DNA from: Minisyncoccota bacterium
GTDB lineage: Bacteria > Patescibacteriota > Minisyncoccia > Minisyncoccales > GWA2-38-27
Assembly: GCA_028697015.1 (NCBI GenBank)
Contig: JAQVFW010000001.1
Span: 3,603 to 67,602 of the forward strand
Length of the DNA stretch: 64,000 nucleotides
Reading direction: 5' to 3'
A program made the translations under genes and the position numbers. Below the pieces are notes generated by a model that had not been told where the DNA came from, did no database searches, and was given only the letters and a program-made list of their open reading frames with translations. Numbering within the stretch: position 1 is the first letter of the stretch; the number at the start of each line of letters is the position of its first letter. Positions 1 to 64,000 of this stretch are shown piece by piece.

Positions 1-13
1 AAAGGTGATCTTT

Positions 14-562
14 ATGGCCTGTAAAGCAGCGATTGCTATAGATGTTGACAACTTGCTTATTTCATCTGCCATGGCGGGCCAAAAATTTAAAGGTTATAAC
101 TTGAAATCTGGATTCGAAAATATGATTGCCTGGGTTAGGACATTTTCAGATATTCTGTGTGTCCACTTATATATCTCTTTTGCTCAATGCCTAAGAAACG
201 ATGATTTATTCCATGATCTTTGGGAAGAATATAAGAATGAATTTGTTTTCGAAATTATTTATTGTCCTAAAAGAAAAGAAGAAGGCGGAAAAAAAGACAA
301 TGTCGACCAGCATTTGATCGACCACACAAAAAGAATGGTTTCGCTTTGGACTCCTGAAACCAAATATTTCTGCCTCGGTTCGGGAGACCTTGATTATTCT
401 TCTTTATTATGGAAACTGAAAAGGGAACATGAAAAAGAAATTGCCTTTATTCTTGGCAGCAAAAGATCTTTTTCAGGGGCCTACAGGCAAATGGATCTTG
501 TGGGAAAGCACCCGATATCAAATGAGGATTTAATACATTATTTTTTACCAAGAGATAATTGA
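14..562 (+). CDS. NYN/LabA-like (PIN-like nuclease fold) domain protein
   Basis: ORF track 5..562 (GTG at 5; ATG at 14 lies 8 nt after AAAGG). The acidic motif pattern IAIDVDNL ... NVDQHLIDH ... LGSGDLDY resembles NYN/LabA-type domains. The stop sits inside an intrinsic terminator. The true 5' end could lie upstream of the window. Confidence 0.45.
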   Translation: MACKAAIAIDVDNLLISSAMAGQKFKGYNLKSGFENMIAWVRTFSDILCVHLYISFAQCLRNDDLFHDLWEEYKNEFVFEIIYCPKRKEEGGKKDNVDQHLIDHTKRMVSLWTPETKYFCLGSGDLDYSSLLWKLKREHEKEIAFILGSKRSFSGAYRQMDLVGKHPISNEDLIHYFLPRDN

Positions 563-585
563 CGGAAAATTTCCGTCTTTTTTTT
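561..585 (+). terminator. intrinsic terminator
   Basis: Hairpin GACGGAAAATTTCCGTC (561-577) followed by a T8 tract. Confidence 0.75.
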
Positions 586-603
586 GCAATTTTTTCTTCC
601 TAC

Positions 604-632
604 TTGACAATATTTTATTTCTATGGTAAAAG
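604..632 (+). promoter_or_regulatory. sigma70-like promoter of the GC-rich orphan gene
   Basis: TTGACA (604-609), 17-nt spacer, extended -10 TGgTAAAAG (624-632). Confidence 0.5.
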
Positions 633-727
633 AGAAGCAGATCTTTCACAATTTTTTTGTTTGGCAGTGTTGTCAAGCGGGTTGTGAGCTTCTTTCTCTT
701 TTTGTCCTTATAGGACAGGAGAAAAAA

Positions 728-2314
728 ATGACTACTCTTAGAGGAGGTCTGGAGGGGAACAACCGTTTTTCTCTGGACCTTGAGACCGTGGCCAAGAAGG
801 CCGCTTCTCAAAAGGAAATCTCTCTGAGGTTTCCTAAAAAAAGCGTTTCTTCCAAGGAGGGGATGGACAGCAAGGAGCTGTCCAGTTACGTCAACGACAT
901 TGCTCAAGGGGCCTATGAGTGGATTTCCACCGTTGCCCAGCCCTTTCTAAGGGAACTTGAGCAGGATATGGTTGAGATCGGACAGGAGGTCTGTCTTGAC
1001 CGGTGTTCTGACGGGGAAGAGACAAGGCAAGAGCGTCAGGTGGACTATGAGTCCACTATCTACGCTCTTCGGAGGTTTTCTCCCCAGAACGACGGAATCC
1101 TTCGCAATGAGGCGGAGATTTCCGGAAGAGGAGCTTTCGTCGAAGCCCTTTGTAAAAGGGTAAGACAAACAACGGAAGTCGCCATTCTCGTTGACGAGAT
1201 CATTTGTTCCGAGGACAAGAAGTCCTTGGAGGCGATTCTTTCGGAAGCCAAGGATGGCCTTGGAAAGGATTCCAATAAAGTTTTTCTTTCCTCTTCGGAC
1301 AAGGAGTCGGACTTCAGGGCTTTCGGAAAGCCCTACAAGGTTGCTGAGTCGGCCTTTGGTCGACATCGTGACTTTGCGGTCCAGAAGCTTTCGGAAGCCG
1401 TTGTTTCCCGTTCTAGGGAGATCGCCTCGGCTTTCAAGGCCGAAGTCCAGAAACAGAAACAGGAGGTTTCTGCCGTCGTCGAGACGGATGTCTCGCCAGA
1501 GGAACTTTTCTTTGGTGACGACGTCGAGGGTAAGACAGCCCGACTCGTTTGGAGGTACCAGGGAAGGTACCAGAACGTGATTCGCGTCCGCCGACAGGGT
1601 GATCGGCTTTACGTTCTTGACGTCGTTGGTCCCGGACCCGAGGAGGCCCTTAAGGAGATGAAAAAGAGGCATTCTGAGCCTCATATTCTTCTCCGGTCGG
1701 TTCTCCATTCTGACGGAGAACACCTCTGTCCTTCCAAGGGTGGGTCTCACTACCTTTTCGGGATGTATATCAAGGAAGATTACATCCTCGCCATGGCCCG
1801 CTGGATCCGGACGGCTGCAGGTTTCTGCATGCCCAATCGGCTCCATTCGGATGACAAGGAAAAGTCCTCCGAAAACGGCAACGGCAACAGTCCACTTGAA
1901 GACGCCGACGGCAAGGAAGCCGTTTCTGCAGAAGTGTTCTACTTCCGCAAGAATGGTGGGGGCGGGACGATTCAGATTGTCCTGCCGGTGGATTTCGTTC
2001 TCAGTCTCCCTGAGGTGAAAAACGAAGACATGGATGTCGTCGCCCCCGAGAGGAAGGTCAGCTTGACTTCTCCCGCAACAATTACGGTCCGTCGGACCGT
2101 TGTCAAGGGAGAGCCCAGAATCGTTGTCGATGAGTGCGACAGCGAAGAGGCAAAGAAGGAGCTTTGTCTTAATGGAATCGTCGGTCCTGCCTGGCAGGAC
2201 GATCCCAAAAAGAAGGGCTGGCAAGGATTGCCGGCACCCCTTCCCTCGATTCTCGCGTTTGGATACAAACAGGCCACTCTCTCTGGAGAGCTCAAGCCAA
2301 ACAAGAAAAACTAG
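728..2314 (+). CDS. orphan 528-aa soluble Arg/Glu-rich protein with atypical high-GC composition
   Basis: Part of ORF 623..2314. ATG at 728 is preceded by AGGAGAAAAAA. It has its own promoter and terminator, no TM segment and no motif I recognise. A hand count gives 32/60 G+C at 1501-1560. Confidence 0.6.
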   Translation: MTTLRGGLEGNNRFSLDLETVAKKAASQKEISLRFPKKSVSSKEGMDSKELSSYVNDIAQGAYEWISTVAQPFLRELEQDMVEIGQEVCLDRCSDGEETRQERQVDYESTIYALRRFSPQNDGILRNEAEISGRGAFVEALCKRVRQTTEVAILVDEIICSEDKKSLEAILSEAKDGLGKDSNKVFLSSSDKESDFRAFGKPYKVAESAFGRHRDFAVQKLSEAVVSRSREIASAFKAEVQKQKQEVSAVVETDVSPEELFFGDDVEGKTARLVWRYQGRYQNVIRVRRQGDRLYVLDVVGPGPEEALKEMKKRHSEPHILLRSVLHSDGEHLCPSKGGSHYLFGMYIKEDYILAMARWIRTAAGFCMPNRLHSDDKEKSSENGNGNSPLEDADGKEAVSAEVFYFRKNGGGGTIQIVLPVDFVLSLPEVKNEDMDVVAPERKVSLTSPATITVRRTVVKGEPRIVVDECDSEEAKKELCLNGIVGPAWQDDPKKKGWQGLPAPLPSILAFGYKQATLSGELKPNKKN

Positions 2315-2338
2315 TTGCCCGTTTGGGTAGCTGGTCAA

Positions 2339-2372
2339 GACGCCGAAAAGGAATTCGGCGTCTGTTTTTTTT
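2339..2372 (+). terminator. intrinsic terminator
   Basis: GACGCCGAA-aaggaa-TTCGGCGTC stem-loop (2339-2362) followed by TGTTTTTTTT. Confidence 0.85.
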
Positions 2373-2462
2373 GAAAAAAATTCTAAGTTTTTATATTTTT
2401 TTAAAAAGAAGAACTTGATTTGAAATTGAAATAATCTTATGCTATGCTATTAATATAAAAAA

Positions 2463-3074
2463 ATGAATATATTTTGGCATACTAAAACATGCGTTGAAAT
2501 AAACGCGGTTCCAAAAAAAGACGGGGCGGTAAATATAATAATAGACCCCTTGAATAAAGAAGAAGCGTCCCGCGGAAAAAAAATGAAGGCAGACGTTTTT
2601 TTGTTTACAAAAAAAGAAAAAAGAAAACAAGAAAATGAAGGCTTTATTATTGACGGTCCCGGAGAATATGAAATAAAAGAAATTTTTATCAAAGGAATTG
2701 AAATCTCTCCTTCTTTAACAATTTACCTTATTACGGCAGAAGACATAACTCTTTGTCATCTCGGATTAATTAATCAGGACGAACTTTCAAATTCTCAAGT
2801 TGAAGAGTTGGGAGACATTGATGTTTTATTTTTACCGGTTGAAGGAGAAGAATGTATTGATGCAAAAAAAGCGGCAAAGATTATGGGACAGCTAGAACCA
2901 AGAATTACCGTTCCGGTAAATTACAAAGAACAGGGAATAAAATCAAAAACAAGCGGATTAAAGTCATTTTTGGATAATTTGGGGATAAAATCTCCTGAAT
3001 CGTCTTCCAAACTTTCTTTAAAGAAAAAAACAATTTTGGAAGAAAATTCAAAGGTTGTTATTTTGACAAGTTAA
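2463..3074 (+). CDS. MBL-fold metal-dependent hydrolase-like protein (UPF0173-like)
   Basis: ORF track. The size and layout (WHTKTCVEI ... DVFLFT ... DVLFLPV ... AAKIMGQLEPRITVPVNY) resemble short beta-lactamase-fold hydrolases common in small genomes. Confidence 0.5.
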   Translation: MNIFWHTKTCVEINAVPKKDGAVNIIIDPLNKEEASRGKKMKADVFLFTKKEKRKQENEGFIIDGPGEYEIKEIFIKGIEISPSLTIYLITAEDITLCHLGLINQDELSNSQVEELGDIDVLFLPVEGEECIDAKKAAKIMGQLEPRITVPVNYKEQGIKSKTSGLKSFLDNLGIKSPESSSKLSLKKKTILEENSKVVILTS

Positions 3075-3090
3075 AGTATCTTTTGCTTTC

Positions 3091-3420
3091 ATGGGATTTT
3101 TAGAAAAAATCAGAAGCAAGCCGAAGAAAACAAGATTAATAATTTTATGGTCGATTATTATTCCCGTAGGAATAATTTTTGCTTTTTTTTGGATTAAGAT
3201 TACGGCAAGCGCTATAAGAGAATTGTCGGCAGTAACTTTTCCACAAACAGAGGAAGAATTCTTTTCTTCAGAAATTTTAGAAGAAAGCATGGAGAGTATG
3301 AAAATGTTTTTTAATGAAGAAGAAATTAAAAAAATACTAGAAGAAGAAGAATTGGAAACAATGTTTGAAAAAGAAGAAGAAAATCAAAAAGAAGAAATAA
3401 AAGAGGAAAATGAAAAATAA
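3091..3420 (+). CDS. membrane-anchored protein with highly acidic C-terminal tail
   Basis: ORF track. One N-terminal TM ([20 protein letters not shown]) followed by a Glu-rich tail. Overlaps the gyrA start by 11 nt. Confidence 0.4.
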
Positions 3421-5878
3421 ACCGGATAAAAATAATTTAGTCAAGAGCGGGGGCATACAGGACAGAGAAATAGTTGAGGAAATGAAAACTTCTTACATTG
3501 ACTATGCGATGTCTGTAATTGTATCTCGCGCTCTTCCCGATGTAAGAGACGGATTAAAGCCGGTCCATAGACGCATTCTTTATACTATGCTTGAAGAGGG
3601 ATTAAGGCATAATGCGAAATTTAGAAAATCGGCGACCGTAGTCGGTTCTACGCTTGGCCGTTATCATCCCCATGGAGATATGGCGGTCTATGATGCTTTA
3701 GTCAGAATGGCCCAGGATTTTTCGCTTCGTTACCCTCTTATTCAGGGACAAGGAAATTTCGGTTCAATAGACAACGATCCTGCTGCTGCCCCCAGATATA
3801 CGGAATGTAAAATGTCAAAAATCGGGGAAGAAATGCTTTTGGGAATTGAGAAAGGAACTGTGGATTTTACCGAGAATTATGATGGAACAAGAAAAGAGCC
3901 GGCTGTTTTGCCTTCTCCTTTGCCTCAGCTTATCTTAAACGGCTCTATGGGAATTGCCGTTGGAATGGCTACAAATATTCCTCCTCATAATTTAAGGGAG
4001 GTTGCCGATGCTTTAATTTATCTAATAGACAATCCCGATGCTTCTTCTGAGGATCTTTTTAAATTTGTAAAAGGGCCTGATTTTCCAACCGGCGGGATAA
4101 TATTCGGAAAAAAAGACATAATTTCCGCTTATTCACAGGGAAAAGGACCGATAGTTGTGAGAGGAAAGGCGGAAATAAAAGAAGATAAATCGGGGAAAAA
4201 TCAGATTATAATAAACGAAATTCCTTATCAGACCCAAAAGTCGTCTTTGGTTGAGCAGTTTGCAAGATTAGTGAAAGAGAAGAAATTAATTGGGATAAAA
4301 GATATTAGGGATGAATCAGACAAAGAAGGAATGAGGGTTGTTTTTGACCTTCAAAGAGATGCTTTTCCTCAGAAAATTTTAAATAAGCTTTATAAATTTA
4401 CCGATTTGCAAAGAACATTTCATTTGAATATGCTTGCTCTTACCGAAAGAGTTCAGCCGAAAGTTTTGTCTTTATCTGAAGTTCTTTCTCAATTTATAGC
4501 TCACCGCAAAGAGGTAATTGTGAGAAGAACAAAGTATGAGCTTCAAAAAGCGAAAGAGAGATACCATATTTTAGAAGGTCTTCATAAGTGCCTTTCTAAA
4601 ATTGACGAGGTGATAAAAATAATCAAGGCCTCTTTAAACAGGGAAGACGCTCTGAAGAATTTAATCAAAAGATTTAAACTTTCGGAAATACAAGCAAACG
4701 CTATTTTGGATACAAAGCTTTCTTTTTTAGCCCGTCTTGAAAGAAAAAAAATAGAAGACGAATTGAAAGAAATAGAAAAGCAGATGAAAGAGTTAATGGC
4801 AATATTAAAAAGCCCGAAAAAAGTGGAAGATATTTTTAAGAAAGAAACGCTGGAAGTAAAAGAGAAATTCGGCGATGAAAGAAAAACTAAGTTTTCTGTT
4901 CAGGGAGCGGAAGAAATTGCCGAAGAGGACCTTATTCCTCATGAAGAAACAATCATTACTCTTACAAAAGGAGGATATATTAAAAGAATAAACCCTAATA
5001 CTTATAAAATACAAAAGAGAGGAGGCAAGGGAATTTTGGGAATGAAAACAATGCAGGAGGATATTGTTGAACATTTCCTTCTTGCTGATACCCATGATTC
5101 ACTTCTGTTCTTTACCGATTCGGGAAAGGTTTTTAGAACCATGGTTTATGATATTGCCGAAGGAACGAGAGTTGCAAGAGGACGCGGCCTTTTGAATTTT
5201 ATTGATATTACCCCAAATGACAAGATACTTTCGATAATGGCTCTTTCAAAAGAAGAAACAAAGTCGGGAGTGAAGAATTTGTTGATGGTTACGGAAAATG
5301 GTATAATTAAAAGGACAGAACTGGAACAGTTTAAGAATGTAAGAAAAACGGGTCTTATCGCTATAAAACTGAAAAAGGGAGATTTGCTTAAGAATGTTTT
5401 TAAAACAACAGGAGAAGATGAAGTTGTTCTTATTACAAGAAAAGGGTTGTCCATAAAATTCAAAGAAAAGGATATAAGAGAAATGGGACGGTCTGCCAGC
5501 GGGGTAAAAGCAATGGGACTAAAAAAAGAAGACAAAATTGTTGGCGGGTGCGCCATAAGACCAGAAAAAGAAAAAGAAGAATATCTTCTTGTTCTAACAG
5601 AGAAAGGATTTGGCAAAAAGACAAATGTTAAAGAATATCGGCTTCAAAAAAGAGGAGGGTCCGGAATCAAAGCGGCAAACATCAACCCAAAGACAGGAGA
5701 TCTTGTTTTCGCCCAGATTCTTTACGGAGATGAGGAAGATTTGATTATCATTTCCAGAAAAGGGCATATTATAAGAACGGGTATTTCTTCTATCCCAAAG
5801 TTAGGAAGGGCCACCCAGGGAGTGAGAATAATGAAGCTTGAGCCGGGAAACGGCGCTGCTTCTGCAATATGCATATGA
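3410..5878 (+). CDS. gyrA: DNA gyrase subunit A
   Basis: [18 protein letters not shown], the active-site region AAAPRYTE and C-terminal beta-pinwheel repeats. 822 aa. Confidence 0.97.
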
Positions 5879-6390
5879 TTTTTTTAAATCCTGAAGAAGT
5901 TTTAAATAAAATTGAAATTAAAGAAGATATGATTGCCGCTGACTTTGGCTGTGGTTCAGGAGGATTTACTTTTCCTTTGGCAAAAAAGCTCAAAAAAGGA
6001 TTTGTTTACGCTGTTGATATTCAAGAACTTCCTTTGTCTGCTATGAGAGGAAGGGCAAATATGGAAAGCATAAGCAATATTGATTTTATTTTAGGAGATA
6101 TAGAGAATAAATTAGATATACAGGAAAATTCCCTTGATATTGTTACAATTATAAACGTCCTTTTTCAAATTGAAGATAAAAAAGCCGTAATTGGAGAGGC
6201 ATTAAGGTTGCTCAAAAAAGGAGGCAAAATGATTATTGTTGATTGGGATAAAAAAGCAAAAATGCAACTTGTGGAAGAAAAGGTTTCTTTGGATGAAATA
6301 AAAGAAATTGCCAAAGATAAGGGCTTTGCTATTGAAGAAGAATTCAAGGCAGGCACTCATCACTGCGGAGTTATATTTAAAAAAATATAA
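5869..6390 (+). CDS. class I SAM-dependent methyltransferase
   Basis: Motif [11 protein letters not shown], then VDI and [12 protein letters not shown]. Overlaps the gyrA end by 10 nt. Confidence 0.7.
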
Positions 6391-6396
6391 AAATAT

Positions 6397-6624
6397 ATGG
6401 GTAAATTTACAAAAAGAGAAATTGAAAGAAAAGTTGGAAAAATGCCGCTTACAAGAAGCGAGAAAGAATATGTAAAGCAGGTTTTTGGCGGCTATGATTA
6501 TCCCTCAAGTAAGGGAGTTACAAAAGAAGAATATAAGAAAGGAATGGAAGAAATGAAAAAGAATACGAGAGATTCTATTAATGACAGGAAACTGAAGATA
6601 ATAGAAAGACACTTGAAGAAATAA
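6397..6624 (+). CDS. small Lys/Glu-rich hypothetical protein
   Basis: ORF track only. Tightly packed between neighbouring genes. Confidence 0.3.
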   Translation: MGKFTKREIERKVGKMPLTRSEKEYVKQVFGGYDYPSSKGVTKEEYKKGMEEMKKNTRDSINDRKLKIIERHLKK

Positions 6625-6641
6625 AAAAATCTGAAAAATAC

Positions 6642-7640
6642 ATGGTTTTTATTTGGACAGCAATTTTTTTTCTTTCGGTCTTTGTTCTTGTCAAAGGAGC
6701 TGATTTTCTTATTTCAAGCGCGGAAAAGATCGGTCTTTCAATGGGTTTTTCTCCTTTTATAATCGGAGTTACTATTGTCGGGCTTGGAACCTCTTTTCCT
6801 GAGCTCATTACCTCTTTTGTTGCTGCTTTTAAGGGAGCCCAGGAAATTATTGTTGCAAATGCAGTCGGTTCAAATATTGTAAATATACTTCTTGTTGTCG
6901 GACTTTCTGCTATTGTAGGCAGAAAGCTTGTTGTTACTAAAAGCTTGATAGATATTGACTTGCCTCTTCTTGCAATAGGGACAGTTTTGTTTCTTGGGAT
7001 TGTCTTTGATAAAGAAATTACAATAGGGGAATCTTTTCTTATGGTTATAACCTACGGAGGATATTTGCTTTATACAGCTTTTCATAGAGAAGAAGATGAT
7101 GATAAGGAAGAGGAAGAATTTTCCGGTATTTTGCCTTCAAGACAGACAAGAAGGAAAGAGAAAGTTTCTCTGAAAAATGAAGCTCGACCAAAAGTTTCTT
7201 ATAAAGATTTTCTAATTCTTTTTGCCGGAATAGTAAGTTTACTTTTGGGTGCCAAGTATCTTATTGATTCGCTTGTGGAATTGTCAAAGATTCTCAATAT
7301 TGCCCCTAGTATTATCGCCGTTACAGCGGTTTCCCTTGGAACTTCTCTGCCGGAATTGATTGTTTCAGTAAAGGCCGCTTTAAAGAAAAAAGCAGAACTT
7401 GCTCTTGGCAATATTTTTGGATCCAATGTTTTTAATATGTTTATAGTAGTTGGGCTTCCGGGTCTTTTTTTCTCTTTAACGGTTGAAGATCAAATTTACA
7501 CAATTGGTATTCCTACAATGGCTCTTGCCACTCTTCTTTTTGTTATTTCCGGAATTTCAAGAAAGATTCATATGTGGGAAGGGGCTTTTTATCTTTCATT
7601 ATACGTTTTATTTATAGCAAAGCTTTTTAATTGGTTTTAA
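6642..7640 (+). CDS. Ca2+/Na+ antiporter (CaCA/YrbG family)
   Basis: Two alpha-repeat signatures GTSFPEL and GTSLPEL, about 10 TM segments and a central acidic loop. Confidence 0.8.
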   Translation: MVFIWTAIFFLSVFVLVKGADFLISSAEKIGLSMGFSPFIIGVTIVGLGTSFPELITSFVAAFKGAQEIIVANAVGSNIVNILLVVGLSAIVGRKLVVTKSLIDIDLPLLAIGTVLFLGIVFDKEITIGESFLMVITYGGYLLYTAFHREEDDDKEEEEFSGILPSRQTRRKEKVSLKNEARPKVSYKDFLILFAGIVSLLLGAKYLIDSLVELSKILNIAPSIIAVTAVSLGTSLPELIVSVKAALKKKAELALGNIFGSNVFNMFIVVGLPGLFFSLTVEDQIYTIGIPTMALATLLFVISGISRKIHMWEGAFYLSLYVLFIAKLFNWF

Positions 7641-7778
7641 AAACAATTTCTTTTTTAATAGTCCGCTTACGGCGGATTCTTTAATTTATAGATCTGCTAG
7701 CTATAATTTTCCAAAAATCAAATAAAAAAGGCGCATAAACTTAATTTTTTTTAAAAAGCAAAATAGCATTTTATCATT

Positions 7779-10196
7779 ATGAAAAAATACGAACCGAAAA
7801 AAATAGAGCAAAAATGGCAGAATGTTTGGGAGAAAAAAGGCGTTTTTAAAGCAAAGGATTTTTCAAAGAAAAAAAAGCTCTATTTGCTTGTTGAGTTTCC
7901 ATATCCTTCAGGAGAAGGGCTTCATGTCGGACATTGCCGGAGCTTTACGGCTTTTGACATTATTGCCCGGAAAAAAAGAATGGAGGGTTATAACGTCCTT
8001 TATCCTATTGGCTGGGATGCTTTCGGATTGCCGACAGAAAATCATGCTATTAAAAAAGGACTTCATCCGTCTGTTATCACAAAGAAAAATACAGACACTT
8101 TCAGACGCCAGTTGAAAAAGGCGGGTTTTTCTTTTGATTTTTCAAGAGAGATAAACACAACAAATCCAGATTATTATAAATGGACCCAGTGGATATTTAT
8201 ACAAATGTTTAAAAAAGGGCTTGCATACAAAGACAAAATGGACATTAATTGGTGTCCTTCCTGTAAAATAGGACTTGCTAACGAGGAAGTTATTTCCGGG
8301 AATTGCGAAAGATGCAATACAAAAGTGGAAAAAAAAGAGAAAGAACAATGGATGCTGAGAATTACAAAATATGCCGACCGCCTGATTAAGGATCTTGATC
8401 TTGTTGATTATCTTGAAAAGATAAAAATCCAGCAGAAAGAATGGATAGGAAAATCGGAAGGTGCTTTGGTTAAATTCTACATTGAAGAAATAAAAGAATA
8501 TGTCGAGGTTTTTACCACAAGAATAGATACTATATTTTCGGGAACTTTTTTAATACTGTCCCCCGGGCACAAAATAATAGAAAAGCACAAGGATAAAATC
8601 AAGAATATTAAGGAGGTTATGGAATACCATAGAAAGGCAAAAAATACTTCCGATATAGACAGAACAAATATTGAAAAAGAAATAACCGGAGTTAAATTAG
8701 AGGGCCTTACTGCCATAAATCCGGCTACAAATGAAAAAATGCAAGTTTGGAGCGCTGATTTTGTTCTTGAACATTATGGTTCAGGAGCCGTTTTTGCCGA
8801 TGCTCATGATATCAGAGATTTTAAGATGGCAAAGATTTATAACCTGCCTTTGAAAATATCCCTTATTCCAAAAGATAAGGATTTGGCTAGAAAAGTTGAA
8901 AATTTTGAAGAATGTTTTGAAGGAGAAGGGACTCTTTGCAATTCAATGCAATTTGACGGCATTTCTTCTTCTTTGGCAAGACCGCTTATTATTTCCTTTT
9001 TAAAGAAAAAAGGCCTTGCTAAGGAAAAAACCGTTTATAAATTAAGGGATTGGGTTTTTTCAAGACAGCATTATTGGGGAGAGCCGATTCCGATGGTTTT
9101 TTGCAAGAAGTGCGGATGGACGGAAATTCCTGAAAAGGAACTTCCTTTAAAATTGCCCGACGTTAAAAAGTATCAGCCGTCAAACACCGGAGAGTCCCCC
9201 CTTTCTTTAATTCCTTCTTTTGTTAATACAAAATGTCCAAAGTGCAAAGGAGAGGCAAAAAGGGAAACGGACACTATGCCAAATTGGGCCGGCTCTAATT
9301 GGTATTTCCTTCGCTATCTGGATGTAAAAAACAATAAAAAACTGGCGGATTCAAAAAAGATAAAATACTGGATGCCGGTTGATTGGTATAACGGAGGAAT
9401 GGAACATGTTACTTTGCATTTGCTTTACTCCCGTTTTGTTTATAAATTTCTGTGGGATATTAACGCTGTTCCAAAAGAAATAGGGAAAGAACCTTATAAA
9501 AAAAGAACTGCCCAAGGAATGATTTTGGGACAAGGAGGAATCAAGATGTCAAAATCAAAGGGCAATGTTGTAAATCCCGAGGAAATAATAGATAAATGGG
9601 GAAGCGATGTTTTCAGAGTTTATATCATGTTCATGGGTCCTTTCGAGCAGGCCATTTCATGGGATTCCAAAGGAATAAAAGGAGCAAGAAGGTTTTTGGA
9701 AAAGGTTTTTGCAATTTCCGTTTCAGAGGAAGTTTCTTCTGGAATTAAAAAAAATCTTCAAAAGACAATAAGAAAAGTTTCAAAAGACATAGACGCTTTA
9801 AAGTTCAATACGGCGATAAGCTCTCTGATGGAATTTTCCAATTCTTTAAAAGATGGAAAAATTGACAAAGAGAATTTCAAGGATTTTCTTAAAATTCTCT
9901 CTCCCTTTGCTCCTCATCTTTGCGAGCATTTATGGAATGAAAATAAATTTAAAGATCTTTGCCTTTCTTCCTTTTGGCCAAAATTTAGCAAAGAATTAGA
10001 AAAAGAAAAAGAGTTGGAAATCGTTGTTCAGGTAAATGGAAAATTAAGGGCGAAACTTCTTCTCCCTATTGACATTTCAGAGGAAGAAGCTAAAAAGGTG
10101 GCATTGTCAAACGAAAAAGTGAAAAGCAACATAGGAGAGAAAAAAATAAAAAGGGTTGTATTTGTGCCTAAAAAGCTAATTAACTTTGTTATATAA
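7779..10196 (+). CDS. leuS: leucyl-tRNA synthetase
   Basis: HVGH (HIGH-type) and KMSKS motifs, CP1 editing region and Zn-knuckle cysteines. 805 aa. Confidence 0.97.
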   Translation: MKKYEPKKIEQKWQNVWEKKGVFKAKDFSKKKKLYLLVEFPYPSGEGLHVGHCRSFTAFDIIARKKRMEGYNVLYPIGWDAFGLPTENHAIKKGLHPSVITKKNTDTFRRQLKKAGFSFDFSREINTTNPDYYKWTQWIFIQMFKKGLAYKDKMDINWCPSCKIGLANEEVISGNCERCNTKVEKKEKEQWMLRITKYADRLIKDLDLVDYLEKIKIQQKEWIGKSEGALVKFYIEEIKEYVEVFTTRIDTIFSGTFLILSPGHKIIEKHKDKIKNIKEVMEYHRKAKNTSDIDRTNIEKEITGVKLEGLTAINPATNEKMQVWSADFVLEHYGSGAVFADAHDIRDFKMAKIYNLPLKISLIPKDKDLARKVENFEECFEGEGTLCNSMQFDGISSSLARPLIISFLKKKGLAKEKTVYKLRDWVFSRQHYWGEPIPMVFCKKCGWTEIPEKELPLKLPDVKKYQPSNTGESPLSLIPSFVNTKCPKCKGEAKRETDTMPNWAGSNWYFLRYLDVKNNKKLADSKKIKYWMPVDWYNGGMEHVTLHLLYSRFVYKFLWDINAVPKEIGKEPYKKRTAQGMILGQGGIKMSKSKGNVVNPEEIIDKWGSDVFRVYIMFMGPFEQAISWDSKGIKGARRFLEKVFAISVSEEVSSGIKKNLQKTIRKVSKDIDALKFNTAISSLMEFSNSLKDGKIDKENFKDFLKILSPFAPHLCEHLWNENKFKDLCLSSFWPKFSKELEKEKELEIVVQVNGKLRAKLLLPIDISEEEAKKVALSNEKVKSNIGEKKIKRVVFVPKKLINFVI

Positions 10197-10199
10197 AAT

Positions 10200-10919
10200 A
10201 TGACTAAAAAAGTTGTGATTGCCGCTGCGGGAAAGGGAACAAGAATGCTTCATCTTACAAGAAACAAGTCAAAACACCTTATTAAAGTAAATAAGAAGCC
10301 TTTTCTCTCTTATTTACTTGATAATTTGCTTGAAGCGGGATATAGAGATTTTATTCTTGTTGTCGGATATAAAGAAGAGTCCATAAGAGAATTTTTAAAA
10401 GAATATAATTACAAGGCGAAGGTTGTTAATCAGTTTGAGATTTTAGGCGAAAAAGAATACGGAACAGCCTGTCCCTTAAAATGCGTCAAAGACATTATAA
10501 AAGAAGATTTTCTTTTTGTTTGCGGAGACAATCTCTATTCGGTGGAGGACTTGAAAATAATGAACGGGGACGACGGAGGATATAATTATGTCGGTGGACT
10601 TTGCCATAAAAATCCTGAAAAATACGGAGTTTTGATTTCCGGAAAAGATAACTTTTTAAAAGAAATAGTTGAAAAGCCAAAAAAGCACGTAGGAAACATG
10701 ATAAACGCCGGGATTTACAAATTAACTCCGGAAGTTTTTGAAAAAGTTCCCGAAATAAAAAAATCATCAAGAGGAGAATACGAAATAACCGATGTCATAA
10801 ACTTGCTTGCTAAAGAGAATAAAGTTAAAATAAGAGAAATAAAGGGAAGATGGCTTGATTTTGGAAATCCCGGGGATATTATTAAGGCATCTCTATTTCT
10901 GAGGAAAAAAAAGAAATAG
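10200..10919 (+). CDS. sugar-phosphate nucleotidyltransferase
   Basis: N-terminal AAGKGTRM signature of NTP-transferase (G1P thymidylyl/uridylyl-type) enzymes. Confidence 0.75.
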   Translation: MTKKVVIAAAGKGTRMLHLTRNKSKHLIKVNKKPFLSYLLDNLLEAGYRDFILVVGYKEESIREFLKEYNYKAKVVNQFEILGEKEYGTACPLKCVKDIIKEDFLFVCGDNLYSVEDLKIMNGDDGGYNYVGGLCHKNPEKYGVLISGKDNFLKEIVEKPKKHVGNMINAGIYKLTPEVFEKVPEIKKSSRGEYEITDVINLLAKENKVKIREIKGRWLDFGNPGDIIKASLFLRKKKK

Positions 10920-10924
10920 CTTTC

Positions 10925-11497
10925 ATGAATGTTCTTAAGTTGTCAAAAGGATCTTTAAATGCTGCAGTTTACGCAATAAAGAAAGGAGAAGTAATAATTT
11001 GCCCTACAGATACGGTTTACGGCCTTTTGTCCAGTACAAAGAACAAAAAAGCGGCAAATAAGATTTTTAAGATAAAATCAAGAAAAAAAGAGAAGCCCCT
11101 TCCTGTTTTTGTTGGAAGCATGAAAATGGCAAAGGAACTGGCTTTTATAACCAAAAAACAAGAAAAGTTTTTAAAGAAAAATTGGCCGGGAAAGATAACA
11201 GTAATCCTTAAAGCAAAAAAAGATTTTCCTTTATTGAGTAAGAATGGAACAATTGCCTTAAGATATCCGAATTACAAATTTATTGTTAATATAATAAGGA
11301 GAATAAAAGGCCCTTTGGCTCAGACCTCGGCAAATATTTCAGGAAAGCCGGCTCTAAATAAAGTTTCAGACATTGTAAAAACTTTTGAAAAGAAGAAAAT
11401 AAGGCCAAGCATAATAATTGATGGAGGCGATTTTAAAAAAGGAAGGCCTTCATCTATTGTTGATTTAACAAAAGATAGTATTAAAACTTTAAGATAA
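10925..11497 (+). CDS. tsaC: L-threonylcarbamoyladenylate synthase (YrdC/TsaC family)
   Basis: CPTDTVYGL and QTSANISGKP motifs of the YrdC domain. 190 aa. Confidence 0.8.
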   Translation: MNVLKLSKGSLNAAVYAIKKGEVIICPTDTVYGLLSSTKNKKAANKIFKIKSRKKEKPLPVFVGSMKMAKELAFITKKQEKFLKKNWPGKITVILKAKKDFPLLSKNGTIALRYPNYKFIVNIIRRIKGPLAQTSANISGKPALNKVSDIVKTFEKKKIRPSIIIDGGDFKKGRPSSIVDLTKDSIKTLR

Positions 11498-11502
11498 AAA
11501 CC

Positions 11503-12825
11503 ATGCCTCTTAAAAAACAAGATTCTCAAATTTATGAACTAATTGAAGAAGAGAAAAAAAGGCAGAAAGAAGGACTAGAGTTGATAGCTTCGGAAAGTTA
11601 CGCTTCTTCTGCAGTTCTTGAGTCCTTGGGAAGCGTTTTAAATAACAAATACGCTGAAAACTATCCCGGAAAAAGATATTACGGAGGATGCAGGATTGTT
11701 GATATGGTTGAAAATCTTTGTAAAGAAAGAGCAAGGGAAGTTTTCAAGGCAGATGACTATCATGTCAATGTTCAGCCGTATTCCGGTTCTCCGGCAAACC
11801 TTGCAGTATATATCGGTTTGCTTGATTTCAAAGACACGATAATGGCAATGAGATTGGATCATGGCGGACATTTAACCCACGGAAATCCCATGAATTTATC
11901 CGGAAGAGCTTTCAATTTTGTGCATTACGGGATTAATTCTGAAACTGAAACTTTGGATTATAATGAAATATTAAAATTAGCAAAACAGCATAAGCCCAAA
12001 ATTATTCTTTCCGGATTTACGGCTTATCCAAGGACAATTGATTTTAAAAAAATAGATGAAATAGCAAAAGAAGTCAAAGCAATCTCAATGGCTGATATTT
12101 CTCATATTTCCGGCCTTATAATCGGCAAAGTTCATCCTTCTCCTTTTCCTTTTACAGATGTTGTTACGACAACGACCCATAAAACTTTATGCGGTCCTCG
12201 CGGAGCGATTATACTGTGTAAAAAAGAATATGGAGAAAAAATAGACAAAGGGGTTTTCCCCGGGTTGCAAGGCGGTCCGCATGAACATGCGATAGCCGGA
12301 ATTGCGGTCGCCCTAAAACAGGCCCAAAAACCGGAATTTGAGGAATTTGCAAAACAGATTGTAAAAAATGCAAAAGTTTTGGCAGAAACTCTTATTTCTG
12401 AAAAATTAAAACTAGTTTCAAACGGCACAGATAACCATCTTATGGTTGTGGATTTAACTCCTTTTGGAAAAGGAAAGGGAGTTTTTGCCGAGAAAGCGCT
12501 AGAGACAGCCGGAATAAGCGTCAGTAAATCAACAACTCCAAATGATAAATCTGTCCCTTATTATCCCTCGGGCCTTCGTATTGGGACGCCAGCTGTTACT
12601 TCAAGAGGAATGAAAGAGAAAGAAATGGAGACAGCCGGAAAACTGATAGCAAAGGTTATAAAAGAATTTTCATCAACAAATATGCCCGACACAAAAGAAG
12701 AGAGAAATACTAAAGTAAAAGAGTTTAAAGAAGAAATAAAAAGCAGTTTATTTTTAAAAGAAGTAAAAGAAGAAGTAAAAAATCTAGCAAGTCCTTTTCC
12801 TGTTCCGGGGATAGACGATAAGTAG
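11503..12825 (+). CDS. glyA: serine hydroxymethyltransferase
   Basis: LELIASE, YPGKRYYGG and TTTTHKTLCGPRG (PLP lysine) motifs. Confidence 0.95.
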   Translation: MPLKKQDSQIYELIEEEKKRQKEGLELIASESYASSAVLESLGSVLNNKYAENYPGKRYYGGCRIVDMVENLCKERAREVFKADDYHVNVQPYSGSPANLAVYIGLLDFKDTIMAMRLDHGGHLTHGNPMNLSGRAFNFVHYGINSETETLDYNEILKLAKQHKPKIILSGFTAYPRTIDFKKIDEIAKEVKAISMADISHISGLIIGKVHPSPFPFTDVVTTTTHKTLCGPRGAIILCKKEYGEKIDKGVFPGLQGGPHEHAIAGIAVALKQAQKPEFEEFAKQIVKNAKVLAETLISEKLKLVSNGTDNHLMVVDLTPFGKGKGVFAEKALETAGISVSKSTTPNDKSVPYYPSGLRIGTPAVTSRGMKEKEMETAGKLIAKVIKEFSSTNMPDTKEERNTKVKEFKEEIKSSLFLKEVKEEVKNLASPFPVPGIDDK

Positions 12826-12860
12826 AGTTTTTTCTTTTCCTCTTTATAATTGAAAATCAG

Positions 12861-13691
12861 ATGATTTTACTTGATGGGAAAAAAATATCGGAAAAAATTT
12901 TAAACGACCTTAAAAAAACAATTGAAAAAAGAGGCCTTGGTTTAAAGTTGGCAATAGTAATTGTTGGCAATGACATGCCTTCTAAGGTTTTTATCAAAAA
13001 AAAAGAGGAGGCCTGTAAAAAAATAGGAATTGATTTTGAGCTTTATGAATTTGATAAGGATATAAAGGTTGATAGATTAAGAGAAGAGGTTGAAAAAATT
13101 TGCAAAAAATCAGAAATCAGCGGAGTTGTTATTCAGCTTCCCTTACCCTTAGAATTAAGGGCTTTTGACCAGCAAATTCTCAATCTTGTTCCTCCTTCGA
13201 AAGACATCGATATTCTTTCTGAAAAAAACCTTGGTTGTTTTTATAGCGGTTTTTTGCCGGTTATGCCTCCGGTTGTAAGCGCCGTTTTTTGTCTTCTTAA
13301 TGAATACGAAATTTCTTTAAAGGGAAAAAATATTGTTATTATAGGAGCCGGCCGACTTGTTGGACTGCCTCTTGCCGTTTCCCTTTTAAAAAAGAAAGCA
13401 ACTGTTTCCGTTTTGAATGAGTTTACGGACGATTTTAGCGGTTTTTTAAAAAAAGCGGACATTGTTATCTCCGGAGTTGGTAAGCCAGGAATTATAAAAG
13501 GAGAAGATTTAAAAAATGAAGTAATAGTCATTGATGCAGGAACTTCTTTTAAAGAAGGAAAAACTGTTGGCGATGTTGATATTGAGAGTGTTTCCAAAAA
13601 GGCAAAATATATTGCTCCTGTTCCAGGAGGAGTCGGCCCGCTTACTATTGCCTTTCTTCTTGAAAACTTGGTAAGAATTAACTTAGAGTGA
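12861..13691 (+). CDS. folD: bifunctional methylene-THF dehydrogenase/cyclohydrolase
   Basis: VQLPLP, KDID, GAGRLVG, the GVGKPG-like motif and PVPGGVGP motifs. Confidence 0.9.
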   Translation: MILLDGKKISEKILNDLKKTIEKRGLGLKLAIVIVGNDMPSKVFIKKKEEACKKIGIDFELYEFDKDIKVDRLREEVEKICKKSEISGVVIQLPLPLELRAFDQQILNLVPPSKDIDILSEKNLGCFYSGFLPVMPPVVSAVFCLLNEYEISLKGKNIVIIGAGRLVGLPLAVSLLKKKATVSVLNEFTDDFSGFLKKADIVISGVGKPGIIKGEDLKNEVIVIDAGTSFKEGKTVGDVDIESVSKKAKYIAPVPGGVGPLTIAFLLENLVRINLE

Positions 13692-13698
13692 TTTTATA

Positions 13699-14214
13699 AT
13701 GGATTATTATTTTTTTAGAATAATAAATGATCTTTCCGGAAATTCTTTTACTTTTGATTTTTTAGCCCTTTTTTTTGGAAAATACTTTGGATATTTCCTT
13801 CTTTTTCTTCTTTTCTTGTTTTTACTTAGAAATAAAAAAAGGATTTTTTTCTTTGCTCTTTCATCTGCTATACTATCAAGATTTGTTATAACTACTGTTA
13901 TAAGAAATTTTTATTACAAAGACAGGCCTTTTGTTGTCTTGGATATATTTCCCCTTATAGAGCATGCCAAAACTGCTTCTTTTCCCTCCGGTCATGCCGC
14001 TTTTTTCTTTGGCCTTGGAACGGCTGTTTTCTTAAAGAATAAAAAAATGGGAATATTCTTTTTAGCGGGTGCTTTTCTTATTTCTCTTTCCCGGATTTAT
14101 GCCGGAATTCACTGGCCTTTTGATATTATTATGGGTGCAATTGTAGGAATTTTATCTGCTTTTATTATTTTGAAAATAGAAAATTATTGCTTCTCTAAAA
14201 AAGAAAACAAATAA
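13699..14214 (+). CDS. PAP2-family phosphatase (undecaprenyl-diphosphatase-like)
   Basis: KDRPF, PSGH and SRIYAGIHWPFD acid-phosphatase motifs in a polytopic membrane protein. Confidence 0.7.
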   Translation: MDYYFFRIINDLSGNSFTFDFLALFFGKYFGYFLLFLLFLFLLRNKKRIFFFALSSAILSRFVITTVIRNFYYKDRPFVVLDIFPLIEHAKTASFPSGHAAFFFGLGTAVFLKNKKMGIFFLAGAFLISLSRIYAGIHWPFDIIMGAIVGILSAFIILKIENYCFSKKENK

Positions 14215-14230
14215 ATTGAAGAAAACAAAA

Positions 14231-14255
14231 GCCCCACTTTGAATTGTTATGGGGC
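14231..14255. terminator. bidirectional hairpin between convergent genes
   Basis: GCCCCA-n13-TGGGGC stem-loop lying between the plus-strand PAP2 gene and the minus-strand block. Confidence 0.55.
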
Positions 14256-14272
14256 GTTAACAAGAATATTTT

Positions 14273-14764
14273 TCAATCTTTTTTCTCGGGAGTATTTTCC
14301 GCTTTGATTTTGTTTGATATTTCCTGGCTTAGAAAAGGGCACTTTTCTAAAGGAATATTGCATAATCCTTCGAAAAAAGCCGTAATTTTTCCGGAAATTT
14401 TAGGTTTTTTAAATGGAAAATTTAAAATTGTTTTTCCCAGTAATCCTTCATTGAAGCTGCGAACCCATGGCTCGCAGAAAAAAAATATTGCTTGTTTTAA
14501 TATAAACCGGAGGAAAAAATCATATTCTCCATTTGCCAAACAGACCTTTTTCCCTTCTTTTTTCTTTAGGGAAAGACAGATGGGGGGGTTAGAGGTTGAA
14601 TTTATCCTTGATATTATTCTAAGAGGATTTTTATCGCTTAGCCAATAATCCGGCAGGGCTATAAATAATCTGTATTCAAATTCAATTTCTGCTATTTTCA
14701 AAAATCCTTCATAGGCAACTTTGTCCTTAATCTGCCTTACTGATTGCTCGAATGAAGCTATCAT
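14273..14764 (-). CDS. hypothetical protein
   Basis: ORF track 14273..14881, trimmed to Met40 (ATG at 14764 preceded by GGAGA) because the longer form runs into the tRNA-Leu gene. No motif recognised. Confidence 0.4.
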   Translation of the reverse strand: MIASFEQSVRQIKDKVAYEGFLKIAEIEFEYRLFIALPDYWLSDKNPLRIISRINSTSNPPICLSLKKKEGKKVCLANGEYDFFLRFILKQAIFFFCEPWVRSFNEGLLGKTILNFPFKKPKISGKITAFFEGLCNIPLEKCPFLSQEISNKIKAENTPEKKD

Positions 14765-14803
14765 TTTTTCTCCTTTTTTCAATGTACTAAATCTGTTTCC
14801 CTG

Positions 14804-14887
14804 TGCCGCGGGTGGGACTTGAACCCACACGAGATTACTCTCATACGATTTTGAGTCGTACGCGAATGCCAATTCCGCCACCGCGGC
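14804..14887 (-). tRNA. tRNA-Leu (anticodon CAA)
   Basis: The reverse complement has a 7-bp acceptor stem GCCGCGG/CCGCGGC and anticodon loop CT-CAA-AA. It also has a long variable arm (class II tRNA) and T arm GTGGG-TTCAAGT-CCCAC. CCA is not encoded. Confidence 0.9.
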
Positions 14888-14894
14888 TTGCTGA

Positions 14895-16910
14895 CTATTC
14901 TGTCATTTTTTTTTCAAAATTGCAATCTTTATTCGAACATTTAATTGTTTTTTTGTTTTTTTCCACCAGCAAGGAGTCGCATTTTGGACATTTTTCATTT
15001 ATGGGTTTATCCCAGAGAGCGAACTTGCAATCCGGATATCTATTGCAAGCATAGAATATTTTTCTCTTTCTTGTTATTTTTTCAACAATGTCTCCCTCTT
15101 TGCACTCGGGGCATTTAACTCCCAGCGATTTTTTTTCTATATTTTCTGTATGTTTGCATGAAGGGAAATTGGAGCAAGCATAAAATTTTCCGTATCTTCC
15201 TGTCTTTAAAACAATAGGAGAATTACATTTTGGGCATATTTTATCCGTTTCTTCTTCAATTGCTTCTTTTTTTGCAACTTCTTCATATTTTGTTTTCAAG
15301 TTTTTTTCGAAAGGAACATAAAAATCATTGCATACTTTTTCCCAGGATTTTTCTCCTTTGGCTATCTTATCTAAGGATTCTTCCATATTTGCCGTAAACT
15401 TAAAGTCGACTATTTCTGGAAAATGCTCAGTTAAAATGTCATTTACCGTTATTCCTATTTCTGTCGGTTCGAATTTTTTCTGCTCATTCTTCAAAATATA
15501 GTTTCTTTCCTGGACCGTTGAGATTGTTGGAGCGTAAGTTGAAGGCCTGCCGATTCCGTATTCTTCAAGCGTTTTTACTAAGCTTGCTTCATTGAATCTT
15601 GGAGGAGGCAAAGTAAAGTGCTGACTTGGAATAACCTTAATTAATTTTAGAATTTCTTCCTTTTCAAGAATAGGGAGCTCTTTTTCTTCAAATTTGACAG
15701 GATAAACCTTAAGAAATCCGTCAAATTTTAATGTCTGCCCGCTTGTTTTAAAAGTGTATTCTTTTGCCTTTATTTCGATTGAAGTGGAGTCAAAAAAAGC
15801 TTCGCTCATTTGAGAAGCCATAAACCTTTGCCAGATTAGGGAATAGAGCTTTTCTATCCTAATATCCGTCTTTTCCTTTATTTGAGGAGTTTTTTCAATT
15901 GAGGTGGGTCTTATTGCTTCATGAGCTTCTTGCCCCTTTTTTGCCTTATATCTTCTTAAAGAATGATAATTTTTGCCAAAGTTTTTTTCTATAAAATCCT
16001 TTGCCATAAGAAGCGACTGCTCTGAAAGATTCAATGAATCGGACCTGTGGTAGGTAATAAGTCCATTTTCATAAAGTTTTTGAGCAATACTCATTGTGGC
16101 TTTTGTTGATAGGCCTATTTTTTTAAAGGCCTCCTGCTGAAGAGTGCTTGTCATAAAAGGGGGCAGGGGCTTTCTTTTTGTTTCTTTTTTTTCTATTTTA
16201 CTGACTATATAATTTTCATTTTCTAATACTTTTAATATTTTTTCCGCCTCTTCTTTTGTTTTTATTTCCAATTTTTCTATTATTCTATTTTTTTCTTTGA
16301 AAAGAAAAGCGCTAAATTCCTTATTGTCTTTTTCAAAAAATGATTCAATTTGCCAATATTCCTGAGGCACAAATTTTTCGATTTCCCTTTCTCTTTCAAC
16401 AACAAGCCGTAAAATTACCGACTGAACTCTTCCTGCCGAGAGCCCTTTTGATATTTTTTTCCAAAGAAAAGGAGAGAGCTTATATCCGACAAGACGATCT
16501 AAAACTCTCCTTGCTTGCTGGGAATTTACAAGGTCCATATTTATTTCCCTTGGACTTTCCAGAGCTTTTTTTATAGCTTCTTTAGTAATTTCATGAAAAA
16601 CTATTCTTTTGGGATTTTCTAATTTTAAAGCCTCTTTAAGATGCCAGGCAATGGCTTCTCCTTCTCTGTCCTCGTCGCTGGCCAGAATTACATAATCGGT
16701 TTTTTTCATTTTTTCCTTCAATTCCTTAACTATTTTTTTTGCCTTTAAGGGAATTATATATTGAGGAGTAAAATTGTTTTCAATGTCAATTCCGAGCTTG
16801 CTTTTAGGCAAATCCCTTATGTGTCCAAAAGAAGAAGTAACCTCGTAATTTTTGAGGAATCCTTTTATTGTTTTTGATTTTGTGGGGCTTTCTACGATAA
16901 TAAGGGGCAT
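14895..16910 (-). CDS. topA: DNA topoisomerase I
   Basis: TOPRIM start LIIVESPTKSKTI, the active-site region ITYHRSDS and C-terminal CxxC zinc ribbons. 671 aa. Confidence 0.95.
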   Translation of the reverse strand: MPLIIVESPTKSKTIKGFLKNYEVTSSFGHIRDLPKSKLGIDIENNFTPQYIIPLKAKKIVKELKEKMKKTDYVILASDEDREGEAIAWHLKEALKLENPKRIVFHEITKEAIKKALESPREINMDLVNSQQARRVLDRLVGYKLSPFLWKKISKGLSAGRVQSVILRLVVEREREIEKFVPQEYWQIESFFEKDNKEFSAFLFKEKNRIIEKLEIKTKEEAEKILKVLENENYIVSKIEKKETKRKPLPPFMTSTLQQEAFKKIGLSTKATMSIAQKLYENGLITYHRSDSLNLSEQSLLMAKDFIEKNFGKNYHSLRRYKAKKGQEAHEAIRPTSIEKTPQIKEKTDIRIEKLYSLIWQRFMASQMSEAFFDSTSIEIKAKEYTFKTSGQTLKFDGFLKVYPVKFEEKELPILEKEEILKLIKVIPSQHFTLPPPRFNEASLVKTLEEYGIGRPSTYAPTISTVQERNYILKNEQKKFEPTEIGITVNDILTEHFPEIVDFKFTANMEESLDKIAKGEKSWEKVCNDFYVPFEKNLKTKYEEVAKKEAIEEETDKICPKCNSPIVLKTGRYGKFYACSNFPSCKHTENIEKKSLGVKCPECKEGDIVEKITRKRKIFYACNRYPDCKFALWDKPINEKCPKCDSLLVEKNKKTIKCSNKDCNFEKKMTE

Positions 16911-17434
16911 ATTTCTTTTTCTAGTTCTTTTACCAGTATAGAAACGGCATTGTCTATCATCTCTGCTTCTTTTTTGTTAAATTTCTTAAGGACGAATGAT
17001 TCCGCTTTTATTATTTTTTTCTCTGGCCTTATTCCTATCCTGAATCTGGTAAAATTTTTTGTCTTTATTTCTTCTATTATTGACTTTACTCCATTATGGC
17101 CGGCAGGTCCTCTTCCTTTTGCAATTTTAATTTCGCCAAGGGGAATATCTATGTCGTCATGAAAAACATAGAGCAAAGAAGGAGAGGATTTATAATAATC
17201 GATTATTTTTCTTATGGCTGTTCCTGAATTGTTCATAAATGTCTGAGGCTTGACAAGAATAGACTTTTCTCCCTTTATTATTCCTTTTGAAACCAAGGCG
17301 TTAAAGTTTTTCAAAAAAGAAAAATCAGAAAAACCATGGTCTTCTTTTATTTTATCAACTGCAAGAAATCCTACGTTGTGTCTTGTATTGATATAATTTT
17401 CTCCCGGATTTCCTAAGCCGGCTATAATAATCAT
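16892..17434 (-). CDS. pth: peptidyl-tRNA hydrolase
   Basis: ORF 16892..17629 trimmed to MIIIAGLGNPG...TRHNVGF (canonical Pth N-terminus; ATG at 17434). The upstream extension is antisense to the GC-rich unit. Overlaps the topA start by 19 nt. Confidence 0.9.
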   Translation of the reverse strand: MIIIAGLGNPGENYINTRHNVGFLAVDKIKEDHGFSDFSFLKNFNALVSKGIIKGEKSILVKPQTFMNNSGTAIRKIIDYYKSSPSLLYVFHDDIDIPLGEIKIAKGRGPAGHNGVKSIIEEIKTKNFTRFRIGIRPEKKIIKAESFVLKKFNKKEAEMIDNAVSILVKELEKEICPLLS

Positions 17435-17461
17435 TCCTTTATTATGAACAAAAAAAGCCAC

Positions 17462-17488
17462 TTGACAAGGGCCCTTAAAAAATATAAC
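17462..17488 (+). promoter_or_regulatory. putative promoter of the small GC-rich gene
   Basis: TTGACA (17462-17467) and TATAAC (17483-17488). The spacer is short (15 nt), so confidence is modest. Confidence 0.35.
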
Positions 17489-17544
17489 CTCAAACAGGTG
17501 TGTTTTGTGTTCTTTCACCCCTCTTCTTTTCCACGGAGGATAAG

Positions 17545-17778
17545 ATGACAGTGTCGATGCTAACAAGGGAGCAACACCTTTTTGTTGCTCAGCTTGCCGG
17601 GGATTATGATCCCAGGGACAGGAGGGCAATTAGCACTTTCTTGTTTCGCTTTGAAAGGAGGTTTGGCTTTAGAGTTACGCGCAAGGAAGCGCAAAATCTT
17701 CTTTCTCAGGCGCGCAGGGCGCGCGTGAAGAAAAACGTAAGGAAGAATCCGAAAAGAAGGAGGGCTGGCTCGAGGTAG
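17545..17778 (+). CDS. small (77 aa) Arg-rich basic protein with elevated GC
   Basis: ATG at 17545 lies 4 nt after GGAGGA, within ORF 17500..17778. C-terminus RRARVKKNVRKNPKRRRAGSR. The terminator follows 19 nt after the stop. 32/60 G+C at 17701-17760. Confidence 0.5.
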   Translation: MTVSMLTREQHLFVAQLAGDYDPRDRRAISTFLFRFERRFGFRVTRKEAQNLLSQARRARVKKNVRKNPKRRRAGSR

Positions 17779-17796
17779 AGCCAAGGAAAATAAAAA

Positions 17797-17827
17797 AGGG
17801 GAGGCCTTTCGGTTTCCCCGCTTTTTT
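17797..17827 (+). terminator. intrinsic terminator
   Basis: GGGGAGGCC-tttc-GGTTTCCCC (9 bp including 2 G-U pairs) followed by GCTTTTTTT. Confidence 0.8.
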
Positions 17828-17871
17828 TACAATCAAAATTTTAATGTTTTTTAAAAAGAAAAAGGGTTGCG

Positions 17872-17900
17872 CTTGTAAAAAAGAAAATTGTCCTGTATAA
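17872..17900 (+). promoter_or_regulatory. sigma70-like promoter upstream of lepB
   Basis: TTGTAA (17872-17877), 17-nt spacer, TGtTATAAT (17893-17900). Confidence 0.5.
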
Positions 17901-17946
17901 TCTAAATTGACATTGGTAGAAAATAAGAAAATAGATATTATTTTAT

Positions 17947-18495
17947 ATGGAAAACGCAAAAAAAGTTTTTTTATTTCTTTTTGAAACTGTAAAAATTATT
18001 GTTATTTCTCTTGCGATAGTTATCCCTATCAGGTATTTTTTATTCCAGCCTTTTGTTGTTCAAGGAGAATCAATGCAGCCCAGTTTTTCAACAGGGGACT
18101 ATTTGATAGTTGACCAAATCAGCTACAGATTTAAAGAACCCCAAAGAGGAGAAGTTATTATCTTGCGCTCCCCATCTGAACCTTCTCAGCGCCTTATTAA
18201 AAGAGTTATTGGTCTTCCTAGTGAAGGAGTTGAGATTAAAGAAGGCGATCTTGTGATTATAAAAGAAGGGGAAAGATTGATTTTAGAAGAAGATTATCTT
18301 TTCAACGGATCTTTAAAGGGAGATTTCTCAATTTTGCTTAACGAAAACGAATACTTTGTTTTAGGGGATAATAGGGATTTTTCTTATGATTCAAGAAGAT
18401 TTGGAGTAATTAAGAAAGAAAACATTATAGGAAGAGTTCTTTTTCGACTTTTACCGGTTTCTTCAGTTTCTAAAATTGAAGCACCCTCTTATTAA
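17947..18495 (+). CDS. lepB: signal peptidase I
   Basis: N-terminal TM, GESMQPS (catalytic Ser), RLIKRVIGLP (catalytic Lys box) and GDNRDFSYDSR. Confidence 0.9.
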   Translation: MENAKKVFLFLFETVKIIVISLAIVIPIRYFLFQPFVVQGESMQPSFSTGDYLIVDQISYRFKEPQRGEVIILRSPSEPSQRLIKRVIGLPSEGVEIKEGDLVIIKEGERLILEEDYLFNGSLKGDFSILLNENEYFVLGDNRDFSYDSRRFGVIKKENIIGRVLFRLLPVSSVSKIEAPSY

Positions 18496-18504
18496 CATAT
18501 CTTT

Positions 18505-19782
18505 ATGGAAAAAATGAAATTTCAATCGGTGACGGGGATGCACGATATTCTGCCGGAAACGCAAAAGTATTTCAAAAAAATATACGAAACGGTTTCAATA
18601 ATCGCCGACTTTTATAATTTTGGTAAAATAGATACCCCTCTTTTGGAAAGTGCAGAGCTTTTTTCAAAAGGAGTCGGGGAAAATACAGATATTGTTGAAA
18701 AAGAGATGTATACTTTAAAAACTAAGAAAGGCGAAGTTCTTGCTTTAAGGCCTGAATGGACAGCGCCAATAGGAAGAGCGTATATAGAACACGGAATGCA
18801 CAATAGGCCTCAGCCTTTAAAACTATGGTATTTTGGCCCTTGCTTCAGGCATGAAAATCCTCAAGCGGGGAGATACAGGCAGTTTTGGCAATTCGGATTT
18901 GAAATTTTCGGAGAGAAAGAAGCGATTGTTGATGCCCAAATTATTCAAATTTTCTACAATATTTTAAAAGAACTTAAGATAAAAGATGTTGTTGTTGATA
19001 TTAACAGCATAGGAGATAACCAATGCAGGGGATATTACAAAAAAACACTTTCCAAGTTTTTTAGGAGTAAGGAAGGGTATTTGTGCAGCGATTGCAAAAG
19101 AAGAATTAAAGGAAATATTCTCAGAGTTTTAGATTGTAAAAACGAAAAATGCGAAGACCTTAAGGGAGAAGCGCCTCAAATTCTTGATTATCTTTGCGAT
19201 GAATGCAAAAATCATTTTAAAGAGGTCTTAGAGTTTTTAGATGAACTTAATATTCCTTATTCCCTTAACTCCTCTCTTGTAAGAGGGCTTGATTACTACA
19301 CTAAAACGGTTTTTGAAATGGTTCAAAAGGAAAATAAGAAAATCGCTCTTGCCGGCGGCGGAAGATACGATGTTCTTATAAAAATGCTTGGAGGAAGAGA
19401 TGTTCCTGCTTGCGGAGCAGCAGCAGGAGTTGAAAGGCTTATAGAAATAATGAAATCTGAAAAGCTTGAAGGCGAATCAAAAAAAAGCGTTTCTGTTTTT
19501 GTTGCTCAGCTTGGTAATTTAGCCAAAAGGAAAGGACTGTATCTTTTTGAGGAATTAAGAAAAGCAAAGATTAAAACAGGGGAATCTTTCGGCAAAGATT
19601 CTTTGCGTTCCCAGCTTGCGAGAGCAGACCGTCTTGGAGCGCGCTATACGGCAATTATCGGACAAAAAGAGGCCCTTGAAAACATGGTAATGTTAAGAGA
19701 TATGAAGACGGGAAAGCAAGACGAAGTCAGTTTTGAAAAAGCAGCCCTTGAAATTAAGGAGCGCTTGAAAAAAGAGAAATAA
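18505..19782 (+). CDS. hisS: histidyl-tRNA synthetase
   Basis: GMHDILP, the class II motifs (ALRPEWT, FRHENPQAGRYRQFWQ, GGGRYD) and an anticodon-binding domain. Confidence 0.95.
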   Translation: MEKMKFQSVTGMHDILPETQKYFKKIYETVSIIADFYNFGKIDTPLLESAELFSKGVGENTDIVEKEMYTLKTKKGEVLALRPEWTAPIGRAYIEHGMHNRPQPLKLWYFGPCFRHENPQAGRYRQFWQFGFEIFGEKEAIVDAQIIQIFYNILKELKIKDVVVDINSIGDNQCRGYYKKTLSKFFRSKEGYLCSDCKRRIKGNILRVLDCKNEKCEDLKGEAPQILDYLCDECKNHFKEVLEFLDELNIPYSLNSSLVRGLDYYTKTVFEMVQKENKKIALAGGGRYDVLIKMLGGRDVPACGAAAGVERLIEIMKSEKLEGESKKSVSVFVAQLGNLAKRKGLYLFEELRKAKIKTGESFGKDSLRSQLARADRLGARYTAIIGQKEALENMVMLRDMKTGKQDEVSFEKAALEIKERLKKEK

Positions 19783-19876
19783 TTTGCTAGTATTGCCTTG
19801 TTGAACAGTTTTTAAATATAATATTTGTGGATTTTCGACAGAAAGTCGGCAATCTGCGATTGAAAAGATTTAAATT

Positions 19877-20113
19877 ATGCCACTGGAAGTAAAAAAACAA
19901 GAAAAAGAAACCCCTCAAAGCCTGTCTCGCCGTTTTTCAAGAAAAATGAAAATGAGCGGAATTTTGCTTGGAGCGAGAAAAAAAAGATTCCATGAGAGAG
20001 AAAAAAGCGAACAAATGAAAAAAAGGTCTGCCCTAAGAAGAAATGAGTTGAAAAAGGAATATGAAAAAATGGAAAAAATGGGCAAGCCGGTTCAAAAAAA
20101 GTGGAAAAGATAA
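19877..20113 (+). CDS. rpsU: 30S ribosomal protein S21
   Basis: MPLEVKK...ETPQSLSRRFSRKMKMSGILLGARKKRFHEREKSEQ matches the bS21 pattern (ALRRFKR...GIL...RKR..). 78 aa and very basic. Confidence 0.8.
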   Translation: MPLEVKKQEKETPQSLSRRFSRKMKMSGILLGARKKRFHEREKSEQMKKRSALRRNELKKEYEKMEKMGKPVQKKWKR

Positions 20114-20574
20114 AAGAGAAAATAAAAGAGGATTTGGTTCTTGCGATGAAAAGCAAAGAGACGCTTACTCTTTCAGTTTTAAGGATGCTTTTGTCTTCAA
20201 TTTTACTGAAAGAAAAAGACAAGAATTATCAGCTCAGAAAAGAAAATGACAGAGCAAAAGATGTCGAGCTTACAGATGAAGAAGTTCTTAAGGTTATTTT
20301 TTCAGAAGTTAAAAAAAGGAAAGATTCCGTTTTAGCTTTTCAAAAAGGAAACAGAGAGGATCTTGTTAAAAAGGAAAGTGAAGAAATAGCTATTTTGGAA
20401 AAATATCTTCCCAGGCAGCTGACCGAAGAAGAAATAAAAGAAATAGCAGAAAAACTGGTAAAAAGGGGAGATAATTTTGGAGAAGCGATGTCAAAAGTTA
20501 TCCAGAAAATAAGCGGCAGAGCGGATGGAGCAAAAGTTAGCAAGGCGGTAAAAGAGATTTTAGGCATTGCGTAA
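20101..20574 (+). CDS. GatB/YqeY domain protein
   Basis: EKIKEDLVLAMKSKETLTLSVLRMLLS and EEIAILEKYLP are typical of YqeY. GTG start overlaps rpsU by 13 nt. rpsU-yqeY linkage is common. Confidence 0.75.
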   Translation: MEKIKEKIKEDLVLAMKSKETLTLSVLRMLLSSILLKEKDKNYQLRKENDRAKDVELTDEEVLKVIFSEVKKRKDSVLAFQKGNREDLVKKESEEIAILEKYLPRQLTEEEIKEIAEKLVKRGDNFGEAMSKVIQKISGRADGAKVSKAVKEILGIA

Positions 20575-20609
20575 ATATAGATTGTTTTGATTTTTAATTT
20601 TTGTTTGCT

Positions 20610-20990
20610 ATGATTGAAGTGAATAATCTTACAAGAACCTTTAAAAAAACCGAGCTTTTAAAAAAAACAGCAAAAAGAGTTATAAAGGGAGAGAAATGCG
20701 ATAATTGCAATCTTTCAATAGTTGTTGTGGGTGAGAAAAGAATGAAAGCGATAAATAGAAAGTATAGAAAGAAAAATAAACCGACAGATGTTCTTTCTTT
20801 TTCTATGGATGATGATTTTTCAAACCGCAGTCGGGATTTGGGAGAAGTTGTTATTTGTCCAAAGCAGATTAAGGGCAAAAAAGGGTTAGAGAGGACAATT
20901 ATTCACGGGATTCTTCATCTTCTTTCTTACGACCACAAAAAGAAAGACGATGAAAATAAAATGGTAGAAAGAGAAAATTTTTATTTATAA
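20610..20990 (+). CDS. ybeY: rRNA maturation endoribonuclease YbeY
   Basis: TDVLSF and HGILHLLSYDH zinc-binding motifs. ATG at 20610 (the track starts at TTG 20601). Confidence 0.9.
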   Translation: MIEVNNLTRTFKKTELLKKTAKRVIKGEKCDNCNLSIVVVGEKRMKAINRKYRKKNKPTDVLSFSMDDDFSNRSRDLGEVVICPKQIKGKKGLERTIIHGILHLLSYDHKKKDDENKMVERENFYL

Positions 20991-20997
20991 AAGTGGC

Positions 20998-22230
20998 ATG
21001 GCGTACTGCGTTGCTTCTTTTTTAAAAAACAAACTAATGCCAAGGTCAAAAATAATTACAGGAATTGATCTCGGGACATCCGCGATAAAAATTCTATCGG
21101 TTTTAAAAACCGGAAACAAAGAGGGTTTTGAAGTTTTAGGACTGAGGCAATTTCCTTCTTCAGGCATAAGAAAAGGCATTATTATTGATACTCAAAAAGC
21201 AACAAATGCAATTTTTTTCGCGGTAAAGGAGATGGAAAAAGAAATAGGGAGAGAAATAAGGGAGGTGTCTGCAAATATAGGCGGGAAGCATATATTTTCC
21301 GTTTCTTCAAAAGGCCTTGTTTCTGTTTCCAGAGCTGATCAGAAAATATCTGAAAGCGATATAAGCAGGGTTTTGCAAAACGCAAAGACGTTTCCTCTTG
21401 ATTCTAATAAAGAAATATTGGAAATAATTTCCAAAGAGTTTGTTGTTGATGCGGTCGGAGGAATAAAGGATGTCCTTCATATGAAAGGTGTTCGGCTTGA
21501 AGCAGAAGTTCTTGCCATTTGCGGATTTTCTCCTTATATAAAAAATATTACCCAGTGTATTTTGGATGCCGGGATTTCCCAAAGTGATCTTACTCCGGGA
21601 GTTATTGCCGGTTCAAGAGCGGTATTAACTACCCAGGAAAAAGAAATAGGAGTTGTTTTTATCGATATAGGAGCGGAAACGACAGGAATTGCCGTTTATG
21701 AAGAAGGAGAGCTTATACATATTGCCGTTTTTCCGGTTGGTTCTGATAATATAAGAAACGATATAGCAATTTGTCTTAAGGTTGATATTGATACAGCAGA
21801 AAGAATTAAACAGGAGTTCGGCTCTTATGAAGAAAAATCCAAAAAAGATAAAAAAATAAAAATAGAAGGAGACGAACCGATAGTTTTTACTGAAAAATCA
21901 ATAAATCAAATTATTGAAGCGAGGATTTCGGAAATATTCGATTTGACAAATAAAGAGCTGGAGAAAATATCTCGTAAAGGAGTTTTACCCGCTGGAGCGG
22001 TTCTTTCCGGGGGAGGAGCAAAACTTCCCAAAGTAAAAGAACTTGCCAAAAAAGAATTGAAAATTTCCTGTCGGATAGGATGCGTTCAAGAATCTTTCTA
22101 TAACGATGACCCCTCTCTTGCAGTTGTCTGGGGATTGGTTTTAAATGAAGAAGATAACGGAAATGAATTGTCCGATTCAAGCAGTTTTAAATTGTTAATC
22201 AGGAAGTTTTTCAGGTCTTTTATACCATAA
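20998..22230 (+). CDS. ftsA: cell division protein FtsA
   Basis: Actin-fold phosphate motifs GIDLGTSAIK, FIDIGAETTG and LSGGGAKLP. The true start may be ATG 21037. Confidence 0.9.
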   Translation: MAYCVASFLKNKLMPRSKIITGIDLGTSAIKILSVLKTGNKEGFEVLGLRQFPSSGIRKGIIIDTQKATNAIFFAVKEMEKEIGREIREVSANIGGKHIFSVSSKGLVSVSRADQKISESDISRVLQNAKTFPLDSNKEILEIISKEFVVDAVGGIKDVLHMKGVRLEAEVLAICGFSPYIKNITQCILDAGISQSDLTPGVIAGSRAVLTTQEKEIGVVFIDIGAETTGIAVYEEGELIHIAVFPVGSDNIRNDIAICLKVDIDTAERIKQEFGSYEEKSKKDKKIKIEGDEPIVFTEKSINQIIEARISEIFDLTNKELEKISRKGVLPAGAVLSGGGAKLPKVKELAKKELKISCRIGCVQESFYNDDPSLAVVWGLVLNEEDNGNELSDSSSFKLLIRKFFRSFIP

Positions 22231-22238
22231 TTTATTCA

Positions 22239-23168
22239 ATGAAAAAGAAAACAAACATAAAAGTTATCGGAGTTGGCGGATCTGGTTCAAACGCCGTTTC
22301 AAGAATGTTGAAATGTAAAATCAAAGGAGTGGACTTTGTAACCATAAACGCCGATGCTCAAGACCTCAATAAAATATATGCAGGGGAAAAGATTAGAATA
22401 GGTGTAGAGCTTACAAAAGGGCTTGGTACGGGAATGAATCCGGATGTAGGGAAAAAAGCAGCCGAAGAACAAAAAGAGGAAATTAAAAATGCAATAGAAG
22501 GAGCAAATATGGTTTTTATCGCTTGCGGACTTGGAGGGGGATGCGGAACAGGGGCTGCTCCGGTTGTTGCTCAAATCGCAAAGGAAATGGGCGCTCTTAC
22601 GATAGCTGTTTGCACTAAGCCTTTTTCTTTTGAAGGAGCTTTTAGAATGGAGATAGCGCAGAAAGGATTAAAAGAGCTTAAAGAAAAAGTTGATAGTTTG
22701 ATTGTTGTTTCAAATGATAAGCTTCTTTCTGCTTTTGATAAAAGCACTACTGTTTCGGACGCTTTCTGGTTTTGCGATGAAATATTAAGACAGGCAGTTT
22801 CCGGAATTTCAGATTTAATTGTCCTTCCTGGTATTATAAACACTGATTTTGCCGATATAAAGGCGATTATGAAAAATTCAGGAACGGCTCTTTTTGGAAC
22901 AGGAATAGCCAAAGGAGAGCAGAGGGCCAAAGAAGCTGCAAAGCGGGCATTAAATTCTCCACTGCTTGATTTTTCCTGCAAAGGGGCAAAAGGGATTTTA
23001 TTTAATATATCCGGAGGGGAAGATATCAGCCTTCTTGAAGTTGAAGAAGCTGCAAATCTCATAACCGCGGAGATGGACCCTTCGGCAAGGGTGATATTTG
23101 GAGCCATACAAGATGAAAAGCTTAAAAAAGGAGAAATTAAGGTAACAATTATTGCAACAGGATTTTAG
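22239..23168 (+). CDS. ftsZ: cell division protein FtsZ (core only, no C-terminal tail)
   Basis: IKVIGVGGSGSNAV, GGGCGTGAAPV (tubulin signature), NTDFADI. Ends at ...VTIIATGF followed directly by a stop. Confidence 0.95.
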   Translation: MKKKTNIKVIGVGGSGSNAVSRMLKCKIKGVDFVTINADAQDLNKIYAGEKIRIGVELTKGLGTGMNPDVGKKAAEEQKEEIKNAIEGANMVFIACGLGGGCGTGAAPVVAQIAKEMGALTIAVCTKPFSFEGAFRMEIAQKGLKELKEKVDSLIVVSNDKLLSAFDKSTTVSDAFWFCDEILRQAVSGISDLIVLPGIINTDFADIKAIMKNSGTALFGTGIAKGEQRAKEAAKRALNSPLLDFSCKGAKGILFNISGGEDISLLEVEEAANLITAEMDPSARVIFGAIQDEKLKKGEIKVTIIATGF

Positions 23169-23222
23169 TACCTGTCATTTTCTTTTTTTTATTCTGTGGA
23201 AAACAGCCGTTTTTAAACAAGT

Positions 23223-23251
23223 TTGACCTTGTTTTTTTATTAAGGTAGAAT
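23223..23251 (+). promoter_or_regulatory. sigma70-like promoter upstream of nrdD
   Basis: TTGACC (23223-23228), 17-nt spacer, TAGAAT (23246-23251). Confidence 0.5.
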
Positions 23252-23285
23252 GGACTAATTTAAAAATAATTTTTAGAAAAACCTT

Positions 23286-25388
23286 ATGGAAAATAAAATA
23301 AAAAAAGTTCAAAGAAGGGATGGCACACTTGTAGATTTTAAAAAAGAGAAAATCAGCGAAGCTGTTTTTAAGGCGGTTACTTCTACCGGACAGGGAGACG
23401 GCATTATTTCAAAAAAAGTAACGGAAAAGGTTATTCAGATATTGGAAAGAAGGTTTAAAAAAGAAGAAATCCCGACGGTTGAACAGATCCAGGATATTGT
23501 TGAAGAAATTCTTATTATCGAAGGATTGGTTGAAACGGCAAAAGCCTATATTTTATACAGAGAACAAAGAAGAAAAATCAGAGAAACAGGAGAAGTTATT
23601 GATGAATCAAGCGAAAAAGTAGACAGTTATCTTAAGGAAATAGATTGGCAGGTAAACGAAAACGCCAATATGACATTTTCTCTTCAGGGGCTTAATCAAT
23701 ATGTCGGCTCCTATATATCCAAAAAATATTGGCTCAATAAAATTTATCCAAAAGAGGTAAGGGAAGCGGCGGCAAACGAGGATTTTCATATTCATAATTT
23801 GGAACTGCTGGCTCCATATTGCGCCGGATGGGATTTGCAAGATTTTTTAAAAAAAGGGTTTGGAGGAGTTTCAAGCAAACTGGAATGCCGTCCGCCAAAA
23901 CACTTTAGAACCGCTCTTGGACAGCTGGTTAATGTCCTTTTTACTCTCCAGGGAGAAACAGCCGGGGCTAACGCCGTTTCCAATTTTGATACTCTTCTTG
24001 CTCCTTTTATTCGCCATGATAATTTAAATTACCCCCAGGTAAAGCAGGCAATACAGGAATTTTTATACAATTGCATGGTACCGACAAGAGTTGGCTTTCA
24101 AACTCCGTTTCTTAATGTTTCACTTGATATTAATCCGCCAAAAACATTAAAGGACGTTCCTGTCATAATCGGAGGAGAACCGCAAAAGGAGACATATGGA
24201 GAATTTCAAGAAGAAATGAATATGTTTAATAAGGCCTTTTATGAAGGACTTATGGAAGGAGATGCCAAGGGAAGACCTTTTACGTTTCCTATACCTACTG
24301 TTTCAATTACCAAGGATTTTAATTGGGATAATCCCACCCTTAAACCTCTTTGGGAAGCGACCGCAAAATACGGCATTAATTATTTTTCCAATTTTATTCA
24401 ATCGGACATGAGTCCGGACGATGCAAGGTCAATGTGCTGCCGTCTTCGTCTTGATAACAGAGAGCTTTTAAAAAGAGGAGGAGGTCTTTTCGGTTCAAAC
24501 CCTCTTACCGGTTCAATTGGCGTTGTAACAATAAATATGCCAAGAATCGGCTATCTTTCCAAAACCAAAAAAGAATTCTTTGAAAGATTGGAACGATTAA
24601 TGGATATTGCCAAAGAAAGCTTGGAGATAAAGAGAAAAGCTATTGAAAATTTTATGGAAAAAGGACTTTATCCTTATTCCAGGTATTATCTCTCGGATGT
24701 TAAAAAGATGAGAGGTTCATATTTCGGAAATCATTTTTCTACAATTGGGATTATGGGAGTAAACGAAGCTCTTCTTAATTTTTTAGACGAGGATATCGCT
24801 TCAAAAAAGGGAAGAAAGTTTGCCGTAGAAGTGCTTACCTTTATGAGAGAAATACTTGTAAAATTTCAAAAAGAAACAGGAAATCTTTATAACCTTGAGG
24901 CGACTCCGGGAGAAGGAACAAGCTATAGGCAGGCGAGAGCAGACAAAAAAAAGTATCCGGACATTATTACTGCAGGAACTAAAGAAGTTCCTTATTATAC
25001 AAATTCCACTCATCTTCCCGTCGGATATACCGATGATGCTTTTGAGGCCTTAAAACTGCAGGACGAATTACAATCCCAATACACCGGAGGAACCGTCTTG
25101 CATTTATTTTTAGGTGAAAAAATTGATAATCCTGAATCAGCTAAAATGTTTGTAAAAAAGGTATTTGAGAAATTTCATTTGCCGTATATTACTCTTACTC
25201 CCACGTTTTCGGTTTGTCCCGTCCACGGATATATTTCCGGGGAGCATTTTACTTGCCCGAAATGCGCCATTAAACAGCCCTGTGAGGTTTATTCAAGGAT
25301 TGTTGGGTATATAAGGCCTGTTCAGCAGTGGAATCACGGTAAAAAACAAGAATTCAAGGAAAGAAAGGAGTATAAAAACAAAGTGTAA
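23286..25388 (+). CDS. nrdD: anaerobic ribonucleoside-triphosphate reductase (class III)
   Basis: N-terminal ATP-cone, RSMCCRL thiyl-radical loop, C-terminal Zn site and glycyl-radical motif SRIVGYIRPV. 700 aa. Confidence 0.95.
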   Translation: MENKIKKVQRRDGTLVDFKKEKISEAVFKAVTSTGQGDGIISKKVTEKVIQILERRFKKEEIPTVEQIQDIVEEILIIEGLVETAKAYILYREQRRKIRETGEVIDESSEKVDSYLKEIDWQVNENANMTFSLQGLNQYVGSYISKKYWLNKIYPKEVREAAANEDFHIHNLELLAPYCAGWDLQDFLKKGFGGVSSKLECRPPKHFRTALGQLVNVLFTLQGETAGANAVSNFDTLLAPFIRHDNLNYPQVKQAIQEFLYNCMVPTRVGFQTPFLNVSLDINPPKTLKDVPVIIGGEPQKETYGEFQEEMNMFNKAFYEGLMEGDAKGRPFTFPIPTVSITKDFNWDNPTLKPLWEATAKYGINYFSNFIQSDMSPDDARSMCCRLRLDNRELLKRGGGLFGSNPLTGSIGVVTINMPRIGYLSKTKKEFFERLERLMDIAKESLEIKRKAIENFMEKGLYPYSRYYLSDVKKMRGSYFGNHFSTIGIMGVNEALLNFLDEDIASKKGRKFAVEVLTFMREILVKFQKETGNLYNLEATPGEGTSYRQARADKKKYPDIITAGTKEVPYYTNSTHLPVGYTDDAFEALKLQDELQSQYTGGTVLHLFLGEKIDNPESAKMFVKKVFEKFHLPYITLTPTFSVCPVHGYISGEHFTCPKCAIKQPCEVYSRIVGYIRPVQQWNHGKKQEFKERKEYKNKV

Positions 25389-25392
25389 TCCT

Positions 25393-26094
25393 ATGAAAAT
25401 AGGAGGTTTGCAAAAACTAACTCTTATTGATTATCCAGGGAAGCCTGCGGCTACTATTTTTCTTGCCGGATGTAATTTCCGATGCCCTTTTTGCTATTCA
25501 AAGGAATTAGTTTTGCCAAAGGAAATAGAAAATCATCCTCAAATTTTAGAAAAGGAAGTTTTTGATTTTTTAAAAGAAAGAAAGGGCTTTATTGACGGGG
25601 TGATTATTTGTGGCGGAGAGCCAAGCATTCACAAAGAGTTGCCTCAATTTATTAAAAAGATAAAGGATCTTGGTTTTTTGGTAAAGCTTGATACAAACGG
25701 GTCAAATCCTAAGATGCTTAGAAAATTGATAGAAGAAAAAATGGTTGATTATGTTGCTATGGATATAAAAGGGGCGCAGAAAAAATACGAAAAAGCGACT
25801 GGAGTTAATATAAATATAGAAGATATAAAAGAAAGCGTTAAAATTTTAAAAGAAGGGAAAACGGATTATGAATTTAGAACTACCGTTGTGCCTAAAATTC
25901 ATGCCAAAGAGGATTTTTTAGAGATAGGAAAATGGATAGGGGGAAATGATGTTAAATACTATCTTCAAAATTTCAGGGCTGAAAAAACAATAAATCCTCA
26001 ATTTGAAAAAACAAAACCTTTTCTTGACGGTTACATTCTTGAAATTATTAAAGAAATTTCTCCTTTTTTCAAAATTTGCAAACTGAGGCAATAA
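25393..26094 (+). CDS. nrdG: anaerobic RNR activating radical-SAM protein
   Basis: CNFRCPFC radical-SAM cluster motif and GGEP. Lies immediately downstream of nrdD. Confidence 0.9.
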   Translation: MKIGGLQKLTLIDYPGKPAATIFLAGCNFRCPFCYSKELVLPKEIENHPQILEKEVFDFLKERKGFIDGVIICGGEPSIHKELPQFIKKIKDLGFLVKLDTNGSNPKMLRKLIEEKMVDYVAMDIKGAQKKYEKATGVNINIEDIKESVKILKEGKTDYEFRTTVVPKIHAKEDFLEIGKWIGGNDVKYYLQNFRAEKTINPQFEKTKPFLDGYILEIIKEISPFFKICKLRQ

Positions 26095-26127
26095 TAAAAG
26101 CGCGGAAGGTTTGTTTAATATAAGAAC

Positions 26128-27474
26128 ATGACACTTTCAAAGTTTTTCTTTTATTGTTCTTCTTCTTTTATTTTCGGATTGTTTTTTTCTTCCTTATTTT
26201 CCTTGCCCTTTAATTTTGTTTTAGGGCTTTTTGTTTTAAGCTTTATTTTAATATTTGTTCTTTTCGAGTACAAAAGAGTGCCTTTAATAGGAATTTTTTC
26301 CCTATTTTTTCTTTTTGGTTTTGTAAGATACGATTTTGTCAAAACAGAATTTGTTGAAGAAAAAGAAATCTTATTGGTTTCAAAGATAACTTCCGAGCCG
26401 AAAGAAACGGAAAAAATAAAGAGCTTTAAAATAAATGATGTTTTGGTTATAACCGACAAATATTCCGATTATCAGTATGGAGATAAGATAAAGGCAGTTG
26501 GGATTTTAACAAAAGGGCCTCTTTTGTTTTTTCCCGAAATTGAAAAAATAGAATCAGGTAAGGGTTTTTACAAAATAATTCTTTCTTTTAAAGATAAGCT
26601 TAGGGAGGTCATAAATAGGAGCTTTTCTCCTCCTAAAAGCTCTGTTTTTTCAGCGATGACAATAGGAGATAAGCATAAAATGGATAATAATCTAAAAGAA
26701 AAGCTAAATATTTCCGGAACAAGGCATATTACGGCAATATCAGGGATGCATATTGCTCTTATTGGAACTTTTTTGATTATTTTCTTTATGGGAATCGGTC
26801 TTTCCAGGTCTTTATCCTTTTATTTTTCTATTCTTTTTCTGATATTTTTTGTCGCAATGATAGGTTTTCCGTCTTCCGGAGTAAGGGCGGCAATTATGGG
26901 AGGGGTGTATATGATTTCAAAAGTTAACGGAAGAATGAATACTGCCTCAAGAAACCTTTTTTTGACTGGCGCGTTTATGCTTTTATTCAATCCTTTGCTA
27001 ATCCATGATTACGGTTTTAACCTTTCCTTTCTCGCTGTTTTTGGAATTATCTATTTTTCTCCGGTTTTAAAAGAAAACATTTCTTTTTTGAAAAATTCAA
27101 AGAATACAGAAGACGCTTTTTTTATAGCTCTTTCCGCTTATGTCTTTACTTTTCCTTTTATTCTTTATAATTTTCATGAGGTGTCGCTTATCGCCGTTTT
27201 GACAAACATTATTATAATTCCTTTTGTATATTTAATTATGGTTTTCGGATTTCTTTTCTTAATTTTTGGAATAATTTTTCCTCTTATATCTTTTGTTTTT
27301 TTTATTCCTCTTTCTCTTTTTTTGTCCATCTTTCTTTTTATTATCGATTTTTTCTCCCTTTTTCCTTATTTAAAAATAGAAAATATTCACTTTACTGTTC
27401 CTCTTTTAATGTATTTATTTTTATTTATTCTTCTTTATAAGTTTAATAAAAAAAGCAGATATGGTAGAATATGA
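26128..27474 (+). CDS. comEC: ComEC/Rec2 DNA-uptake channel (membrane competence domain only)
   Basis: Polytopic protein with SGTRHITAISGMHIALIG (compare ISGLHI) and an OB-like N-terminal region. No C-terminal MBL domain in this ORF. Confidence 0.85.
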   Translation: MTLSKFFFYCSSSFIFGLFFSSLFSLPFNFVLGLFVLSFILIFVLFEYKRVPLIGIFSLFFLFGFVRYDFVKTEFVEEKEILLVSKITSEPKETEKIKSFKINDVLVITDKYSDYQYGDKIKAVGILTKGPLLFFPEIEKIESGKGFYKIILSFKDKLREVINRSFSPPKSSVFSAMTIGDKHKMDNNLKEKLNISGTRHITAISGMHIALIGTFLIIFFMGIGLSRSLSFYFSILFLIFFVAMIGFPSSGVRAAIMGGVYMISKVNGRMNTASRNLFLTGAFMLLFNPLLIHDYGFNLSFLAVFGIIYFSPVLKENISFLKNSKNTEDAFFIALSAYVFTFPFILYNFHEVSLIAVLTNIIIIPFVYLIMVFGFLFLIFGIIFPLISFVFFIPLSLFLSIFLFIIDFFSLFPYLKIENIHFTVPLLMYLFLFILLYKFNKKSRYGRI

Positions 27475-27504
27475 CTATCTTTTGGTTTTTTATTTTAAAT
27501 AAAA

Positions 27505-28779
27505 ATGGAAAATAAAATTTTGCTTGTTTCTGTCAATATGGGATATGGCCATCAAAGAACGGCTTTCCCTTTGAAAAAATTTGCCTATGAGAATAGGATA
27601 ATAAATGCCAATGATTATAATGGAATGTCTAAAAAAGACAGAGCTGTCTGGGAAAACTCAAAGAAATTTTATGAATTTGTCTCAAGATTTAAAAGAGTGC
27701 CTCTTTTGGGCGGAGCAGTTTTTTCAATTTTTGATAAATTTCAGAAAATCGAAGATTTTTATCCAAAAAGAAATCTTTCTTCTCCCAATTTTATGACAAA
27801 GAAAGTTTATCGTTTGTTTAAAAAAGGATGGGGGAAGGATTTTATAAAACAGTTTGACTGTTCTCTTCCAATGGTGAGCACTTTTTTTATACCTGCTTTT
27901 ATGGCTGAATTTTTTGACTATAAAGGAGATATATTTTGTGTTGTTTGCGATGCGGACATATCAAGAAGCTGGGCTCCCTTAATTCCTCAAAAAAGCCGTA
28001 TTAAATATCTTGTTCCTAATTTGTGGACACTTAAACGCTTAAAAATGTACGGAGTCAAAGAAGAGAATATTTTTTTAACCGGTTATCCTTTGCCTCTTGA
28101 AAATATCGGAGATGAAAAAATGGAGGTATTAAAAAAAGATATCGCTTTTCGGCTTTTAAATTTAGACAAAGAAGGAGAATATAGAAAAAAGAATAATAAT
28201 TTTATATTTGAAAAAATAGAAAGTTTTCCAAAAGAAGAAAGATATAATTTAACAATTGCCTTTTCAATAGGAGGAGCCGGGGCTCAAAAAGAAATAGCGC
28301 TGAAAATGATAAAAGGAATTTCAGAAGAAATTAAAAAGAAAGAAATCAGTATTGTTATTATGGCCGGAATAAGGGAAAAGGTAAGGGATTTTTTTGCAAA
28401 AGAGCTTAATTCTTTGGGCCTTCTTTCAGAAAACGTTAAAATTGTCTATTCTGAAAAAATAGAAGAATATTTTACTAAATTTAACAAGGAAATAAGGAAA
28501 ACGGATATTCTCTGGACAAAGCCAAGCGAACTTTCTTTTTATTGCGCTCTTGGATTGCCCATTATCATTGCTCCGCCTTTGGGATCCCAGGAGGATTTCA
28601 ATAAAAAATGGCTTCTTAAAATGGGAGCCGGTATTTCTCAAGAAAACCCTCTTTATTTCAAAGAGTGGCTTTTTGATTATTTAAAAAGCGGCAGATTTGC
28701 ACAGTGCGCCATAAATGGATTTACTCTTTCGGAAAAAATGGGAACTTTAAATATTGAAAAAATATGCCGTTTGAAATAA
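27505..28779 (+). CDS. putative GT-B-fold glycosyltransferase-like protein
   Basis: N-terminal LLVSVNMGYGHQRTA, reminiscent of the G-x-GH loops of MGDG-synthase/GT28-type enzymes, and a two-lobed length. This is a weak call. Confidence 0.35.
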   Translation: MENKILLVSVNMGYGHQRTAFPLKKFAYENRIINANDYNGMSKKDRAVWENSKKFYEFVSRFKRVPLLGGAVFSIFDKFQKIEDFYPKRNLSSPNFMTKKVYRLFKKGWGKDFIKQFDCSLPMVSTFFIPAFMAEFFDYKGDIFCVVCDADISRSWAPLIPQKSRIKYLVPNLWTLKRLKMYGVKEENIFLTGYPLPLENIGDEKMEVLKKDIAFRLLNLDKEGEYRKKNNNFIFEKIESFPKEERYNLTIAFSIGGAGAQKEIALKMIKGISEEIKKKEISIVIMAGIREKVRDFFAKELNSLGLLSENVKIVYSEKIEEYFTKFNKEIRKTDILWTKPSELSFYCALGLPIIIAPPLGSQEDFNKKWLLKMGAGISQENPLYFKEWLFDYLKSGRFAQCAINGFTLSEKMGTLNIEKICRLK

Positions 28780-29702
28780 TAGAACAGTTGTCAATTATTC
28801 CTTTTTGGCTTCTAATTGCCATTCTCTCTTATTTTTTATTTGCGGTTGTTTCTTTAGGGGATAAATATCTTCTCTCAGGACTTCCCGATCCGAAAGTTTA
28901 TTCTTTTTATGCCGGCATTTTAGGTTCTTTGGTTTTTATTCTTATTCCTTTTGTTAGTTTTTCAATTCCTCAAATAAGAGAAGCTTTATTATCTCTTGCT
29001 TCTGGCGCTTTTTCAATTATTGCCCTTTATTTTCTTTTTACAGGGCTTAAAAAATTTGACGTCTCAAGAACTATTCCAGCTATAGGTGGTTTTGTCCCTA
29101 TTTTGACTTTTTTGTTTCTTTTTCTTTTTTCAGGAGGAAAAGAGTTTTTGAGCATAAAAGACACTTTTGCTTTTCTTTTTCTTATTTTTGGAAGCGTTGT
29201 TATTACCTATAATAAAAATATTAAATTTTCCTTGAATAGTTTGATTATTTCAATTTTAGCTGCGTTTTTTTTCGCTTTGCATTTTGTTTTAAGTAAATAT
29301 GTCTATTTAGAGCAATCCTTTTGGAGCGGTTTTATCATGATGCGTTTTGGCGCTCTTATAACCGCTTTTCTTTTTCTCTTTATTAAAGACGTAAGAAGGG
29401 AAGTTTTTTCAAAGAGGGTCTCTTTTGATAAAAAAACAGGGACTTTCTTTGTTTTAAATCAAGGAGGCGGGGCAGGAGCTTTTATTCTTCAGCATTTTTC
29501 TATTTTTCTTGCAGGACCTTCTTATGTTTCAGTAATTGCCGCCCTTTCAGGAATTCAATATGCTTTTCTTTTTATTCTTTCTTTTCTATTGTCAGTTAAA
29601 TTTCCATGGGTTATAAAAGAAGAAATAGGAAAAGGAATTGTTTTTATGAAAATATTTGCAATAATCCTTATTATTATCGGCTTGATAATTTTAAATGTTT
29701 AA
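28764..29702 (+). CDS. polytopic membrane protein (DMT/EamA-like)
   Basis: About 10 TM helices in two halves. Overlaps both flanking genes (16 nt and 8 nt). Confidence 0.4.
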   Translation: MPFEIIEQLSIIPFWLLIAILSYFLFAVVSLGDKYLLSGLPDPKVYSFYAGILGSLVFILIPFVSFSIPQIREALLSLASGAFSIIALYFLFTGLKKFDVSRTIPAIGGFVPILTFLFLFLFSGGKEFLSIKDTFAFLFLIFGSVVITYNKNIKFSLNSLIISILAAFFFALHFVLSKYVYLEQSFWSGFIMMRFGALITAFLFLFIKDVRREVFSKRVSFDKKTGTFFVLNQGGGAGAFILQHFSIFLAGPSYVSVIAALSGIQYAFLFILSFLLSVKFPWVIKEEIGKGIVFMKIFAIILIIIGLIILNV

Positions 29703-30675
29703 AAAAATGCTTCTTTTAGTAATAATTATTTTTCTTGTCATTTTTGCTTTTTTCTTTCTCGGATTTCCAAAAGAAAAAGAAGACCTTTTCTTTGGAGTTA
29801 ATTTCTCTCCTAAACATGCCAGAGATATGGGGCTTGATGTTAAAGAGACATATCTTGCCATTCTTAATGATTTAAAAGCAAATAACATTAAAATAGCTGT
29901 TCATTGGGACGATATTGAAATTGAAGACAAAGAGTATGATTTTAGAGAGCTTGATTTTATGGTTGAAGAAGCAGAGAAAAAGGAAGCAAATATTGTTCTT
30001 GTCTTGGGGATGAAAACATCTAGATGGCCTGAATGCCATATCCCATATTTTGCAAAAGAAATAGAAAAAGAGAAGCAGCAGAAAAAAATACTTGAACAAA
30101 TAGAAAAAATTGTTTTAAGGTATAAAGATAAAGAGAATATTAAAGCCTTTCAAGTTGAAAATGAGCCCTTTTTTCCTTTTGGCGATTGCCCATGGACAGA
30201 TGAAGATTTTTTAAAAGAAGAAATAAATCTTGTCAGAGGGCTTTCAAATCGTCCGATTATAATATCTGAGACGGGAGAGTTTTCTTTGTGGCTTAAAGCG
30301 GCAAAACTAGGTGATATAGTTGGCGTTACAATGTACAGAAGAGTTTGGTTTAATAAATTAAAAAGGCATATTGATTATCCTTTTCCTGCTGTTTTTTACA
30401 GCAGAAAAGCTCTTCTTATAAAATGGATTTTTAACAAGGAAGTGATAGGGGTTGAACTTCAAATGGAGCCGTGGGGTTCCACTCTTTTGTACTATTCTCC
30501 TTTAGAAGAACAGGAAAAATCAATGAATATAGAGCAGTTTAAAAAGAATATAAGGTTTGCCAAGAAAGTCGGTTTTAAGGAAAACTATCTCTGGGGGGTT
30601 GAGTGGTGGTTTTGGATGAAAAAAGAACATAATGATTCTTCCTTTTTAAACGAGGCAAAAAAACTTTGGAAATGA
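29695..30675 (+). CDS. membrane-anchored glycoside hydrolase, clan A (GH5-like) TIM barrel
   Basis: N-terminal TM. QVENEPFF (acid/base NEP motif) and IISETGEF (candidate nucleophile Glu). Confidence 0.5.
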   Translation: MFKKMLLLVIIIFLVIFAFFFLGFPKEKEDLFFGVNFSPKHARDMGLDVKETYLAILNDLKANNIKIAVHWDDIEIEDKEYDFRELDFMVEEAEKKEANIVLVLGMKTSRWPECHIPYFAKEIEKEKQQKKILEQIEKIVLRYKDKENIKAFQVENEPFFPFGDCPWTDEDFLKEEINLVRGLSNRPIIISETGEFSLWLKAAKLGDIVGVTMYRRVWFNKLKRHIDYPFPAVFYSRKALLIKWIFNKEVIGVELQMEPWGSTLLYYSPLEEQEKSMNIEQFKKNIRFAKKVGFKENYLWGVEWWFWMKKEHNDSSFLNEAKKLWK

Positions 30676-31382
30676 TTTCAATAATAATACCAACCCTAAA
30701 CGAAGAAAAGCATCTTCCCTTACTGCTTGATTCAATAGAAAATCAAGGACTTCATAATTATGAAATTATTGTTTCCGATGCTGGATCTTCTGATAGAACT
30801 TTAGAAATTGCAAAAAAACGCAATTGCAAGATTGTAAAAGGAGGTCTTCCTGGAAAGGGAAGAAACGAAGGGGCAAAAAAAGCAAGAGGAAATTTATTCT
30901 TTTTTCTTGATGCGGATGTTTTCTTGAAAGAAGGCTTTATTTTGAAGGCCCTTGAAGAATTTGATAAAAGAAATCTTGATATCGCTTCTTTTAAAATTAT
31001 TCCGGAGAAAGGATTTTTCTCTGTTTTTCTTTTCAACCTTTTTTATAACTATCCTATGATTATTTTGGAAAAGATACTTCCTCACAGCGCAATGGGAATT
31101 ATTGTAAAAAAAGAAGTTTTTTCAAAGATAGGAGGATTCAATGAAGATGTCCTTTTGGGGGAGGATCATGATTTTGGCAGAAGAGCGGCGAAGATTTCAA
31201 AATATGGGATTATAAAGTCATCTGTATTAATTACTTCCCTTAGGCGGCTTGAAAAAGACGGCTGGGTTAAGACGTCTTTACGTTACTTTTTTTGCGAACT
31301 CCATATGATTTTTATAGGACCTGTAAAAAAGGATATTTTCAAATACAGATTTAACCACTATTTTGAAGAAAAAGAAAAATAA
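30666..31382 (+). CDS. family 2 glycosyltransferase
   Basis: ISIIIPTLNEE, SDAGSSD, FLDADV (DxD) and GEDHDF motifs. Confidence 0.85.
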   Translation: MEMISIIIPTLNEEKHLPLLLDSIENQGLHNYEIIVSDAGSSDRTLEIAKKRNCKIVKGGLPGKGRNEGAKKARGNLFFFLDADVFLKEGFILKALEEFDKRNLDIASFKIIPEKGFFSVFLFNLFYNYPMIILEKILPHSAMGIIVKKEVFSKIGGFNEDVLLGEDHDFGRRAAKISKYGIIKSSVLITSLRRLEKDGWVKTSLRYFFCELHMIFIGPVKKDIFKYRFNHYFEEKEK

Positions 31383-31388
31383 GCTATA

Positions 31389-32675
31389 ATGCAGGCAATG
31401 GAAGAAGAAATAAAAAAAGATTCAAGCTTGAATATTGAAAAAAGAAAAAAAAGCCCATTTTTAATGGTTTCTTTTTCTGTTTTTCTTTCCGTTTTATTTG
31501 GTTTTTTCGGGGGAATGATTTCAGGATTATACTTTTATTCTCAGATTGCCGATTATTTAAAATTAGAAAGAGTTAATTTTCCTTCCATAATTGAACAAAA
31601 AACGACTGAAGAAGAAGAGGAGGAAAACTTGAGCCAAGAAGAAGCTATAATAAGAGTGGTTAAGGATTCTTCTCCGAGCGTTGTAAGCATTGTAGTTACA
31701 AAAGACGTTCCGATTATAGAAGGATATTCTGTAGGCCCTTTTGGGATTGAATTTGAACAGTCCAATGGAACCGAAAGAAGAGAAATAGGGGGAGGAACAG
31801 GATTTATTGTTTCAAACGATGGCTTTATAGTGACAAACAAACATGTTGTCTCAGACACAGATGCAAACTACACAGTTTTTACTCTTGACGGGAAGAAGTT
31901 TGAAGCAATGGTGCTTGACAGGGATCCGCTTCAGGACCTTGCTGTTTTGAAAATTAAGCAAGAAGAAATTGTAACGGCGGAAAAAAGCGAATTGATGCCT
32001 TTTCCTGCTATAAAAATTGGAGATTCAAAAGACCTCCAAATAGGCCAAACTGTTGTTGCAATAGGGAATGCTCTTGGAGAATTCAGAAATACTGTTTCTG
32101 TCGGAGTTATATCGGGACTAGGGAGAACGGTTTCGGCTTCTGGAGGAGGAACAATTGAAGTTTTAGAAGATGTTATTCAAACGGATGCCGCTATTAACAG
32201 AGGAAATTCCGGAGGGCCTTTGCTTAATTTAAAAGGAGAAGTAATCGGGATAAATACGGCAATGGCCCTTGGAGCTCAAAGTATTGGTTTTGCCATTCCT
32301 ATAAACGGAGCCAAAAAAGCAATAGAGCAAGTTAGAACTCTTGGAAAAATAGTTTACCCTTTTTTGGGAGTTAGATATGTAATTCTTAATGAAGATATAC
32401 AGGAGGAAAACAATTTTGACGTTAATTATGGAGCGCTTGTTTTAAGAGGAAGCAAAGGAGAGGCGGCTGTTTTCCCGAATTCTCCGGCGCAAAAATCAGG
32501 GATTTTGGAAAATGATATAATACTTGAATTTAACAACGAGAAAATAACGACAAATAATTCTTTGGCTAAAATTATTCTAAAATACAATCCTGGAGAAAGC
32601 ATTCTCTTGAAGGTTTTAAGAAATGGCGAAACAATAGATGTTAGCGTTGTCCTTGAAGAGAGAGGCGATATATAA
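31389..32675 (+). CDS. htrA: HtrA/DegP-family serine protease with PDZ domain
   Basis: TM anchor. Catalytic triad contexts TNKHVV, DLAVLKI and GNSGGPL. C-terminal PDZ domain. Confidence 0.9.
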   Translation: MQAMEEEIKKDSSLNIEKRKKSPFLMVSFSVFLSVLFGFFGGMISGLYFYSQIADYLKLERVNFPSIIEQKTTEEEEEENLSQEEAIIRVVKDSSPSVVSIVVTKDVPIIEGYSVGPFGIEFEQSNGTERREIGGGTGFIVSNDGFIVTNKHVVSDTDANYTVFTLDGKKFEAMVLDRDPLQDLAVLKIKQEEIVTAEKSELMPFPAIKIGDSKDLQIGQTVVAIGNALGEFRNTVSVGVISGLGRTVSASGGGTIEVLEDVIQTDAAINRGNSGGPLLNLKGEVIGINTAMALGAQSIGFAIPINGAKKAIEQVRTLGKIVYPFLGVRYVILNEDIQEENNFDVNYGALVLRGSKGEAAVFPNSPAQKSGILENDIILEFNNEKITTNNSLAKIILKYNPGESILLKVLRNGETIDVSVVLEERGDI

Positions 32676-32754
32676 GAAATAAAAAATAAATGATGCATTT
32701 ATTGCCTATTCATAGGTAATTGATTTTTTGCAAAAAATATGGTAAAAAAATAAT

Positions 32755-35460
32755 ATGAACGGAGCAAATTTTACACATAAAACACAAGAAGCAATATTGG
32801 GGGCCCAATCAATAGCTCAAGAAAGGGGCCAGCAGCAAGTTGACGCTCTTCATCTTTTAATATCCCTTATTAACCAAGACGGGAGCGTTGTTATTGGCTT
32901 ATTAAGAAAGCTTGGAGTTGATATTGAAGGATTAAATAAGAAGGCAAAAGCGGCACTTAGCCAGATTCCTCCTATTTCTACTCCCCAGGCCTTTGGCCAG
33001 CTTTATTTGACCCAAGATATGGCAAAAACCCTTGAACGGGCTCGTCAAGAATCGATAAAAATGGGAGACGAATTTATTTCTGTTGAACATTTGTTTTTGG
33101 CTTTGCTTGATTCTCAGACAAAAGCGAGAGAAATCTTAGATAAAGCGTCTTTTTTAAAATCTGAAGGAGGGGGTTCTGGAACTCTTGAAATAGGAAAACT
33201 GGATTACGATTCTGCCATAAAGGTTCTATCTGAAATTAGAGGCGGAACGAGAATTACTGATCCGGAGCCGGAAGGGAAATATCAAGTTATTGAAAAATAC
33301 ACAAAAAATCTTACTTCTGCGGCAAAAAAAGGAAAACTTGATCCGGTGATTGGAAGAGAAAATGAGATAAGACGACTGATGCAAGTTTTATCAAGAAGAA
33401 CTAAAAATAATCCTGTTTTGATAGGAGAAGCAGGAGTCGGAAAAACAGCAATAGTCGAAGGTCTTGCTCAGAAAGTTGTAAAAGGAGATGTTCCGGAAAG
33501 TTTGAAAGATAAGGAAGTAATTTCTCTTGACTTAGGAGCTCTTGTTGCCGGAACAAAATACAGAGGGGAATTTGAAGAAAGAATAAAAGCGCTTTTAAGA
33601 GAGCTTTTTCGAGCTTCTGGAAAATACATTGTTTTTATAGACGAGCTTCATACTTTGGTTGGCGCCGGAGCTTCCGAAGGAGCTATTGACGCTTCGAATT
33701 TATTAAAGCCGGCATTATCACGAGGAGAACTAAGAGCAATAGGGGCAACTACAATTAAAGAATATCAAAAATACATTGAGAAAGACATGGCGCTTGAAAG
33801 AAGATTTCAGCCAATATATGTTCAAGAGCCGACAATTGAAGACGCCGTTTCGATATTAAGAGGAATAAAGGAAAAATATGAACTTCATCATGGGTTAAGA
33901 ATAAAAGATTCTGCCCTTAATGCGGCCGTAGAACTTGCTTCCCGCTATATTACCGATCGCTTTCTTCCAGATAAGGCGGTTGATCTTATGGATGAAGCGA
34001 TGTCGGCGATGCGGCTTGAAATAGAATCCGAACCGTCCCGTCTTGAAGAATTAAGAAAAGAAATACAAAAGCACGAAATAGAAAAAGAAGCATTAAAAAA
34101 AGAAAAAGACGGTAAGAAAAAAATTGTTGCCGCAGAAAGAGCCATAGCCGATTTGAAAGAAAAAGCAAAGGATTTTGAATTAAGATGGAAAACAGAGAAA
34201 GATCTTATTTGGAAAATAAAGAATCTTAAAAAAGAAATAGACGATCTTTCTTTTGAAGCAGAAATTGCTCAAAGAGAAGCGGATTTGCAAAAAGTGGCTG
34301 AAATAAAATATGGAAAAATACCGGAAAAGTTGAAAGAAACCAGAATGGCCGAGAAAAAGCTTGCAAAAATTCAACAATCAAGTCCTATTTTAAAAGAAGA
34401 AGTAGGAGAAGAAGATGTTGCTCAGGTTGTTTCAAAATGGACTGGAATTCCAGTTATGAGGCTTATCGAAGAAGAAGCGAAAAAACTGGAAAAAATGGAA
34501 AATGCCTTATTTGAAAGAGTTATTGGCCAAAAAGAAGCCATTGTCGCCATTTCAAACGCTATTCGCAGATCAAGGGCTGGAATTTCAGAAGAAAAAAAAC
34601 CGATGGGTTCTTTTATGTTTTTAGGTCCTACCGGAGTTGGAAAAACTGAAACAGCAAGAGCTCTTTCGGAGTTTCTTTTTAACGACGAAAATGCTCTCGT
34701 TCGGCTTGATATGTCAGAATATATGGAAAAGCACGCTGTCTCGAAAATTATAGGAAGTCCTCCGGGCTATGTCGGGTATGAAGAAGGGGGACAGCTTACG
34801 GAGAAAATAAGAAGGAGGCCTTATAGCGTAATACTGCTTGATGAAATAGAAAAAGCTCATCCTGAAGTTTTTAATATTCTTCTTCAAATTCTTGAAGACG
34901 GAAGGCTTACTGATGCAAAAGGGAGGACAGCTTCTTTCAAGAATTCAATTCTTATTATGACTTCCAATATAGGATCGGAATATATTACAAGAATGGGTTC
35001 TTTGGGATTTATAAACAGCAAAGAAGACAAAGAAAAAAAATCTCTGAAAGAAAAGGTTTTGGAATCTTTAAGAGATCATTTCAGGCCTGAATTTTTAAAC
35101 AGAATAGACGATATTATAATATTTAATTATCTTGGAAAAGAAGAAATCGGGAAAATTGTTGAAATTGAATTAAGAAAAGTGCTAGACCGATTAAGAGCGA
35201 AAAAAATAGAAGCTGTTGTGTCTGAAAAAGCGAAGAAATTTTTGGCAGAAAAGGGTTTTGACCCAAATTTAGGAGCAAGGCCTCTTAAGAGAGTTATCCA
35301 AAAAGAAATTCTTGATCCTTTGGCTTTGAGAATTGTTTCAGGGACAATTAAGGAAAAAGAAAAAATAATCATCGATATTGACGGAGAGAAAATTTCTTTT
35401 AATTCGGGCAAGTGGCTTTCAAAACCCCATTCTTCTTTGTTGAAAAGCGGCTCTAAATAA
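32755..35460 (+). CDS. clpB: ATP-dependent chaperone ClpB
   Basis: Clp-N repeats, two AAA+ modules ([16 protein letters not shown]) and a long coiled-coil middle domain. 901 aa. Confidence 0.97.
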
Positions 35461-35468
35461 AATTAATA

Positions 35469-36182
35469 ATGAAAACAGGATTTAAGATTATATTTATATT
35501 TATTTTAGGAATGGGAGGGGGTATTTTTGCAGACCAAATTTTTTGGCCTTATTTTATAGAACGCCCTCTTTTTTACCAGTATCGGCTTGAAAAATCTCCA
35601 ATTTATCTTACGGAAAAAAAAGAAATTTATATTAGGGAAAACGAACTTCTTGTTGATTCTTTCAATAAGGTCGAGAAATCAGTTATTTCCACAAAAGCGG
35701 TTTCAAAAAGCGGCGTTGTTATATCCGGTTCAGGTCTTATAATAACAAATGACGGACTTATAATTACTCTTGCTCAGCTTGTTCCTCAAGGATATGATTT
35801 CTCTTTTTTCGTAAACGGAGAAAGCAGGCCGTACCAAGTTTTAAAAAGAGACACAGACCTAAATCTTGCGCTTATCAAGCTTGAAGGAAGCGATTTTTAT
35901 TCTCTTGGGTTTAAAAATTTAGACAGATTTAAAAATGGAGAAAGAGTTTTTTTAGTTGGAAGCTTGCTCTTAAATGACTCTTTTTTTAAAACTGTAAACG
36001 AAGGCATAATAAAAAGATTCGATTCTAAATATATTTATACGAATATTTCAGAAAGCAGCGGATTGAAAGGAAGCGTGCTTTTTGATATACAAGGAGATGT
36101 AGCAGGAATAAATTTAATTGATAAAAATGGAGAGGTTTTTGCTCTGTCTTCTGATGTTATAAAAAGTTTTGCCGGTTTTTAA
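35469..36182 (+). CDS. membrane-anchored trypsin-fold (S1C-like) protein, apparently catalytically dead
   Basis: Aligns by eye to the HtrA core. GSGLIITNDGLIITLAQLV (His position is Gln), DLNLALIKL (Asp kept), GLKGSVLFD (GNSGGPL Ser position is Lys). Confidence 0.55.
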   Translation: MKTGFKIIFIFILGMGGGIFADQIFWPYFIERPLFYQYRLEKSPIYLTEKKEIYIRENELLVDSFNKVEKSVISTKAVSKSGVVISGSGLIITNDGLIITLAQLVPQGYDFSFFVNGESRPYQVLKRDTDLNLALIKLEGSDFYSLGFKNLDRFKNGERVFLVGSLLLNDSFFKTVNEGIIKRFDSKYIYTNISESSGLKGSVLFDIQGDVAGINLIDKNGEVFALSSDVIKSFAGF

Positions 36183-36196
36183 TTAGAAATAAAATA

Positions 36197-36796
36197 ATGA
36201 ATAAAAAAATTATTTACATTCTTTCTGCTATAGTTATTTTTCTTCTTTCCGTTAATATTTTTCTTTCATTTTCATTTAAGAAAAAAAACACCGATGAAAC
36301 AAAAGGAGAAAAATATGTTTCAGAAATGGAATTTATAAGCTCTGACAATTTTATTTTTGATAGTCGGGTTTTAACGGCTGAAGGAATGACAATTGAAATA
36401 CCAACAGGGTGGAATGAAGAAAAAAAAGATGAAAAGATATCTTTTTATCTTCAAAAAGAAGAAAACCAAAGCGAAGAAAGATGCGGAATAAATATCCAGA
36501 TTGGAAAAATAAAAGAAAAAAATGAAGATAAGCCCACTATTGCAGAATATATTGAAATACTGATAAACGGAGCTAAAAACGAACTTAGTGAAGAAGAAAA
36601 GGAAGGAATAAATCACAAAGTTTTTTTTATTGACGGAAAAAAAGGATTAAAGACGGTTTTTGACCTGGGAATAGTGAAATATATTGTTTTGGAAATACCA
36701 ACTGACGATAAAATTTATATTATTGAAAGCGACCTTATTTTCAGCGATGATTGCAGAAATAAATTTGAAGAAATATTAAAAAGTATTTCAATATAA
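36197..36796 (+). CDS. membrane-anchored hypothetical protein
   Basis: ORF track. Has an N-terminal TM segment. No motif recognised. Confidence 0.4.
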   Translation: MNKKIIYILSAIVIFLLSVNIFLSFSFKKKNTDETKGEKYVSEMEFISSDNFIFDSRVLTAEGMTIEIPTGWNEEKKDEKISFYLQKEENQSEERCGINIQIGKIKEKNEDKPTIAEYIEILINGAKNELSEEEKEGINHKVFFIDGKKGLKTVFDLGIVKYIVLEIPTDDKIYIIESDLIFSDDCRNKFEEILKSISI

Positions 36797-36827
36797 ACGG
36801 CGTTTTGGCTGCTATTTTTAAAAGATA

Positions 36828-36855
36828 TTGACATAATTTTAGAATTTTATATCAT
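36828..36855 (+). promoter_or_regulatory. sigma70-like promoter of a non-coding leader/sRNA
   Basis: TTGACA (36828-36833), 16-nt spacer, TATCAT (36850-36855). Confidence 0.45.
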
Positions 36856-36861
36856 TTGTAC

Positions 36862-37010
36862 TAATGGCGGAAGATTTAAAAAACAAAATATTTTTAAGCG
36901 GAACATTTAATGTTCTCCTTATTATCCTTAACTTTTCACGGTTGAGGGTTTTTGCTTTTTAAAAAAAGAAAAAAGAAATTAAAAAAGCCCTTCAACCGAA
37001 GGGCTTTTTT
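36862..37010 (+). ncRNA. candidate structured leader or small RNA with three hairpins and two U-tracts
   Basis: GAACAT-tta-ATGTTC (36901-36915). CCTTAAC-n8-GTTGAGG plus a T-tract (36926-36960). AAGCCCTTC-aacc-GAAGGGCTT plus T6 (36985-37010). CGGTTGAGGG (36939-36948) can alternatively pair with CCCTTCAACCG (36988-36998). Confidence 0.35.
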
Positions 37011-37048
37011 AGTTCCTTTTGCAGCACCTTGAAATAAGGATAGTGGTC

Positions 37049-38233
37049 ATGAGAAAGGTTGGAGTGGAGATTGAATATCCCGTTGTGGATAAAAACGGAA
37101 TGGCTTTTCCTGTTAGCCGGATTTTTCCGGTTCTTATTGAAAGGGAATGGATTCCCGAATTTGACGATGTCTATAAAGACGAAATTATTGCAGTCTCAAA
37201 AAATGGCAAAGTTGTAACCAGCGATGCCGGAGAGGGGATTTTAGAGGTAAATGAGCCTCCTGTAAACTCTCTTTTTGAGGCTGAAAAATCGTTGAATGAA
37301 CTAATTTCTTTTCTTGCAGGAGAATTTAATTCTCTTGAAGCAAAAATTCTCGGTTTTGGCGCTCAGCCTTTTGAGAAAAAAAATAAATGGGCAAGAAAAG
37401 GCAGATATAAAACCCTCCTTTCAATCGGGTTTTCTCCTTCTCTTAATAAAACAACAAGAACGGCGGCAAGCCAGGTCCATATTGATGTAAAAGAAGAAGA
37501 AATTTACAAGGCAGTAAATGTTTTAAATGCCTTGTCCGGAATTGCAATTGCTTTTTGCGCCAATTCTTCCGTTATGAACGGAGAAGACAATGGAAGGTTG
37601 GCAAAAAGAGAAGCCGTTTGGGGAGAATTTGCTCCCGAAAGAAGCGGCGTCCCTCCTGTTTGGTTTAAATCAAACAATCATCTTTTTTCTTTTTTAGAAG
37701 ATATGAAATTCGTTCTTACTAAGAGTAATGGGAATTATTTTATTCCCGGAATTTCTTTCAAGGAATTTGCCTCTGGCCTTTCTTTGGAGGAAAAAACGGC
37801 CCATTACCTTTATCATGAAGGAACGGTTTGGTTTTCCTGCCGCCCCCGCCTTAAATACGGAACCGTTGAATTTCGTCCTTGTTGCACTCAACCTCATAAT
37901 GAGAGCATGGCTGTTTCAGCTTTTGCTCTTGGTATTGTAGAGTGCCTTGAGGAAGTTCATTCTTTTACAAGAGAACTCTATTATGATTTTAAAAGAGAAG
38001 GGTTCTCTTTCCGATGCCTTAGAAAAAATGCAATTGAGTATGGATTTTATGGAGTTGATCCTGGATTACTGAAAGATGTTCTTTTCTTTATTTACAAAGG
38101 GCTGAAAAAAAGAAATAAAGGAGAAGAATTTTTCGCTGACATTCTTTTTGAAAGGATGAAAAAAGTCATTTGCCCGGCAATGCGGGCGGCCACTATCAAA
38201 AGCGAAGATCTCGTAAGAGAACTTGCTTTTTAG
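37049..38233 (+). CDS. carboxylate-amine ligase, glutamate-cysteine ligase family 2 (GCS2/YbdK-like)
   Basis: VGVEIEYPVV start, SQVHIDV and GTVEFRPCCTQ resemble GCS2 signatures. ATG at 37049 lies 8 nt after AAGGA (the track starts at TTG 37019). Confidence 0.65.
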   Translation: MRKVGVEIEYPVVDKNGMAFPVSRIFPVLIEREWIPEFDDVYKDEIIAVSKNGKVVTSDAGEGILEVNEPPVNSLFEAEKSLNELISFLAGEFNSLEAKILGFGAQPFEKKNKWARKGRYKTLLSIGFSPSLNKTTRTAASQVHIDVKEEEIYKAVNVLNALSGIAIAFCANSSVMNGEDNGRLAKREAVWGEFAPERSGVPPVWFKSNNHLFSFLEDMKFVLTKSNGNYFIPGISFKEFASGLSLEEKTAHYLYHEGTVWFSCRPRLKYGTVEFRPCCTQPHNESMAVSAFALGIVECLEEVHSFTRELYYDFKREGFSFRCLRKNAIEYGFYGVDPGLLKDVLFFIYKGLKKRNKGEEFFADILFERMKKVICPAMRAATIKSEDLVRELAF

Positions 38234-38294
38234 TATTTTAAAAAAGGTTTGGGTTTTGCTCAAACCTCTTTTTTTTGCTATAACTGTTTTAGTT

Positions 38295-38978
38295 ATGAAA
38301 ACTCTTTTTTTACAATTTAGGGAAGACAAGGTGGTGGCACAACATGAACAAAAATGCTTTTTAAAGCATATTAATTTAAAAGTTCAATCCAGAAATATTT
38401 TTATGGATGAGTTTGATTTTCTGGGGAAAAACGACTTTACCCATATTATTTTAGGCGGTTCCGGAGAATTTAGTATTTCAGATAAAAATAAGAAAAGTAA
38501 ATATTGGAAAAAAGTGGAAAAAATAATACCTTTTTTGGAAAGAGAAATTAAAAATAACACCAATATTTTAGGAGTTTGTCTTGGCCATCAATTATTGGCT
38601 TTTCTTCTCGGTTCGGAAGTTAAATCTCTTTTAAATCAAAAAGAAGTGGGAACTTTCCGAATTTATCTTACTTTAGAAGGGAAAAAAGACCCACTTTTTT
38701 ACAATTTGCCGAAAAGTTTTCTTGTTCAGGAGGGCCACAAAGATTCTGTTTTGAAATTGCCAAAAGAGGCAACCCTTCTTGCAAAGGGGAAAAAATGCAA
38801 AATACAATCTTTCAGATTTAAAAAAGCGGCAGGTATTCAGTTTCATCCAGAACTTGAAATTGAAGATATTAATTTTCGTCTTTCTCTTTATCCGGATTAT
38901 GCCAAAAAGAACAAGCAGCCGAAAATAAAAGAAACGCCTTTTGCTTTTAAAATTTTTGAAAATTTTTATGGAATTTAA
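38295..38978 (+). CDS. class I glutamine amidotransferase / C26 gamma-glutamyl hydrolase-like protein
   Basis: GVCLGHQLLA (nucleophile Cys-His elbow) and GIQFHPE (His/Glu of the triad). ATG at 38295 inside ORF 38223..38978. Confidence 0.75.
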   Translation: MKTLFLQFREDKVVAQHEQKCFLKHINLKVQSRNIFMDEFDFLGKNDFTHIILGGSGEFSISDKNKKSKYWKKVEKIIPFLEREIKNNTNILGVCLGHQLLAFLLGSEVKSLLNQKEVGTFRIYLTLEGKKDPLFYNLPKSFLVQEGHKDSVLKLPKEATLLAKGKKCKIQSFRFKKAAGIQFHPELEIEDINFRLSLYPDYAKKNKQPKIKETPFAFKIFENFYGI

Positions 38979-40119
38979 AATTCTCAAAAAATCAAAAAAA
39001 AGCAGGGCTCGCTTTGGTATTTTAAAAACAAAAAATGGCATTTTAAAAACTCCTTGTTTTGTTCCTGTAGCAACTAAGGCGGCAGTTAAGGCATTAACCT
39101 TAAAAGAAATGGAAGAAACAAAAAGCCAGATTTTTATTGCAAATGCTTTTCATCTTCATCTTAAGCCAGGGGAAGATGTGATTAAAAAAGCGGGAGGAAT
39201 ACATAATTTTGCTAATTGGAAAAAGCCAACAATGACTGACTCAGGTGGTTTTCAGGTTTTTTCGCTTGGTTTTGGAAGAGATTTTAATGTAGGAAAAATT
39301 TCAAAAAATCGCGGCAAAGAAACGATAGAAGACGGGAAACAGCCGAATTTTGTTAAAATAACGGAGGAAGGAGCTTTCTTTAAGTCGCCATTTGACGGAA
39401 GAGAGCTTTTTTTAGGGCCAAAAGAATCAATGATGATACAGGAAAAAATCGGAGCCGATATTATTTTTGCTTTTGATGAATGCACTGCTCCTTTTTCTGA
39501 CTTTAATTATGTCAAAAAAGCAATAGAAAGAACCAATAAGTGGGCCAAAATATGCCTTAAAGTAAAAAAAACAGATCAAGCTCTTTTTGGGATTGTTCAG
39601 GGCTCAAAATTTAAGGAGTTAAGGGAAAAAAGCGCTTCTTTTATATCCTCCCTTGGTTTTGACGGTTTTGGCATAGGAGGGGATCTTGGAGAAAGTAAAA
39701 AAACAACAGAAGATATATTAAAATGGACAATTCCCATTCTTCCTGAAAAAAAGCCCCGCCATTTGCTCGGCATAGGAAAAATTGAAGATATTCTTTTAAT
39801 GGTTAAAAATGGAATAGATTTTTTTGATTGTACGGTGCCAACTCATTATGGAAGAAGAGGTATTGCCTTTATTTCTGCAGATTCTTTTTTAAAAGAAAAA
39901 AAGATTGACCTTCGGCAGTCAAAGTTTTTGAAAGATAAAAATCCTCTTGATAAGAAATGCTCTTGTTTTGTTTGTCTTAATCATAGAAGAAATTATATTT
40001 CTCATCTTATAAGGGCGAAGGAAATTTCCGGTCTTTCTCTTTTGACTTTTCATAATCTTTATTTTTTTAACAGTTATGTTGAAAAAATCAGAGAGAAGAT
40101 AAAAGAGGGGAAGATATGA
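38968..40119 (+). CDS. tgt: queuine tRNA-ribosyltransferase (tRNA-guanine transglycosylase)
   Basis: TPCFVPV, TDSGGFQV, GIVQG and the Zn site CSCFVCLNHRRNYISHL. ATG at 38968 inside ORF 38941..40119. Confidence 0.93.
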   Translation: MEFKILKKSKKSRARFGILKTKNGILKTPCFVPVATKAAVKALTLKEMEETKSQIFIANAFHLHLKPGEDVIKKAGGIHNFANWKKPTMTDSGGFQVFSLGFGRDFNVGKISKNRGKETIEDGKQPNFVKITEEGAFFKSPFDGRELFLGPKESMMIQEKIGADIIFAFDECTAPFSDFNYVKKAIERTNKWAKICLKVKKTDQALFGIVQGSKFKELREKSASFISSLGFDGFGIGGDLGESKKTTEDILKWTIPILPEKKPRHLLGIGKIEDILLMVKNGIDFFDCTVPTHYGRRGIAFISADSFLKEKKIDLRQSKFLKDKNPLDKKCSCFVCLNHRRNYISHLIRAKEISGLSLLTFHNLYFFNSYVEKIREKIKEGKI

Positions 40120-40131
40120 TATTTTTAACTA

Positions 40132-40160
40132 TTGACATCTATTCTTATTAAGAATATAAT
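40132..40160 (+). promoter_or_regulatory. promoter with embedded 7-1-7 inverted repeat (Fur-box-like operator)
   Basis: TTGACA (40132-40137), 17-nt spacer, TATAAT (40155-40160). The perfect palindrome ATTCTTA-t-TAAGAAT (40141-40155) fills the spacer. Confidence 0.55.
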
Positions 40161-40167
40161 CTTAATA

Positions 40168-40545
40168 ATGAAAAAAGAAAGGACAACTTCTCAAAAGACG
40201 GTCATCTTGGATTTTTTGAAAGACACTAAAGCTCATCCTTGCGCGGAAGACGTTTACTCTTCTGTTAAAGAAAAACTTCCTTCAATAAGCAAAGGAACGG
40301 TTTATAGGATTTTAGGAGATTTTAAAGAGAAAGGAGTAATTCAAGAAATCCCGCTTTCTGTTTCAAGATATGACGGAGACACGTCTTGCCATGCTCATTT
40401 TATTTGCAAATCTTGCCAAAAAGTTTTTGATCTTTCTGATGTTTGTAAAAATTGCCATGTCTTGAAAACAAAAAGCACAAAGGTCGGGAAAATTGAAAAT
40501 TATCAATTATATTTCTATGGAAAATGTAAACAATGTGGAAAATAG
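40168..40545 (+). CDS. Fur-family metalloregulator (Fur/PerR/Zur type not resolvable)
   Basis: Winged-helix region ISKGTVYRILGDF, HAHFICKSC and C-terminal CKQCG (structural Cys4 site). ATG at 40168 (the track's TTG at 40132 is the -35 box). Confidence 0.85.
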   Translation: MKKERTTSQKTVILDFLKDTKAHPCAEDVYSSVKEKLPSISKGTVYRILGDFKEKGVIQEIPLSVSRYDGDTSCHAHFICKSCQKVFDLSDVCKNCHVLKTKSTKVGKIENYQLYFYGKCKQCGK

Positions 40546-40810
40546 CAAATGCCATGATTGCGGCGTTTTGATGGATATGGAAAATGGCAAAATAAAGAAC
40601 GGTTATCATCTTTTATATAAAGAAAACGAAGAAGAAACAAAGGTTTTTAAATGCAAGGGTTGTTATGAGAAAAATCCTTCTCTTTCAAATTTCAGACCCT
40701 GCGAGGTTTATTCGAGAGTAGTTGGCTATTTAAGGCCCGTAGGCCAATGGAATTTAGGGAAAAAAGAGGAATATTCCGAAAGAAAAGAGTATTTATGCAA
40801 AGGAGAGTAA
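40517..40810 (+). CDS. stand-alone NrdD C-terminal module (zinc ribbon plus glycyl-radical segment)
   Basis: CHDC...CKGC, then CEVYSRVVGYLRPVGQWNLGKKEEYSERKEY. This is 24/31 identical to the C-terminus of the full nrdD at 23286..25388. The start is uncertain (TTG 40493 or ATG 40517). Overlaps the Fur-family gene's end. Confidence 0.75.
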   Translation: MENVNNVENSKCHDCGVLMDMENGKIKNGYHLLYKENEEETKVFKCKGCYEKNPSLSNFRPCEVYSRVVGYLRPVGQWNLGKKEEYSERKEYLCKGE

Positions 40811-40832
40811 TTTATGTTTTAATAAAAAAAAG

Positions 40833-40858
40833 AGCGCTTTCATATATAGCGCTTTTTT
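40833..40858 (+). terminator. intrinsic terminator
   Basis: AGCGCT-n9-AGCGCT hairpin flanked by an A-tract and a T6 tract. Confidence 0.6.
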
Positions 40859-40862
40859 GTTA

Positions 40863-40890
40863 TTGACAAATTATTAATATATGTTATAAT
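40863..40890 (+). promoter_or_regulatory. consensus sigma70-like promoter
   Basis: TTGACA (40863-40868), 16-nt spacer, TGtTATAAT (40882-40890). Confidence 0.6.
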
Positions 40891-40933
40891 GAGAAAGTAC
40901 TAAACAAAAAAGCTCTTTTTGTAGGAGAAAAAA

Positions 40934-41257
40934 ATGGAAGAATTATTTAGCGCAATTCTTGCGCTCATAATTGTTCTTATCGGGTTTTCCCTTATTGTTT
41001 CCCCTCTTTTGGGGAAGCCCGATTGTTTCCTCATCCTTCGTCCAGTAGGACAAAGAGGAGGAAACATTGTTTCAGGCCTGACTAGGGGAATTGCCCGTCT
41101 CTTTAACAGGGGAGGATCATCCCTGTTCAGGTGGGCAAATAGTCGGTCTATTTTAATGAGAGTGCTGCTTTTTTATCCGGTAGCAACAGCTCTCGTTATT
41201 GCGGGAGGCATTTTTTCAATCATCGCCGAAATCGTTTTCGGCAGAAGGAGAAGATGA
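40934..41257 (+). CDS. small 2-TM membrane protein with Arg/Gly-rich loop, moderately elevated GC
   Basis: ORF track. RBS GGAGAAAAAA precedes the ATG. Has its own promoter and terminator. Ends in GRRRR. Confidence 0.5.
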   Translation: MEELFSAILALIIVLIGFSLIVSPLLGKPDCFLILRPVGQRGGNIVSGLTRGIARLFNRGGSSLFRWANSRSILMRVLLFYPVATALVIAGGIFSIIAEIVFGRRRR

Positions 41258-41263
41258 CTTCAA

Positions 41264-41294
41264 AAAGGGCACATCGATGCCCTTTTCGTCTTTT
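41264..41294 (+). terminator. intrinsic terminator
   Basis: AAAGGGCA-catcga-TGCCCTTT followed by a TCGTCTTTT tract. Confidence 0.65.
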
Positions 41295-41362
41295 AGCAGA
41301 ATTTGACAACATATTTTTATCTGATAGAATATAATCCGACAAAATCAGTCGGTTTTTAATTT

Positions 41363-41758
41363 ATGAAAATATCAAAAAAATCGCAATACGGCCTTCGTTC
41401 TATGATATTTCTTGCCAAAAATTATGGCAAAAAAGAAATTTATTCTTTGAAAAATATATCAAAGAATGAATCAATTTCTTTTGATTATCTTGAGAAAATC
41501 TTTTTCTCTCTCGAAAAGGCAAATTTGGTAAAAGGGAAAAGGGGCCGGCTTGGAGGATATGCTCTTTCCAGGCCCCCTTCTAAGATTACCGCAGATGAAA
41601 TAATAAAAGCAATTGAAGGGAAATTGTCTTTGGTTGAATGCAAGGGGTGTCTTAAAGAAAAAAAATGTCCGGCAAAAGGCCTTTGGGACGAGTTGCAACT
41701 ATCTTTTTCTTCAACTCTTTCATCAATAACCCTTTTAAAGCTGGCAAACAAAAAATGA
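41363..41758 (+). CDS. Rrf2-family transcriptional regulator (IscR-like)
   Basis: MKISKKSQYGLRSMIFLA N-terminal wHTH and the Cys cluster CKGCLKEKKC. Lies upstream of iscS. Confidence 0.85.
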   Translation: MKISKKSQYGLRSMIFLAKNYGKKEIYSLKNISKNESISFDYLEKIFFSLEKANLVKGKRGRLGGYALSRPPSKITADEIIKAIEGKLSLVECKGCLKEKKCPAKGLWDELQLSFSSTLSSITLLKLANKK

Positions 41759-42909
41759 AAAAAATATATTTTGATTATGCTTCTACAACTCCGGTTGATC
41801 CTAAGGTTTTTTTGGAAATGAAGCCGTTTTTTTCAAAGAAGTTTGGCAATACAATGTCTCTTCATTATTTTGGGCAGGAAGCGAAAGTTTTTCTTGAAAA
41901 AAGCAGGGAAAAGATGGCAAAAGCAATAAATGCCGACACTGAAGAGATAATTTTTACGGGTTCTGCCACCGAAAGCAATAATATGGTTTTAAAAGGCCTT
42001 TCTTTCTTTAAAAAAGGAGGACATATTATTATTTCTTCAATTGAGCACCCTTGTATTGTTGAAAGCGCTGCTTGGCTTGAAAAAAGGGGCTTTAAAGTTA
42101 CTCGTCTCAAGGTTGACAGATACGGGACAGTTGATTTAAAAGAACTTGAAAAAAGCATAGAAGAAGAAACTTTTCTTGTTTCTATTATTCATGGGTCAAA
42201 CGAAATAGGCACAATCCAGCCGATTGATAAAATAGGGGCAATTTGCCGGAAAAAAAACGTCTATTTCCATACTGATGCATCTCAGACATTTTCAAAAATC
42301 CCGATAGACGTAGAAAAAATAAAAATAGATCTTCTCACTGCAAGCTCTCATAAAATATACGGTCCTAAAGGAGCAGCTTTTCTTTATAAAAGAAAAGGGG
42401 TTAAATTAGAACCGCTTATCCATGGAGGAGGGCAGGAAAACGGCCTTAGATCTTCTACTTTGGATATTCCATCTATTGTCGGCTTTGCCAAGGCAGTTGA
42501 TATTTCTATCGCTACAATGAAAAAAGAAGAAAATAGGATTATTAATTTGAGGGAAAAATTAATAAAAGGAGTATTAAAGATAAAAGGAACGAGATTAAAC
42601 GGCCATCCTAAAAATCGTTTGGCAAATAACGCCAATTTCAGTTTTTCTTTTATCGAGGGAGAATCTATTGCTATCCAGCTGGATTTAAAAGGGATAGCCG
42701 TTTCTACTGGTTCTGCCTGTTCTTCAACAAAGCTTGAGCCAAGCCACGTTTTGCTTGCTATCGGCCTAAGGCATGAAGATGCTCATGGTTCCTTAAGGGT
42801 AACGCTTGGAAGATGGACAAAAGAAAAAGAAGTTGACTATTTCTTGAAAATTTTGCCGGGAATTATAAAGCAATTAAGAAAAATATCCCCATTTTATGAA
42901 AAAAAATAA
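41755..42909 (+). CDS. iscS: cysteine desulfurase (IscS/NifS)
   Basis: IYFDYASTTP, SSHKIYGPKG (PLP Lys) and TGSACSS (active Cys). ATG at 41755 forms an ATGA overlap with the Rrf2 stop. Confidence 0.92.
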   Translation: MKKIYFDYASTTPVDPKVFLEMKPFFSKKFGNTMSLHYFGQEAKVFLEKSREKMAKAINADTEEIIFTGSATESNNMVLKGLSFFKKGGHIIISSIEHPCIVESAAWLEKRGFKVTRLKVDRYGTVDLKELEKSIEEETFLVSIIHGSNEIGTIQPIDKIGAICRKKNVYFHTDASQTFSKIPIDVEKIKIDLLTASSHKIYGPKGAAFLYKRKGVKLEPLIHGGGQENGLRSSTLDIPSIVGFAKAVDISIATMKKEENRIINLREKLIKGVLKIKGTRLNGHPKNRLANNANFSFSFIEGESIAIQLDLKGIAVSTGSACSSTKLEPSHVLLAIGLRHEDAHGSLRVTLGRWTKEKEVDYFLKILPGIIKQLRKISPFYEKK

Positions 42910-43402
42910 CAATATTTGTGCCGGACTTTATACAAAAAAAGTTCTTGAGACATTCAAAAATCCTAAAAATTACGGAAGAATAAAAAATGCTGACGGAATT
43001 GGAAAGGTGGGCAATATTGTCTGTGGGGACTTGATGCAGCTTTACATTAAGATTGGCAGAAATAGAAAAAAAGAGGAAATTATAAAAGATATAAAGTTTG
43101 AAACTTTTGGATGCGTTGCTGCCATTTCAACAAGCAGCACTATTACGGACCTTGTTAAAGGAAAAACAATAAATCAGGCCTTAAAAATTGAAAAAAATAG
43201 CATTATTAAAAAACTGGGCGGTTTACCTAAAATAAAATATCATTGCTCAGTTTTAGCTGTTGATGCCTTAACTGAAGCTATTTTTGATTATTTTTCAAAA
43301 AATGAAAAAGAAATTCCCTTGGAAATACTTAAAAGGCATGAAAAAATAAAAAGAGAAAGGGAAATTATAGAAGAAAGGTATAAAAACCTGGAAAAAAGAT
43401 AA
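42896..43402 (+). CDS. iscU: Fe-S cluster scaffold IscU/NifU-like
   Basis: NIVCGD, FGCVAAI and YHCSVLA conserved Cys contexts. Confidence 0.85.
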   Translation: MKKNNNICAGLYTKKVLETFKNPKNYGRIKNADGIGKVGNIVCGDLMQLYIKIGRNRKKEEIIKDIKFETFGCVAAISTSSTITDLVKGKTINQALKIEKNSIIKKLGGLPKIKYHCSVLAVDALTEAIFDYFSKNEKEIPLEILKRHEKIKREREIIEERYKNLEKR

Positions 43403-43403
43403 A

Positions 43404-44459
43404 ATGAACAAAGAACCTCAAAAAGTTGCCGTTGCCATGTCCGGAGGAGTTGATTCTTCGGTTGCAGCGGCCTTGCTACAAAAGGAAGGATATGAAACTA
43501 TTGGTGTTTTTATGAAATTCTGGAAAGACGGGAAGGAAGGGGTGAATAAATGCTGCTCTTCTGATTCAGAAAGAAATGCTCGATTGACTTGCCAGAAACT
43601 TGGAATTCCTTTTTATGTTTTTAATTTTGAAAAAGAGTTCAAGAAGGAAGTTGTAGATTATTTTTTAAAAACGACAATTGGCGGAGATACTCCAAATCCT
43701 TGCGTTGTTTGTAATGAGAAAATAAAATTTGGTCTGTTTCTTGAAAAATCGCTAAAACTTGGAGCTGATTTTATCGCAACTGGCCATTATGCCAAAAAAA
43801 AAGAATTTAATGAGAAAGGAAAAATAAGATTTTCCCTTTTAAAAGGAAAAGACAAGAAAAAGGACCAATCTTATTTTCTATGGGCCCTGGGACAGAAAGA
43901 GTTAAAGCATATGATTTTTCCTGTTGGAATTTATACAAAGGACAAAGTGAAAAAAATGGCGGAGGATTTCAAATTGCCGTCCAGCGGCGCCAAGGAATCA
44001 ATGGAGGTTTGTTTCATTTCCGATACGATAGATGCTTTTTTGGAAAGAAAAATTGGAAAAAAGGAAGGGGATATTGTTTATAATAATAAAGCGATAGGAA
44101 AGCACAAAGGCGTTTGGCTTTACACTCTTGGCCAGAGGAAAGGGATAGGACTTTCAAACGGCCCTTATTATGTTATAAAGAAGGACATAAAAAGTAATAT
44201 TCTGTTTGTAGGTAAAAATAAAAAACTTCTTAATAAAAGCAAAGCAGTCATTAAAAAAGTAAATTGGGTTTCAGGGAAAAAGCCGAAGTTTCCTTTGAGG
44301 GTGACAGTGATGTCAAGATACAATCAAAAAAGCTTTGTTTCTGTTGTTAATGAAAATAGCGTTGTTTTTAATTCCCAAAAAACATCAATCACTCCCGGCC
44401 AGTCAATGGTCTTTTATAAAGGCCAAGAGCTATTGGGGGGAGGCATAATCAAAAATTAG
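43404..44459 (+). CDS. mnmA: tRNA 2-thiouridine(34) synthase
   Basis: VAVAMSGGVDSSVAA PP-loop, NPCVVCN, KDQSYFLW. Confidence 0.93.
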   Translation: MNKEPQKVAVAMSGGVDSSVAAALLQKEGYETIGVFMKFWKDGKEGVNKCCSSDSERNARLTCQKLGIPFYVFNFEKEFKKEVVDYFLKTTIGGDTPNPCVVCNEKIKFGLFLEKSLKLGADFIATGHYAKKKEFNEKGKIRFSLLKGKDKKKDQSYFLWALGQKELKHMIFPVGIYTKDKVKKMAEDFKLPSSGAKESMEVCFISDTIDAFLERKIGKKEGDIVYNNKAIGKHKGVWLYTLGQRKGIGLSNGPYYVIKKDIKSNILFVGKNKKLLNKSKAVIKKVNWVSGKKPKFPLRVTVMSRYNQKSFVSVVNENSVVFNSQKTSITPGQSMVFYKGQELLGGGIIKN

Positions 44460-44460
44460 A

Positions 44461-45609
44461 ATGAAAAGAGGATTAATTATCGCTTTTGGCGAGTTATTTT
44501 TAAAATCAGAAGGAGTAAAAAGGATTTTCAAAAAGAAACTGGAGAATAATATTTTTTTTGTTTTAAAAAAGGAAAAAATTTCTTTCAAATTAATTTCATT
44601 ACGAGAAAGAATTTTTATTGAAACGGAAGATGTCAAAAAGGCAAAAAAAGCCCTAAAGAGAGTTTTTGGCATTTCTTGGATTTCAGAGAGTTTTTACTCT
44701 CATAAAATTGATTTGGAAAATCTTTTTTCTTTTATTTCTCAAAACTATATAAACTGGATAAAAGAGAAAGAAACTTTTGCTGTTAGGGTAAGAATTGAAG
44801 AAAAAATTATTAAAGAAAGCAAAAAAGAGTTAATCGAAAAAGCTGCAAAAATAATAGATAGAAAAGTAAAACTCAAAAAACCCGGCAAAGAGATCAATAT
44901 TGAAATAAGAAAGCACGGGCAATTTCTTTATTTTAAAAAAGAAAAAGGAGCTGGCGGCTTGCCCTATTCTTCTTCTGGCAGGGTTCTTATTCTAATGTCA
45001 GGTGGCATTGATTCTCCTGTTGCTTCACATTTAATTTCAAAAAGAGGAGGAGAATGTGTTTGGGTTCATTTTCATAGTTTTCCTCTTACTTCAAATAAAA
45101 GCATTGAAAAAATAAAAGAACTTGCAAAGGTTTTTTTAAAAACATATCCGAAGCTGAGAGTTTATTTCGTCCCTTTTCATAAAATACAGATGGAAATTAA
45201 ATCAAAATCCTCCCCTTTTTTAAGAGTTCTTCTTTATAGAAGAAAGATGATTCAAATTGCCGGCAAAATTGCCATAAAAGAAAAGTGCGAAGCGCTTGCT
45301 ACGGGAGAAAGCTTGGGACAGGTAAGTTCCCAGACCCTTTCCAATATAGCGATAACGTCGGAAATATCGAAACTTCCTATTTTAAGGCCTCTTATTTCAA
45401 GCGATAAAGAAGAAATAATAGAAACGGCAAAAGAAATAGGTGTTTTTGATATTTCAATAAAACCTCAAGAAGATTGTTGTACTCTTTTTGTTCCCAAGAA
45501 ATCAACAGGTAAAGGAAGTTTGGAGAAAATAAAGGAAATAGAAAAGATTCTTGATAATAAAATAACAAGAAAAGAGGAAAAAGAAGCTTTTTTTATTGAT
45601 TTTTGTTGA
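44461..45609 (+). CDS. thiI: tRNA 4-thiouridine synthase ThiI (no rhodanese domain)
   Basis: THUMP-like N-terminal half, LMSGGIDSPVA PP-loop, ATGESLGQVSSQT. Confidence 0.88.
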   Translation: MKRGLIIAFGELFLKSEGVKRIFKKKLENNIFFVLKKEKISFKLISLRERIFIETEDVKKAKKALKRVFGISWISESFYSHKIDLENLFSFISQNYINWIKEKETFAVRVRIEEKIIKESKKELIEKAAKIIDRKVKLKKPGKEINIEIRKHGQFLYFKKEKGAGGLPYSSSGRVLILMSGGIDSPVASHLISKRGGECVWVHFHSFPLTSNKSIEKIKELAKVFLKTYPKLRVYFVPFHKIQMEIKSKSSPFLRVLLYRRKMIQIAGKIAIKEKCEALATGESLGQVSSQTLSNIAITSEISKLPILRPLISSDKEEIIETAKEIGVFDISIKPQEDCCTLFVPKKSTGKGSLEKIKEIEKILDNKITRKEEKEAFFIDFC

Positions 45610-45656
45610 TATTGTTTTGGAAATACTCTATAATAAGATAAAAAAGGGAAAATATA

Positions 45657-45872
45657 ATGCTATTTTTTAAAAAAATGAAGGAAAAAGTACCGACAATATT
45701 GGCAATAGTGATAATAATACTGTTTTTTGTCGGAACAGTTGCGATAATCGTTTATCAATATTTAAAACTTGAAAGTGAAAATAAAAACTTTGAAACAAGT
45801 ATTATAGAAAAAGAGTTTATTAAAGGAAATTTCAAGGGAAACGAAAATTTGGACCAGATTGAGGATAAATAA
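45657..45872 (+). CDS. small single-TM protein
   Basis: ORF track. Has a TM segment ILAIVIIILFFVGTVAIIV. Confidence 0.3.
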   Translation: MLFFKKMKEKVPTILAIVIIILFFVGTVAIIVYQYLKLESENKNFETSIIEKEFIKGNFKGNENLDQIEDK

Positions 45873-46053
45873 TGCTATTTTTATCGTTTAAATTATTTTT
45901 TAAAAAAAGAAATGAAAATAGCGCTAAAAAGGTTTGTTTCTTGAAAAAGCTTGCAGTATTTGTCAAAATTAGGTTATAATAAGGCAAAAGGTCGCTTATC
46001 AAAAAATAAATGGGAACGGCAAGTTGGATCCGCCGCTCCCGACCAAGTTACTT

Positions 46054-46215
46054 ATGACCGAAGCTTATTGCGTAAAGTGCAAACAAAAAAGGGAAATGAA
46101 AGATGCAAAAGAAGTTGAAATGAAAGGAAAAGGGGATGTAAAAAGAAGAGCTATGACGGGAGTATGCCCCACCTGCGGAACGAAGATGTTTAGAATATTG
46201 GGAAAGGCGGAATAA
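46054..46215 (+). CDS. small zinc-ribbon protein (DUF5679-like)
   Basis: MTEAYCVKCKQKREM...GVCPTCGTKMFRILG has two CxxC pairs. ATG at 46054 inside ORF 46024..46215. GC is elevated relative to the flanks. Confidence 0.55.
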   Translation: MTEAYCVKCKQKREMKDAKEVEMKGKGDVKRRAMTGVCPTCGTKMFRILGKAE

Positions 46216-46267
46216 TTTTTTAACGGAAAAGGTTATACAGGCCTGTACAGGCATTTCTAAAAAAGAA

Positions 46268-46303
46268 GGGGCAGCGGGAATTATCCTGCTGCCCCTGATT
46301 TTT
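46268..46303 (+). terminator. intrinsic terminator
   Basis: GGGGCAGC...GCTGCCCC stem (46268-46295) followed by TGATTTTTT. Confidence 0.8.
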
Positions 46304-46313
46304 TAACATTTTT

Positions 46314-47201
46314 ATGAATAAAAAGGGATTATTTGTTCTTCTTTTTCTTTTTCTTCTTAATTTTTTTGCATGGAAGGAAGTATTTATTCTTAACCGTCCT
46401 GTTTTTCTTGAAGTGGATTTTTTTGATGTAGGGCAAGGAGATGCGACTTTTATTAAGACCCCGTTAAATCATAGAATTTTAATTGACGGAGGGCCTGATT
46501 CCTTTATCTTAGAGAAATTGTCTGAAAATATTCCTTTTTATGACAGAACAATTGATTTGATAATATTAACCCATCCCCATAGCGATCATTTAAGAGGACT
46601 TATTTCTGTTTTTGAGAGTTATGATGTTAAAAACTTAATTTGGAATGGAGTTATTGAAGATGCCGATGATTTCAGAAAATGGGAGAAGGCAATAGAGGGG
46701 AGAGAAAATGTTTTTATTGCCAAGTCCGGAATTAGAGTGCGTTCCGGTGAAGTTTTTTTTGATATATTGTATCCTTTCCAATTTTTAAAAGGACAAAGCT
46801 TTAAGGACAGTAATAATACTTCAATTGTTATAAGGATTAATCATAAAGAAAATGCTTTTTTATTTACTGGTGATAACTATAAAAATATTGAGTTTGAACT
46901 TATTGCCCTTCAGAAGGATTGCGAAGGAAAAGAAAGTTTATTTTGTAAAAATATGACGCTAAATTCAAATGTTTTACAAGCCGGACATCATGGAAGCAAG
47001 ACATCAACTTCTGAAGAATTTCTTTTTGCGGTTTCTCCTCAATTTGTCGTTATTTCATCAGGGAAGAACAATTCTTACGGCCATCCGAACCAAGAGGTCT
47101 TGGCGAATTTAAATAATTTTGGTATAAGTGTTTTAAGAACGGATGAGTTGGGAGATATTAAAATAGTCAGTGATGGAAAGATTATAAAAGTCGTTGATTA
47201 A
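46314..47201 (+). CDS. membrane-anchored MBL-fold hydrolase, ComEC C-terminal-domain-like
   Basis: FDVGQGDA, THPHSDH and AGHHGS motifs are typical of the ComEC/Rec2 beta-lactamase-like domain. Has an N-terminal TM. Confidence 0.75.
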   Translation: MNKKGLFVLLFLFLLNFFAWKEVFILNRPVFLEVDFFDVGQGDATFIKTPLNHRILIDGGPDSFILEKLSENIPFYDRTIDLIILTHPHSDHLRGLISVFESYDVKNLIWNGVIEDADDFRKWEKAIEGRENVFIAKSGIRVRSGEVFFDILYPFQFLKGQSFKDSNNTSIVIRINHKENAFLFTGDNYKNIEFELIALQKDCEGKESLFCKNMTLNSNVLQAGHHGSKTSTSEEFLFAVSPQFVVISSGKNNSYGHPNQEVLANLNNFGISVLRTDELGDIKIVSDGKIIKVVD

Positions 47202-47226
47202 AAAATATTATTTAAATTTTATTTTT

Positions 47227-47829
47227 ATGACAAACCCAAAAAAAGAAAGGTCTCTTGTAATAATTAAGCCCGATGGTGTTCAAAGGTCTCTTGTTGGAGA
47301 AATTATTTATCGTTTTGAAAGAGTAGGGTTAAAGGTGGTTGCTCTAAAGATGGTTTTGGCAAATGAAGACCAATGCCTAAAACATTATAATAAAGATGAT
47401 GCTTGGTTTAAGCAAAAAGGGGAAAGAAGCGTAGAAGAACGTAAAAATGCCAATATGCCGGTAGAAAAACCTGCTATTGAATATGGAAAAGACATTGTCA
47501 GGGCTTTGGTAAAATTTATGACTTCGGGGCCCGTAGTAGTTATTATTTTAGAGGGCAATCAAGCGGTTGGTATTGTAAAAAAAATAGTCGGAGGCACGGA
47601 ACCCTTAACTTCTGATGTCGGTACGATAAGGGGTGATTTAACTGTTGATTCTTATGATTTAGCAACACTGGATACCCGCGCAGTAAGGAATTTAATTCAT
47701 TGCTCTGATAGTCCCGATGAAGCAGAAAGAGAAATAGGGATATGGGTAAAAGAAAATGAAATTATTAACTATCGCCATATCCAAAGTAAAATGCTTTATG
47801 ATGTTAATTTAGACGGAATTTTAGAATAA
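47227..47829 (+). CDS. ndk: nucleoside diphosphate kinase (long form with insertion)
   Basis: ERSLVIIKPDGVQR and NLIHCSDS (catalytic His context). ATG at 47227 inside ORF 47194..47829. Confidence 0.88.
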   Translation: MTNPKKERSLVIIKPDGVQRSLVGEIIYRFERVGLKVVALKMVLANEDQCLKHYNKDDAWFKQKGERSVEERKNANMPVEKPAIEYGKDIVRALVKFMTSGPVVVIILEGNQAVGIVKKIVGGTEPLTSDVGTIRGDLTVDSYDLATLDTRAVRNLIHCSDSPDEAEREIGIWVKENEIINYRHIQSKMLYDVNLDGILE

Positions 47830-47839
47830 ATCTGCCTGT

Positions 47840-47867
47840 TTGACATTGATTTTCAAAGCGATATAAT
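47840..47867 (+). promoter_or_regulatory. sigma70-like promoter
   Basis: TTGACA (47840-47845), 16-nt spacer, TATAAT (47862-47867). Confidence 0.5.
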
Positions 47868-47873
47868 AAAATT

Positions 47874-48008
47874 GACCCTGTTCTCCTTTATTTAGTTTCT
47901 GGACTATAAGAATTTAAGGGGATTCCTAATTTGCGCTTGCCGAGGCAAGCGCCAGCGGAAACCCAATTTGGATTATTCTCCAAGATTCTATTTAAAGGAT
48001 GCAGGGTT
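47874..48008 (+). promoter_or_regulatory. candidate structured 5' leader (riboswitch-like)
   Basis: Closing helices 47874-47880/48002-48008 and 47884-47890/47993-47999. Central GC hairpin GCGCTTGC-cgag-GCAAGCGC (47933-47952). There is no ORF. Confidence 0.3.
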
Positions 48009-48025
48009 TTAAATAATTGTATAAA

Positions 48026-48232
48026 ATGAGTTCTAAAAAAATAAATAAAAAGACAACAATAAAAGAGATTTTAGAAATAGAAGGGGCAGAAGAGATTTTG
48101 GAAAAATATAATCTTCCCTGTTTGTCTTGTCCTATGGCTTCTTTTGAAATAAATTCTTTGCAAATAGGAGATGTTTCAAAAATGTACGGACTTGACGGAG
48201 ATTCTTTAATTAAAGAATTAAACAAGCTTTAA
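48026..48232 (+). CDS. DUF1858-type small redox-disulfide domain protein
   Basis: TIKEILEI...ILEKYNLPCLSCPMA pattern. ATG at 48026 inside ORF 48017..48232. Confidence 0.6.
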   Translation: MSSKKINKKTTIKEILEIEGAEEILEKYNLPCLSCPMASFEINSLQIGDVSKMYGLDGDSLIKELNKL

Positions 48233-49042
48233 ATGAAAAAAAGAATACAAATACTGTCGTTTTTTATTTTTTTCGTTTTATTTTTCCCCTTTTCTGGATT
48301 TGCTGCAGAAACAATTAACCTTCCTTTTTTAGGGGAGGTGAATTTGTTTCAATTTTCACTGCCTGTTCTATCTATTGTTCTTGGAACTATAGATGGGCTT
48401 AATGTTTGCTCGATTGGGGCGCTGGTTTTGATCTTGAGCATAGTTCTTGTTTTTAAAAAAAGATCTTCAATTTTATTTTTCGGAGGGCTTTTTTTATTTG
48501 TTGTTTCAATTGTTTACGGAATTTTGGTCATGTTTTGGTATCAGGTTTTTTCTTTTATTTTGCCTTTTTTTACTTATATGAGAGCGGCGATAAGCGCCAT
48601 TTCTTTTTTTGGAGGAATTTATTTCTTTAAAGAATTTTTACGGCTTAGAAAAGGCCTTACCTGCACGATGAGTAATAACAAGTTAGTTGAAAAGACGGTA
48701 AAACATCTTCAGGAATCGTTTTCTTCCAAAAAAAGTTTTTTTGCTTTAGTTCTATCTGTTATTTTTTTCACAGCGGTAGTGACTATAATTGAGTTTCCGT
48801 GTTCGGCAGCAATTCCAGTTGTCTTTACCAGTATTTTGGCTGAAAAAGGAGTTGGAATATTGGGATATCTTTTTTATATCTTACTTTATCTTTTCTTCTA
48901 TCTTTTGGATGAAATCGTGGTTTTTCTTGTTGCGGTTTTTACAAAAAAGATTTGGTTTAGAGAAGGGAAATTTATAACCTATGCAACTCTTGCGGGTTCT
49001 CTTGTTTTATTCTTTATCGCTTATTATTACGCTTTTTTATAA
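48233..49042 (+). CDS. polytopic membrane protein with two intramembrane Cys (CcdA/DsbD-like thiol-disulfide transporter)
   Basis: DGLNVCSIGAL and IEFPCSAAIP. It is a paralog by eye of 57461..58162 (DGIHPCAIAIL, CSIPCSGGIY). Confidence 0.45.
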   Translation: MKKRIQILSFFIFFVLFFPFSGFAAETINLPFLGEVNLFQFSLPVLSIVLGTIDGLNVCSIGALVLILSIVLVFKKRSSILFFGGLFLFVVSIVYGILVMFWYQVFSFILPFFTYMRAAISAISFFGGIYFFKEFLRLRKGLTCTMSNNKLVEKTVKHLQESFSSKKSFFALVLSVIFFTAVVTIIEFPCSAAIPVVFTSILAEKGVGILGYLFYILLYLFFYLLDEIVVFLVAVFTKKIWFREGKFITYATLAGSLVLFFIAYYYAFL

Positions 49043-49073
49043 TCGTTATAAGATTTTATTAATATTTTTTAAA

Positions 49074-49499
49074 ATGGAATCAAAAAAACAAATTATTATT
49101 TACGTCTTTATTATCTTGCTGGTTTTTTTCGGCATTGTTTTTTATAATTCCAAAAATAGTAATAGTAATTTGCAAATAGAAGAAAGCGCAGTTAATATTT
49201 ATTATTTTTGGGTTCAAGGATGTTCTTATTGTGCAGCTGAGTCAATATGGATAGAAGAAATGGAAGAAAAATATGAGAGTATAAATTTTTTGAAACTTGA
49301 GGCAAATAAAAATTCCGGTATTTTTTTAAGCTTATTGGAAAAATTTGATGTTTCATTAAATATGAGAGGAAGTGTTCCGGCCACTTTTATAGGAGATAAA
49401 TATTTTATAGGTTTTAATCAAGAAATAGGAGAAGAAATGGAAGAAAAAATAAAAGAGTGTTTTGAAGAAGAAAATTGCGTTAATCCTTTAAATAAATAA
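49074..49499 (+). CDS. membrane-anchored thioredoxin/glutaredoxin-like protein
   Basis: TM anchor, then WVQGCSYCAAE (CxxC). ATG at 49074 inside ORF 48981..49499. Confidence 0.65.
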   Translation: MESKKQIIIYVFIILLVFFGIVFYNSKNSNSNLQIEESAVNIYYFWVQGCSYCAAESIWIEEMEEKYESINFLKLEANKNSGIFLSLLEKFDVSLNMRGSVPATFIGDKYFIGFNQEIGEEMEEKIKECFEEENCVNPLNK

Positions 49500-49502
49500 A
49501 TT

Positions 49503-49754
49503 ATGTTTGATAAATTAAAACAACTTAAAAAAGCAAGAGATATTCAAAAAGCGCTGGAGAATAGGGAAATTGCTCATGAAAAAGAAGGAGTAAGCGTTAT
49601 TGTTGGCGGTAATTTAAAAATAAAAGAAATAAAGATCAATCCTTCTCTTGATAAGGAAAGACAGGAAGTTATTTTAAAAGATTGCCTAAATGAAGCAATG
49701 GAAAAAGTTCAAATGATGGCTGCAAGAGAAATATCTAATCTTGGCGGATTTTAA
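49503..49754 (+). CDS. YbaB/EbfC-family nucleoid-associated protein
   Basis: 83 aa. MFDKLKQLKKARDIQKAL... and the tail ...AMEKVQMMAAREISNLGG match the family pattern. Confidence 0.7.
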   Translation: MFDKLKQLKKARDIQKALENREIAHEKEGVSVIVGGNLKIKEIKINPSLDKERQEVILKDCLNEAMEKVQMMAAREISNLGGF

Positions 49755-49920
49755 TATTTATTCAAATATTATTGCCAAGAATATATTGCTTTGTTATAAT
49801 AAAAGAAAGATTATTTTCTTAAAAGCTTTTTTCTAAAATTTTTATTTTGCTTTGTTATAATAAACATAAAAAAAAGAGTTCTTCAAAAGGTCGAGGAGAA
49901 AAATTTAAAAAAACAAAAAA

Positions 49921-50547
49921 ATGTCAAATAATAGCGTAAAAGCAATAGTTATATTTAACGTAATATTTTTAGTTATTGTCGGAGGATTTTGGATAATTCT
50001 CTCAAGTAAGGAAATGGCAAAAACAGAAGAAATTGATCTTATTAAAGAGCAAATGAAAAAAGTGGAAGATTATGCAGGAGAAAAAGGATTCACTCGTCAA
50101 TTTCTATACGAAGGCCAATGGTATGCTAATGTTGATGGAAAATGGGTAGAGGCAGGCAGCCAAAGAGAAGCTCAAGTTATGAACTACGCAAGCAGAAACG
50201 GATTCACTCGTCAGCTTTTATACGAAGGCCAATGGTATGCTAATGTTGATGGAAAATGGGTAAGAGCAGGCAGCCAAAGAGAAGCTCAAGTTATGAACTA
50301 CGCAAGCAGAAACGGATTCACTCGTCAGCTTTTATATAGTGGCCAATGGTATGCTAATGTTGATGGAAAATGGACAGAAGCAGGCAGCCAAAGAGAAGCT
50401 CAAGTTATGAACTACGCAAGCAGAAACGGATTTACTAATCAACTTCTATACGAAGGCCAATGGTATGCTAATGTTGATGGAAAATGGGTAGAGGCAGGCA
50501 GCCAAGAGGAAGCAGCGTCTCTTTATGAAGCGGGAAGTATTAATTAA
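49921..50547 (+). CDS. membrane-anchored protein with 4 tandem 38-aa repeats
   Basis: N-terminal TM (AIVIFNVIFLVIVGGFWIIL), then four copies of GFTRQLLYEGQWYANVDGKWVEAGSQREAQVMNYASRN. Confidence 0.7.
   Translation: MSNNSVKAIVIFNVIFLVIVGGFWIILSSKEMAKTEEIDLIKEQMKKVEDYAGEKGFTRQFLYEGQWYANVDGKWVEAGSQREAQVMNYASRNGFTRQLLYEGQWYANVDGKWVRAGSQREAQVMNYASRNGFTRQLLYSGQWYANVDGKWTEAGSQREAQVMNYASRNGFTNQLLYEGQWYANVDGKWVEAGSQEEAASLYEAGSIN
50086..50520 (+). repeat. in-frame tandem repeat, 114-bp unit, about 3.8 copies
   Basis: Units start at 50086, 50200, 50314 and 50428, exactly 114 bp apart. Copies differ at only a few positions. Confidence 0.92.
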
Positions 50548-50578
50548 TGGTTTTTTATAAATAGAGTTTTTTATTTTT

Positions 50579-50617
50579 GGACTTGAGTTAAAAATATTTT
50601 TAACTCAAGTCCTTTTT
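50579..50617 (+). terminator. intrinsic terminator
   Basis: GGACTTGAGTTAAAAATATTTTTAACTCAAGTCC long hairpin followed by TTTTT. Confidence 0.8.
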
Positions 50618-51020
50618 AGGGCTCTGATAAAAAAATTCGACTATTTGTAGTTTTTAAAATTATTTAAAAAATATTCAAAAGTATTTTTTTTGTTTTTTTA
50701 TAGGAGTGGTAATAATTTTTGCTTGTAATTCCGAAAAAGAGATTTTAATGTTAAATTGTTTACAGTAGAAGATATCATATTTGATAGAAATTTCCATTTA
50801 ATTATAATAAAAAAAGGAAGGAATTATAAATAACTATTTTTTAAATTGCTTTTTATCTGAGAAAAACGGATATCTTTTTTAAAAACTTGAAAATGTCATT
50901 TTCGATAAAGAAGGAAAAATAAAAAGAAGGTTCAATTTTAAGATAAAATCACAAACTTTAGATGAACTTTTTTATTTTTGTCTTAACCTGCTTAATTAAT
51001 ATAATTTTTAATTGGCAATA

Positions 51021-53324
51021 ATGCGCGCAAAATCTTTTATATTTCTGAAAATTGTTTATTTTTCTCTGATTGTTTTTATCTTGGAAACTGTTTTTTTCCA
51101 TGTTTTAAACTATATTTATGATTATCTTAATGCAGTTTTGATAATTTCATATACGGTTTTGGGAATTGGCTTAGGAGCATTTATTTCAGGTAGAATTAAA
51201 ATTCCAGAAAAATATTTATTTGCCATTTGTTCTTTAGGAACAGTTCTTTCTTTATATTTGGTTGCTTTTAAAACGATTTTTTTTCCTTCTGGGGGAATTA
51301 CAAATTTTGTTTTTTTCTTTTGTTTTTTATTTCCATCCGTTTATATTTCTAAAATTTATGCTGAAGAGAAAATCGGGCAGATATATTTATTAGATATGGT
51401 GGGCGGATTATTTGGGGTGTTTTTTGTTTTTTTTCTTTATTTTTTTCTTTTTTCTGAATCAATATTTTTTTTGATTTTGCTTATTATTCCTCTGGTTGCC
51501 TTAATTGATATTTCTTTCCAAAAACTAAAGTATGAAAAAATAATAATTTTTATTTTATTATTATTTTTAATTTTGGGTTCAAGCTTGTTTTATAATCAAG
51601 TATTATTTGATAAATATAATCTTTTTAACTTAATTAACTGCAATGGTATAGAAAAGTCGCCGGAAGGAACGGCTAAAATATTTTGCAGAAATGTAGAATT
51701 AATTAAAAGCTATGATAATTTAGTAGGAAGAATAGATATTACTCAAATTACTTCTCTTAACTCTAGCTCGTATACTGTTTCGTATGAAGGGTGGCCAAAT
51801 GATATTTTTCATAAAAAAATACTATCTACAAAAGATGACTATTCAAGTAATAAAAACAAGGAATGGCCTACTCTTGATATTCGTTTCTTGTATGGGGTAA
51901 AAGAAGAACCAGAAATTTTAATCATAGGTTCTGCCGCCCAGGGAATTATTCCTACAATAAGAAAAATTACTCCTTTGGAAAAAATAACCTCAGTTGAAAT
52001 AAATCCAAGCATTATTAAAATAATGAAAGAAGATTTTTTTGAAGAAAGCGGAAGGGCTTATTTAAATTTTACGCCAATTCTGGGAAATGGAATTTCTTTT
52101 TTAAAGTCCAATAATGAAAAGTTTGATATGATAACAATGATGAATGTTCATCCTTACAGAAATATTTCTCATCAAGGGCCTCCGGATTATTTGCATACAA
52201 TTGAAAATTATAGAAATATTTTTAATAGTTTGAGCGAGGAGGGATACCTTATGATTGAAGAGAGACCGGAAACATTGGAATCAAAATTAGCATTATATAG
52301 AGAAATTAATACTATTTGGCATGCTTTAAAAAAAGAAGGCGCTGAAAATCCTTCAAATCACTTTGTAATTTGGTCATGGATGTATGAAAATAAGAAATTT
52401 GAAAAATATAAGCTTTTTTATTTTACAGGAATAGCTGTTTTCAAAAATCCGATTAAAAAAGAATGGGTTGATCCGTGGATTCAAAGACAGAATCTTCGCG
52501 ATCAATTTAACTTGCAATATTTTAATGGTTACAAAAATGAAGAGCTTTCAAAAGAATTTTTAGATTTATTTGCAATGATAGAATCAAATAATTTTAGTTC
52601 TCTTCAAGAGGAAAATTTTGATTCTTCAGTAGTAACGAATAATAGGCCCTTTTTAACTCAATCAACATTAAAAACGCCAAAATTAAATAACTTACTAAAA
52701 GATATTGGTATTCTTACATTGGTTCTTTGGATTATCTTTACAATTCCTTTGATTAGATCTGAAAAAAGAAAGTTAAACATGGCATTAAATATGTACCATA
52801 TTTTAGTCGCTTTTGCTTTTTTCTCTATTCAAATAATTTTATTCCAAGTCTATCAAAATATTTTTATATCACCATCTTTGTCGTTTATATTTGTTTTGGG
52901 CTTTTTGCTATTATTTTCTGGCATTGGAGGATATTTTTCAGAAAAATTTAATTTAAAAAATATTATAATATTTCTAATATCAACGTCTTTAATTGCTGCT
53001 ATTCTTCCTAATTCATTTTATTTTTTTAATATTCATTCTTCTCTTATAAATTTTTTAAGTGTATCTTTTGTTTTAGCTACTGGATTTTTAATGGGATTTT
53101 ATTTTCCTAAAGGATTGAATTTTATCAAGAAAATAGAATCGAAAGAAAAAGTTTATTATTTTTACGCAATTGATGCTGTTGTCTCTTGTTTTGCAGTTCC
53201 TCTTACTTTGTATCTTGGCATAAAAATTGGTTATTTTTCGGTAATTATAATAGGTATTCTTTGTTATGTTTTGGCGACCATTATTCTTTCAATACTAGAA
53301 CTACATGTTAAAGAAAAAATATAA
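51021..53324 (+). CDS. polytopic membrane protein with central spermidine-synthase-like (class I MTase fold) domain
   Basis: About 7 TM helices, then ILIIGSAAQGI...VEINPSI...FDMITMM (aminopropyltransferase-like), then about 6 more TM helices. ATG at 51021 (the track's TTG is at 51012). Confidence 0.55.
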   Translation: MRAKSFIFLKIVYFSLIVFILETVFFHVLNYIYDYLNAVLIISYTVLGIGLGAFISGRIKIPEKYLFAICSLGTVLSLYLVAFKTIFFPSGGITNFVFFFCFLFPSVYISKIYAEEKIGQIYLLDMVGGLFGVFFVFFLYFFLFSESIFFLILLIIPLVALIDISFQKLKYEKIIIFILLLFLILGSSLFYNQVLFDKYNLFNLINCNGIEKSPEGTAKIFCRNVELIKSYDNLVGRIDITQITSLNSSSYTVSYEGWPNDIFHKKILSTKDDYSSNKNKEWPTLDIRFLYGVKEEPEILIIGSAAQGIIPTIRKITPLEKITSVEINPSIIKIMKEDFFEESGRAYLNFTPILGNGISFLKSNNEKFDMITMMNVHPYRNISHQGPPDYLHTIENYRNIFNSLSEEGYLMIEERPETLESKLALYREINTIWHALKKEGAENPSNHFVIWSWMYENKKFEKYKLFYFTGIAVFKNPIKKEWVDPWIQRQNLRDQFNLQYFNGYKNEELSKEFLDLFAMIESNNFSSLQEENFDSSVVTNNRPFLTQSTLKTPKLNNLLKDIGILTLVLWIIFTIPLIRSEKRKLNMALNMYHILVAFAFFSIQIILFQVYQNIFISPSLSFIFVLGFLLLFSGIGGYFSEKFNLKNIIIFLISTSLIAAILPNSFYFFNIHSSLINFLSVSFVLATGFLMGFYFPKGLNFIKKIESKEKVYYFYAIDAVVSCFAVPLTLYLGIKIGYFSVIIIGILCYVLATIILSILELHVKEKI

Positions 53325-54108
53325 GAAAATATTTTATTTGTTGCTTTTAATTTTTTTGTTTACATTTAGTGTTGTTTTATTTTTTTTAAACAATAAAAAA
53401 ATAGAAGTTTATGGAATAAAATACGGTGATTCCTTTTATCATTCAAAAAATATTTATTATGAAGATAAGTTTGGAAAACCCTTACCTTTTTCCTGGATGT
53501 TTTATGTTATTAAATATAAAAACAAAATTATACTAATAGATACGGGATTTAATAATGAAGCGCTTGTAGAATCGTTAGCAATAGATTATAAGGATCCGCT
53601 TTATTTACTCTCTTTTTTAAATATTAATTCTGACAAAGTAACAGATCTAATTTTAACTCATAGTCACTTTGACCACATAGGCAATGCTGACAAATTTAAG
53701 AATGCTAAAATATATATTCAAAGAGAAGAATTAGAGCATTTCAAAAAAAATTCAAAAGATAAAAAACTTTTGAATTTTTTTGAGAATAACGATAAATTAG
53801 TTTTATTTGATGATTATTACAATTTGTATAATTTTTTCGAAATTAAAAAAATAGGAGGACATACAATTGGATCTTCTATTGTTCTTTTTAAGCATAATAA
53901 TATAGAATATGTTATTACGGGGGACGAATGTTATTTAATCGACAATTGCGACGGTAATCCAATAGGCACTTATTATAATATAAAGAAAAATAGAGATTTT
54001 ATTTCATGGGTGAAGGAAAATGAAAATATAAGAATTTTGCCGCTTCATGATAATAAAATATTTAATATATATCCGGTGGTTAACAACTTTATAGCCAAAA
54101 TTATTTAA
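53305..54108 (+). CDS. MBL-fold metallo-hydrolase (lactonase-like)
   Basis: THSHFDHIGN (HxHxDH) and GGHTIGS. Has an N-terminal TM. Overlaps the upstream gene by 20 nt. Confidence 0.75.
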   Translation: MLKKKYKKIFYLLLLIFLFTFSVVLFFLNNKKIEVYGIKYGDSFYHSKNIYYEDKFGKPLPFSWMFYVIKYKNKIILIDTGFNNEALVESLAIDYKDPLYLLSFLNINSDKVTDLILTHSHFDHIGNADKFKNAKIYIQREELEHFKKNSKDKKLLNFFENNDKLVLFDDYYNLYNFFEIKKIGGHTIGSSIVLFKHNNIEYVITGDECYLIDNCDGNPIGTYYNIKKNRDFISWVKENENIRILPLHDNKIFNIYPVVNNFIAKII

Positions 54109-54113
54109 TTATT

Positions 54114-55448
54114 ATGCCAAATTTTTCAAAAAATAAAATAATAATTTCTGTTTTTATAGTTGTTTTTTTTACCCTTTTTTTCTGGATATACTTTAATAAT
54201 TTTAAAGTTAATTTTGAAAGCCCAGCGGTAGGAGAATATGAAATAACTAAGAGTTTTATTGAAGAAAAAATTAAGCAAGGCAAGGAATTTTTATTGCAAA
54301 TAGAAAATGAAGAAGAAAACGGCTTTTATAAATATTATCTTCCTTTTGAGGAAGAAAAAACCGAAGATCGTCTTCATACTACTTATTCTGCTTCAATTGT
54401 TTACAGTTTTCTTTTTATTCACGAATTTGATAAAGACAAAAAAACACTGGAAAAGCTTTCAAGCTGGGGAGATTTTCTTTTGAGAATGCAAAATTTAGAC
54501 AAAGAAGACAAGCGCTATGGATCATTTGTTTATTCTTATTTTTTTGACGAAAAGAACCTTGATTTTGGCAGTAAAATAAAGAAAAAAACCATAAACAGCA
54601 AGGGGGAAAAATTTACAGATTATTTTTATGTCGATAATCAAGGAAGAGAATTAAGATATGTTGTTGGGACAAACTCAAAAACGATTTTCACTCTTTTGCG
54701 CCTTTACGAATACACAAAAGAAGAAAAATATTTGAATTCGGCAGTACTTTCCGGAAACTGGCTTTTAACAATGCAAAATGAAAATGGCACAGTAAGGCCC
54801 TACGTAAGATATGAAAATGGAAAATGGCTTTTTGGCTCAAAAGAGTCGTTTCTTTATCAGGGTCAGGTTCTATCGGCGTTTTCAAGATTGTATAAAATAA
54901 CAAAGGATGAAAGATATTATGAAGGGGCAAAAAAGATAGCAGATCGTTTTGCAGATAAAATAGAAAAGGCAAATGGAGAATTTATAGTAGATGATTACAG
55001 AACGGTAAATTCAATATCAAATTCTTGGGTTGTTATGTCTTTGATGGATTTTTACAACATCTCTTTTGACAACTATTATAAAGAGATAATTTTCAGGCAC
55101 AGCGGAAAAATATTGGAAGACCAGATAAAAAGTGAAAAAAATCCATCTGATTTCGGACGTTATAAAACAGCTTATTCATCAAGCGGAAACGGATGGATAG
55201 CTGAAGTTTTAACGGAAGTTTACAGGTTTTGTCTTAAAGAAAAAGGAGACAGTTGTTCAATATATAAAGATTCCGTAACAGACGTAATAGATTGGATTAT
55301 TGGACATACTTATTCAAAAGAAAATACGCAAATTAAAGATATTATTGGGTCTGTCTATTGGAGTAAGGAGTACAGACATGTTAGAAGCGATTCTGTTGCT
55401 CATAGCTTGAACGCCTATGCGCGCATAATAGAATTTTTACCGGATTAG
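54114..55448 (+). CDS. membrane-anchored hypothetical protein, possibly alpha/alpha-toroid fold
   Basis: N-terminal TM. Recurrent W-x-x-x-L-L-x-M-Q-N segments (WGDFLLRMQNLD, GNWLLTMQNENG) suggest helical-hairpin repeats. This is a weak call. Confidence 0.3.
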   Translation: MPNFSKNKIIISVFIVVFFTLFFWIYFNNFKVNFESPAVGEYEITKSFIEEKIKQGKEFLLQIENEEENGFYKYYLPFEEEKTEDRLHTTYSASIVYSFLFIHEFDKDKKTLEKLSSWGDFLLRMQNLDKEDKRYGSFVYSYFFDEKNLDFGSKIKKKTINSKGEKFTDYFYVDNQGRELRYVVGTNSKTIFTLLRLYEYTKEEKYLNSAVLSGNWLLTMQNENGTVRPYVRYENGKWLFGSKESFLYQGQVLSAFSRLYKITKDERYYEGAKKIADRFADKIEKANGEFIVDDYRTVNSISNSWVVMSLMDFYNISFDNYYKEIIFRHSGKILEDQIKSEKNPSDFGRYKTAYSSSGNGWIAEVLTEVYRFCLKEKGDSCSIYKDSVTDVIDWIIGHTYSKENTQIKDIIGSVYWSKEYRHVRSDSVAHSLNAYARIIEFLPD

Positions 55449-55465
55449 TTTTTATATAAAAAGAT

Positions 55466-55517
55466 TTGACAATTTTTTTTGATTTGTTATTATACCTATA
55501 CCTATGGTACAGGTATA
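55466..55517 (+). promoter_or_regulatory. promoter plus 27-bp dyad operator upstream of csoR-like gene
   Basis: TTGACA (55466-55471), 16-nt spacer, TGtTATTAT (55485-55493). The dyad TATACCTaTACC-TAT-GGTAcAGGTATA (55491-55517) has a single mismatched pair. Confidence 0.55.
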
Positions 55518-55528
55518 AATAAAATATT

Positions 55529-55801
55529 ATGACAAACCAAAAGAAAAAGACATTAATTAACATTAAAAAAGCGGAAAGTTTAACGGCAAAAATAATTAAG
55601 ATGTTTGAAAAAGATCAATACTGCATTGATATTATGCAGCAGAATTTGGCTGTTATAGGCCTTTTAAAATCAGCCAATAAAATGCTTATGGAAAATCATC
55701 TTAATACCTGCTTTAAGGTTGCAATGGAAGCGAAAAACGAAAAGAAAAAGCAGGAAATGATTGAAGAAATTTTAAAGGTCATAGTAATGTTTAATAGATA
55801 A
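55529..55801 (+). CDS. csoR: CsoR/RcnR-family metal-sensing transcriptional repressor
   Basis: 90 aa, helical. YC32IDI ... NH57LNTC61 gives the C-x24-H-x3-C ligand spacing characteristic of Cu(I)-sensing CsoR. Confidence 0.85.
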   Translation: MTNQKKKTLINIKKAESLTAKIIKMFEKDQYCIDIMQQNLAVIGLLKSANKMLMENHLNTCFKVAMEAKNEKKKQEMIEEILKVIVMFNR

Positions 55802-55823
55802 AATTAATTAATTTTTTAAAAAT

Positions 55824-56588
55824 ATGAATGAAGAAAATAATCAAATAGAAAGCCAAGAAAACAGAGAAAAAGAAAAAACAGTGCAAAAATGGATTTATAT
55901 ATCCATGTTTTTAGTTATTGCTTTTACTCTTTTTATTTCTTTTAACAAGGGGGTTATTTCCTATTCTCCTTCTAATGTTGAGAAAGTAGAAAAATCTGTT
56001 TTATCGCAGGAAAATCAAACTCCAAACATAGAACAGCAATCAAGTGGGGGCGCTGTAATAAATGAAGCGCTACTTGAAATAATACCGACCGGAGTTCCCG
56101 CTGTTTATGGAAACGCTCTTTCAATAAGTTATGACGATGTTTCTGTTAATAATCCAAGGCAAGCAGATGCAACAATTGAGGTAATGGCCAAAATAGACAG
56201 AAGTACTGAACTTTCAGGAAGTAATTTAAATAGGTATATTGATATATTATATAATCAACATGGGGGAATATCCTGTGAATTTTGTTGCGGAGCAAAAGCG
56301 GTAATATTTGAAAACGGATCTGCGGCTTGCGGATGCGCTCATAGCTATGCAATGAGAGGAATAGCAAAATACCTTATTTTGAACACAACCATGACAGATG
56401 AGGAAATTCTTTCTGAGGTTGGCAAGTGGAAAGTTCTTTTCTTCCCGGAGATCCATGTCCGAAAAGCTTCGGCTATGAAGGAAAAAGGCATGGAAATAGA
56501 TTATATTAATTTAACCACTAATGAAAATAGAGGAATTGAAAGAGGAGTTGCCGCCGGAAGCGGAGGATCAATGGTTGGAGGATGTTAA
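55824..56588 (+). CDS. membrane-anchored Cys-rich protein ending in ...GGSMVGGC
   Basis: TM anchor WIYISMFLVIAFTLFISF. Cys/His cluster GGISCEFCCGA-x13-CGCAHS. Gly-rich tail ends MVGGC followed by the stop. Confidence 0.5.
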   Translation: MNEENNQIESQENREKEKTVQKWIYISMFLVIAFTLFISFNKGVISYSPSNVEKVEKSVLSQENQTPNIEQQSSGGAVINEALLEIIPTGVPAVYGNALSISYDDVSVNNPRQADATIEVMAKIDRSTELSGSNLNRYIDILYNQHGGISCEFCCGAKAVIFENGSAACGCAHSYAMRGIAKYLILNTTMTDEEILSEVGKWKVLFFPEIHVRKASAMKEKGMEIDYINLTTNENRGIERGVAAGSGGSMVGGC

Positions 56589-56620
56589 GTAATTATAAAA
56601 AAATAAAAAAATAATAAAAA

Positions 56621-57004
56621 ATGAATAACACAATTAAAAATAATATATTTCCAATTACGGTTATTGCTGTTTCTCTTGTTATTTCCGGAATAGTTCTTTT
56701 TTCCGGACCCTCACAGGGAAGAGGGTTTATTTCTCAGGATGAAGCGTTAAAAATTGCTGATGACTTTATAAATAAAAAAATGCTTCAAGGCCAAGTATCG
56801 GCTTCTGTTTCCGATATTTCAGAAGAATCGGGACTTTATAAAATTAATTTATCGGTTCAAGGAAGTCCATTTTCCTCTTATATGACAAAAGACGGAAGGT
56901 TCTTTTTTCCAGAAGGGCTTGATATAGAAAATTTTGAGAATACAACCCCTCCTTCAGCTCCATCTGAAGGGGGAGGGGGTACTGGAATGGTTGGAGGATG
57001 CTAA
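56621..57004 (+). CDS. membrane-anchored small protein ending in ...GGTGMVGGC
   Basis: TM anchor. Small domain (ESGLYKINLSVQGSPFSSYMTKDGRFFFPEG), then PPSAPSEGGGGTGMVGGC followed by the stop. Confidence 0.5.
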   Translation: MNNTIKNNIFPITVIAVSLVISGIVLFSGPSQGRGFISQDEALKIADDFINKKMLQGQVSASVSDISEESGLYKINLSVQGSPFSSYMTKDGRFFFPEGLDIENFENTTPPSAPSEGGGGTGMVGGC

Positions 57005-57017
57005 TCCTTTTTAAAAA

Positions 57018-57443
57018 ATGAACTTGAAAATTAAGCTTCTTATTCTTTTTGTTTTTATTTCTTTTGGAGTTGCCATATATGGCTATTTTAACGCTGTTTC
57101 AAAATCAAGTAGCGAGAATGGCCCTAAGATTGAAATTTCTCCCAAAATACATGATTTTAAGGACCTTAATTTTGGAGAAGTTGTTAGTTATGATTTTATT
57201 GTAAAAAATTCCGGAGATGAGATTTTGGAAATAAGAAGGGTTTCTACTTCTTGCCTTTGTACTGTTGCTGAGATTTTAAAGAAGGAAATTAACCCGGGAG
57301 AAGAAGTAATTCTTTCTATTTCTTATGATACCGGAGCAATGGGCGCCCATGGGAGAGGAAAGCAGGAAAGAATAATTTATATCAGAAGCAATGATCCTTT
57401 TAATCCTCAGATTGAAGCGATGATATACGCAAACGTTAAATAA
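57018..57443 (+). CDS. DUF1573-domain protein
   Basis: HDFKDLNFGEVVSYDFIVKNSGDEILEIRRVSTSCLCT matches the DUF1573 pattern (h-DFG ... N-x-G ... SC-x-CT). Has an N-terminal anchor. Confidence 0.7.
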   Translation: MNLKIKLLILFVFISFGVAIYGYFNAVSKSSSENGPKIEISPKIHDFKDLNFGEVVSYDFIVKNSGDEILEIRRVSTSCLCTVAEILKKEINPGEEVILSISYDTGAMGAHGRGKQERIIYIRSNDPFNPQIEAMIYANVK

Positions 57444-57460
57444 CTTAAATATTCAAAATA

Positions 57461-58162
57461 ATGTTTCAAAGTATTGATATCAGCAGTCCTTTTACGATGA
57501 TTCCGATAGTTATGACTACCGGTTTTCTTGATGGAATCCATCCTTGCGCTATTGCTATACTTATTTTCTTTATAGCTTTTTTACTGACCATGCAGAAGGC
57601 CTTTAGAAATATTTTCTTCTTGGGTCTGGTTTACATTTTCGTTATTTTTCTTACTTATCTTGCTGTTGGTGTTGGTCTTCTTTCGGGAATTACTTTTTTC
57701 GGACAGCATCATTTTTTTGCCAAATTTGGCGCATGGCTGCTTATATTTTTGGGTTTAATCCATTTGAAAGAATATTTCTTTCCAAATTTACCCTTCCATT
57801 TGAGAATGCCTAAATTTTCAAGCGAGAAAATCAAGACAAAATTAGAGAAAGCTACATTGTCGGGAATTATAATTGCCGCTTTTCTGGTTGGTCTTTGTTC
57901 TATTCCCTGTTCAGGAGGAATTTACGCCGCAATTACCGCTCTTCTTGCTTCAAAAACAACATATTTAAGCGGCCTCCTATACCTTTTGCTTTACAACTTT
58001 ATGTTCGTATTGCCTCTTTTTATCCTTCTTCTTTTTGCGGCAAACCCGCTTACATTGTCCAAAATTGCCCGCTTCAGACAAAAAAACGAAAGAACAGAAG
58101 GATTAATTATGGGCTTACTGGTACTTCTTTTGGGAATTGGAATATTGATATTTATTCTATAA
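57461..58162 (+). CDS. polytopic membrane protein with intramembrane Cys (CcdA/DsbD_2-like)
   Basis: DGIHPCAIAIL and LCSIPCSGGIY in TM helices. It is a paralog of 48233..49042. Confidence 0.5.
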   Translation: MFQSIDISSPFTMIPIVMTTGFLDGIHPCAIAILIFFIAFLLTMQKAFRNIFFLGLVYIFVIFLTYLAVGVGLLSGITFFGQHHFFAKFGAWLLIFLGLIHLKEYFFPNLPFHLRMPKFSSEKIKTKLEKATLSGIIIAAFLVGLCSIPCSGGIYAAITALLASKTTYLSGLLYLLLYNFMFVLPLFILLLFAANPLTLSKIARFRQKNERTEGLIMGLLVLLLGIGILIFIL

Positions 58163-58320
58163 ACATATGAACAAAGATAAAGAGATAAAAAAAGAAAAGG
58201 AGAAGAATAAAAAAGAAGAATGCCTTCTTTGTAGCATTTCCGATAAAACGATAGAAATGTTGGAAAAAAGATCGAACGAAAATTATAAAGAAAAAAAATA
58301 AAAATATAAAAAATACAAAC

Positions 58321-58863
58321 ATGGAAAAAGAAGAATATATTTCAAAAGAGCAAAGAAAGGAAATGGCTGTTCTTTCAAAAAAGAAACAAAGAACGACAAA
58401 GATTGTTTCTTTAATATTGTTTGCGGTTCTAGTTGTTGTTGGTTTTTCTTTCTTTTCAAACTTTTCTTCCAGTGAGGAAAATGAGAATAACGCAAAGAAA
58501 GAAAAAATAACGGTTTATTATTCTCAGACCTGCGGTTGTTGCGCGGAATATTTATCTTATCTTAAAAAAAGCGGATTTGAAGTTGATGCAAGACAAACAA
58601 GAGATATGCTTTCAATAAAAGAGCAATATCAGATTCCTACGGAAATGGAGTCCTGCCATACTTCTATTGTTGGAGATTATTTTGTTGAAGGCCATATCCC
58701 GACTTTCATAATAGAGAAATTGCTTTTAGAAAAGCCGCTTCTTAGCGGAATTGCTCTTCCTGGAATGCCCTCCGGCTCTCCTGGAATGCCTGGTTTTAAG
58801 GCGGGAAAATGGACCATTTATGGCCTTAACGAAGGAGCATCTTCGGAATATATGGTTTATTAA
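58321..58863 (+). CDS. DUF411 (CopG-like) metal-binding protein
   Basis: TM anchor. YSQTCGCCAEY, ESCHTSIV, GHIPTFII and GMPSGSPGMPG are typical of the DUF411/CopG family. Confidence 0.8.
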   Translation: MEKEEYISKEQRKEMAVLSKKKQRTTKIVSLILFAVLVVVGFSFFSNFSSSEENENNAKKEKITVYYSQTCGCCAEYLSYLKKSGFEVDARQTRDMLSIKEQYQIPTEMESCHTSIVGDYFVEGHIPTFIIEKLLLEKPLLSGIALPGMPSGSPGMPGFKAGKWTIYGLNEGASSEYMVY

Positions 58864-58874
58864 AAAATATTCTT

Positions 58875-59039
58875 ATGTTTAATTTTTTTAAGAAAAAATG
58901 CCTTATTTGCAAAATGGAACTTAAAAAAGGAAAAGATTATCCTGTCTTTTCCGGTAAGAAATTTTGCTCTGATAATTGCATAGAGGAATATAAAAAGGAA
59001 ATAATAAAGATGCAATCGAAAGGCGATTGTTGTCATTAA
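58875..59039 (+). CDS. 54-aa TRASH/YHS-like zinc-ribbon protein ending in CCH
   Basis: Not in the ORF track (under 60 aa). MFNFFKKKCLICKMELKKGKDYPVFSGKKFCSDNCIEEYKKEIIKMQSKGDCCH has the C-x2-C-x19-C-x3-C spacing of TRASH domains. Confidence 0.5.
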   Translation: MFNFFKKKCLICKMELKKGKDYPVFSGKKFCSDNCIEEYKKEIIKMQSKGDCCH

Positions 59040-59053
59040 AATTTAAAAATAAT

Positions 59054-59278
59054 ATGATGAATTTTCAATATGGTTTTTTCGGTGCTTTCGGCTGGTTTTT
59101 TATGGTTCTTTGGTGGGTCTTTATAGTTGTAGTAATTATAGCTCTTCTAAGATGGATTTCAGAACAGCCAAAAAATGATAATAATAAAAAATCTCCGCTT
59201 GAGGTTTTAAAGGAGCGGTATGCAAAGGGGGAAATAGATAAAAAAGAATTTGAAGAGAAGAAAAAGGATTTATTGTAG
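59054..59278 (+). CDS. SHOCT-domain membrane protein
   Basis: TM region, then LEVLKERYAKGEIDKKEFEEKKKDLL (SHOCT short C-terminal domain). ATG at 59054 inside ORF 59027..59278. Confidence 0.7.
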   Translation: MMNFQYGFFGAFGWFFMVLWWVFIVVVIIALLRWISEQPKNDNNKKSPLEVLKERYAKGEIDKKEFEEKKKDLL

Positions 59279-59358
59279 TTTTTCAAAATGGGTTTGTTTA
59301 TTTTTTTTCTTTAGAATTTGTAAAGGCCGAAATAAAAATATTTTAACTATTTTATATA

Positions 59359-59652
59359 ATGGACAATAGTTATTATTGCCAAATTAATAAAAAAGGATTT
59401 GCTTTGGCCACAAGCGGGGTAATGGGACTAGTTTACATTCTTTGTGCTGCTTTCGTTGCTTTATGGCCCGATTTTTCGCTTCGTCTTTTTGGCTGGCTTA
59501 TGCACTTGGTCAATGTTGAAAAGTTTGCAGGAGACATGGGGATAACTTTTGGCGGATTTTTAGCGGGTCTTCTCCAAGCGGTAATTTACACGTATATCGG
59601 CGCCTATCTTATTGCTTGGCTTCATAATAAATTTTGCAAAGAAAATAAATAA
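59359..59652 (+). CDS. small 3-TM membrane protein
   Basis: ORF track. Contains hydrophobic segments. No motif recognised. Confidence 0.4.
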   Translation: MDNSYYCQINKKGFALATSGVMGLVYILCAAFVALWPDFSLRLFGWLMHLVNVEKFAGDMGITFGGFLAGLLQAVIYTYIGAYLIAWLHNKFCKENK

Positions 59653-59781
59653 ATTATATTTAATTTTCTTTTTAAAAAGCAGGGCGAAAAATCGTTTCTC
59701 GTTGATTGTATTTTTAGTATTATCGGTTATTATTTTTTTATACATAGAAAATAATTATTGGATTAATAATTGGTTTTAATA

Positions 59782-59928
59782 ATGAAAAAAGAAGAACATA
59801 AAATATTATATAAATGCCCTCAGTACGGGTTTAAATATGAAGAGAAAAAAATGGCCAAAAAATGTGAAGATTGGTGCAGAAAATATAAGACCTGTAATTT
59901 AGAAATAACAAAATATGCTAAAAAATAA
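59782..59928 (+). CDS. 48-aa four-Cys mini-protein
   Basis: Not in the ORF track. MKKEEHKILYKCPQYGFKYEEKKMAKKCEDWCRKYKTCNLEITKYAKK. Its stop overlaps the start of the next gene by 14 nt. Confidence 0.35.
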   Translation: MKKEEHKILYKCPQYGFKYEEKKMAKKCEDWCRKYKTCNLEITKYAKK

Positions 59929-60832
59929 AAAATTCGTCATTATTGGTTTTCTGGCTTCGCTGTTGCTTTTTGCTTTTTATATTTTAATCCTTTCTTTCTT
60001 TGAATCATCCTCTCATGCTTTCTCTCAATTTTCTTTATTTCGCTATTGGATTTCAATTTTAATTATTGGTTTTGGAATACAGGTTGGTCTTTTTTCTTTT
60101 GTCAGGGAAAAACAGAAAACGGCATCCAAAAAAACCCTTTCTGCTTCTTGCGGTATTTCCGCCGGTTCAATGGTTGCTTGCTGTCTTCACCATTTGGCGG
60201 ACATTCTTCCTTTAATAGGCATTTCTGGCATGACTTTGTTTTTTACAGAATATCAGTTATGGTTTATGCTTTTGGGAATTATTTCCAATTTTATGGGAAT
60301 TGCCATAATGCTTGGAATTATAGAAAAGCATAATCTTGCAGGAGGTGTTTTGGCAAAAATGGCTTCATATAGCACAATTAGGACAAGAAGAATTTCCCTT
60401 TCTCTTTCTCTTATTGTTCTTTTTCTTGGCTTTTTCTGGGTTGGTCCTTTGAGTTTTAATTTGGATTTTACTGCAAGCGGAATTTCTAGCGCAAAAAAAT
60501 CAGAAAAGCAATTTTTTCCGGGGAAAACTGATTCTCAGGGAGATATATTATTTGAAGTAACTCCTTTGTCTTTTGAATCCAATAAGCCGCTTGAATTCAA
60601 TATTAAAATAGATACCCATTTTGACTTTCCTGAGTTTGATTTAATGGAAGTGTCTATTTTAGAATACGAAAATGGAAAATGGCATAAGCCGTTAGAATGG
60701 CAAGGACCTTCTATTTCCGGGCATCATATTTCCGGTGTTCTTGTTTTTCCTCCTCTTGAAATTGACGCCAAAGAACTAAGTGTTATAATTAAAGACGAAT
60801 TTATGAGAGTTTTCCGCTGGGAAATTTATTAA
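59915..60832 (+). CDS. membrane protein with intramembrane CCxHH motif and C-terminal soluble domain
   Basis: SCGISAGSMVACCLHHLADILPLIG lies in a TM region. The C-terminal ~120 aa look like a beta-rich domain (ILFEVTPLSF...EFNIKIDTHFD...WQGPSISGHHISGVLVFPP). Confidence 0.5.
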   Translation: MLKNKKFVIIGFLASLLLFAFYILILSFFESSSHAFSQFSLFRYWISILIIGFGIQVGLFSFVREKQKTASKKTLSASCGISAGSMVACCLHHLADILPLIGISGMTLFFTEYQLWFMLLGIISNFMGIAIMLGIIEKHNLAGGVLAKMASYSTIRTRRISLSLSLIVLFLGFFWVGPLSFNLDFTASGISSAKKSEKQFFPGKTDSQGDILFEVTPLSFESNKPLEFNIKIDTHFDFPEFDLMEVSILEYENGKWHKPLEWQGPSISGHHISGVLVFPPLEIDAKELSVIIKDEFMRVFRWEIY

Positions 60833-60837
60833 AAACA

Positions 60838-62268
60838 ATGGAAAAAAGCAAAAAAGAAAAAGAAGCAGTTTATTTTATAAAGGGAATGCATTGTCCTTCT
60901 TGCGAAATTTTTATTGAGAAGGAGCTTTTGAAGTTTAAAGGAGTTAACTTTGCAAATGCTACAGAAAAAGAAGGAAAGGTTTTTATAAAATACGAAGGGG
61001 AAAAACCGAAAAAAGAAGAGCTAAACGATATTCTAAAAGAAAATAACTATTTTTTGTCTGATCTTCCATTTGAAAAAAGTGAAAAAAGGGAAAGCTTTTT
61101 AGGAGCCGTTCTTGTAGCTTTTGTTATTATTGCTCTGTTTTTTTTCTTGCAAAAAACAGGTATTATGGAAATGGCCGATTTTTCTTCACAGTATTCCCTT
61201 TTTATGGTTTTTTTTCTAGGAATTGTGGCTAGCGTTTCAAGTTGCATGGCTCTTATCGGAGGGCTGATATTGTCTCTTTCCAAACAATGGAATAAGGCCT
61301 ATTCAAAAACAAATTCTTTTTCTAAAAAACTTCAGCCCTATGTATTATTCAATTTTGGCAGATTGGTGTCTTATGGATTATTCGGAGCGGTTCTCGGAGG
61401 GCTTGGAAATGTATTTAATATATCTCTTGGTTTTACTTCTTTTTTAGTTTTTATCGTTTCACTGCTGATGATTTTTTTCTCTTTAAAGATGCTGGGATTT
61501 GAATTTCCCGACTTCTTGAAATTTAAAAAAGGAGGATTTTTTAGAAAATTTACAACCAGTGAAAGGAGTTCTGTAAAAAGCCATGCCTGTTTTTTGGGCG
61601 CTTCTACTTTTTTTCTTCCTTGCGGATTTACGATTACGGCCCAGGGACTTGCCTTGATATCTGGAAGCGCATTGCAGGGATTCTTAATTATGTTTTTTTT
61701 CGCTCTTGGAACGGTTCCGGCTCTTTTGATGCTTGGATTTTCAAGCATAAAGTTTTATCAAAATCCGCAATTATCATTGAAGTTTTCAAAAATAGCCGGA
61801 ATATTGGTTTTGTTTTTCGCTTTTTATAACATTAATTCCCAGCTTGTAATTTGGGGAATGCCTAATATTAATAGTTTTAAAATATCAGTATGGGAAAAAA
61901 AAGAAGAGATGAATTTTTCGGAAAAAGAGCAGGTTCTAAAAATGAGTGTTTCGAGCTTTAAGTATAAGCCGAATTATTTTATAGTGAAAGCGGGAGTTCC
62001 GGTCAGATGGGAGATTACAGACGAGGGTATGAGTGGATGCACTAATGCTATTATTTCTAAAGATTTATTTGAAGGGACAATTGATCTTGTAAGAGGAGGA
62101 ACGGCGATAAAAGAATTTATTGTGGAAAAGCCGGGAAGATACGTTTTTTCTTGTTCTATGGGAATGGTTTCAGGAGTGATTGACGTTATCGGCAATACTG
62201 AACAATCTTTATCCGATGATGTTTGCCTTATTGCAGAAAAAGAAAAAATAGAGAAAATTTTGAATTAA
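60838..62268 (+). CDS. HMA domain - DsbD_2/TauE-like membrane domain - cupredoxin-like domain fusion protein
   Basis: N-terminal GMHCPSCEIFIE (HMA). TM core with SSCMALIGG and FFLPCGFT. C-terminal PGRYVFSCSMGMVSGVIDV (cupredoxin-like). Confidence 0.8.
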   Translation: MEKSKKEKEAVYFIKGMHCPSCEIFIEKELLKFKGVNFANATEKEGKVFIKYEGEKPKKEELNDILKENNYFLSDLPFEKSEKRESFLGAVLVAFVIIALFFFLQKTGIMEMADFSSQYSLFMVFFLGIVASVSSCMALIGGLILSLSKQWNKAYSKTNSFSKKLQPYVLFNFGRLVSYGLFGAVLGGLGNVFNISLGFTSFLVFIVSLLMIFFSLKMLGFEFPDFLKFKKGGFFRKFTTSERSSVKSHACFLGASTFFLPCGFTITAQGLALISGSALQGFLIMFFFALGTVPALLMLGFSSIKFYQNPQLSLKFSKIAGILVLFFAFYNINSQLVIWGMPNINSFKISVWEKKEEMNFSEKEQVLKMSVSSFKYKPNYFIVKAGVPVRWEITDEGMSGCTNAIISKDLFEGTIDLVRGGTAIKEFIVEKPGRYVFSCSMGMVSGVIDVIGNTEQSLSDDVCLIAEKEKIEKILN

Positions 62269-62291
62269 TGATATCTTAATTAAAAAAAAGA

Positions 62292-62591
62292 ATGAATATT
62301 GATATTAAAAAACAAATAGAATACTCAAAGGGAGGAATTCTAAGTAAGGTGATATATAAAAAAGAAAAGGCGGATATTACTCTATTTTGCATGGCAGAGA
62401 GAACGGAAATATCAGAGCATACCTCTTCCAAAGAAGCTTTTGTTTATGTGCTTGAAGGAGAAGGAATATTTTTTCTTGGAAAAGAAGAAATTAAAATGAT
62501 CCCGGGAGTATTTATTTCAATTGAAAAAAACGCAAAACATTCTTTAAAAGCCGAAAAGAACACCAGTTTTATGCTTTTTTTAACAAATTAA
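62292..62591 (+). CDS. cupin-domain protein
   Basis: 99 aa. ISEHTSSKEAFVYVLEGEG...GKEEIKM...NAKHSLKA matches the cupin_2 pattern. Confidence 0.75.
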   Translation: MNIDIKKQIEYSKGGILSKVIYKKEKADITLFCMAERTEISEHTSSKEAFVYVLEGEGIFFLGKEEIKMIPGVFISIEKNAKHSLKAEKNTSFMLFLTN

Positions 62592-62883
62592 AATTATGTA
62601 TAATCCGAAATACGCGCAGACATATGCCATTTTTCTTCTGATAATTCTAATCATTGCTTTGCTTATTATTCTGCCTGCCTTAGAACAGTAAAAAAGTTTT
62701 TTATTAAAAAAGAATTGGAAGAATGCAGAGATTACCAAAATGGATAAGTGGTTTTATATCTAAAAATTCTTTTTTTAATGTGGCATAAAAGAACGATTTT
62801 TTGGCAATTTTATATTAAAGTACTCAAAGTATATTTTTTAAACCGTAATTTTTTAAATCCTAAAATCGTTAAAAATAATTTAT

Positions 62884-64000
62884 ATGAATAAAAAAACATT
62901 TAAAATATCGGGAATGCATTGCGCCTCTTGCGCTTCAAACATTGAAAAGGAAGTCAAAAAAGTTTCTGGAGTTTCTTCTTCGAGGGTGGATTTTAACGGT
63001 GGAAAACTTTTTGTTGAAGGAAATGATTTTTCAACTGAGGAATTAAAGAAAAGAACGGAGGATTTGGGTTATGGTTTTTTTTCAGAAGAAGATGGAAATA
63101 AAGAAAATATCGTTTTAAAGGTTGTTGGAATGGATAGCCCTCATTGTGCAGGAATAATTAAAAAGGTTTTAGGGGGATTTAAAGGGGTTAAAAATCCTGA
63201 AATTGATTTTGCCAATGAAAAAGTAAAATTCACTTTTTTCCCAAATGAAAATTCCCTTGCAGATATTGAAAAAGCTATAGAAAAAGAAGGGTATAATGTT
63301 TTTAAGGAGAAAGAGACAAGCGAAGTTGAAATAGAAGAGAGAAGACGAGTTAAAAATACAAAAATAAGAGCAATCCTTGCTCTTGTTTTAAGTATTCCCT
63401 TGATGTTTACAATGATTTTGATGTATTCCGGCAAAATGTTTCCCGGCCAGCTTTTTATTGAGGCGGTTCTTTCTTTTATTGTCGTGTATATTTTAGGATG
63501 GAGAGCCCATGTTTCCGCTTTCAAGGCAGCCAGGAAATTTTATGCCAACATGGATGTTCTTATTTCCCTGGGAACTTCCGCAGCTTTTCTTTTCGGAGTG
63601 GCTGCTTTTTTTATTGATGTTCCTGTTTTCTTTGAAATAGCCGCTTTCATTATGGCTTTCCAGCTTTTGGGAAGGTATTTGGAAGAAAAAGCAAGAGGAA
63701 AGACATCGGAGGCCCTAAGAGAACTTTTAAACCTTGAAGCCAAAACAGCAAGAATATTAATAAACGGAGAAGAGAAAGAAATACCTGTTGAAGAATTGAA
63801 ATTGGGAGATGTTATGATTATCAGGCCCGGGGAAAAAATTCCGACTGACGGCAAGGTAATTGAAGGGCTTTCTTCTGTTGACGAGTCAATGGCAACGGGG
63901 GAATCATTGCCGGTTGAAAAAACACCCGGATCGCAGGTTATTGGTTCTACTCTTAACCAGGAAGGGATATTAAAAGCGGAAGCAGTTAAGGTTGGAAAAG
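62884..64000 (+). CDS. copA: copper-translocating P1B-type ATPase, 5' partial (runs off window)
   Basis: Not in the ORF track because no stop is reached. ATG at 62884. HMA 1 is [12 protein letters not shown] and HMA 2 is degenerate ([12 protein letters not shown]). TM helices and the actuator motif [14 protein letters not shown] follow. Confidence 0.93.

Follow-up and report, generated by a model that had tools for sequence, protein, structure and literature searches.

The evidence gathered on a 64,000-nt stretch of DNA from a Minisyncoccota bacterium (hereafter the window) leans towards a 97-aa open reading frame (ORF) encoding an autonomous glycyl-radical domain (GRD) of class III ribonucleotide reductase (RNR), which would be activated by NrdG and would replace the oxygen-cleaved domain of NrdD in the manner of GrcA/YfiD. 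We consider it an evenly balanced proposition that, on a broader scale, class III RNR possesses a spare-part system of its own, formed by a widespread and undescribed family of NrdD-type GRDs which NrdG would radicalise and which would replace the O2-cleaved domain in CPR/Patescibacteria, Desulfobacterales-type bacteria and phages, within a PerR-type regulon in some lineages. The small protein is here called mini-NrdD, and the features of the window that bear on it are the following.

23286-25388, + strand: NrdD, class III RNR catalytic subunit, 700 aa (ATP-cone and NRDD at 649 bits; NF006126 at 1065 bits)
25393-26094, + strand: NrdG activase, radical SAM (TIGR02495 at 225 bits, cut-off 131)
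40132-40160, + strand: predicted sigma-70 promoter of the Fur-like/mini-NrdD operon (12/12 consensus match)
40140-40156, no strand assigned: 8-1-8 palindrome without mismatch, TATTCTTA-T-TAAGAATA, within the promoter spacer and reaching into the -10
40168-40545, + strand: Fur-family regulator, PerR-like, 125 aa (PF01475 at 77.1 bits, cut-off 23.1)
40517-40810, + strand: mini-NrdD, stand-alone glycyl-radical domain, 97 aa, with Cys4 zinc ribbon, Gly-radical loop and C-terminal tail
40550-40663, + strand: family-specific zinc ribbon of mini-NrdD, from CHDC (residues 12-15) to CKGC (residues 46-49)
40700-40792, + strand: glycyl-radical core of mini-NrdD, C62-Y92 (CEVYSRVVGYLRPVGQWNLGKKEEYSERKEY), 24/31 identical to NrdD residues 666-696
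40819-40866, + strand: terminator-like hairpin with U run, closing the bicistronic operon (-16.1 kcal/mol, z = -3.4)

A preliminary description of the window had seen in the ORF at 40493/40517-40810 a protein of about 100 aa with a Cys4 ribbon, an NrdD-type tail and a radical glycine, lacking the catalytic barrel, 24/31 identical in one segment to the C-terminus of the full-length NrdD, overlapping the 3' end of a Fur/PerR-like gene and accompanied by a single visible RNR, and each of these statements is borne out. The radical motif is RVVGY (residues 67-71), with the radical glycine G70 encoded by codon 40724-40726. Between the two starts available on the + strand, TTG 40493 and ATG 40517, the latter is the likelier, because the start Met is aligned with the start in 88% of 120 homologues and because the overlap with the Fur-like gene, of 29 nt in the window, recurs at 26-29 nt in relatives. 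The sole Pfam match (E<=0.01) is to NRDD (PF13597, E 1.1e-11), and since it is confined to profile positions 505-562 of 562 the protein has no barrel; the match to TIGR02487 (34.1 bits, cut-off 326) covers only profile positions 540-580, and the NCBIfam scan returned NrdD models only. The ten-stranded alpha/beta barrel, the catalytic Cys loop and the model score of a full-length NrdD are absent, and the C-terminal zinc ribbon and glycyl-radical loop of NrdD are present.

In the module order of zinc site, buried Gly loop and surface tail, mini-NrdD parallels NrdD's C-terminal GRD, which in the Prevotella copri enzyme comprises residues 676-739 (PDB 8p23; PMC11226230) and is also represented by T4 NrdD (1h79). 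Comparison with NrdD C-termini by hhalign gave a probability of 99.8% and an alignment that is confident from the second zinc knuckle on; upstream of that knuckle, no confident alignment of the N-terminal half to NrdD was obtained, and for this reason a MAFFT pairing of the mini-NrdD insert with the last barrel strand of NrdD was dropped. Unlike the GRD of NrdD, mini-NrdD is free-standing, without barrel or ATP-cone, and a conserved LxNF linker precedes its loop. Moreover, 226/234 mini-NrdDs have CxxC as their first zinc knuckle, whereas 37/39 cognate-type NrdDs have CxxH, and the knuckles of mini-NrdD are about 30 residues apart in comparison to about 10-14 in NrdD, the space being taken by a 30-residue beta-hairpin insert with invariant G29 and Y34. 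Across 120 mini-NrdD sequences, no variation occurs at 21 positions, among them the four Cys and RxxGY; in the ribbon these are C12, D14, C15, G29, Y34, C46 and C49.

The stand-alone AF2 model of mini-NrdD is of moderate confidence (pLDDT 67.7), and a free GRD probably needs the barrel to fold. It places strands at residues 29-36 and 39-46 of the zinc-ribbon region and a beta-hairpin (strands 63-66 and 71-74) around G70. A fold search with this moderately confident model against the PDB gave no match below E 0.3, and the family profile gave 0 matches at E<=0.01 among PDB sequences; the solved NrdDs are of other subtypes, the best PDB match of the window NrdD being 8p23 (E 9e-40). The window NrdD keeps its own intact glycyl-radical domain, in which the radical glycine is G674, and is presumed to be the partner or client of mini-NrdD. 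In turn, NrdG is presumed to install the radical on both proteins, and an inspection of the window's large ORFs revealed no other RNR.

The preliminary description had proposed a search for further ORFs consisting solely of an NrdD C-terminus, together with their neighbours, and the resulting family is large. A word-index search with mini-NrdD returned 1404 matches, the best 120 of which are all 85-121 aa long, while an exhaustive profile search returned 512 representatives of 50%-identity clusters at E<=1e-10, with lengths of 42-159 aa for the best 150 of the 512; nrd operons and oxidative-stress genes are found around them. The family occurs in CPR/Patescibacteria, in Desulfobacterales-type sulfate reducers and in their phages, stand-alone mini-NrdDs being carried by genuine phage contigs, and it is not confined to CPR. 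Mini-NrdD is a conserved gene family under purifying selection: the window gene compared with its closest relatives has pN of 0.17-0.19 and pS of 0.75-0.85 (saturated), and elsewhere in the family the median dN/dS is 0.11 (zinc ribbon 0.16, core 0.08).

Furthermore, the core of the mini-NrdD GRD is kept matched to the cognate NrdD, with an identity of 88% to cognate versus 75% to non-cognate enzymes (permutation p<1e-4). Its per-site constraint profile is shared with NrdD: the core entropies correlate with those in full NrdDs at rho 0.84, and the agreement extends to the tail packed against the surface of NrdD. Gene-conversion signatures between mini and nrdD were detected in tandem loci; gene conversion, which could be neutral, accounts for part of the matching.

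The regulator upstream of mini-NrdD starts at ATG 40168, and the same gene was called by JGI. Its top NCBIfam models are those of PerR (NF052545 at 96.7 versus a cut-off of 180, NF047406 at 72.8 versus 200), so that the curated PerR equivalog cut-off is not reached; Fur models score 52.7 bits or less, and PerR models outrank those of Fur, Zur and Irr. The protein is accordingly termed PerR-like, its assignment to PerR rather than to Fur or Zur being suggested by this sub-threshold ranking. The motifs HP(C)AED, RYDGD, CHAHFIC, VFDL, CKSC and CKQC lie, in a by-eye comparison with B. subtilis PerR, at what we take to be the places of the PerR regulatory ligands H37/D85/H91/H93/D104 (B. subtilis numbering) and of the two CxxC structural-zinc motifs.

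The predicted promoter consists of TTGACA (40132-40137), a 17-nt spacer and TATAAT (40155-40160), and because 7 nt separate the end of the -10 from the ATG the mRNA of the two genes is probably leaderless. The layout of CTATTGACA, 17 nt, TATAAT, 7-8 nt and ATG is kept in three relatives (71-75% identical). A perfect 7-1-7 palindrome had been noted here previously; it is indeed perfect, and it extends to 8-1-8, containing the 7-1-7. This inverted repeat in the gene's own promoter, similar in architecture to the 7-1-7 PerR box TTATAATNATTATAA, is a candidate operator through which the Fur/PerR-like repressor would be autoregulated, and PerR operators that overlap the -10 have been described (PMC545781). 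The perfect palindrome occurs once in the window, and allowing up to 3 mismatches does not raise the number of copies there above chance; since no second good site was found and the counts are at chance level, the regulon is not definable from the window. Among the loci compared, the palindrome is perfect in the window only, AT-rich imperfect inverted repeats being present at the same position in three of them (L171-L173) and upstream of Fur in three others (L003, L016 and L018). An Rfam scan of 39800-41500 found nothing relevant.

The gene neighbourhoods were counted across 56 loci, and the pairing with Fur also in 4 further contigs (about 60 contexts). In 23/56 loci, nrdD lies immediately upstream of the mini gene; in 16 of these 23, nrdG lies immediately downstream, and in 15 nrdR is found one gene further up, so that nrdR-nrdD-mini-nrdG operons are common. 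In 13 other loci the mini gene abuts a gene for a Fur/PerR-like regulator, rubrerythrin, superoxide dismutase (SOD) or hemerythrin. A Fur/PerR-like gene overlaps it by 26-29 nt in 6/56 loci and in the 4 further contigs, rubrerythrin adjoins it in 7 loci, SOD stands next to it or at a distance of one small ORF in 3/56 loci and in the P0120 contig, and hemerythrin adjoins it in 1 locus; the order Rrf2-mini-Rbr occurs in 1, and L018 has the order Fur-mini-rubrerythrin. About one third of the loci, mostly of the Desulfobacterales type, have no informative neighbours. Each in silico test of the earlier proposal of a Fur-linked repair module spoke in its favour, the link to class III RNR being direct and that to oxidative stress recurrent, with the correction that the pairing with Fur is lineage-specific (about 10 of 60 contexts) and the position flanked by nrdD and nrdG is the commoner, and by inference the older, context. 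One locus, L080, contains an apparent NrdD without a Gly loop and a separate 49-aa ORF with the Gly loop; a group I intron in this split nrdD is unsupported, Rfam giving a long hairpin only.

In NrdD as in pyruvate formate-lyase (PFL), the radical glycine is where oxygen cuts the chain (PMC12288474), and the GRD of P. copri NrdD is a highly mobile rigid body, able to leave the barrel (PMC11226230). For the source organism, the proposed repair would proceed as follows. The mini gene would share its transcript, and be coupled in translation, with an autoregulated PerR-like repressor, and its product would be made under peroxide or O2 stress because the repressor of the shared operon would then be inactivated. 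NrdG and SAM would abstract a hydrogen atom from G70. Once O2 had cut NrdD at its own radical glycine, G674, its GRD, dead and mobile already, would swing out, allowing the activated mini-GRD to insert its Gly loop into the barrel beside the catalytic Cys and to lay its tail onto the NrdD surface. Nucleotide reduction would thus restart without making the 700-aa NrdD anew, and the logic of GrcA/YfiD would be carried from PFL over to RNR.

The operons of nrdD, mini and nrdG would imply constitutive co-expression, and a regular subunit fits them as well as a repair part does. As a regular trans-acting radical subunit, NrdG-activated mini-GRD would routinely fill NrdD barrels with a disengaged GRD, e.g. 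in the 'inactive' monomer of a dimer or in full-length non-radical NrdD, and the pool of active sites would be raised or buffered irrespective of cleavage. GrcA is said, going by the title of Kammel and Sawers 2022, to restore inactive full-length PFL in vivo, which would count in favour of such a role. The constitutive position between nrdD and nrdG in 16-23 of 56 loci and the arrangement at L080 point the same way, as does the finding that the P. copri NrdD dimer has an ordered GRD in one monomer only (PMC11226230). However, a regular subunit leaves the repeated moves beside PerR-like, rubrerythrin, SOD and hemerythrin genes unexplained, and the cognate NrdDs all retain an intact GRD of their own; we consider this role unlikely, and it is the alternative to replacement of the cleaved domain that we take most seriously.

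Less likely again is a decoy or sacrificial substrate, a mini-GRD that never enters the barrel and instead competes for or titrates NrdG, or soaks up O2 or radicals, so that under oxidative stress the costly NrdD would stay non-radical and O2-insensitive. The induction logic of a PerR-like repressor in the window lineage would suit it, and conservation is highest in the RVVGY loop and the zinc ribbon, which the activase would be expected to recognise. However, the constraint on the C-terminal tail, a part that in NrdD rests on the surface of the core, equals that in full NrdDs, and the tail is matched to the cognate enzyme; inside an nrdD-nrdG operon a decoy would inhibit its own co-expressed enzyme, and it would bring no obvious gain to phages.

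The about 10 contexts in which the gene is translationally coupled with the regulator could also suggest a zinc-ribbon partner of the Fur/PerR-like protein, for instance a redox sensor or anti-repressor, re-using an NrdD-derived fold with no role in ribonucleotide reduction, but a Fur neighbour is absent from most of the family, 23/56 are in nrd operons, and neither the radical motif nor the tail varies, both being NrdD-matched, making this very improbable. Finally, although mini-NrdD must have arisen by partial duplication of the nrdD 3' end and tandem copies undergo gene conversion with nrdD, the decaying duplicate that the preliminary description had named as the outcome fatal to its proposal is effectively refuted by hundreds of intact, diverged orthologues of conserved length, a dN/dS of about 0.1 that includes the mini-specific ribbon, the family's own CxxC knuckle and insert, a promoter, terminator and conserved translational overlap of its own, and the spread to unrelated loci and phages.

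The proposed replacement of the cleaved domain by mini-NrdD has its closest parallel in GrcA/YfiD of E. coli and Y06I of phage T4, the autonomous glycyl radical cofactors (IPR011140) which serve as spare parts for PFL. Like GrcA/YfiD, mini-NrdD is a small stand-alone protein which keeps the RVxGY motif (within the RVxG[FWY] pattern), has a short N-terminal stretch (residues 1-8, of low confidence in the model), is encoded apart from or beside its client enzyme and is linked to oxygen-stress conditions, and phage-encoded versions are known. Unlike GrcA, it carries a Cys4 zinc ribbon, and its client and activase would be class III RNR and NrdG. It has no match at E<=0.01 to the GRD of PFL (Gly_radical PF01228 / IPR011140) and, by this measure, is an NrdD-derived analogue and not a member of the GrcA family. 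To our knowledge, spare-part repair of an O2-cleaved glycyl radical enzyme (GRE) has been demonstrated for PFL only. The earlier remark that no NrdD spare part is established agrees with a June 2026 review, in which formate lyases are the sole GRE class with identified spare parts (PMC13450708); this and a 2021 review (PMC8683613), which covers the PFL spare part Y06I carried by phage T4, leave spare parts of other GREs an open matter.

A second parallel is offered by the PerR-controlled oxidative-stress operons of anaerobes, such as perR-rbr-rdl in Desulfovibrio and perR-rbr-roo in Geobacter, where one or more protective genes come after the gene of a Fur-family repressor that is autoregulated, an arrangement predicted for the window as well. 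An AT-rich palindromic operator over the -10 (PMC545781) is likewise matched by the candidate operator described here. Unlike in those operons, the cargo is an RNR radical domain and not a peroxidase or rubrerythrin, the regulator falls below the NCBIfam PerR cut-offs, and the two genes overlap by 29 nt.

RNR is essential. If the proposed replacement is correct, a radical domain that can be swapped would let cells resume DNA-precursor synthesis cheaply once a brief exposure to oxygen has passed, it would explain how organisms possibly reliant on an O2-labile RNR survive oxygen pulses, and it would give phages a means of sustaining host dNTP synthesis. It would also provide a new member of PerR-type regulons, an auxiliary gene new to the phages of anaerobes and a natural system for the entry of a GRD into the barrel and its exit from it. 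The spare-part question is directly testable in vitro, because the family offers hundreds of sequences and sets of cognate NrdD and NrdG from the same operon. The window itself has the gene block FtsA-FtsZ-NrdD-NrdG-ComEC, and in four other loci (L019, L021, L026 and L055) the mini gene sits within this same block, flanked by nrdD and nrdG; in L027 NrdG was not called.

The small ORF behind the Fur-like gene, mini-NrdD, is read from ATG 40517, a start that we prefer because the aligned Met opens 88% of 120 homologues and because the resulting 29-nt overlap with the Fur-like gene fits the 26-29 nt overlaps in relatives. The module and the nrd genes of the window comprise:

23286-25388, full-length nrdD
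25393-26094, nrdG, directly after nrdD
40132-37 and 40155-60, promoter TTGACA and TATAAT, 17 nt apart, 12/12 consensus match
40140-40156, perfect 8-1-8 palindrome in the promoter spacer, unique in the window
40168, true start (ATG) of the Fur-family gene, 125 aa, upstream of mini-NrdD
40517 (ATG, 97 aa) or 40493 (TTG, 105 aa) to 40810, + strand, mini-NrdD, with CHDC at residues 12-15 and CKGC at residues 46-49
3' of mini-NrdD, hairpin and U run, -16.1 kcal/mol, z = -3.4

The sole Pfam match of mini-NrdD is NRDD (PF13597), at profile positions 505-562 of 562 (E 1.1e-11), and NCBIfam NrdD models match it solely at their extreme C-termini, far under cut-off. Its segment CEVYSRVVGYLRPVGQWNLGKKEEYSERKEY shares 24 of 31 residues with positions 666-696 of the full-length NrdD, the radical glycines being G70 and G674, respectively. 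The composition given in the preliminary description, a Cys4 ribbon plus an NrdD C-terminal segment and no catalytic barrel, is thereby borne out, as is its view of NrdD as the only RNR visible, since the large ORFs of the window revealed no other. An AF2 model built with a 120-sequence alignment is of modest quality (pLDDT 67.7, with residues 1-8 below 50); it predicts a ribbon rich in beta structure (strands 29-36 and 39-46), a hairpin around G70 (strands 63-66 and 71-74) and a helix (80-87), a fold consistent with the glycyl-radical domain (GRD) at the C-terminus of NrdD. The lone model returned no significant structural neighbours.

The best NCBIfam scores of the Fur-like protein are to PerR models, yet under their cut-offs. 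Its 3' overlap with the small ORF was correctly described earlier, and the palindrome reported in its promoter proved longer, extending to 8-1-8. The -10 ends 7 nt ahead of the ATG, a spacing also kept in three relatives 71-75% identical (L171-L173), and the transcript is therefore probably leaderless. With a promoter upstream and a hairpin downstream, the pair forms a self-contained bicistronic unit.

The preliminary description had proposed that NrdD-C-terminal-only ORFs be sought elsewhere and their neighbours recorded, and the search yielded a substantial family. A word-indexed search gave 1404 matches, the best 120 of which are all 85-121 aa, carry PF13597 only and share 47-75% identity with the window protein; where named, they are 'hypothetical' or 'anaerobic ribonucleoside-triphosphate reductase', with Nealsonbacteria, Pacebacteria and Staskawiczbacteria among the named sources. 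When 1.84 billion cluster representatives were searched exhaustively with a profile, 4135 matched at E<=1e-3 and 512 still matched at E<=1e-10; all of the best 150 are 42-159 aa long. Members also occur in MAGs labelled Desulfobacterales, Syntrophales, Thermodesulfobacteriota and Bdellovibrionales and in an Olavius symbiont; the family is not CPR-specific. In the 120-sequence alignment, 21 positions are invariant (C12, D14, C15, G29, Y34, C46, C49, L56, C62, E63, Y65, S66, R67, G70, Y71, R73, P74, V75, W78, K82 and E85). The family has derived characters of its own: of the two zinc knuckles, the first reads CxxC in 226 of 234 minis versus CxxH in 37 of 39 NrdDs from the same genomes, and about 30 residues separate the knuckles, followed by an LxNF linker, while confident alignment to NrdD starts only at the second knuckle. 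Compared with the three relatives nearest to it (71-75% identical), which share the order TGT-Fur-mini...Rrf2-IscS-NifU, the window gene has pN 0.17-0.19 and pS 0.75-0.85, synonymous sites being saturated; across 14 less diverged pairs elsewhere, median dN/dS is 0.11 (ribbon half 0.16, radical core 0.08).

Neighbours were clustered after ORF calling in 56 mini-bearing loci from a scan of one genome per species. Full-length nrdD lies directly upstream in 23/56, nrdG directly downstream in 16 (all within those 23) and nrdR one gene further upstream in 15, so that the commonest layout is nrdR-nrdD-mini-nrdG. An oxidative-stress gene is directly adjacent in 13/56, an adjacency estimated, rather than computed by a test, to be far beyond chance, because such genes are a small share of any genome. 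Fur/PerR-like neighbours overlapping by 26-29 nt occur in six loci, besides L171-L173 and the P0120 contig; rubrerythrin in seven, including Fur-mini-Rbr (L018) and Rrf2-mini-Rbr (L053); Fe/Mn superoxide dismutase, next to the mini gene or separated from it by one small ORF, in three and in the P0120 contig; and hemerythrin in one. The remainder, about one third and mostly Desulfobacterales-type, have no informative neighbour. In MAG WY2.bin78, the mini gene and full nrdD are on separate contigs (L013, L082).

The window carries the block FtsA-FtsZ-NrdD-NrdG-ComEC with a 4-nt nrdD-nrdG gap, and the mini gene 15 kb off behind the Fur-like gene. In L019, L021, L026 and L055 the same block has the order nrdD-mini-nrdG (L027 matches too, NrdG not being called there), for which reason the likeliest origin of the gene is a partial tandem duplication of the nrdD 3' end, with relocation afterwards.

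In 15 genomes with both sequences available, identity of the 32-residue mini core is 88% with the cognate NrdD and 75% both with non-cognate NrdDs and with other minis (permutation p<1e-4). At identical amino acids, cognate pairs share codons at 0.67 versus a baseline of 0.44 (L021, 0.97), a sign of repeated gene conversion at tandem loci; the single window pair, 15 kb apart, scores 0.61. The 96-nt core of the tandem copies in L021, L027, L041 and L055 is 90-96% identical in nucleotides to the nrdD 3' end, with up to 97% identical codons, and these are tracts of recent gene conversion. Per-site entropies of the core in 217 minis and 36 NrdDs correlate (Spearman 0.84, p 4e-9), and the agreement takes in the tail, which in NrdD packs on the surface of the enzyme. 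The radical domain is kept matched to that of its cognate NrdD.

At least 23 IMG/VR contigs carry the gene without Fur or rubrerythrin nearby and without nrdD or nrdG within 6 kb: L108, L113 and about 21 further loci among L091-L140. L108 (gene at 5836-6276, among tail-sheath, PmgB-like head-morphogenesis, tape-measure and tail-tube genes) and L113 (5989-6297, adjoining head protease and major head protein genes) are genuine phages. They parallel T4 Y06I, the phage-borne spare part for pyruvate formate-lyase (PFL). The functional idea would be common to mini-NrdD, GrcA/YfiD and Y06I, but mini-NrdD has no PFL-type Gly_radical match and so falls outside the GrcA family by sequence; lacking a barrel, it is not an NrdD either. 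No NrdD-derived autonomous radical domain was found described in the searchable literature, in agreement with the earlier statement that no NrdD spare part is established; two PFL spare parts alone have been validated, and others may exist (Andorfer et al. 2021, PMC8683613), and a review of June 2026 (PMC13450708) gives formate lyases as the sole class of glycyl radical enzymes for which spare parts are identified.

In the proposed mechanism, NrdG would radicalise G70. O2 would cleave NrdD at G674, chemistry summarised in PMC12288474, and the mini-GRD would take the place of the dead domain, so that the catalytic Cys again receives the radical. In P. copri NrdD the GRD (residues 676-739, comprising zinc site, Gly loop and tail) moves as a rigid body of high mobility and can disengage fully from the barrel (PMC11226230), which makes replacement physically plausible. 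Supply here may be set by an autoregulated PerR-like repressor through a candidate operator overlapping the -10, a layout described for perR-rbr operons (PMC545781). As a gene family and RNR accessory mini-NrdD is well supported; as a repair part it is unproven. The constitutive position of the gene in nrd operons and the half-site behaviour of NrdD would also suit a regular trans-acting radical subunit used irrespective of damage, which we consider unlikely. A decoy or sacrificial NrdG substrate is rather less probable, as the tail is constrained and NrdD-matched and phages carry the gene, while a partner of the regulator unconnected to RNR is very improbable. A pseudogene is scarcely credible: the decaying nrdD fragment that the preliminary description had weighed against its own reading is rejected by family size (hundreds of relatives), invariant sites, low dN/dS and family-specific characters.

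Unusual NrdD genes were also seen at other loci. In a Patescibacteria MAG (L080, JBAZBH010000002.1, 7815-10126), nrdD ends directly after the zinc ribbon, without the Gly loop; next come a long hairpin of some 90 nt made up of CTATGGTT-like repeats (9832-9921), an independent 49-aa ORF with Gly loop and tail only, and nrdG. Rfam found no group I intron there. The locus reflects natural splitting of NrdD, disruption of the gene or an artefact of assembly; if genuine, the split would show that the Gly loop can work in trans. The NrdD ORFs of L064 (5654-10114, 1486 aa), L079 (5528-10168, 1546 aa) and L075 (80-3451, at least 1123 aa) are about twice the normal length and probably contain inteins.

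Near the module, a second promoter (40863-40890; 12/12 consensus, extended -10) drives a 107-aa ORF (40934-41257), hydrophobic-looking by eye and with no Pfam or NCBIfam match, which is present in the same organism's JGI contig and absent from the 71-75% identical relatives. At 41363-45609 follow an Rrf2 regulator and cysteine desulfurase, NifU, MnmA-like and ThiI-like genes; the Rrf2-IscS-NifU cluster is also downstream of the Fur-mini pair in L171-L173 and the P0120 contig, and iron-sulfur supply genes thus adjoin a module dependent on an Fe-S activase. Two genes upstream of tgt (37019-38978), one GCS2-type glutamate-cysteine ligase-like and the other a class I glutamine amidotransferase, possibly supply a low-molecular-weight thiol, which would give them a bearing on redox stress.

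Follow-up and report, generated by a model that had tools for sequence, protein, structure and literature searches.

By sequence comparison, the 305-aa protein with a CCxHH motif encoded in the window (the whole analysed stretch of 64,000 nucleotides) is a member of a large, uncharacterised and unnamed family of small membrane proteins. We propose, with a probability of roughly 55%, that its core forms an intramembrane site for a soft metal, most likely Cu(I), and serves in relay or transport of this metal within a probably CsoR-controlled island.

The CCxHH family and its architecture

Reading of the sequence confirmed the ORF of 305 codons, and its product is 100% identical to NCBI PHH17_00430. 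The gene and the features that it encodes are the following.

59915-60832, + strand: gene of the 305-aa CCxHH membrane protein, made up of a core of four helices, a fifth helix as anchor and a beta-sandwich outside the cytoplasm
60158-60211, + strand: ligand stripe of transmembrane helix 3 (S82, M86, C89, C90, H92, H93, D96, P99; residues 82-99), delineated by conservation and helical wheel
60179-60184, + strand: CC codons of the CCxHH motif
60188-60193, + strand: HH codons (H92, H93) of the CCxHH motif
60374-60454, + strand: fifth transmembrane helix (residues 154-180), which takes the C-terminal domain outside
60524-60829, + strand: extracytoplasmic beta-sandwich domain (residues 204-305)
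60617-60619, + strand: conserved H235 of the beta-sandwich
60722-60727, + strand: conserved H270 and H271 of the beta-sandwich

The family comprises 3,401 clusters at 50% identity with E <= 1e-3, or 2,129 with E <= 1e-10, and a search of 90%-identity clusters with the 305-aa protein gave 102 matches. Among 185,579 species genomes, 491 code for the string MVACC[AL]HH, which puts the family in at least 491 species, and these are mainly DPANN archaea, CPR bacteria, Chloroflexota and Nitrospirota; a family member is also present in the complete genome of a cultured bacterium, Anaeromyxobacter oryzae Red232. Over its whole length the window protein can be aligned with the family, and it shares the four-helix core, a helix 3 with the M-x2-C-C-x-H pattern and a helix 2 with G-F-G-x-Q. 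The first-pass annotation could name no transporter family for this protein, and both profile and structure searches agree with it. In the window protein and in 95 members alike, the membrane domain is without a Pfam or NCBIfam model. A profile search of PDB sequences returned no relative, its top matches being chance hits to GPCR helices (E 0.16), and Foldseek with the transmembrane-only model found no fold match in PDB (best E 3.5). A literature search on DUF5676, DUF7128, CCxHH-type motifs and CPR copper systems likewise yielded nothing relevant.

The two adjacent Cys and two adjacent His had been placed inside a predicted helix, and this is what the AlphaFold2 model of the protein (pLDDT 84.6) contains: one continuous helix spans residues 78-101, and the motif lies within the membrane (residues 78-102 are SCGISAGSMVACCLHHLADILPLIG). 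This helix has the lowest pLDDT values (70-78), and the working state of the protein may therefore differ from the monomer model. The motif residues are conserved among homologues. In the alignment of 323 family sequences, M86, C89, C90 and H92 are 100% conserved, and H93 88%; conservation of the motif is inflated in the subset of 80 loci that were picked by the motif itself, the 248 members found by protein search having been picked without it. Since C89, C90, H92 and M86 are invariant in the 323 sequences, the motif is not there by chance. In the same set S82 and Q56 are conserved at 98% each, P99 at 97%, N125 at 93%, Q114 at 91% and Y113 at 88%, and D96 at 84%, with Asn or Glu in a further 12%. 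By helical-wheel angles S82, M86, C89, H93 and D96 fall inside an 80-degree arc of helix 3, and H92 is at most 60 degrees from C89; S82, M86, C89, H92/H93 and D96 thus share one face of the helix. Beyond helix 3, helix 2 contributes the conserved Q56, and helix 4 the conserved Y113 and N125.

Four transmembrane helices make up the core, whose N-terminus is cytoplasmic. Counts of Lys plus Arg are 2.3 at the N-terminus, 2.2 in loop 2-3 and 3.3 in loop 4-5, and 0.5 and 0.0 in loops 1-2 and 3-4, respectively. The fifth helix is missing in family members of ~170-190 aa. The beta-sandwich with H235, H270 and H271 is located outside the cell; in 22 loci this domain is encoded by a separate adjacent gene for a secreted protein or lipoprotein, and the split genes open with a signal peptide or a lipobox. 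A. oryzae has such a split pair of genes, at 5815-6537 and 6562-7011 of locus L047. The earlier description of a C-terminal, apparently beta-rich domain with an HH pair (SGHHISG, residues 268-274) is borne out by the conservation of H270 and H271 and by the beta-sandwich in the AlphaFold2 model; W262, G264 and W302 are likewise conserved. Fold matches of this domain in PDB are weak overall (E 2e-3 to 4e-3, TM-score 0.46-0.59), the second-best being the periplasmic copper protein CrdA (9ll2, E 4e-3, TM-score 0.46). Pfam searches with the window beta-domain (E <= 10) and with one split homologue (E <= 1) gave no match, to CopC (PF04234) or any other model.

The copper island and the neighbours of CCxHH genes

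The placement of the gene in a CsoR/CopA island by the first-pass annotation holds. The gene is part of a single-strand copper island of 15 genes, ending in copA and probably controlled by CsoR, in which we distinguish the following elements.

55466-55493, + strand: promoter-like site at the start of the island
55498-55516, + strand: CsoR-box-like palindrome ATACCT-N7-AGGTAT
55529-55801, + strand: csoR
58875-59039, + strand: gene of a 54-aa TRASH/zf-FLZ-like Cys protein with a C-terminal CCH
59359-59652, + strand: gene of a DUF5676 two-helix membrane protein
60838-62268, + strand: gene of an HMA + DsbD_2 + cupredoxin fusion protein, which begins 5 nt past the CCxHH gene
62884-64000, + strand: 5' part of copA, encoding a P1B-1 Cu(I) ATPase with two HMA domains, CPC, YN and MxxSS; it continues beyond the window end

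A CsoR box of the ATACC...GGTAT type occurs once, at the island promoter, and the G/C-tract pattern (ACCCC...GGGGT) is absent. A 770-aa ORF (51012-53324) considered as CopA was rejected as spermine-synthase-like, the true CopA beginning at 62884.

Metal-resistance genes also surround other members of the family. P-type ATPases are encoded in 28 of the 80 loci, mostly of the Cu(I) type, with CPC, YN and MxxSS together in 24 of them. Further neighbours are YHS/TRASH mini-proteins, CsoR, PadR-TRASH regulators, DUF411/CopG and cupredoxins. Homologues of the 54-aa TRASH/zf-FLZ-like protein are encoded directly 5' of CCxHH genes in loci L039 and L048, and a DUF5676 gene recurs immediately upstream in Woesearchaeota and other loci. 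Some family members carry N-terminal fusions to HMA, 2xHMA, YHS or YHS+HMBD; these domains are cytoplasmic, and the best matches of the fused HMA domains are copper ATPases and CopZ. Gene context and domain fusions together point to soft-metal handling by the family, with copper as the most likely metal.

A candidate Cu(I) relay and competing explanations

Metal binding by the CCxHH protein is likely; we infer it, together with the identity of the metal, transport and its direction, from conservation, topology, modular architecture, domain fusions and gene neighbourhoods. In the mechanism that we favour, Cu(I) would be handed across the membrane along the ligand stripe of helix 3. Cytoplasmic donors or acceptors would be the fused HMA, YHS and HMBD domains, or the small TRASH/YHS proteins from adjoining genes, and the outer partner would be the tri-His beta-sandwich (H235, H270, H271), tethered by the fifth helix here and occurring elsewhere on its own, secreted or as a lipoprotein. 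The preferred direction would be outward, for detoxification or for loading of extracytoplasmic copper proteins, and the transfer may be proton-coupled via H92 and D96. Passive outward export is hard to square with the near-zero concentration of free Cu(I) in the cytoplasm. The membrane site of P1B-1 CopA has similar ligands (two Cys, Met, Ser, Tyr and Asn), and CopA and the CCxHH members use the same N-terminal donor modules (HMA, YHS, HMBD). However, the CCxHH proteins are not homologous to CopA: they lack its ATPase domains, have CC in place of CPC, and add His.

The direction could be the reverse. In an uptake or capture system like CopC-CopD or YcnJ, the beta-sandwich would capture copper and the core would pass it inward to HMA/YHS acceptors or membrane cuproenzymes. 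Inward transfer of Cu(I) requires no energy source, as cytoplasmic chaperones bind it tightly, and CopCD is found in resistance operons too, both of which favour this view. So does the layout, as in CopC-CopD, YcnJ and CrdA an extracytoplasmic copper-binding beta-sandwich is likewise paired or fused with a membrane domain and encoded in copper operons, and the beta-domain resembles CrdA, a CopC-like protein (PMC9182242). On the other side, Pfam detects neither CopC nor CopD, CopD has eight helices compared to four, with CC-x-HH, in the membrane domain here, and the beta-domain offers three His as ligands (T-H ... G-G-H-H), not the amino-terminal His site of CopC or a Met loop. Moreover, the gene belongs to a CsoR-type island, the kind derepressed by excess copper, and the family is tightly linked to exporting P1B-1 ATPases, so we regard uptake as rather unlikely. 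Less likely still is a copper binder that transports nothing, acting as a sink, an anchor, a membrane copper sensor, or a regulatory or assembly partner of CopA, DUF5676 or the HMA-DsbD_2-cupredoxin protein. Four helices are few for a transporter, the protein has no energy-coupling domain, and the family recurs beside DUF5676 and CopA genes, all of which would suit such a role; but a ligand stripe spanning the bilayer, with metal modules on both sides, suits a relay and exceeds the needs of a sink.

Thiol-redox proteins (DsbD_2, SfLAP/DsbD-like, DsbA/thioredoxin and DUF411/CopG) are frequent near CCxHH genes, and this keeps some small probability for a redox role, in which the Cys pair would send reducing power to extracytoplasmic CopG or cupredoxin by a transmembrane relay of the CcdA/DsbD kind. 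We consider it very unlikely, because metal binding is indicated by the fused HMA/YHS/HMBD domains and by a Met and a His that are invariant, the window protein and the 95 members gave no match to the Pfam DsbD/CcdA models (PF02683, PF13386), there is no thioredoxin-like fusion, and the Cys are adjacent in one helix, whereas in DsbD and CcdA the two redox Cys are apart, in helices 1 and 4. Disulfides form poorly between adjacent Cys. The best-known examples of vicinal Cys in a transmembrane helix are the Hg(II) importers MerT, MerF and MerC, which are similarly small (two to four transmembrane helices) and exchange the thiophilic metal with the HMA-fold MerP; MerT-MerP fusions exist. An importer of mercury or another thiophilic metal would explain the Cys pair followed by Pro and the MerP-like HMA fusions, and one of the 95 members gives a marginal match to merT_RC607 (E 0.008). 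Nevertheless, this is the only member matching at E <= 0.01, the window protein has no match to PF02411, PF11431, PF03203 or NCBIfam MerT at E <= 0.1, and NCBIfam MerTP and MerT_CopZ cover the HMA domain only. The CCxHH proteins differ from the Mer importers in having the Cys pair in helix 3 with invariant Met and His, HMA domains that are cytoplasmic and not periplasmic, and an extra extracytoplasmic tri-His domain. Their genes occur in a CsoR/CopA and not a MerR/MerA context: the neighbouring ATPases are of the Cu(I) type (CPC/YN/MxxSS), and no MerA- or MerR-like protein is found among the 22 most frequent neighbour clusters. Such an importer is therefore highly improbable. The least probable of these explanations is a divergent and truncated relative of the cation diffusion facilitators (CDF; helices 3-6), working as a proton-coupled exporter of divalent metals. 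Its topology would be compatible, and HMA-fused members match Pfam Cation_efflux at positions 69-188, the best being P0062 with 25.4 bits against a cut-off of 26.6; TIGR01297 matches the same region weakly (13-14 bits, cut-off 82). H92-x3-D96 (H 100%, D 84%) mimics the HxxxD of these proteins, a four-residue pattern that cannot establish homology. However, the window protein and most members have no match to PF01545 or TIGR01297, none exceeds a curated threshold, and CDF proteins are absent both from the PDB profile search (E <= 10) and from Foldseek with the transmembrane-only model. Counterparts of CDF helices 1-2 and of the cytoplasmic domain are missing, the protein having four or five helices versus six, and Cys ligands are foreign to CDF proteins. 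We keep this link as a weak lead.

Returning to the Cu(I) relay, by analogy a CCxHH oligomer could conduct Cu(I) in prokaryotes independently of ATP, in the functional role that Ctr1 has in eukaryotes, although we hold this extension only tentatively and on balance doubt it. A Ser-Met-Cys-His-Asp ladder, contributed by the four-helix subunits, would line the pore of such a conduit and join the cytoplasmic HMA/YHS chaperone modules to the extracellular tri-His receiver. Ctr1 is likewise a small membrane protein, with a one-sided ladder of ligands on a helix (MxxxM in Ctr1, S-M-C-H-D here), a His-rich outer region, hand-off to cytoplasmic chaperones, and no need for ATP. This is an analogy only: there is no homology between the two, and the CCxHH protein has no Pfam match to Ctr1. 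The current account of how copper crosses prokaryotic membranes invokes P1B ATPases, RND/Cus, CopD/YcnJ and the MFS transporter CcoA. If the conduit were real, it would be a second, unrecognised membrane copper route in DPANN, CPR, Chloroflexota and Nitrospirota. More generally, a family that moves or relays Cu(I) would be a new component of copper homeostasis, of greatest importance for CPR and DPANN organisms with their small genomes, in which DUF5676, CCxHH, DUF7128 and CopA form a conserved cassette. Its occurrence in the cultured A. oryzae Red232 makes the copper hypothesis directly testable.

The mini-ORF and DUF7128

The CCxHH gene is preceded by a short ORF.

59782-59928, + strand: mini-ORF of 48 aa (ATG 59782, TAA 59926-59928), a divergent member of DUF7128 (PF23447)

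The sequence agrees with its earlier description as a 48-codon ORF with Cys at 12, 28, 32 and 38 that overlaps the CCxHH gene by 14 nt (59915-59928), and it is also called by public gene callers (NCBI PHH17_00435). DUF7128 comprises small five-Cys proteins with the pattern C-x2-C-x12-C-x3-C-x5-C, from which the window copy departs at Tyr15. The mini-ORF has no match to PF23447 at E <= 0.1 and scores 15.5 bits with Tyr15 reverted to Cys; its close homologues reach 21.5-24.1 bits, short of the cut-off of 25.7. Since the profile of the mini-ORF family brings up 1,270 clusters, most of which, among the matches listed, bear a precomputed PF23447 annotation, we assign it to DUF7128 at the family level. 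An alternative assignment to a short TRASH/YHS domain was rejected (hhalign of the family profiles, probability 2.2%).

The mini-ORF had been described as translationally coupled to the CCxHH protein, with conservation of the pair as a unit proposed as a check. It has real homologues, but the copy itself is altered: codon 15 (TAC, 59824-59826) encodes Tyr in place of the Cys found in 119 of 119 relatives, and the A7 run at 59845-59851 is A6, hence a frameshift, in contigs of sister strains. We conclude from these sequences that it is probably a decaying, degenerate copy of DUF7128. A conserved coupled unit is contradicted by gene context. A DUF7128 gene is immediately upstream of the CCxHH gene in none of ~78 loci, and its conserved downstream neighbour is copA, which it directly precedes in 7 of 11 contexts other than the window, while in none of the 11 does it directly precede a CCxHH gene; the window copy does not adjoin copA. 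By this comparison of loci, the mini-ORF is not a functional or dedicated partner of the CCxHH protein, and that candidate role was rejected.

The position just 5' of copA is the one taken by other small proteins, CopM (TRASH) in archaea and CopZ in bacteria; the gene of CopM shares 11 bp with copA, and the two are transcribed together (PMC3595675). DUF7128 genes, too, either directly precede copA or overlap it. DUF7128 has no profile similarity to TRASH/YHS and has its own five-Cys pattern. Thus DUF7128, an orphan Pfam family, gains a context as a CopA-associated five-Cys mini-protein in the CopM/CopZ position.

The CCxHH family and its predicted fold

The 305-aa membrane protein (59915-60832, + strand) carries the described motif stretch SCGISAGSMVACCLHHLADILPLIG at residues 78-102 and SGHHISG at residues 268-274. 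The first-pass annotation read it as a membrane protein with a metal site that belongs to no named family; that reading is supported, and our searches extend it to a large family. It has no match in Pfam or NCBIfam. The protein (PHH17_00430) and the mini-ORF overlapping its start (PHH17_00435) are both publicly annotated as hypothetical proteins of a Candidatus Pacebacteria (CPR) genome. There were 102 matches to the CCxHH protein among 90%-identity clusters, and 3,401 (E<=1e-3) or 2,129 (E<=1e-10) among 50%-identity clusters; the peptide MVACC[AL]HH is encoded in 491 species genomes. For 95 family members, confident Pfam/NCBIfam matches were confined to fused N-terminal domains, and the family appears to be undescribed. 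Among the 80 retrieved loci are ones from Woesearchaeota and Aenigmatarchaeota (DPANN archaea), Methanosarcinales, Chloroflexota, Nitrospirota, Patescibacteria, and the cultured Anaeromyxobacter oryzae Red232.

In an alignment of 323 sequences, drawn from the 80 loci picked by motif and 248 homology-search proteins not picked by motif, M86, C89, C90, and H92 are invariant, and the same residues are invariant in two alignments of the homology-search proteins alone (A1 and A2). High conservation is also seen for S82 and Q56 (98%), P99 (97%), N125 (93%), Q114 (91%), H93 and Y113 (88%), and D96 (84%, with N or E in another 12%). The AlphaFold2 model (pLDDT 84.6) predicts five transmembrane helices and a C-terminal domain:

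Residues 3-29: transmembrane helix 1
Residues 43-69: transmembrane helix 2
Residues 78-101: transmembrane helix 3
Residues 104-138: transmembrane helix 4, kinked
Residues 154-180: transmembrane helix 5
Residues 204-303: beta-sandwich, after helix 5

On helix 3, S82, M86, C89, H93, and D96 fall inside an 80-degree arc, with H92 60 degrees off C89; together they make up a polar stripe that runs through the bilayer on one side of the helix. Counts of Lys and Arg in the window protein and the family place the N-terminus and loops 2-3 and 4-5 on the cytoplasmic side, and therefore the C-terminal domain outside. Independent support for this location comes from 22 of 69 loci in which an adjacent gene of its own encodes the beta-domain (directly downstream in 18, directly upstream in 4), since each such gene starts with a hydrophobic signal/anchor or a lipobox; all of them keep the T-H and G-G-H-H motifs. 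Within the beta-domain, H235 is conserved in 99% and H270 and H271 in 97% of sequences, and W262, G264, and W302 are conserved as well.

About 60% of the members retrieved consist of the four-helix core only (170-190 aa). Others carry N-terminal HMA, 2xHMA, YHS, or YHS+HMBD extensions, and the fused HMA domains score highest against copper ATPases and CopZ. Modules of the HMA, YHS, and HMBD types are carried by P1B ATPases at their cytoplasmic N-termini. An ICMT/PEMT-like membrane methyltransferase is fused once (protein P0169) and adjoins CCxHH genes in A. oryzae (locus L047, 4509-5180) and in locus L023.

The copper island and related loci

The island reads as follows, with every gene from csoR through copA on the + strand:

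55466-55493: best promoter-like site found, upstream of csoR, a strong sigma-70-like match, TTGACA-16-TATTAT with extended -10
55498-55516: palindrome ATACCTATGGTACAGGTAT, after the promoter-like site and just before csoR
55529, +: csoR
55824-56588, +: 254-aa Cys-rich protein
56621-57004, +: 127-aa protein
+: DUF1573 protein
+: SfLAP/DsbD-like protein
58167-58301, +: 44-aa ORF rich in Lys/Glu and containing a CxxC pair (public gene callers)
+: DUF411/CopG protein
58875-59039, +: 54-aa TRASH/zf-FLZ-like protein ending in CCH
+: SHOCT protein
59359-59652, +: DUF5676 two-helix membrane protein
59782-59928, +: mini-ORF
59915-60832, +: CCxHH protein
60838-62268, +: fusion of cytoplasmic HMA, DsbD_2 membrane domain, and C-terminal cupredoxin-like domain, 5 nt downstream of the CCxHH gene
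+: cupin
62884 to past the window end, +: copA, with two HMA domains, CPC, YN, and MxxSS

The CPC, YN, and MxxSS motifs of copA are the P1B-1 Cu(I) signature. No ATACC-N-GGTAT site other than this palindrome occurs in the window (chance expectation 0.06). We take the palindrome to resemble known CsoR boxes, and it probably serves as CsoR operator for the entire run of genes from csoR through copA.

Of the 80 loci, whose median length is 9.9 kb, 28 contain P-type ATPases, mostly on the same strand and often less than 600 nt away, and 24 of these 28 have CPC, YN, and MxxSS. Genes directly upstream of CCxHH genes encode, among others, YHS/TRASH mini-proteins (six loci), PadR-TRASH-type regulators, a cupredoxin-like protein, an HMA protein, CsoR, and DUF5676 proteins (at least eight loci, as in the window). 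The latter, for which our literature search found no mention, are the commonest (L011, L012, L013, L017, L020, L035, L052, and L074) and may be a subunit or partner of the CCxHH protein.

G-x-M-V-G-G-C is the C-terminal sequence of both the 254-aa and the 127-aa protein, and a PGMVGGC tail also closes a small protein in locus L003. The 254-aa family, with a CEFCCG...CGC motif and no Pfam match, is present in 18 of the 80 loci; it may be a copper-related protein outside the cytoplasm that has so far gone unrecognised, with a Met/Cys tail conserved at its C-terminus. In L039 and L048, CCH-ending homologues of the 54-aa protein are encoded immediately before the CCxHH gene, and another is found in the copA locus L001. 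The 44-aa ORF may be another small Cys protein of the island. A protein similar to the HMA-DsbD_2-cupredoxin fusion is encoded near a DUF7128-copA pair in L087.

Possible role of the CCxHH protein

The evidence is consistent with a soft-metal site within the membrane, most likely one for Cu(I), at which we infer metal to be bound. Its ligands would be two Cys, one or two His, Met, Ser, and Asp, together with Gln, Tyr, and Asn on adjoining helices, a set similar to the one at the CopA transmembrane sites. Metal-binding modules are found on both membrane sides. We favour a relay or transporter in which Cu(I) would pass between donors in the cytoplasm (HMA/YHS/TRASH) and the tri-His domain outside. 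Transfer would be outward and possibly proton-coupled via His and Asp; we infer both the direction and the energy source, and the outward direction is favoured because the island is of the CsoR type and linked to copA. Next in likelihood is copper import of the CopCD kind. Foldseek matches of the full model in the PDB were confined to the beta-sandwich, the best being a DUF4426 protein (3uc2, E 2e-3) and H. pylori CrdA (9ll2, E 4e-3), a periplasmic CopC/PcoC-like copper protein (PMC9182242).

A binding role without transport is less likely than import, and a thiol-redox relay less likely again. Mercury transport ranks below these; the 22 most frequent neighbour clusters contain no mer-like gene. 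Least likely is an exporter derived from the CDF family, suggested by the resemblance of H92-x3-D96 to the CDF HxxxD motif and by sub-threshold matches of HMA-fused members to CDF model helices 3-6 (25.4 bits, cut-off 26.6) and to TIGR01297 (13-14 bits). This link is unsupported by the window protein, by a family-profile search of PDB sequences, which found no relative, and by a fold search with the transmembrane-only model (pLDDT 84.6, pTM 0.77), which gave no PDB match (best E 3.5); we therefore do not place the family under CDF. The CCxHH family is best classed with small thiophilic-metal membrane carriers.

The mini-ORF, DUF7128 and copA

The mini-ORF reads as originally described, from ATG 59782 to TAA 59926-59928, with 48 codons, Cys at 12, 28, 32, and 38, and a 14-nt overlap with the 305-codon ORF. 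A single-sequence search found three relatives, and a profile of ten family members retrieved 1,270 clusters, many annotated as DUF7128 (PF23447). This family has five invariant Cys (C-x2-C-x12-C-x3-C-x5-C), conserved Tyr19, Ala25, and Glu29, and a C-terminal SCN-x-EIT motif; its profile showed no similarity to TRASH/YHS.

The proposed coupling to the CCxHH protein was not supported: copA rather than the CCxHH gene is the conserved partner of the DUF7128 gene, which ends -3 to +27 nt from the copA start in 7 of 11 non-window contexts (L001, L014, L018, L020, L026, L086, and L087). Sulfolobus copM occupies the same position relative to copA; there the two genes share an 11-bp overlap and are co-transcribed (PMC3595675). 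A recurring order in Woesearchaeota is DUF5676, CCxHH, YgaP-like 66-aa protein, DUF7128, and CopA; DUF7128 and CCxHH therefore share islands but form no coupled pair.

Two features set the window copy apart: it lies three genes from copA, and its codon 15 (TAC, 59824-59826) encodes Tyr where 119 of 119 relatives have Cys. Two loci from other samples, L090 (3001-3120) and L091 (397-516), are 99% identical to the window across the 221-nt stretch aligned around the mini-ORF and keep Cys15. In both, the A7 run (59845-59851) is reduced to A6, and the resulting frameshift cuts the product to 39 aa, with three of the five Cys lost. A homopolymer assembly error may account for the A7/A6 difference, although both assemblies show the identical A6 run. 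That two close lineages carry independent lesions suggests decay of the gene in this species. One DUF7128 gene located away from copA (L088/L089, 4001-4240) lies beside reverse transcriptase and bAvd genes, in what looks like a diversity-generating retroelement.
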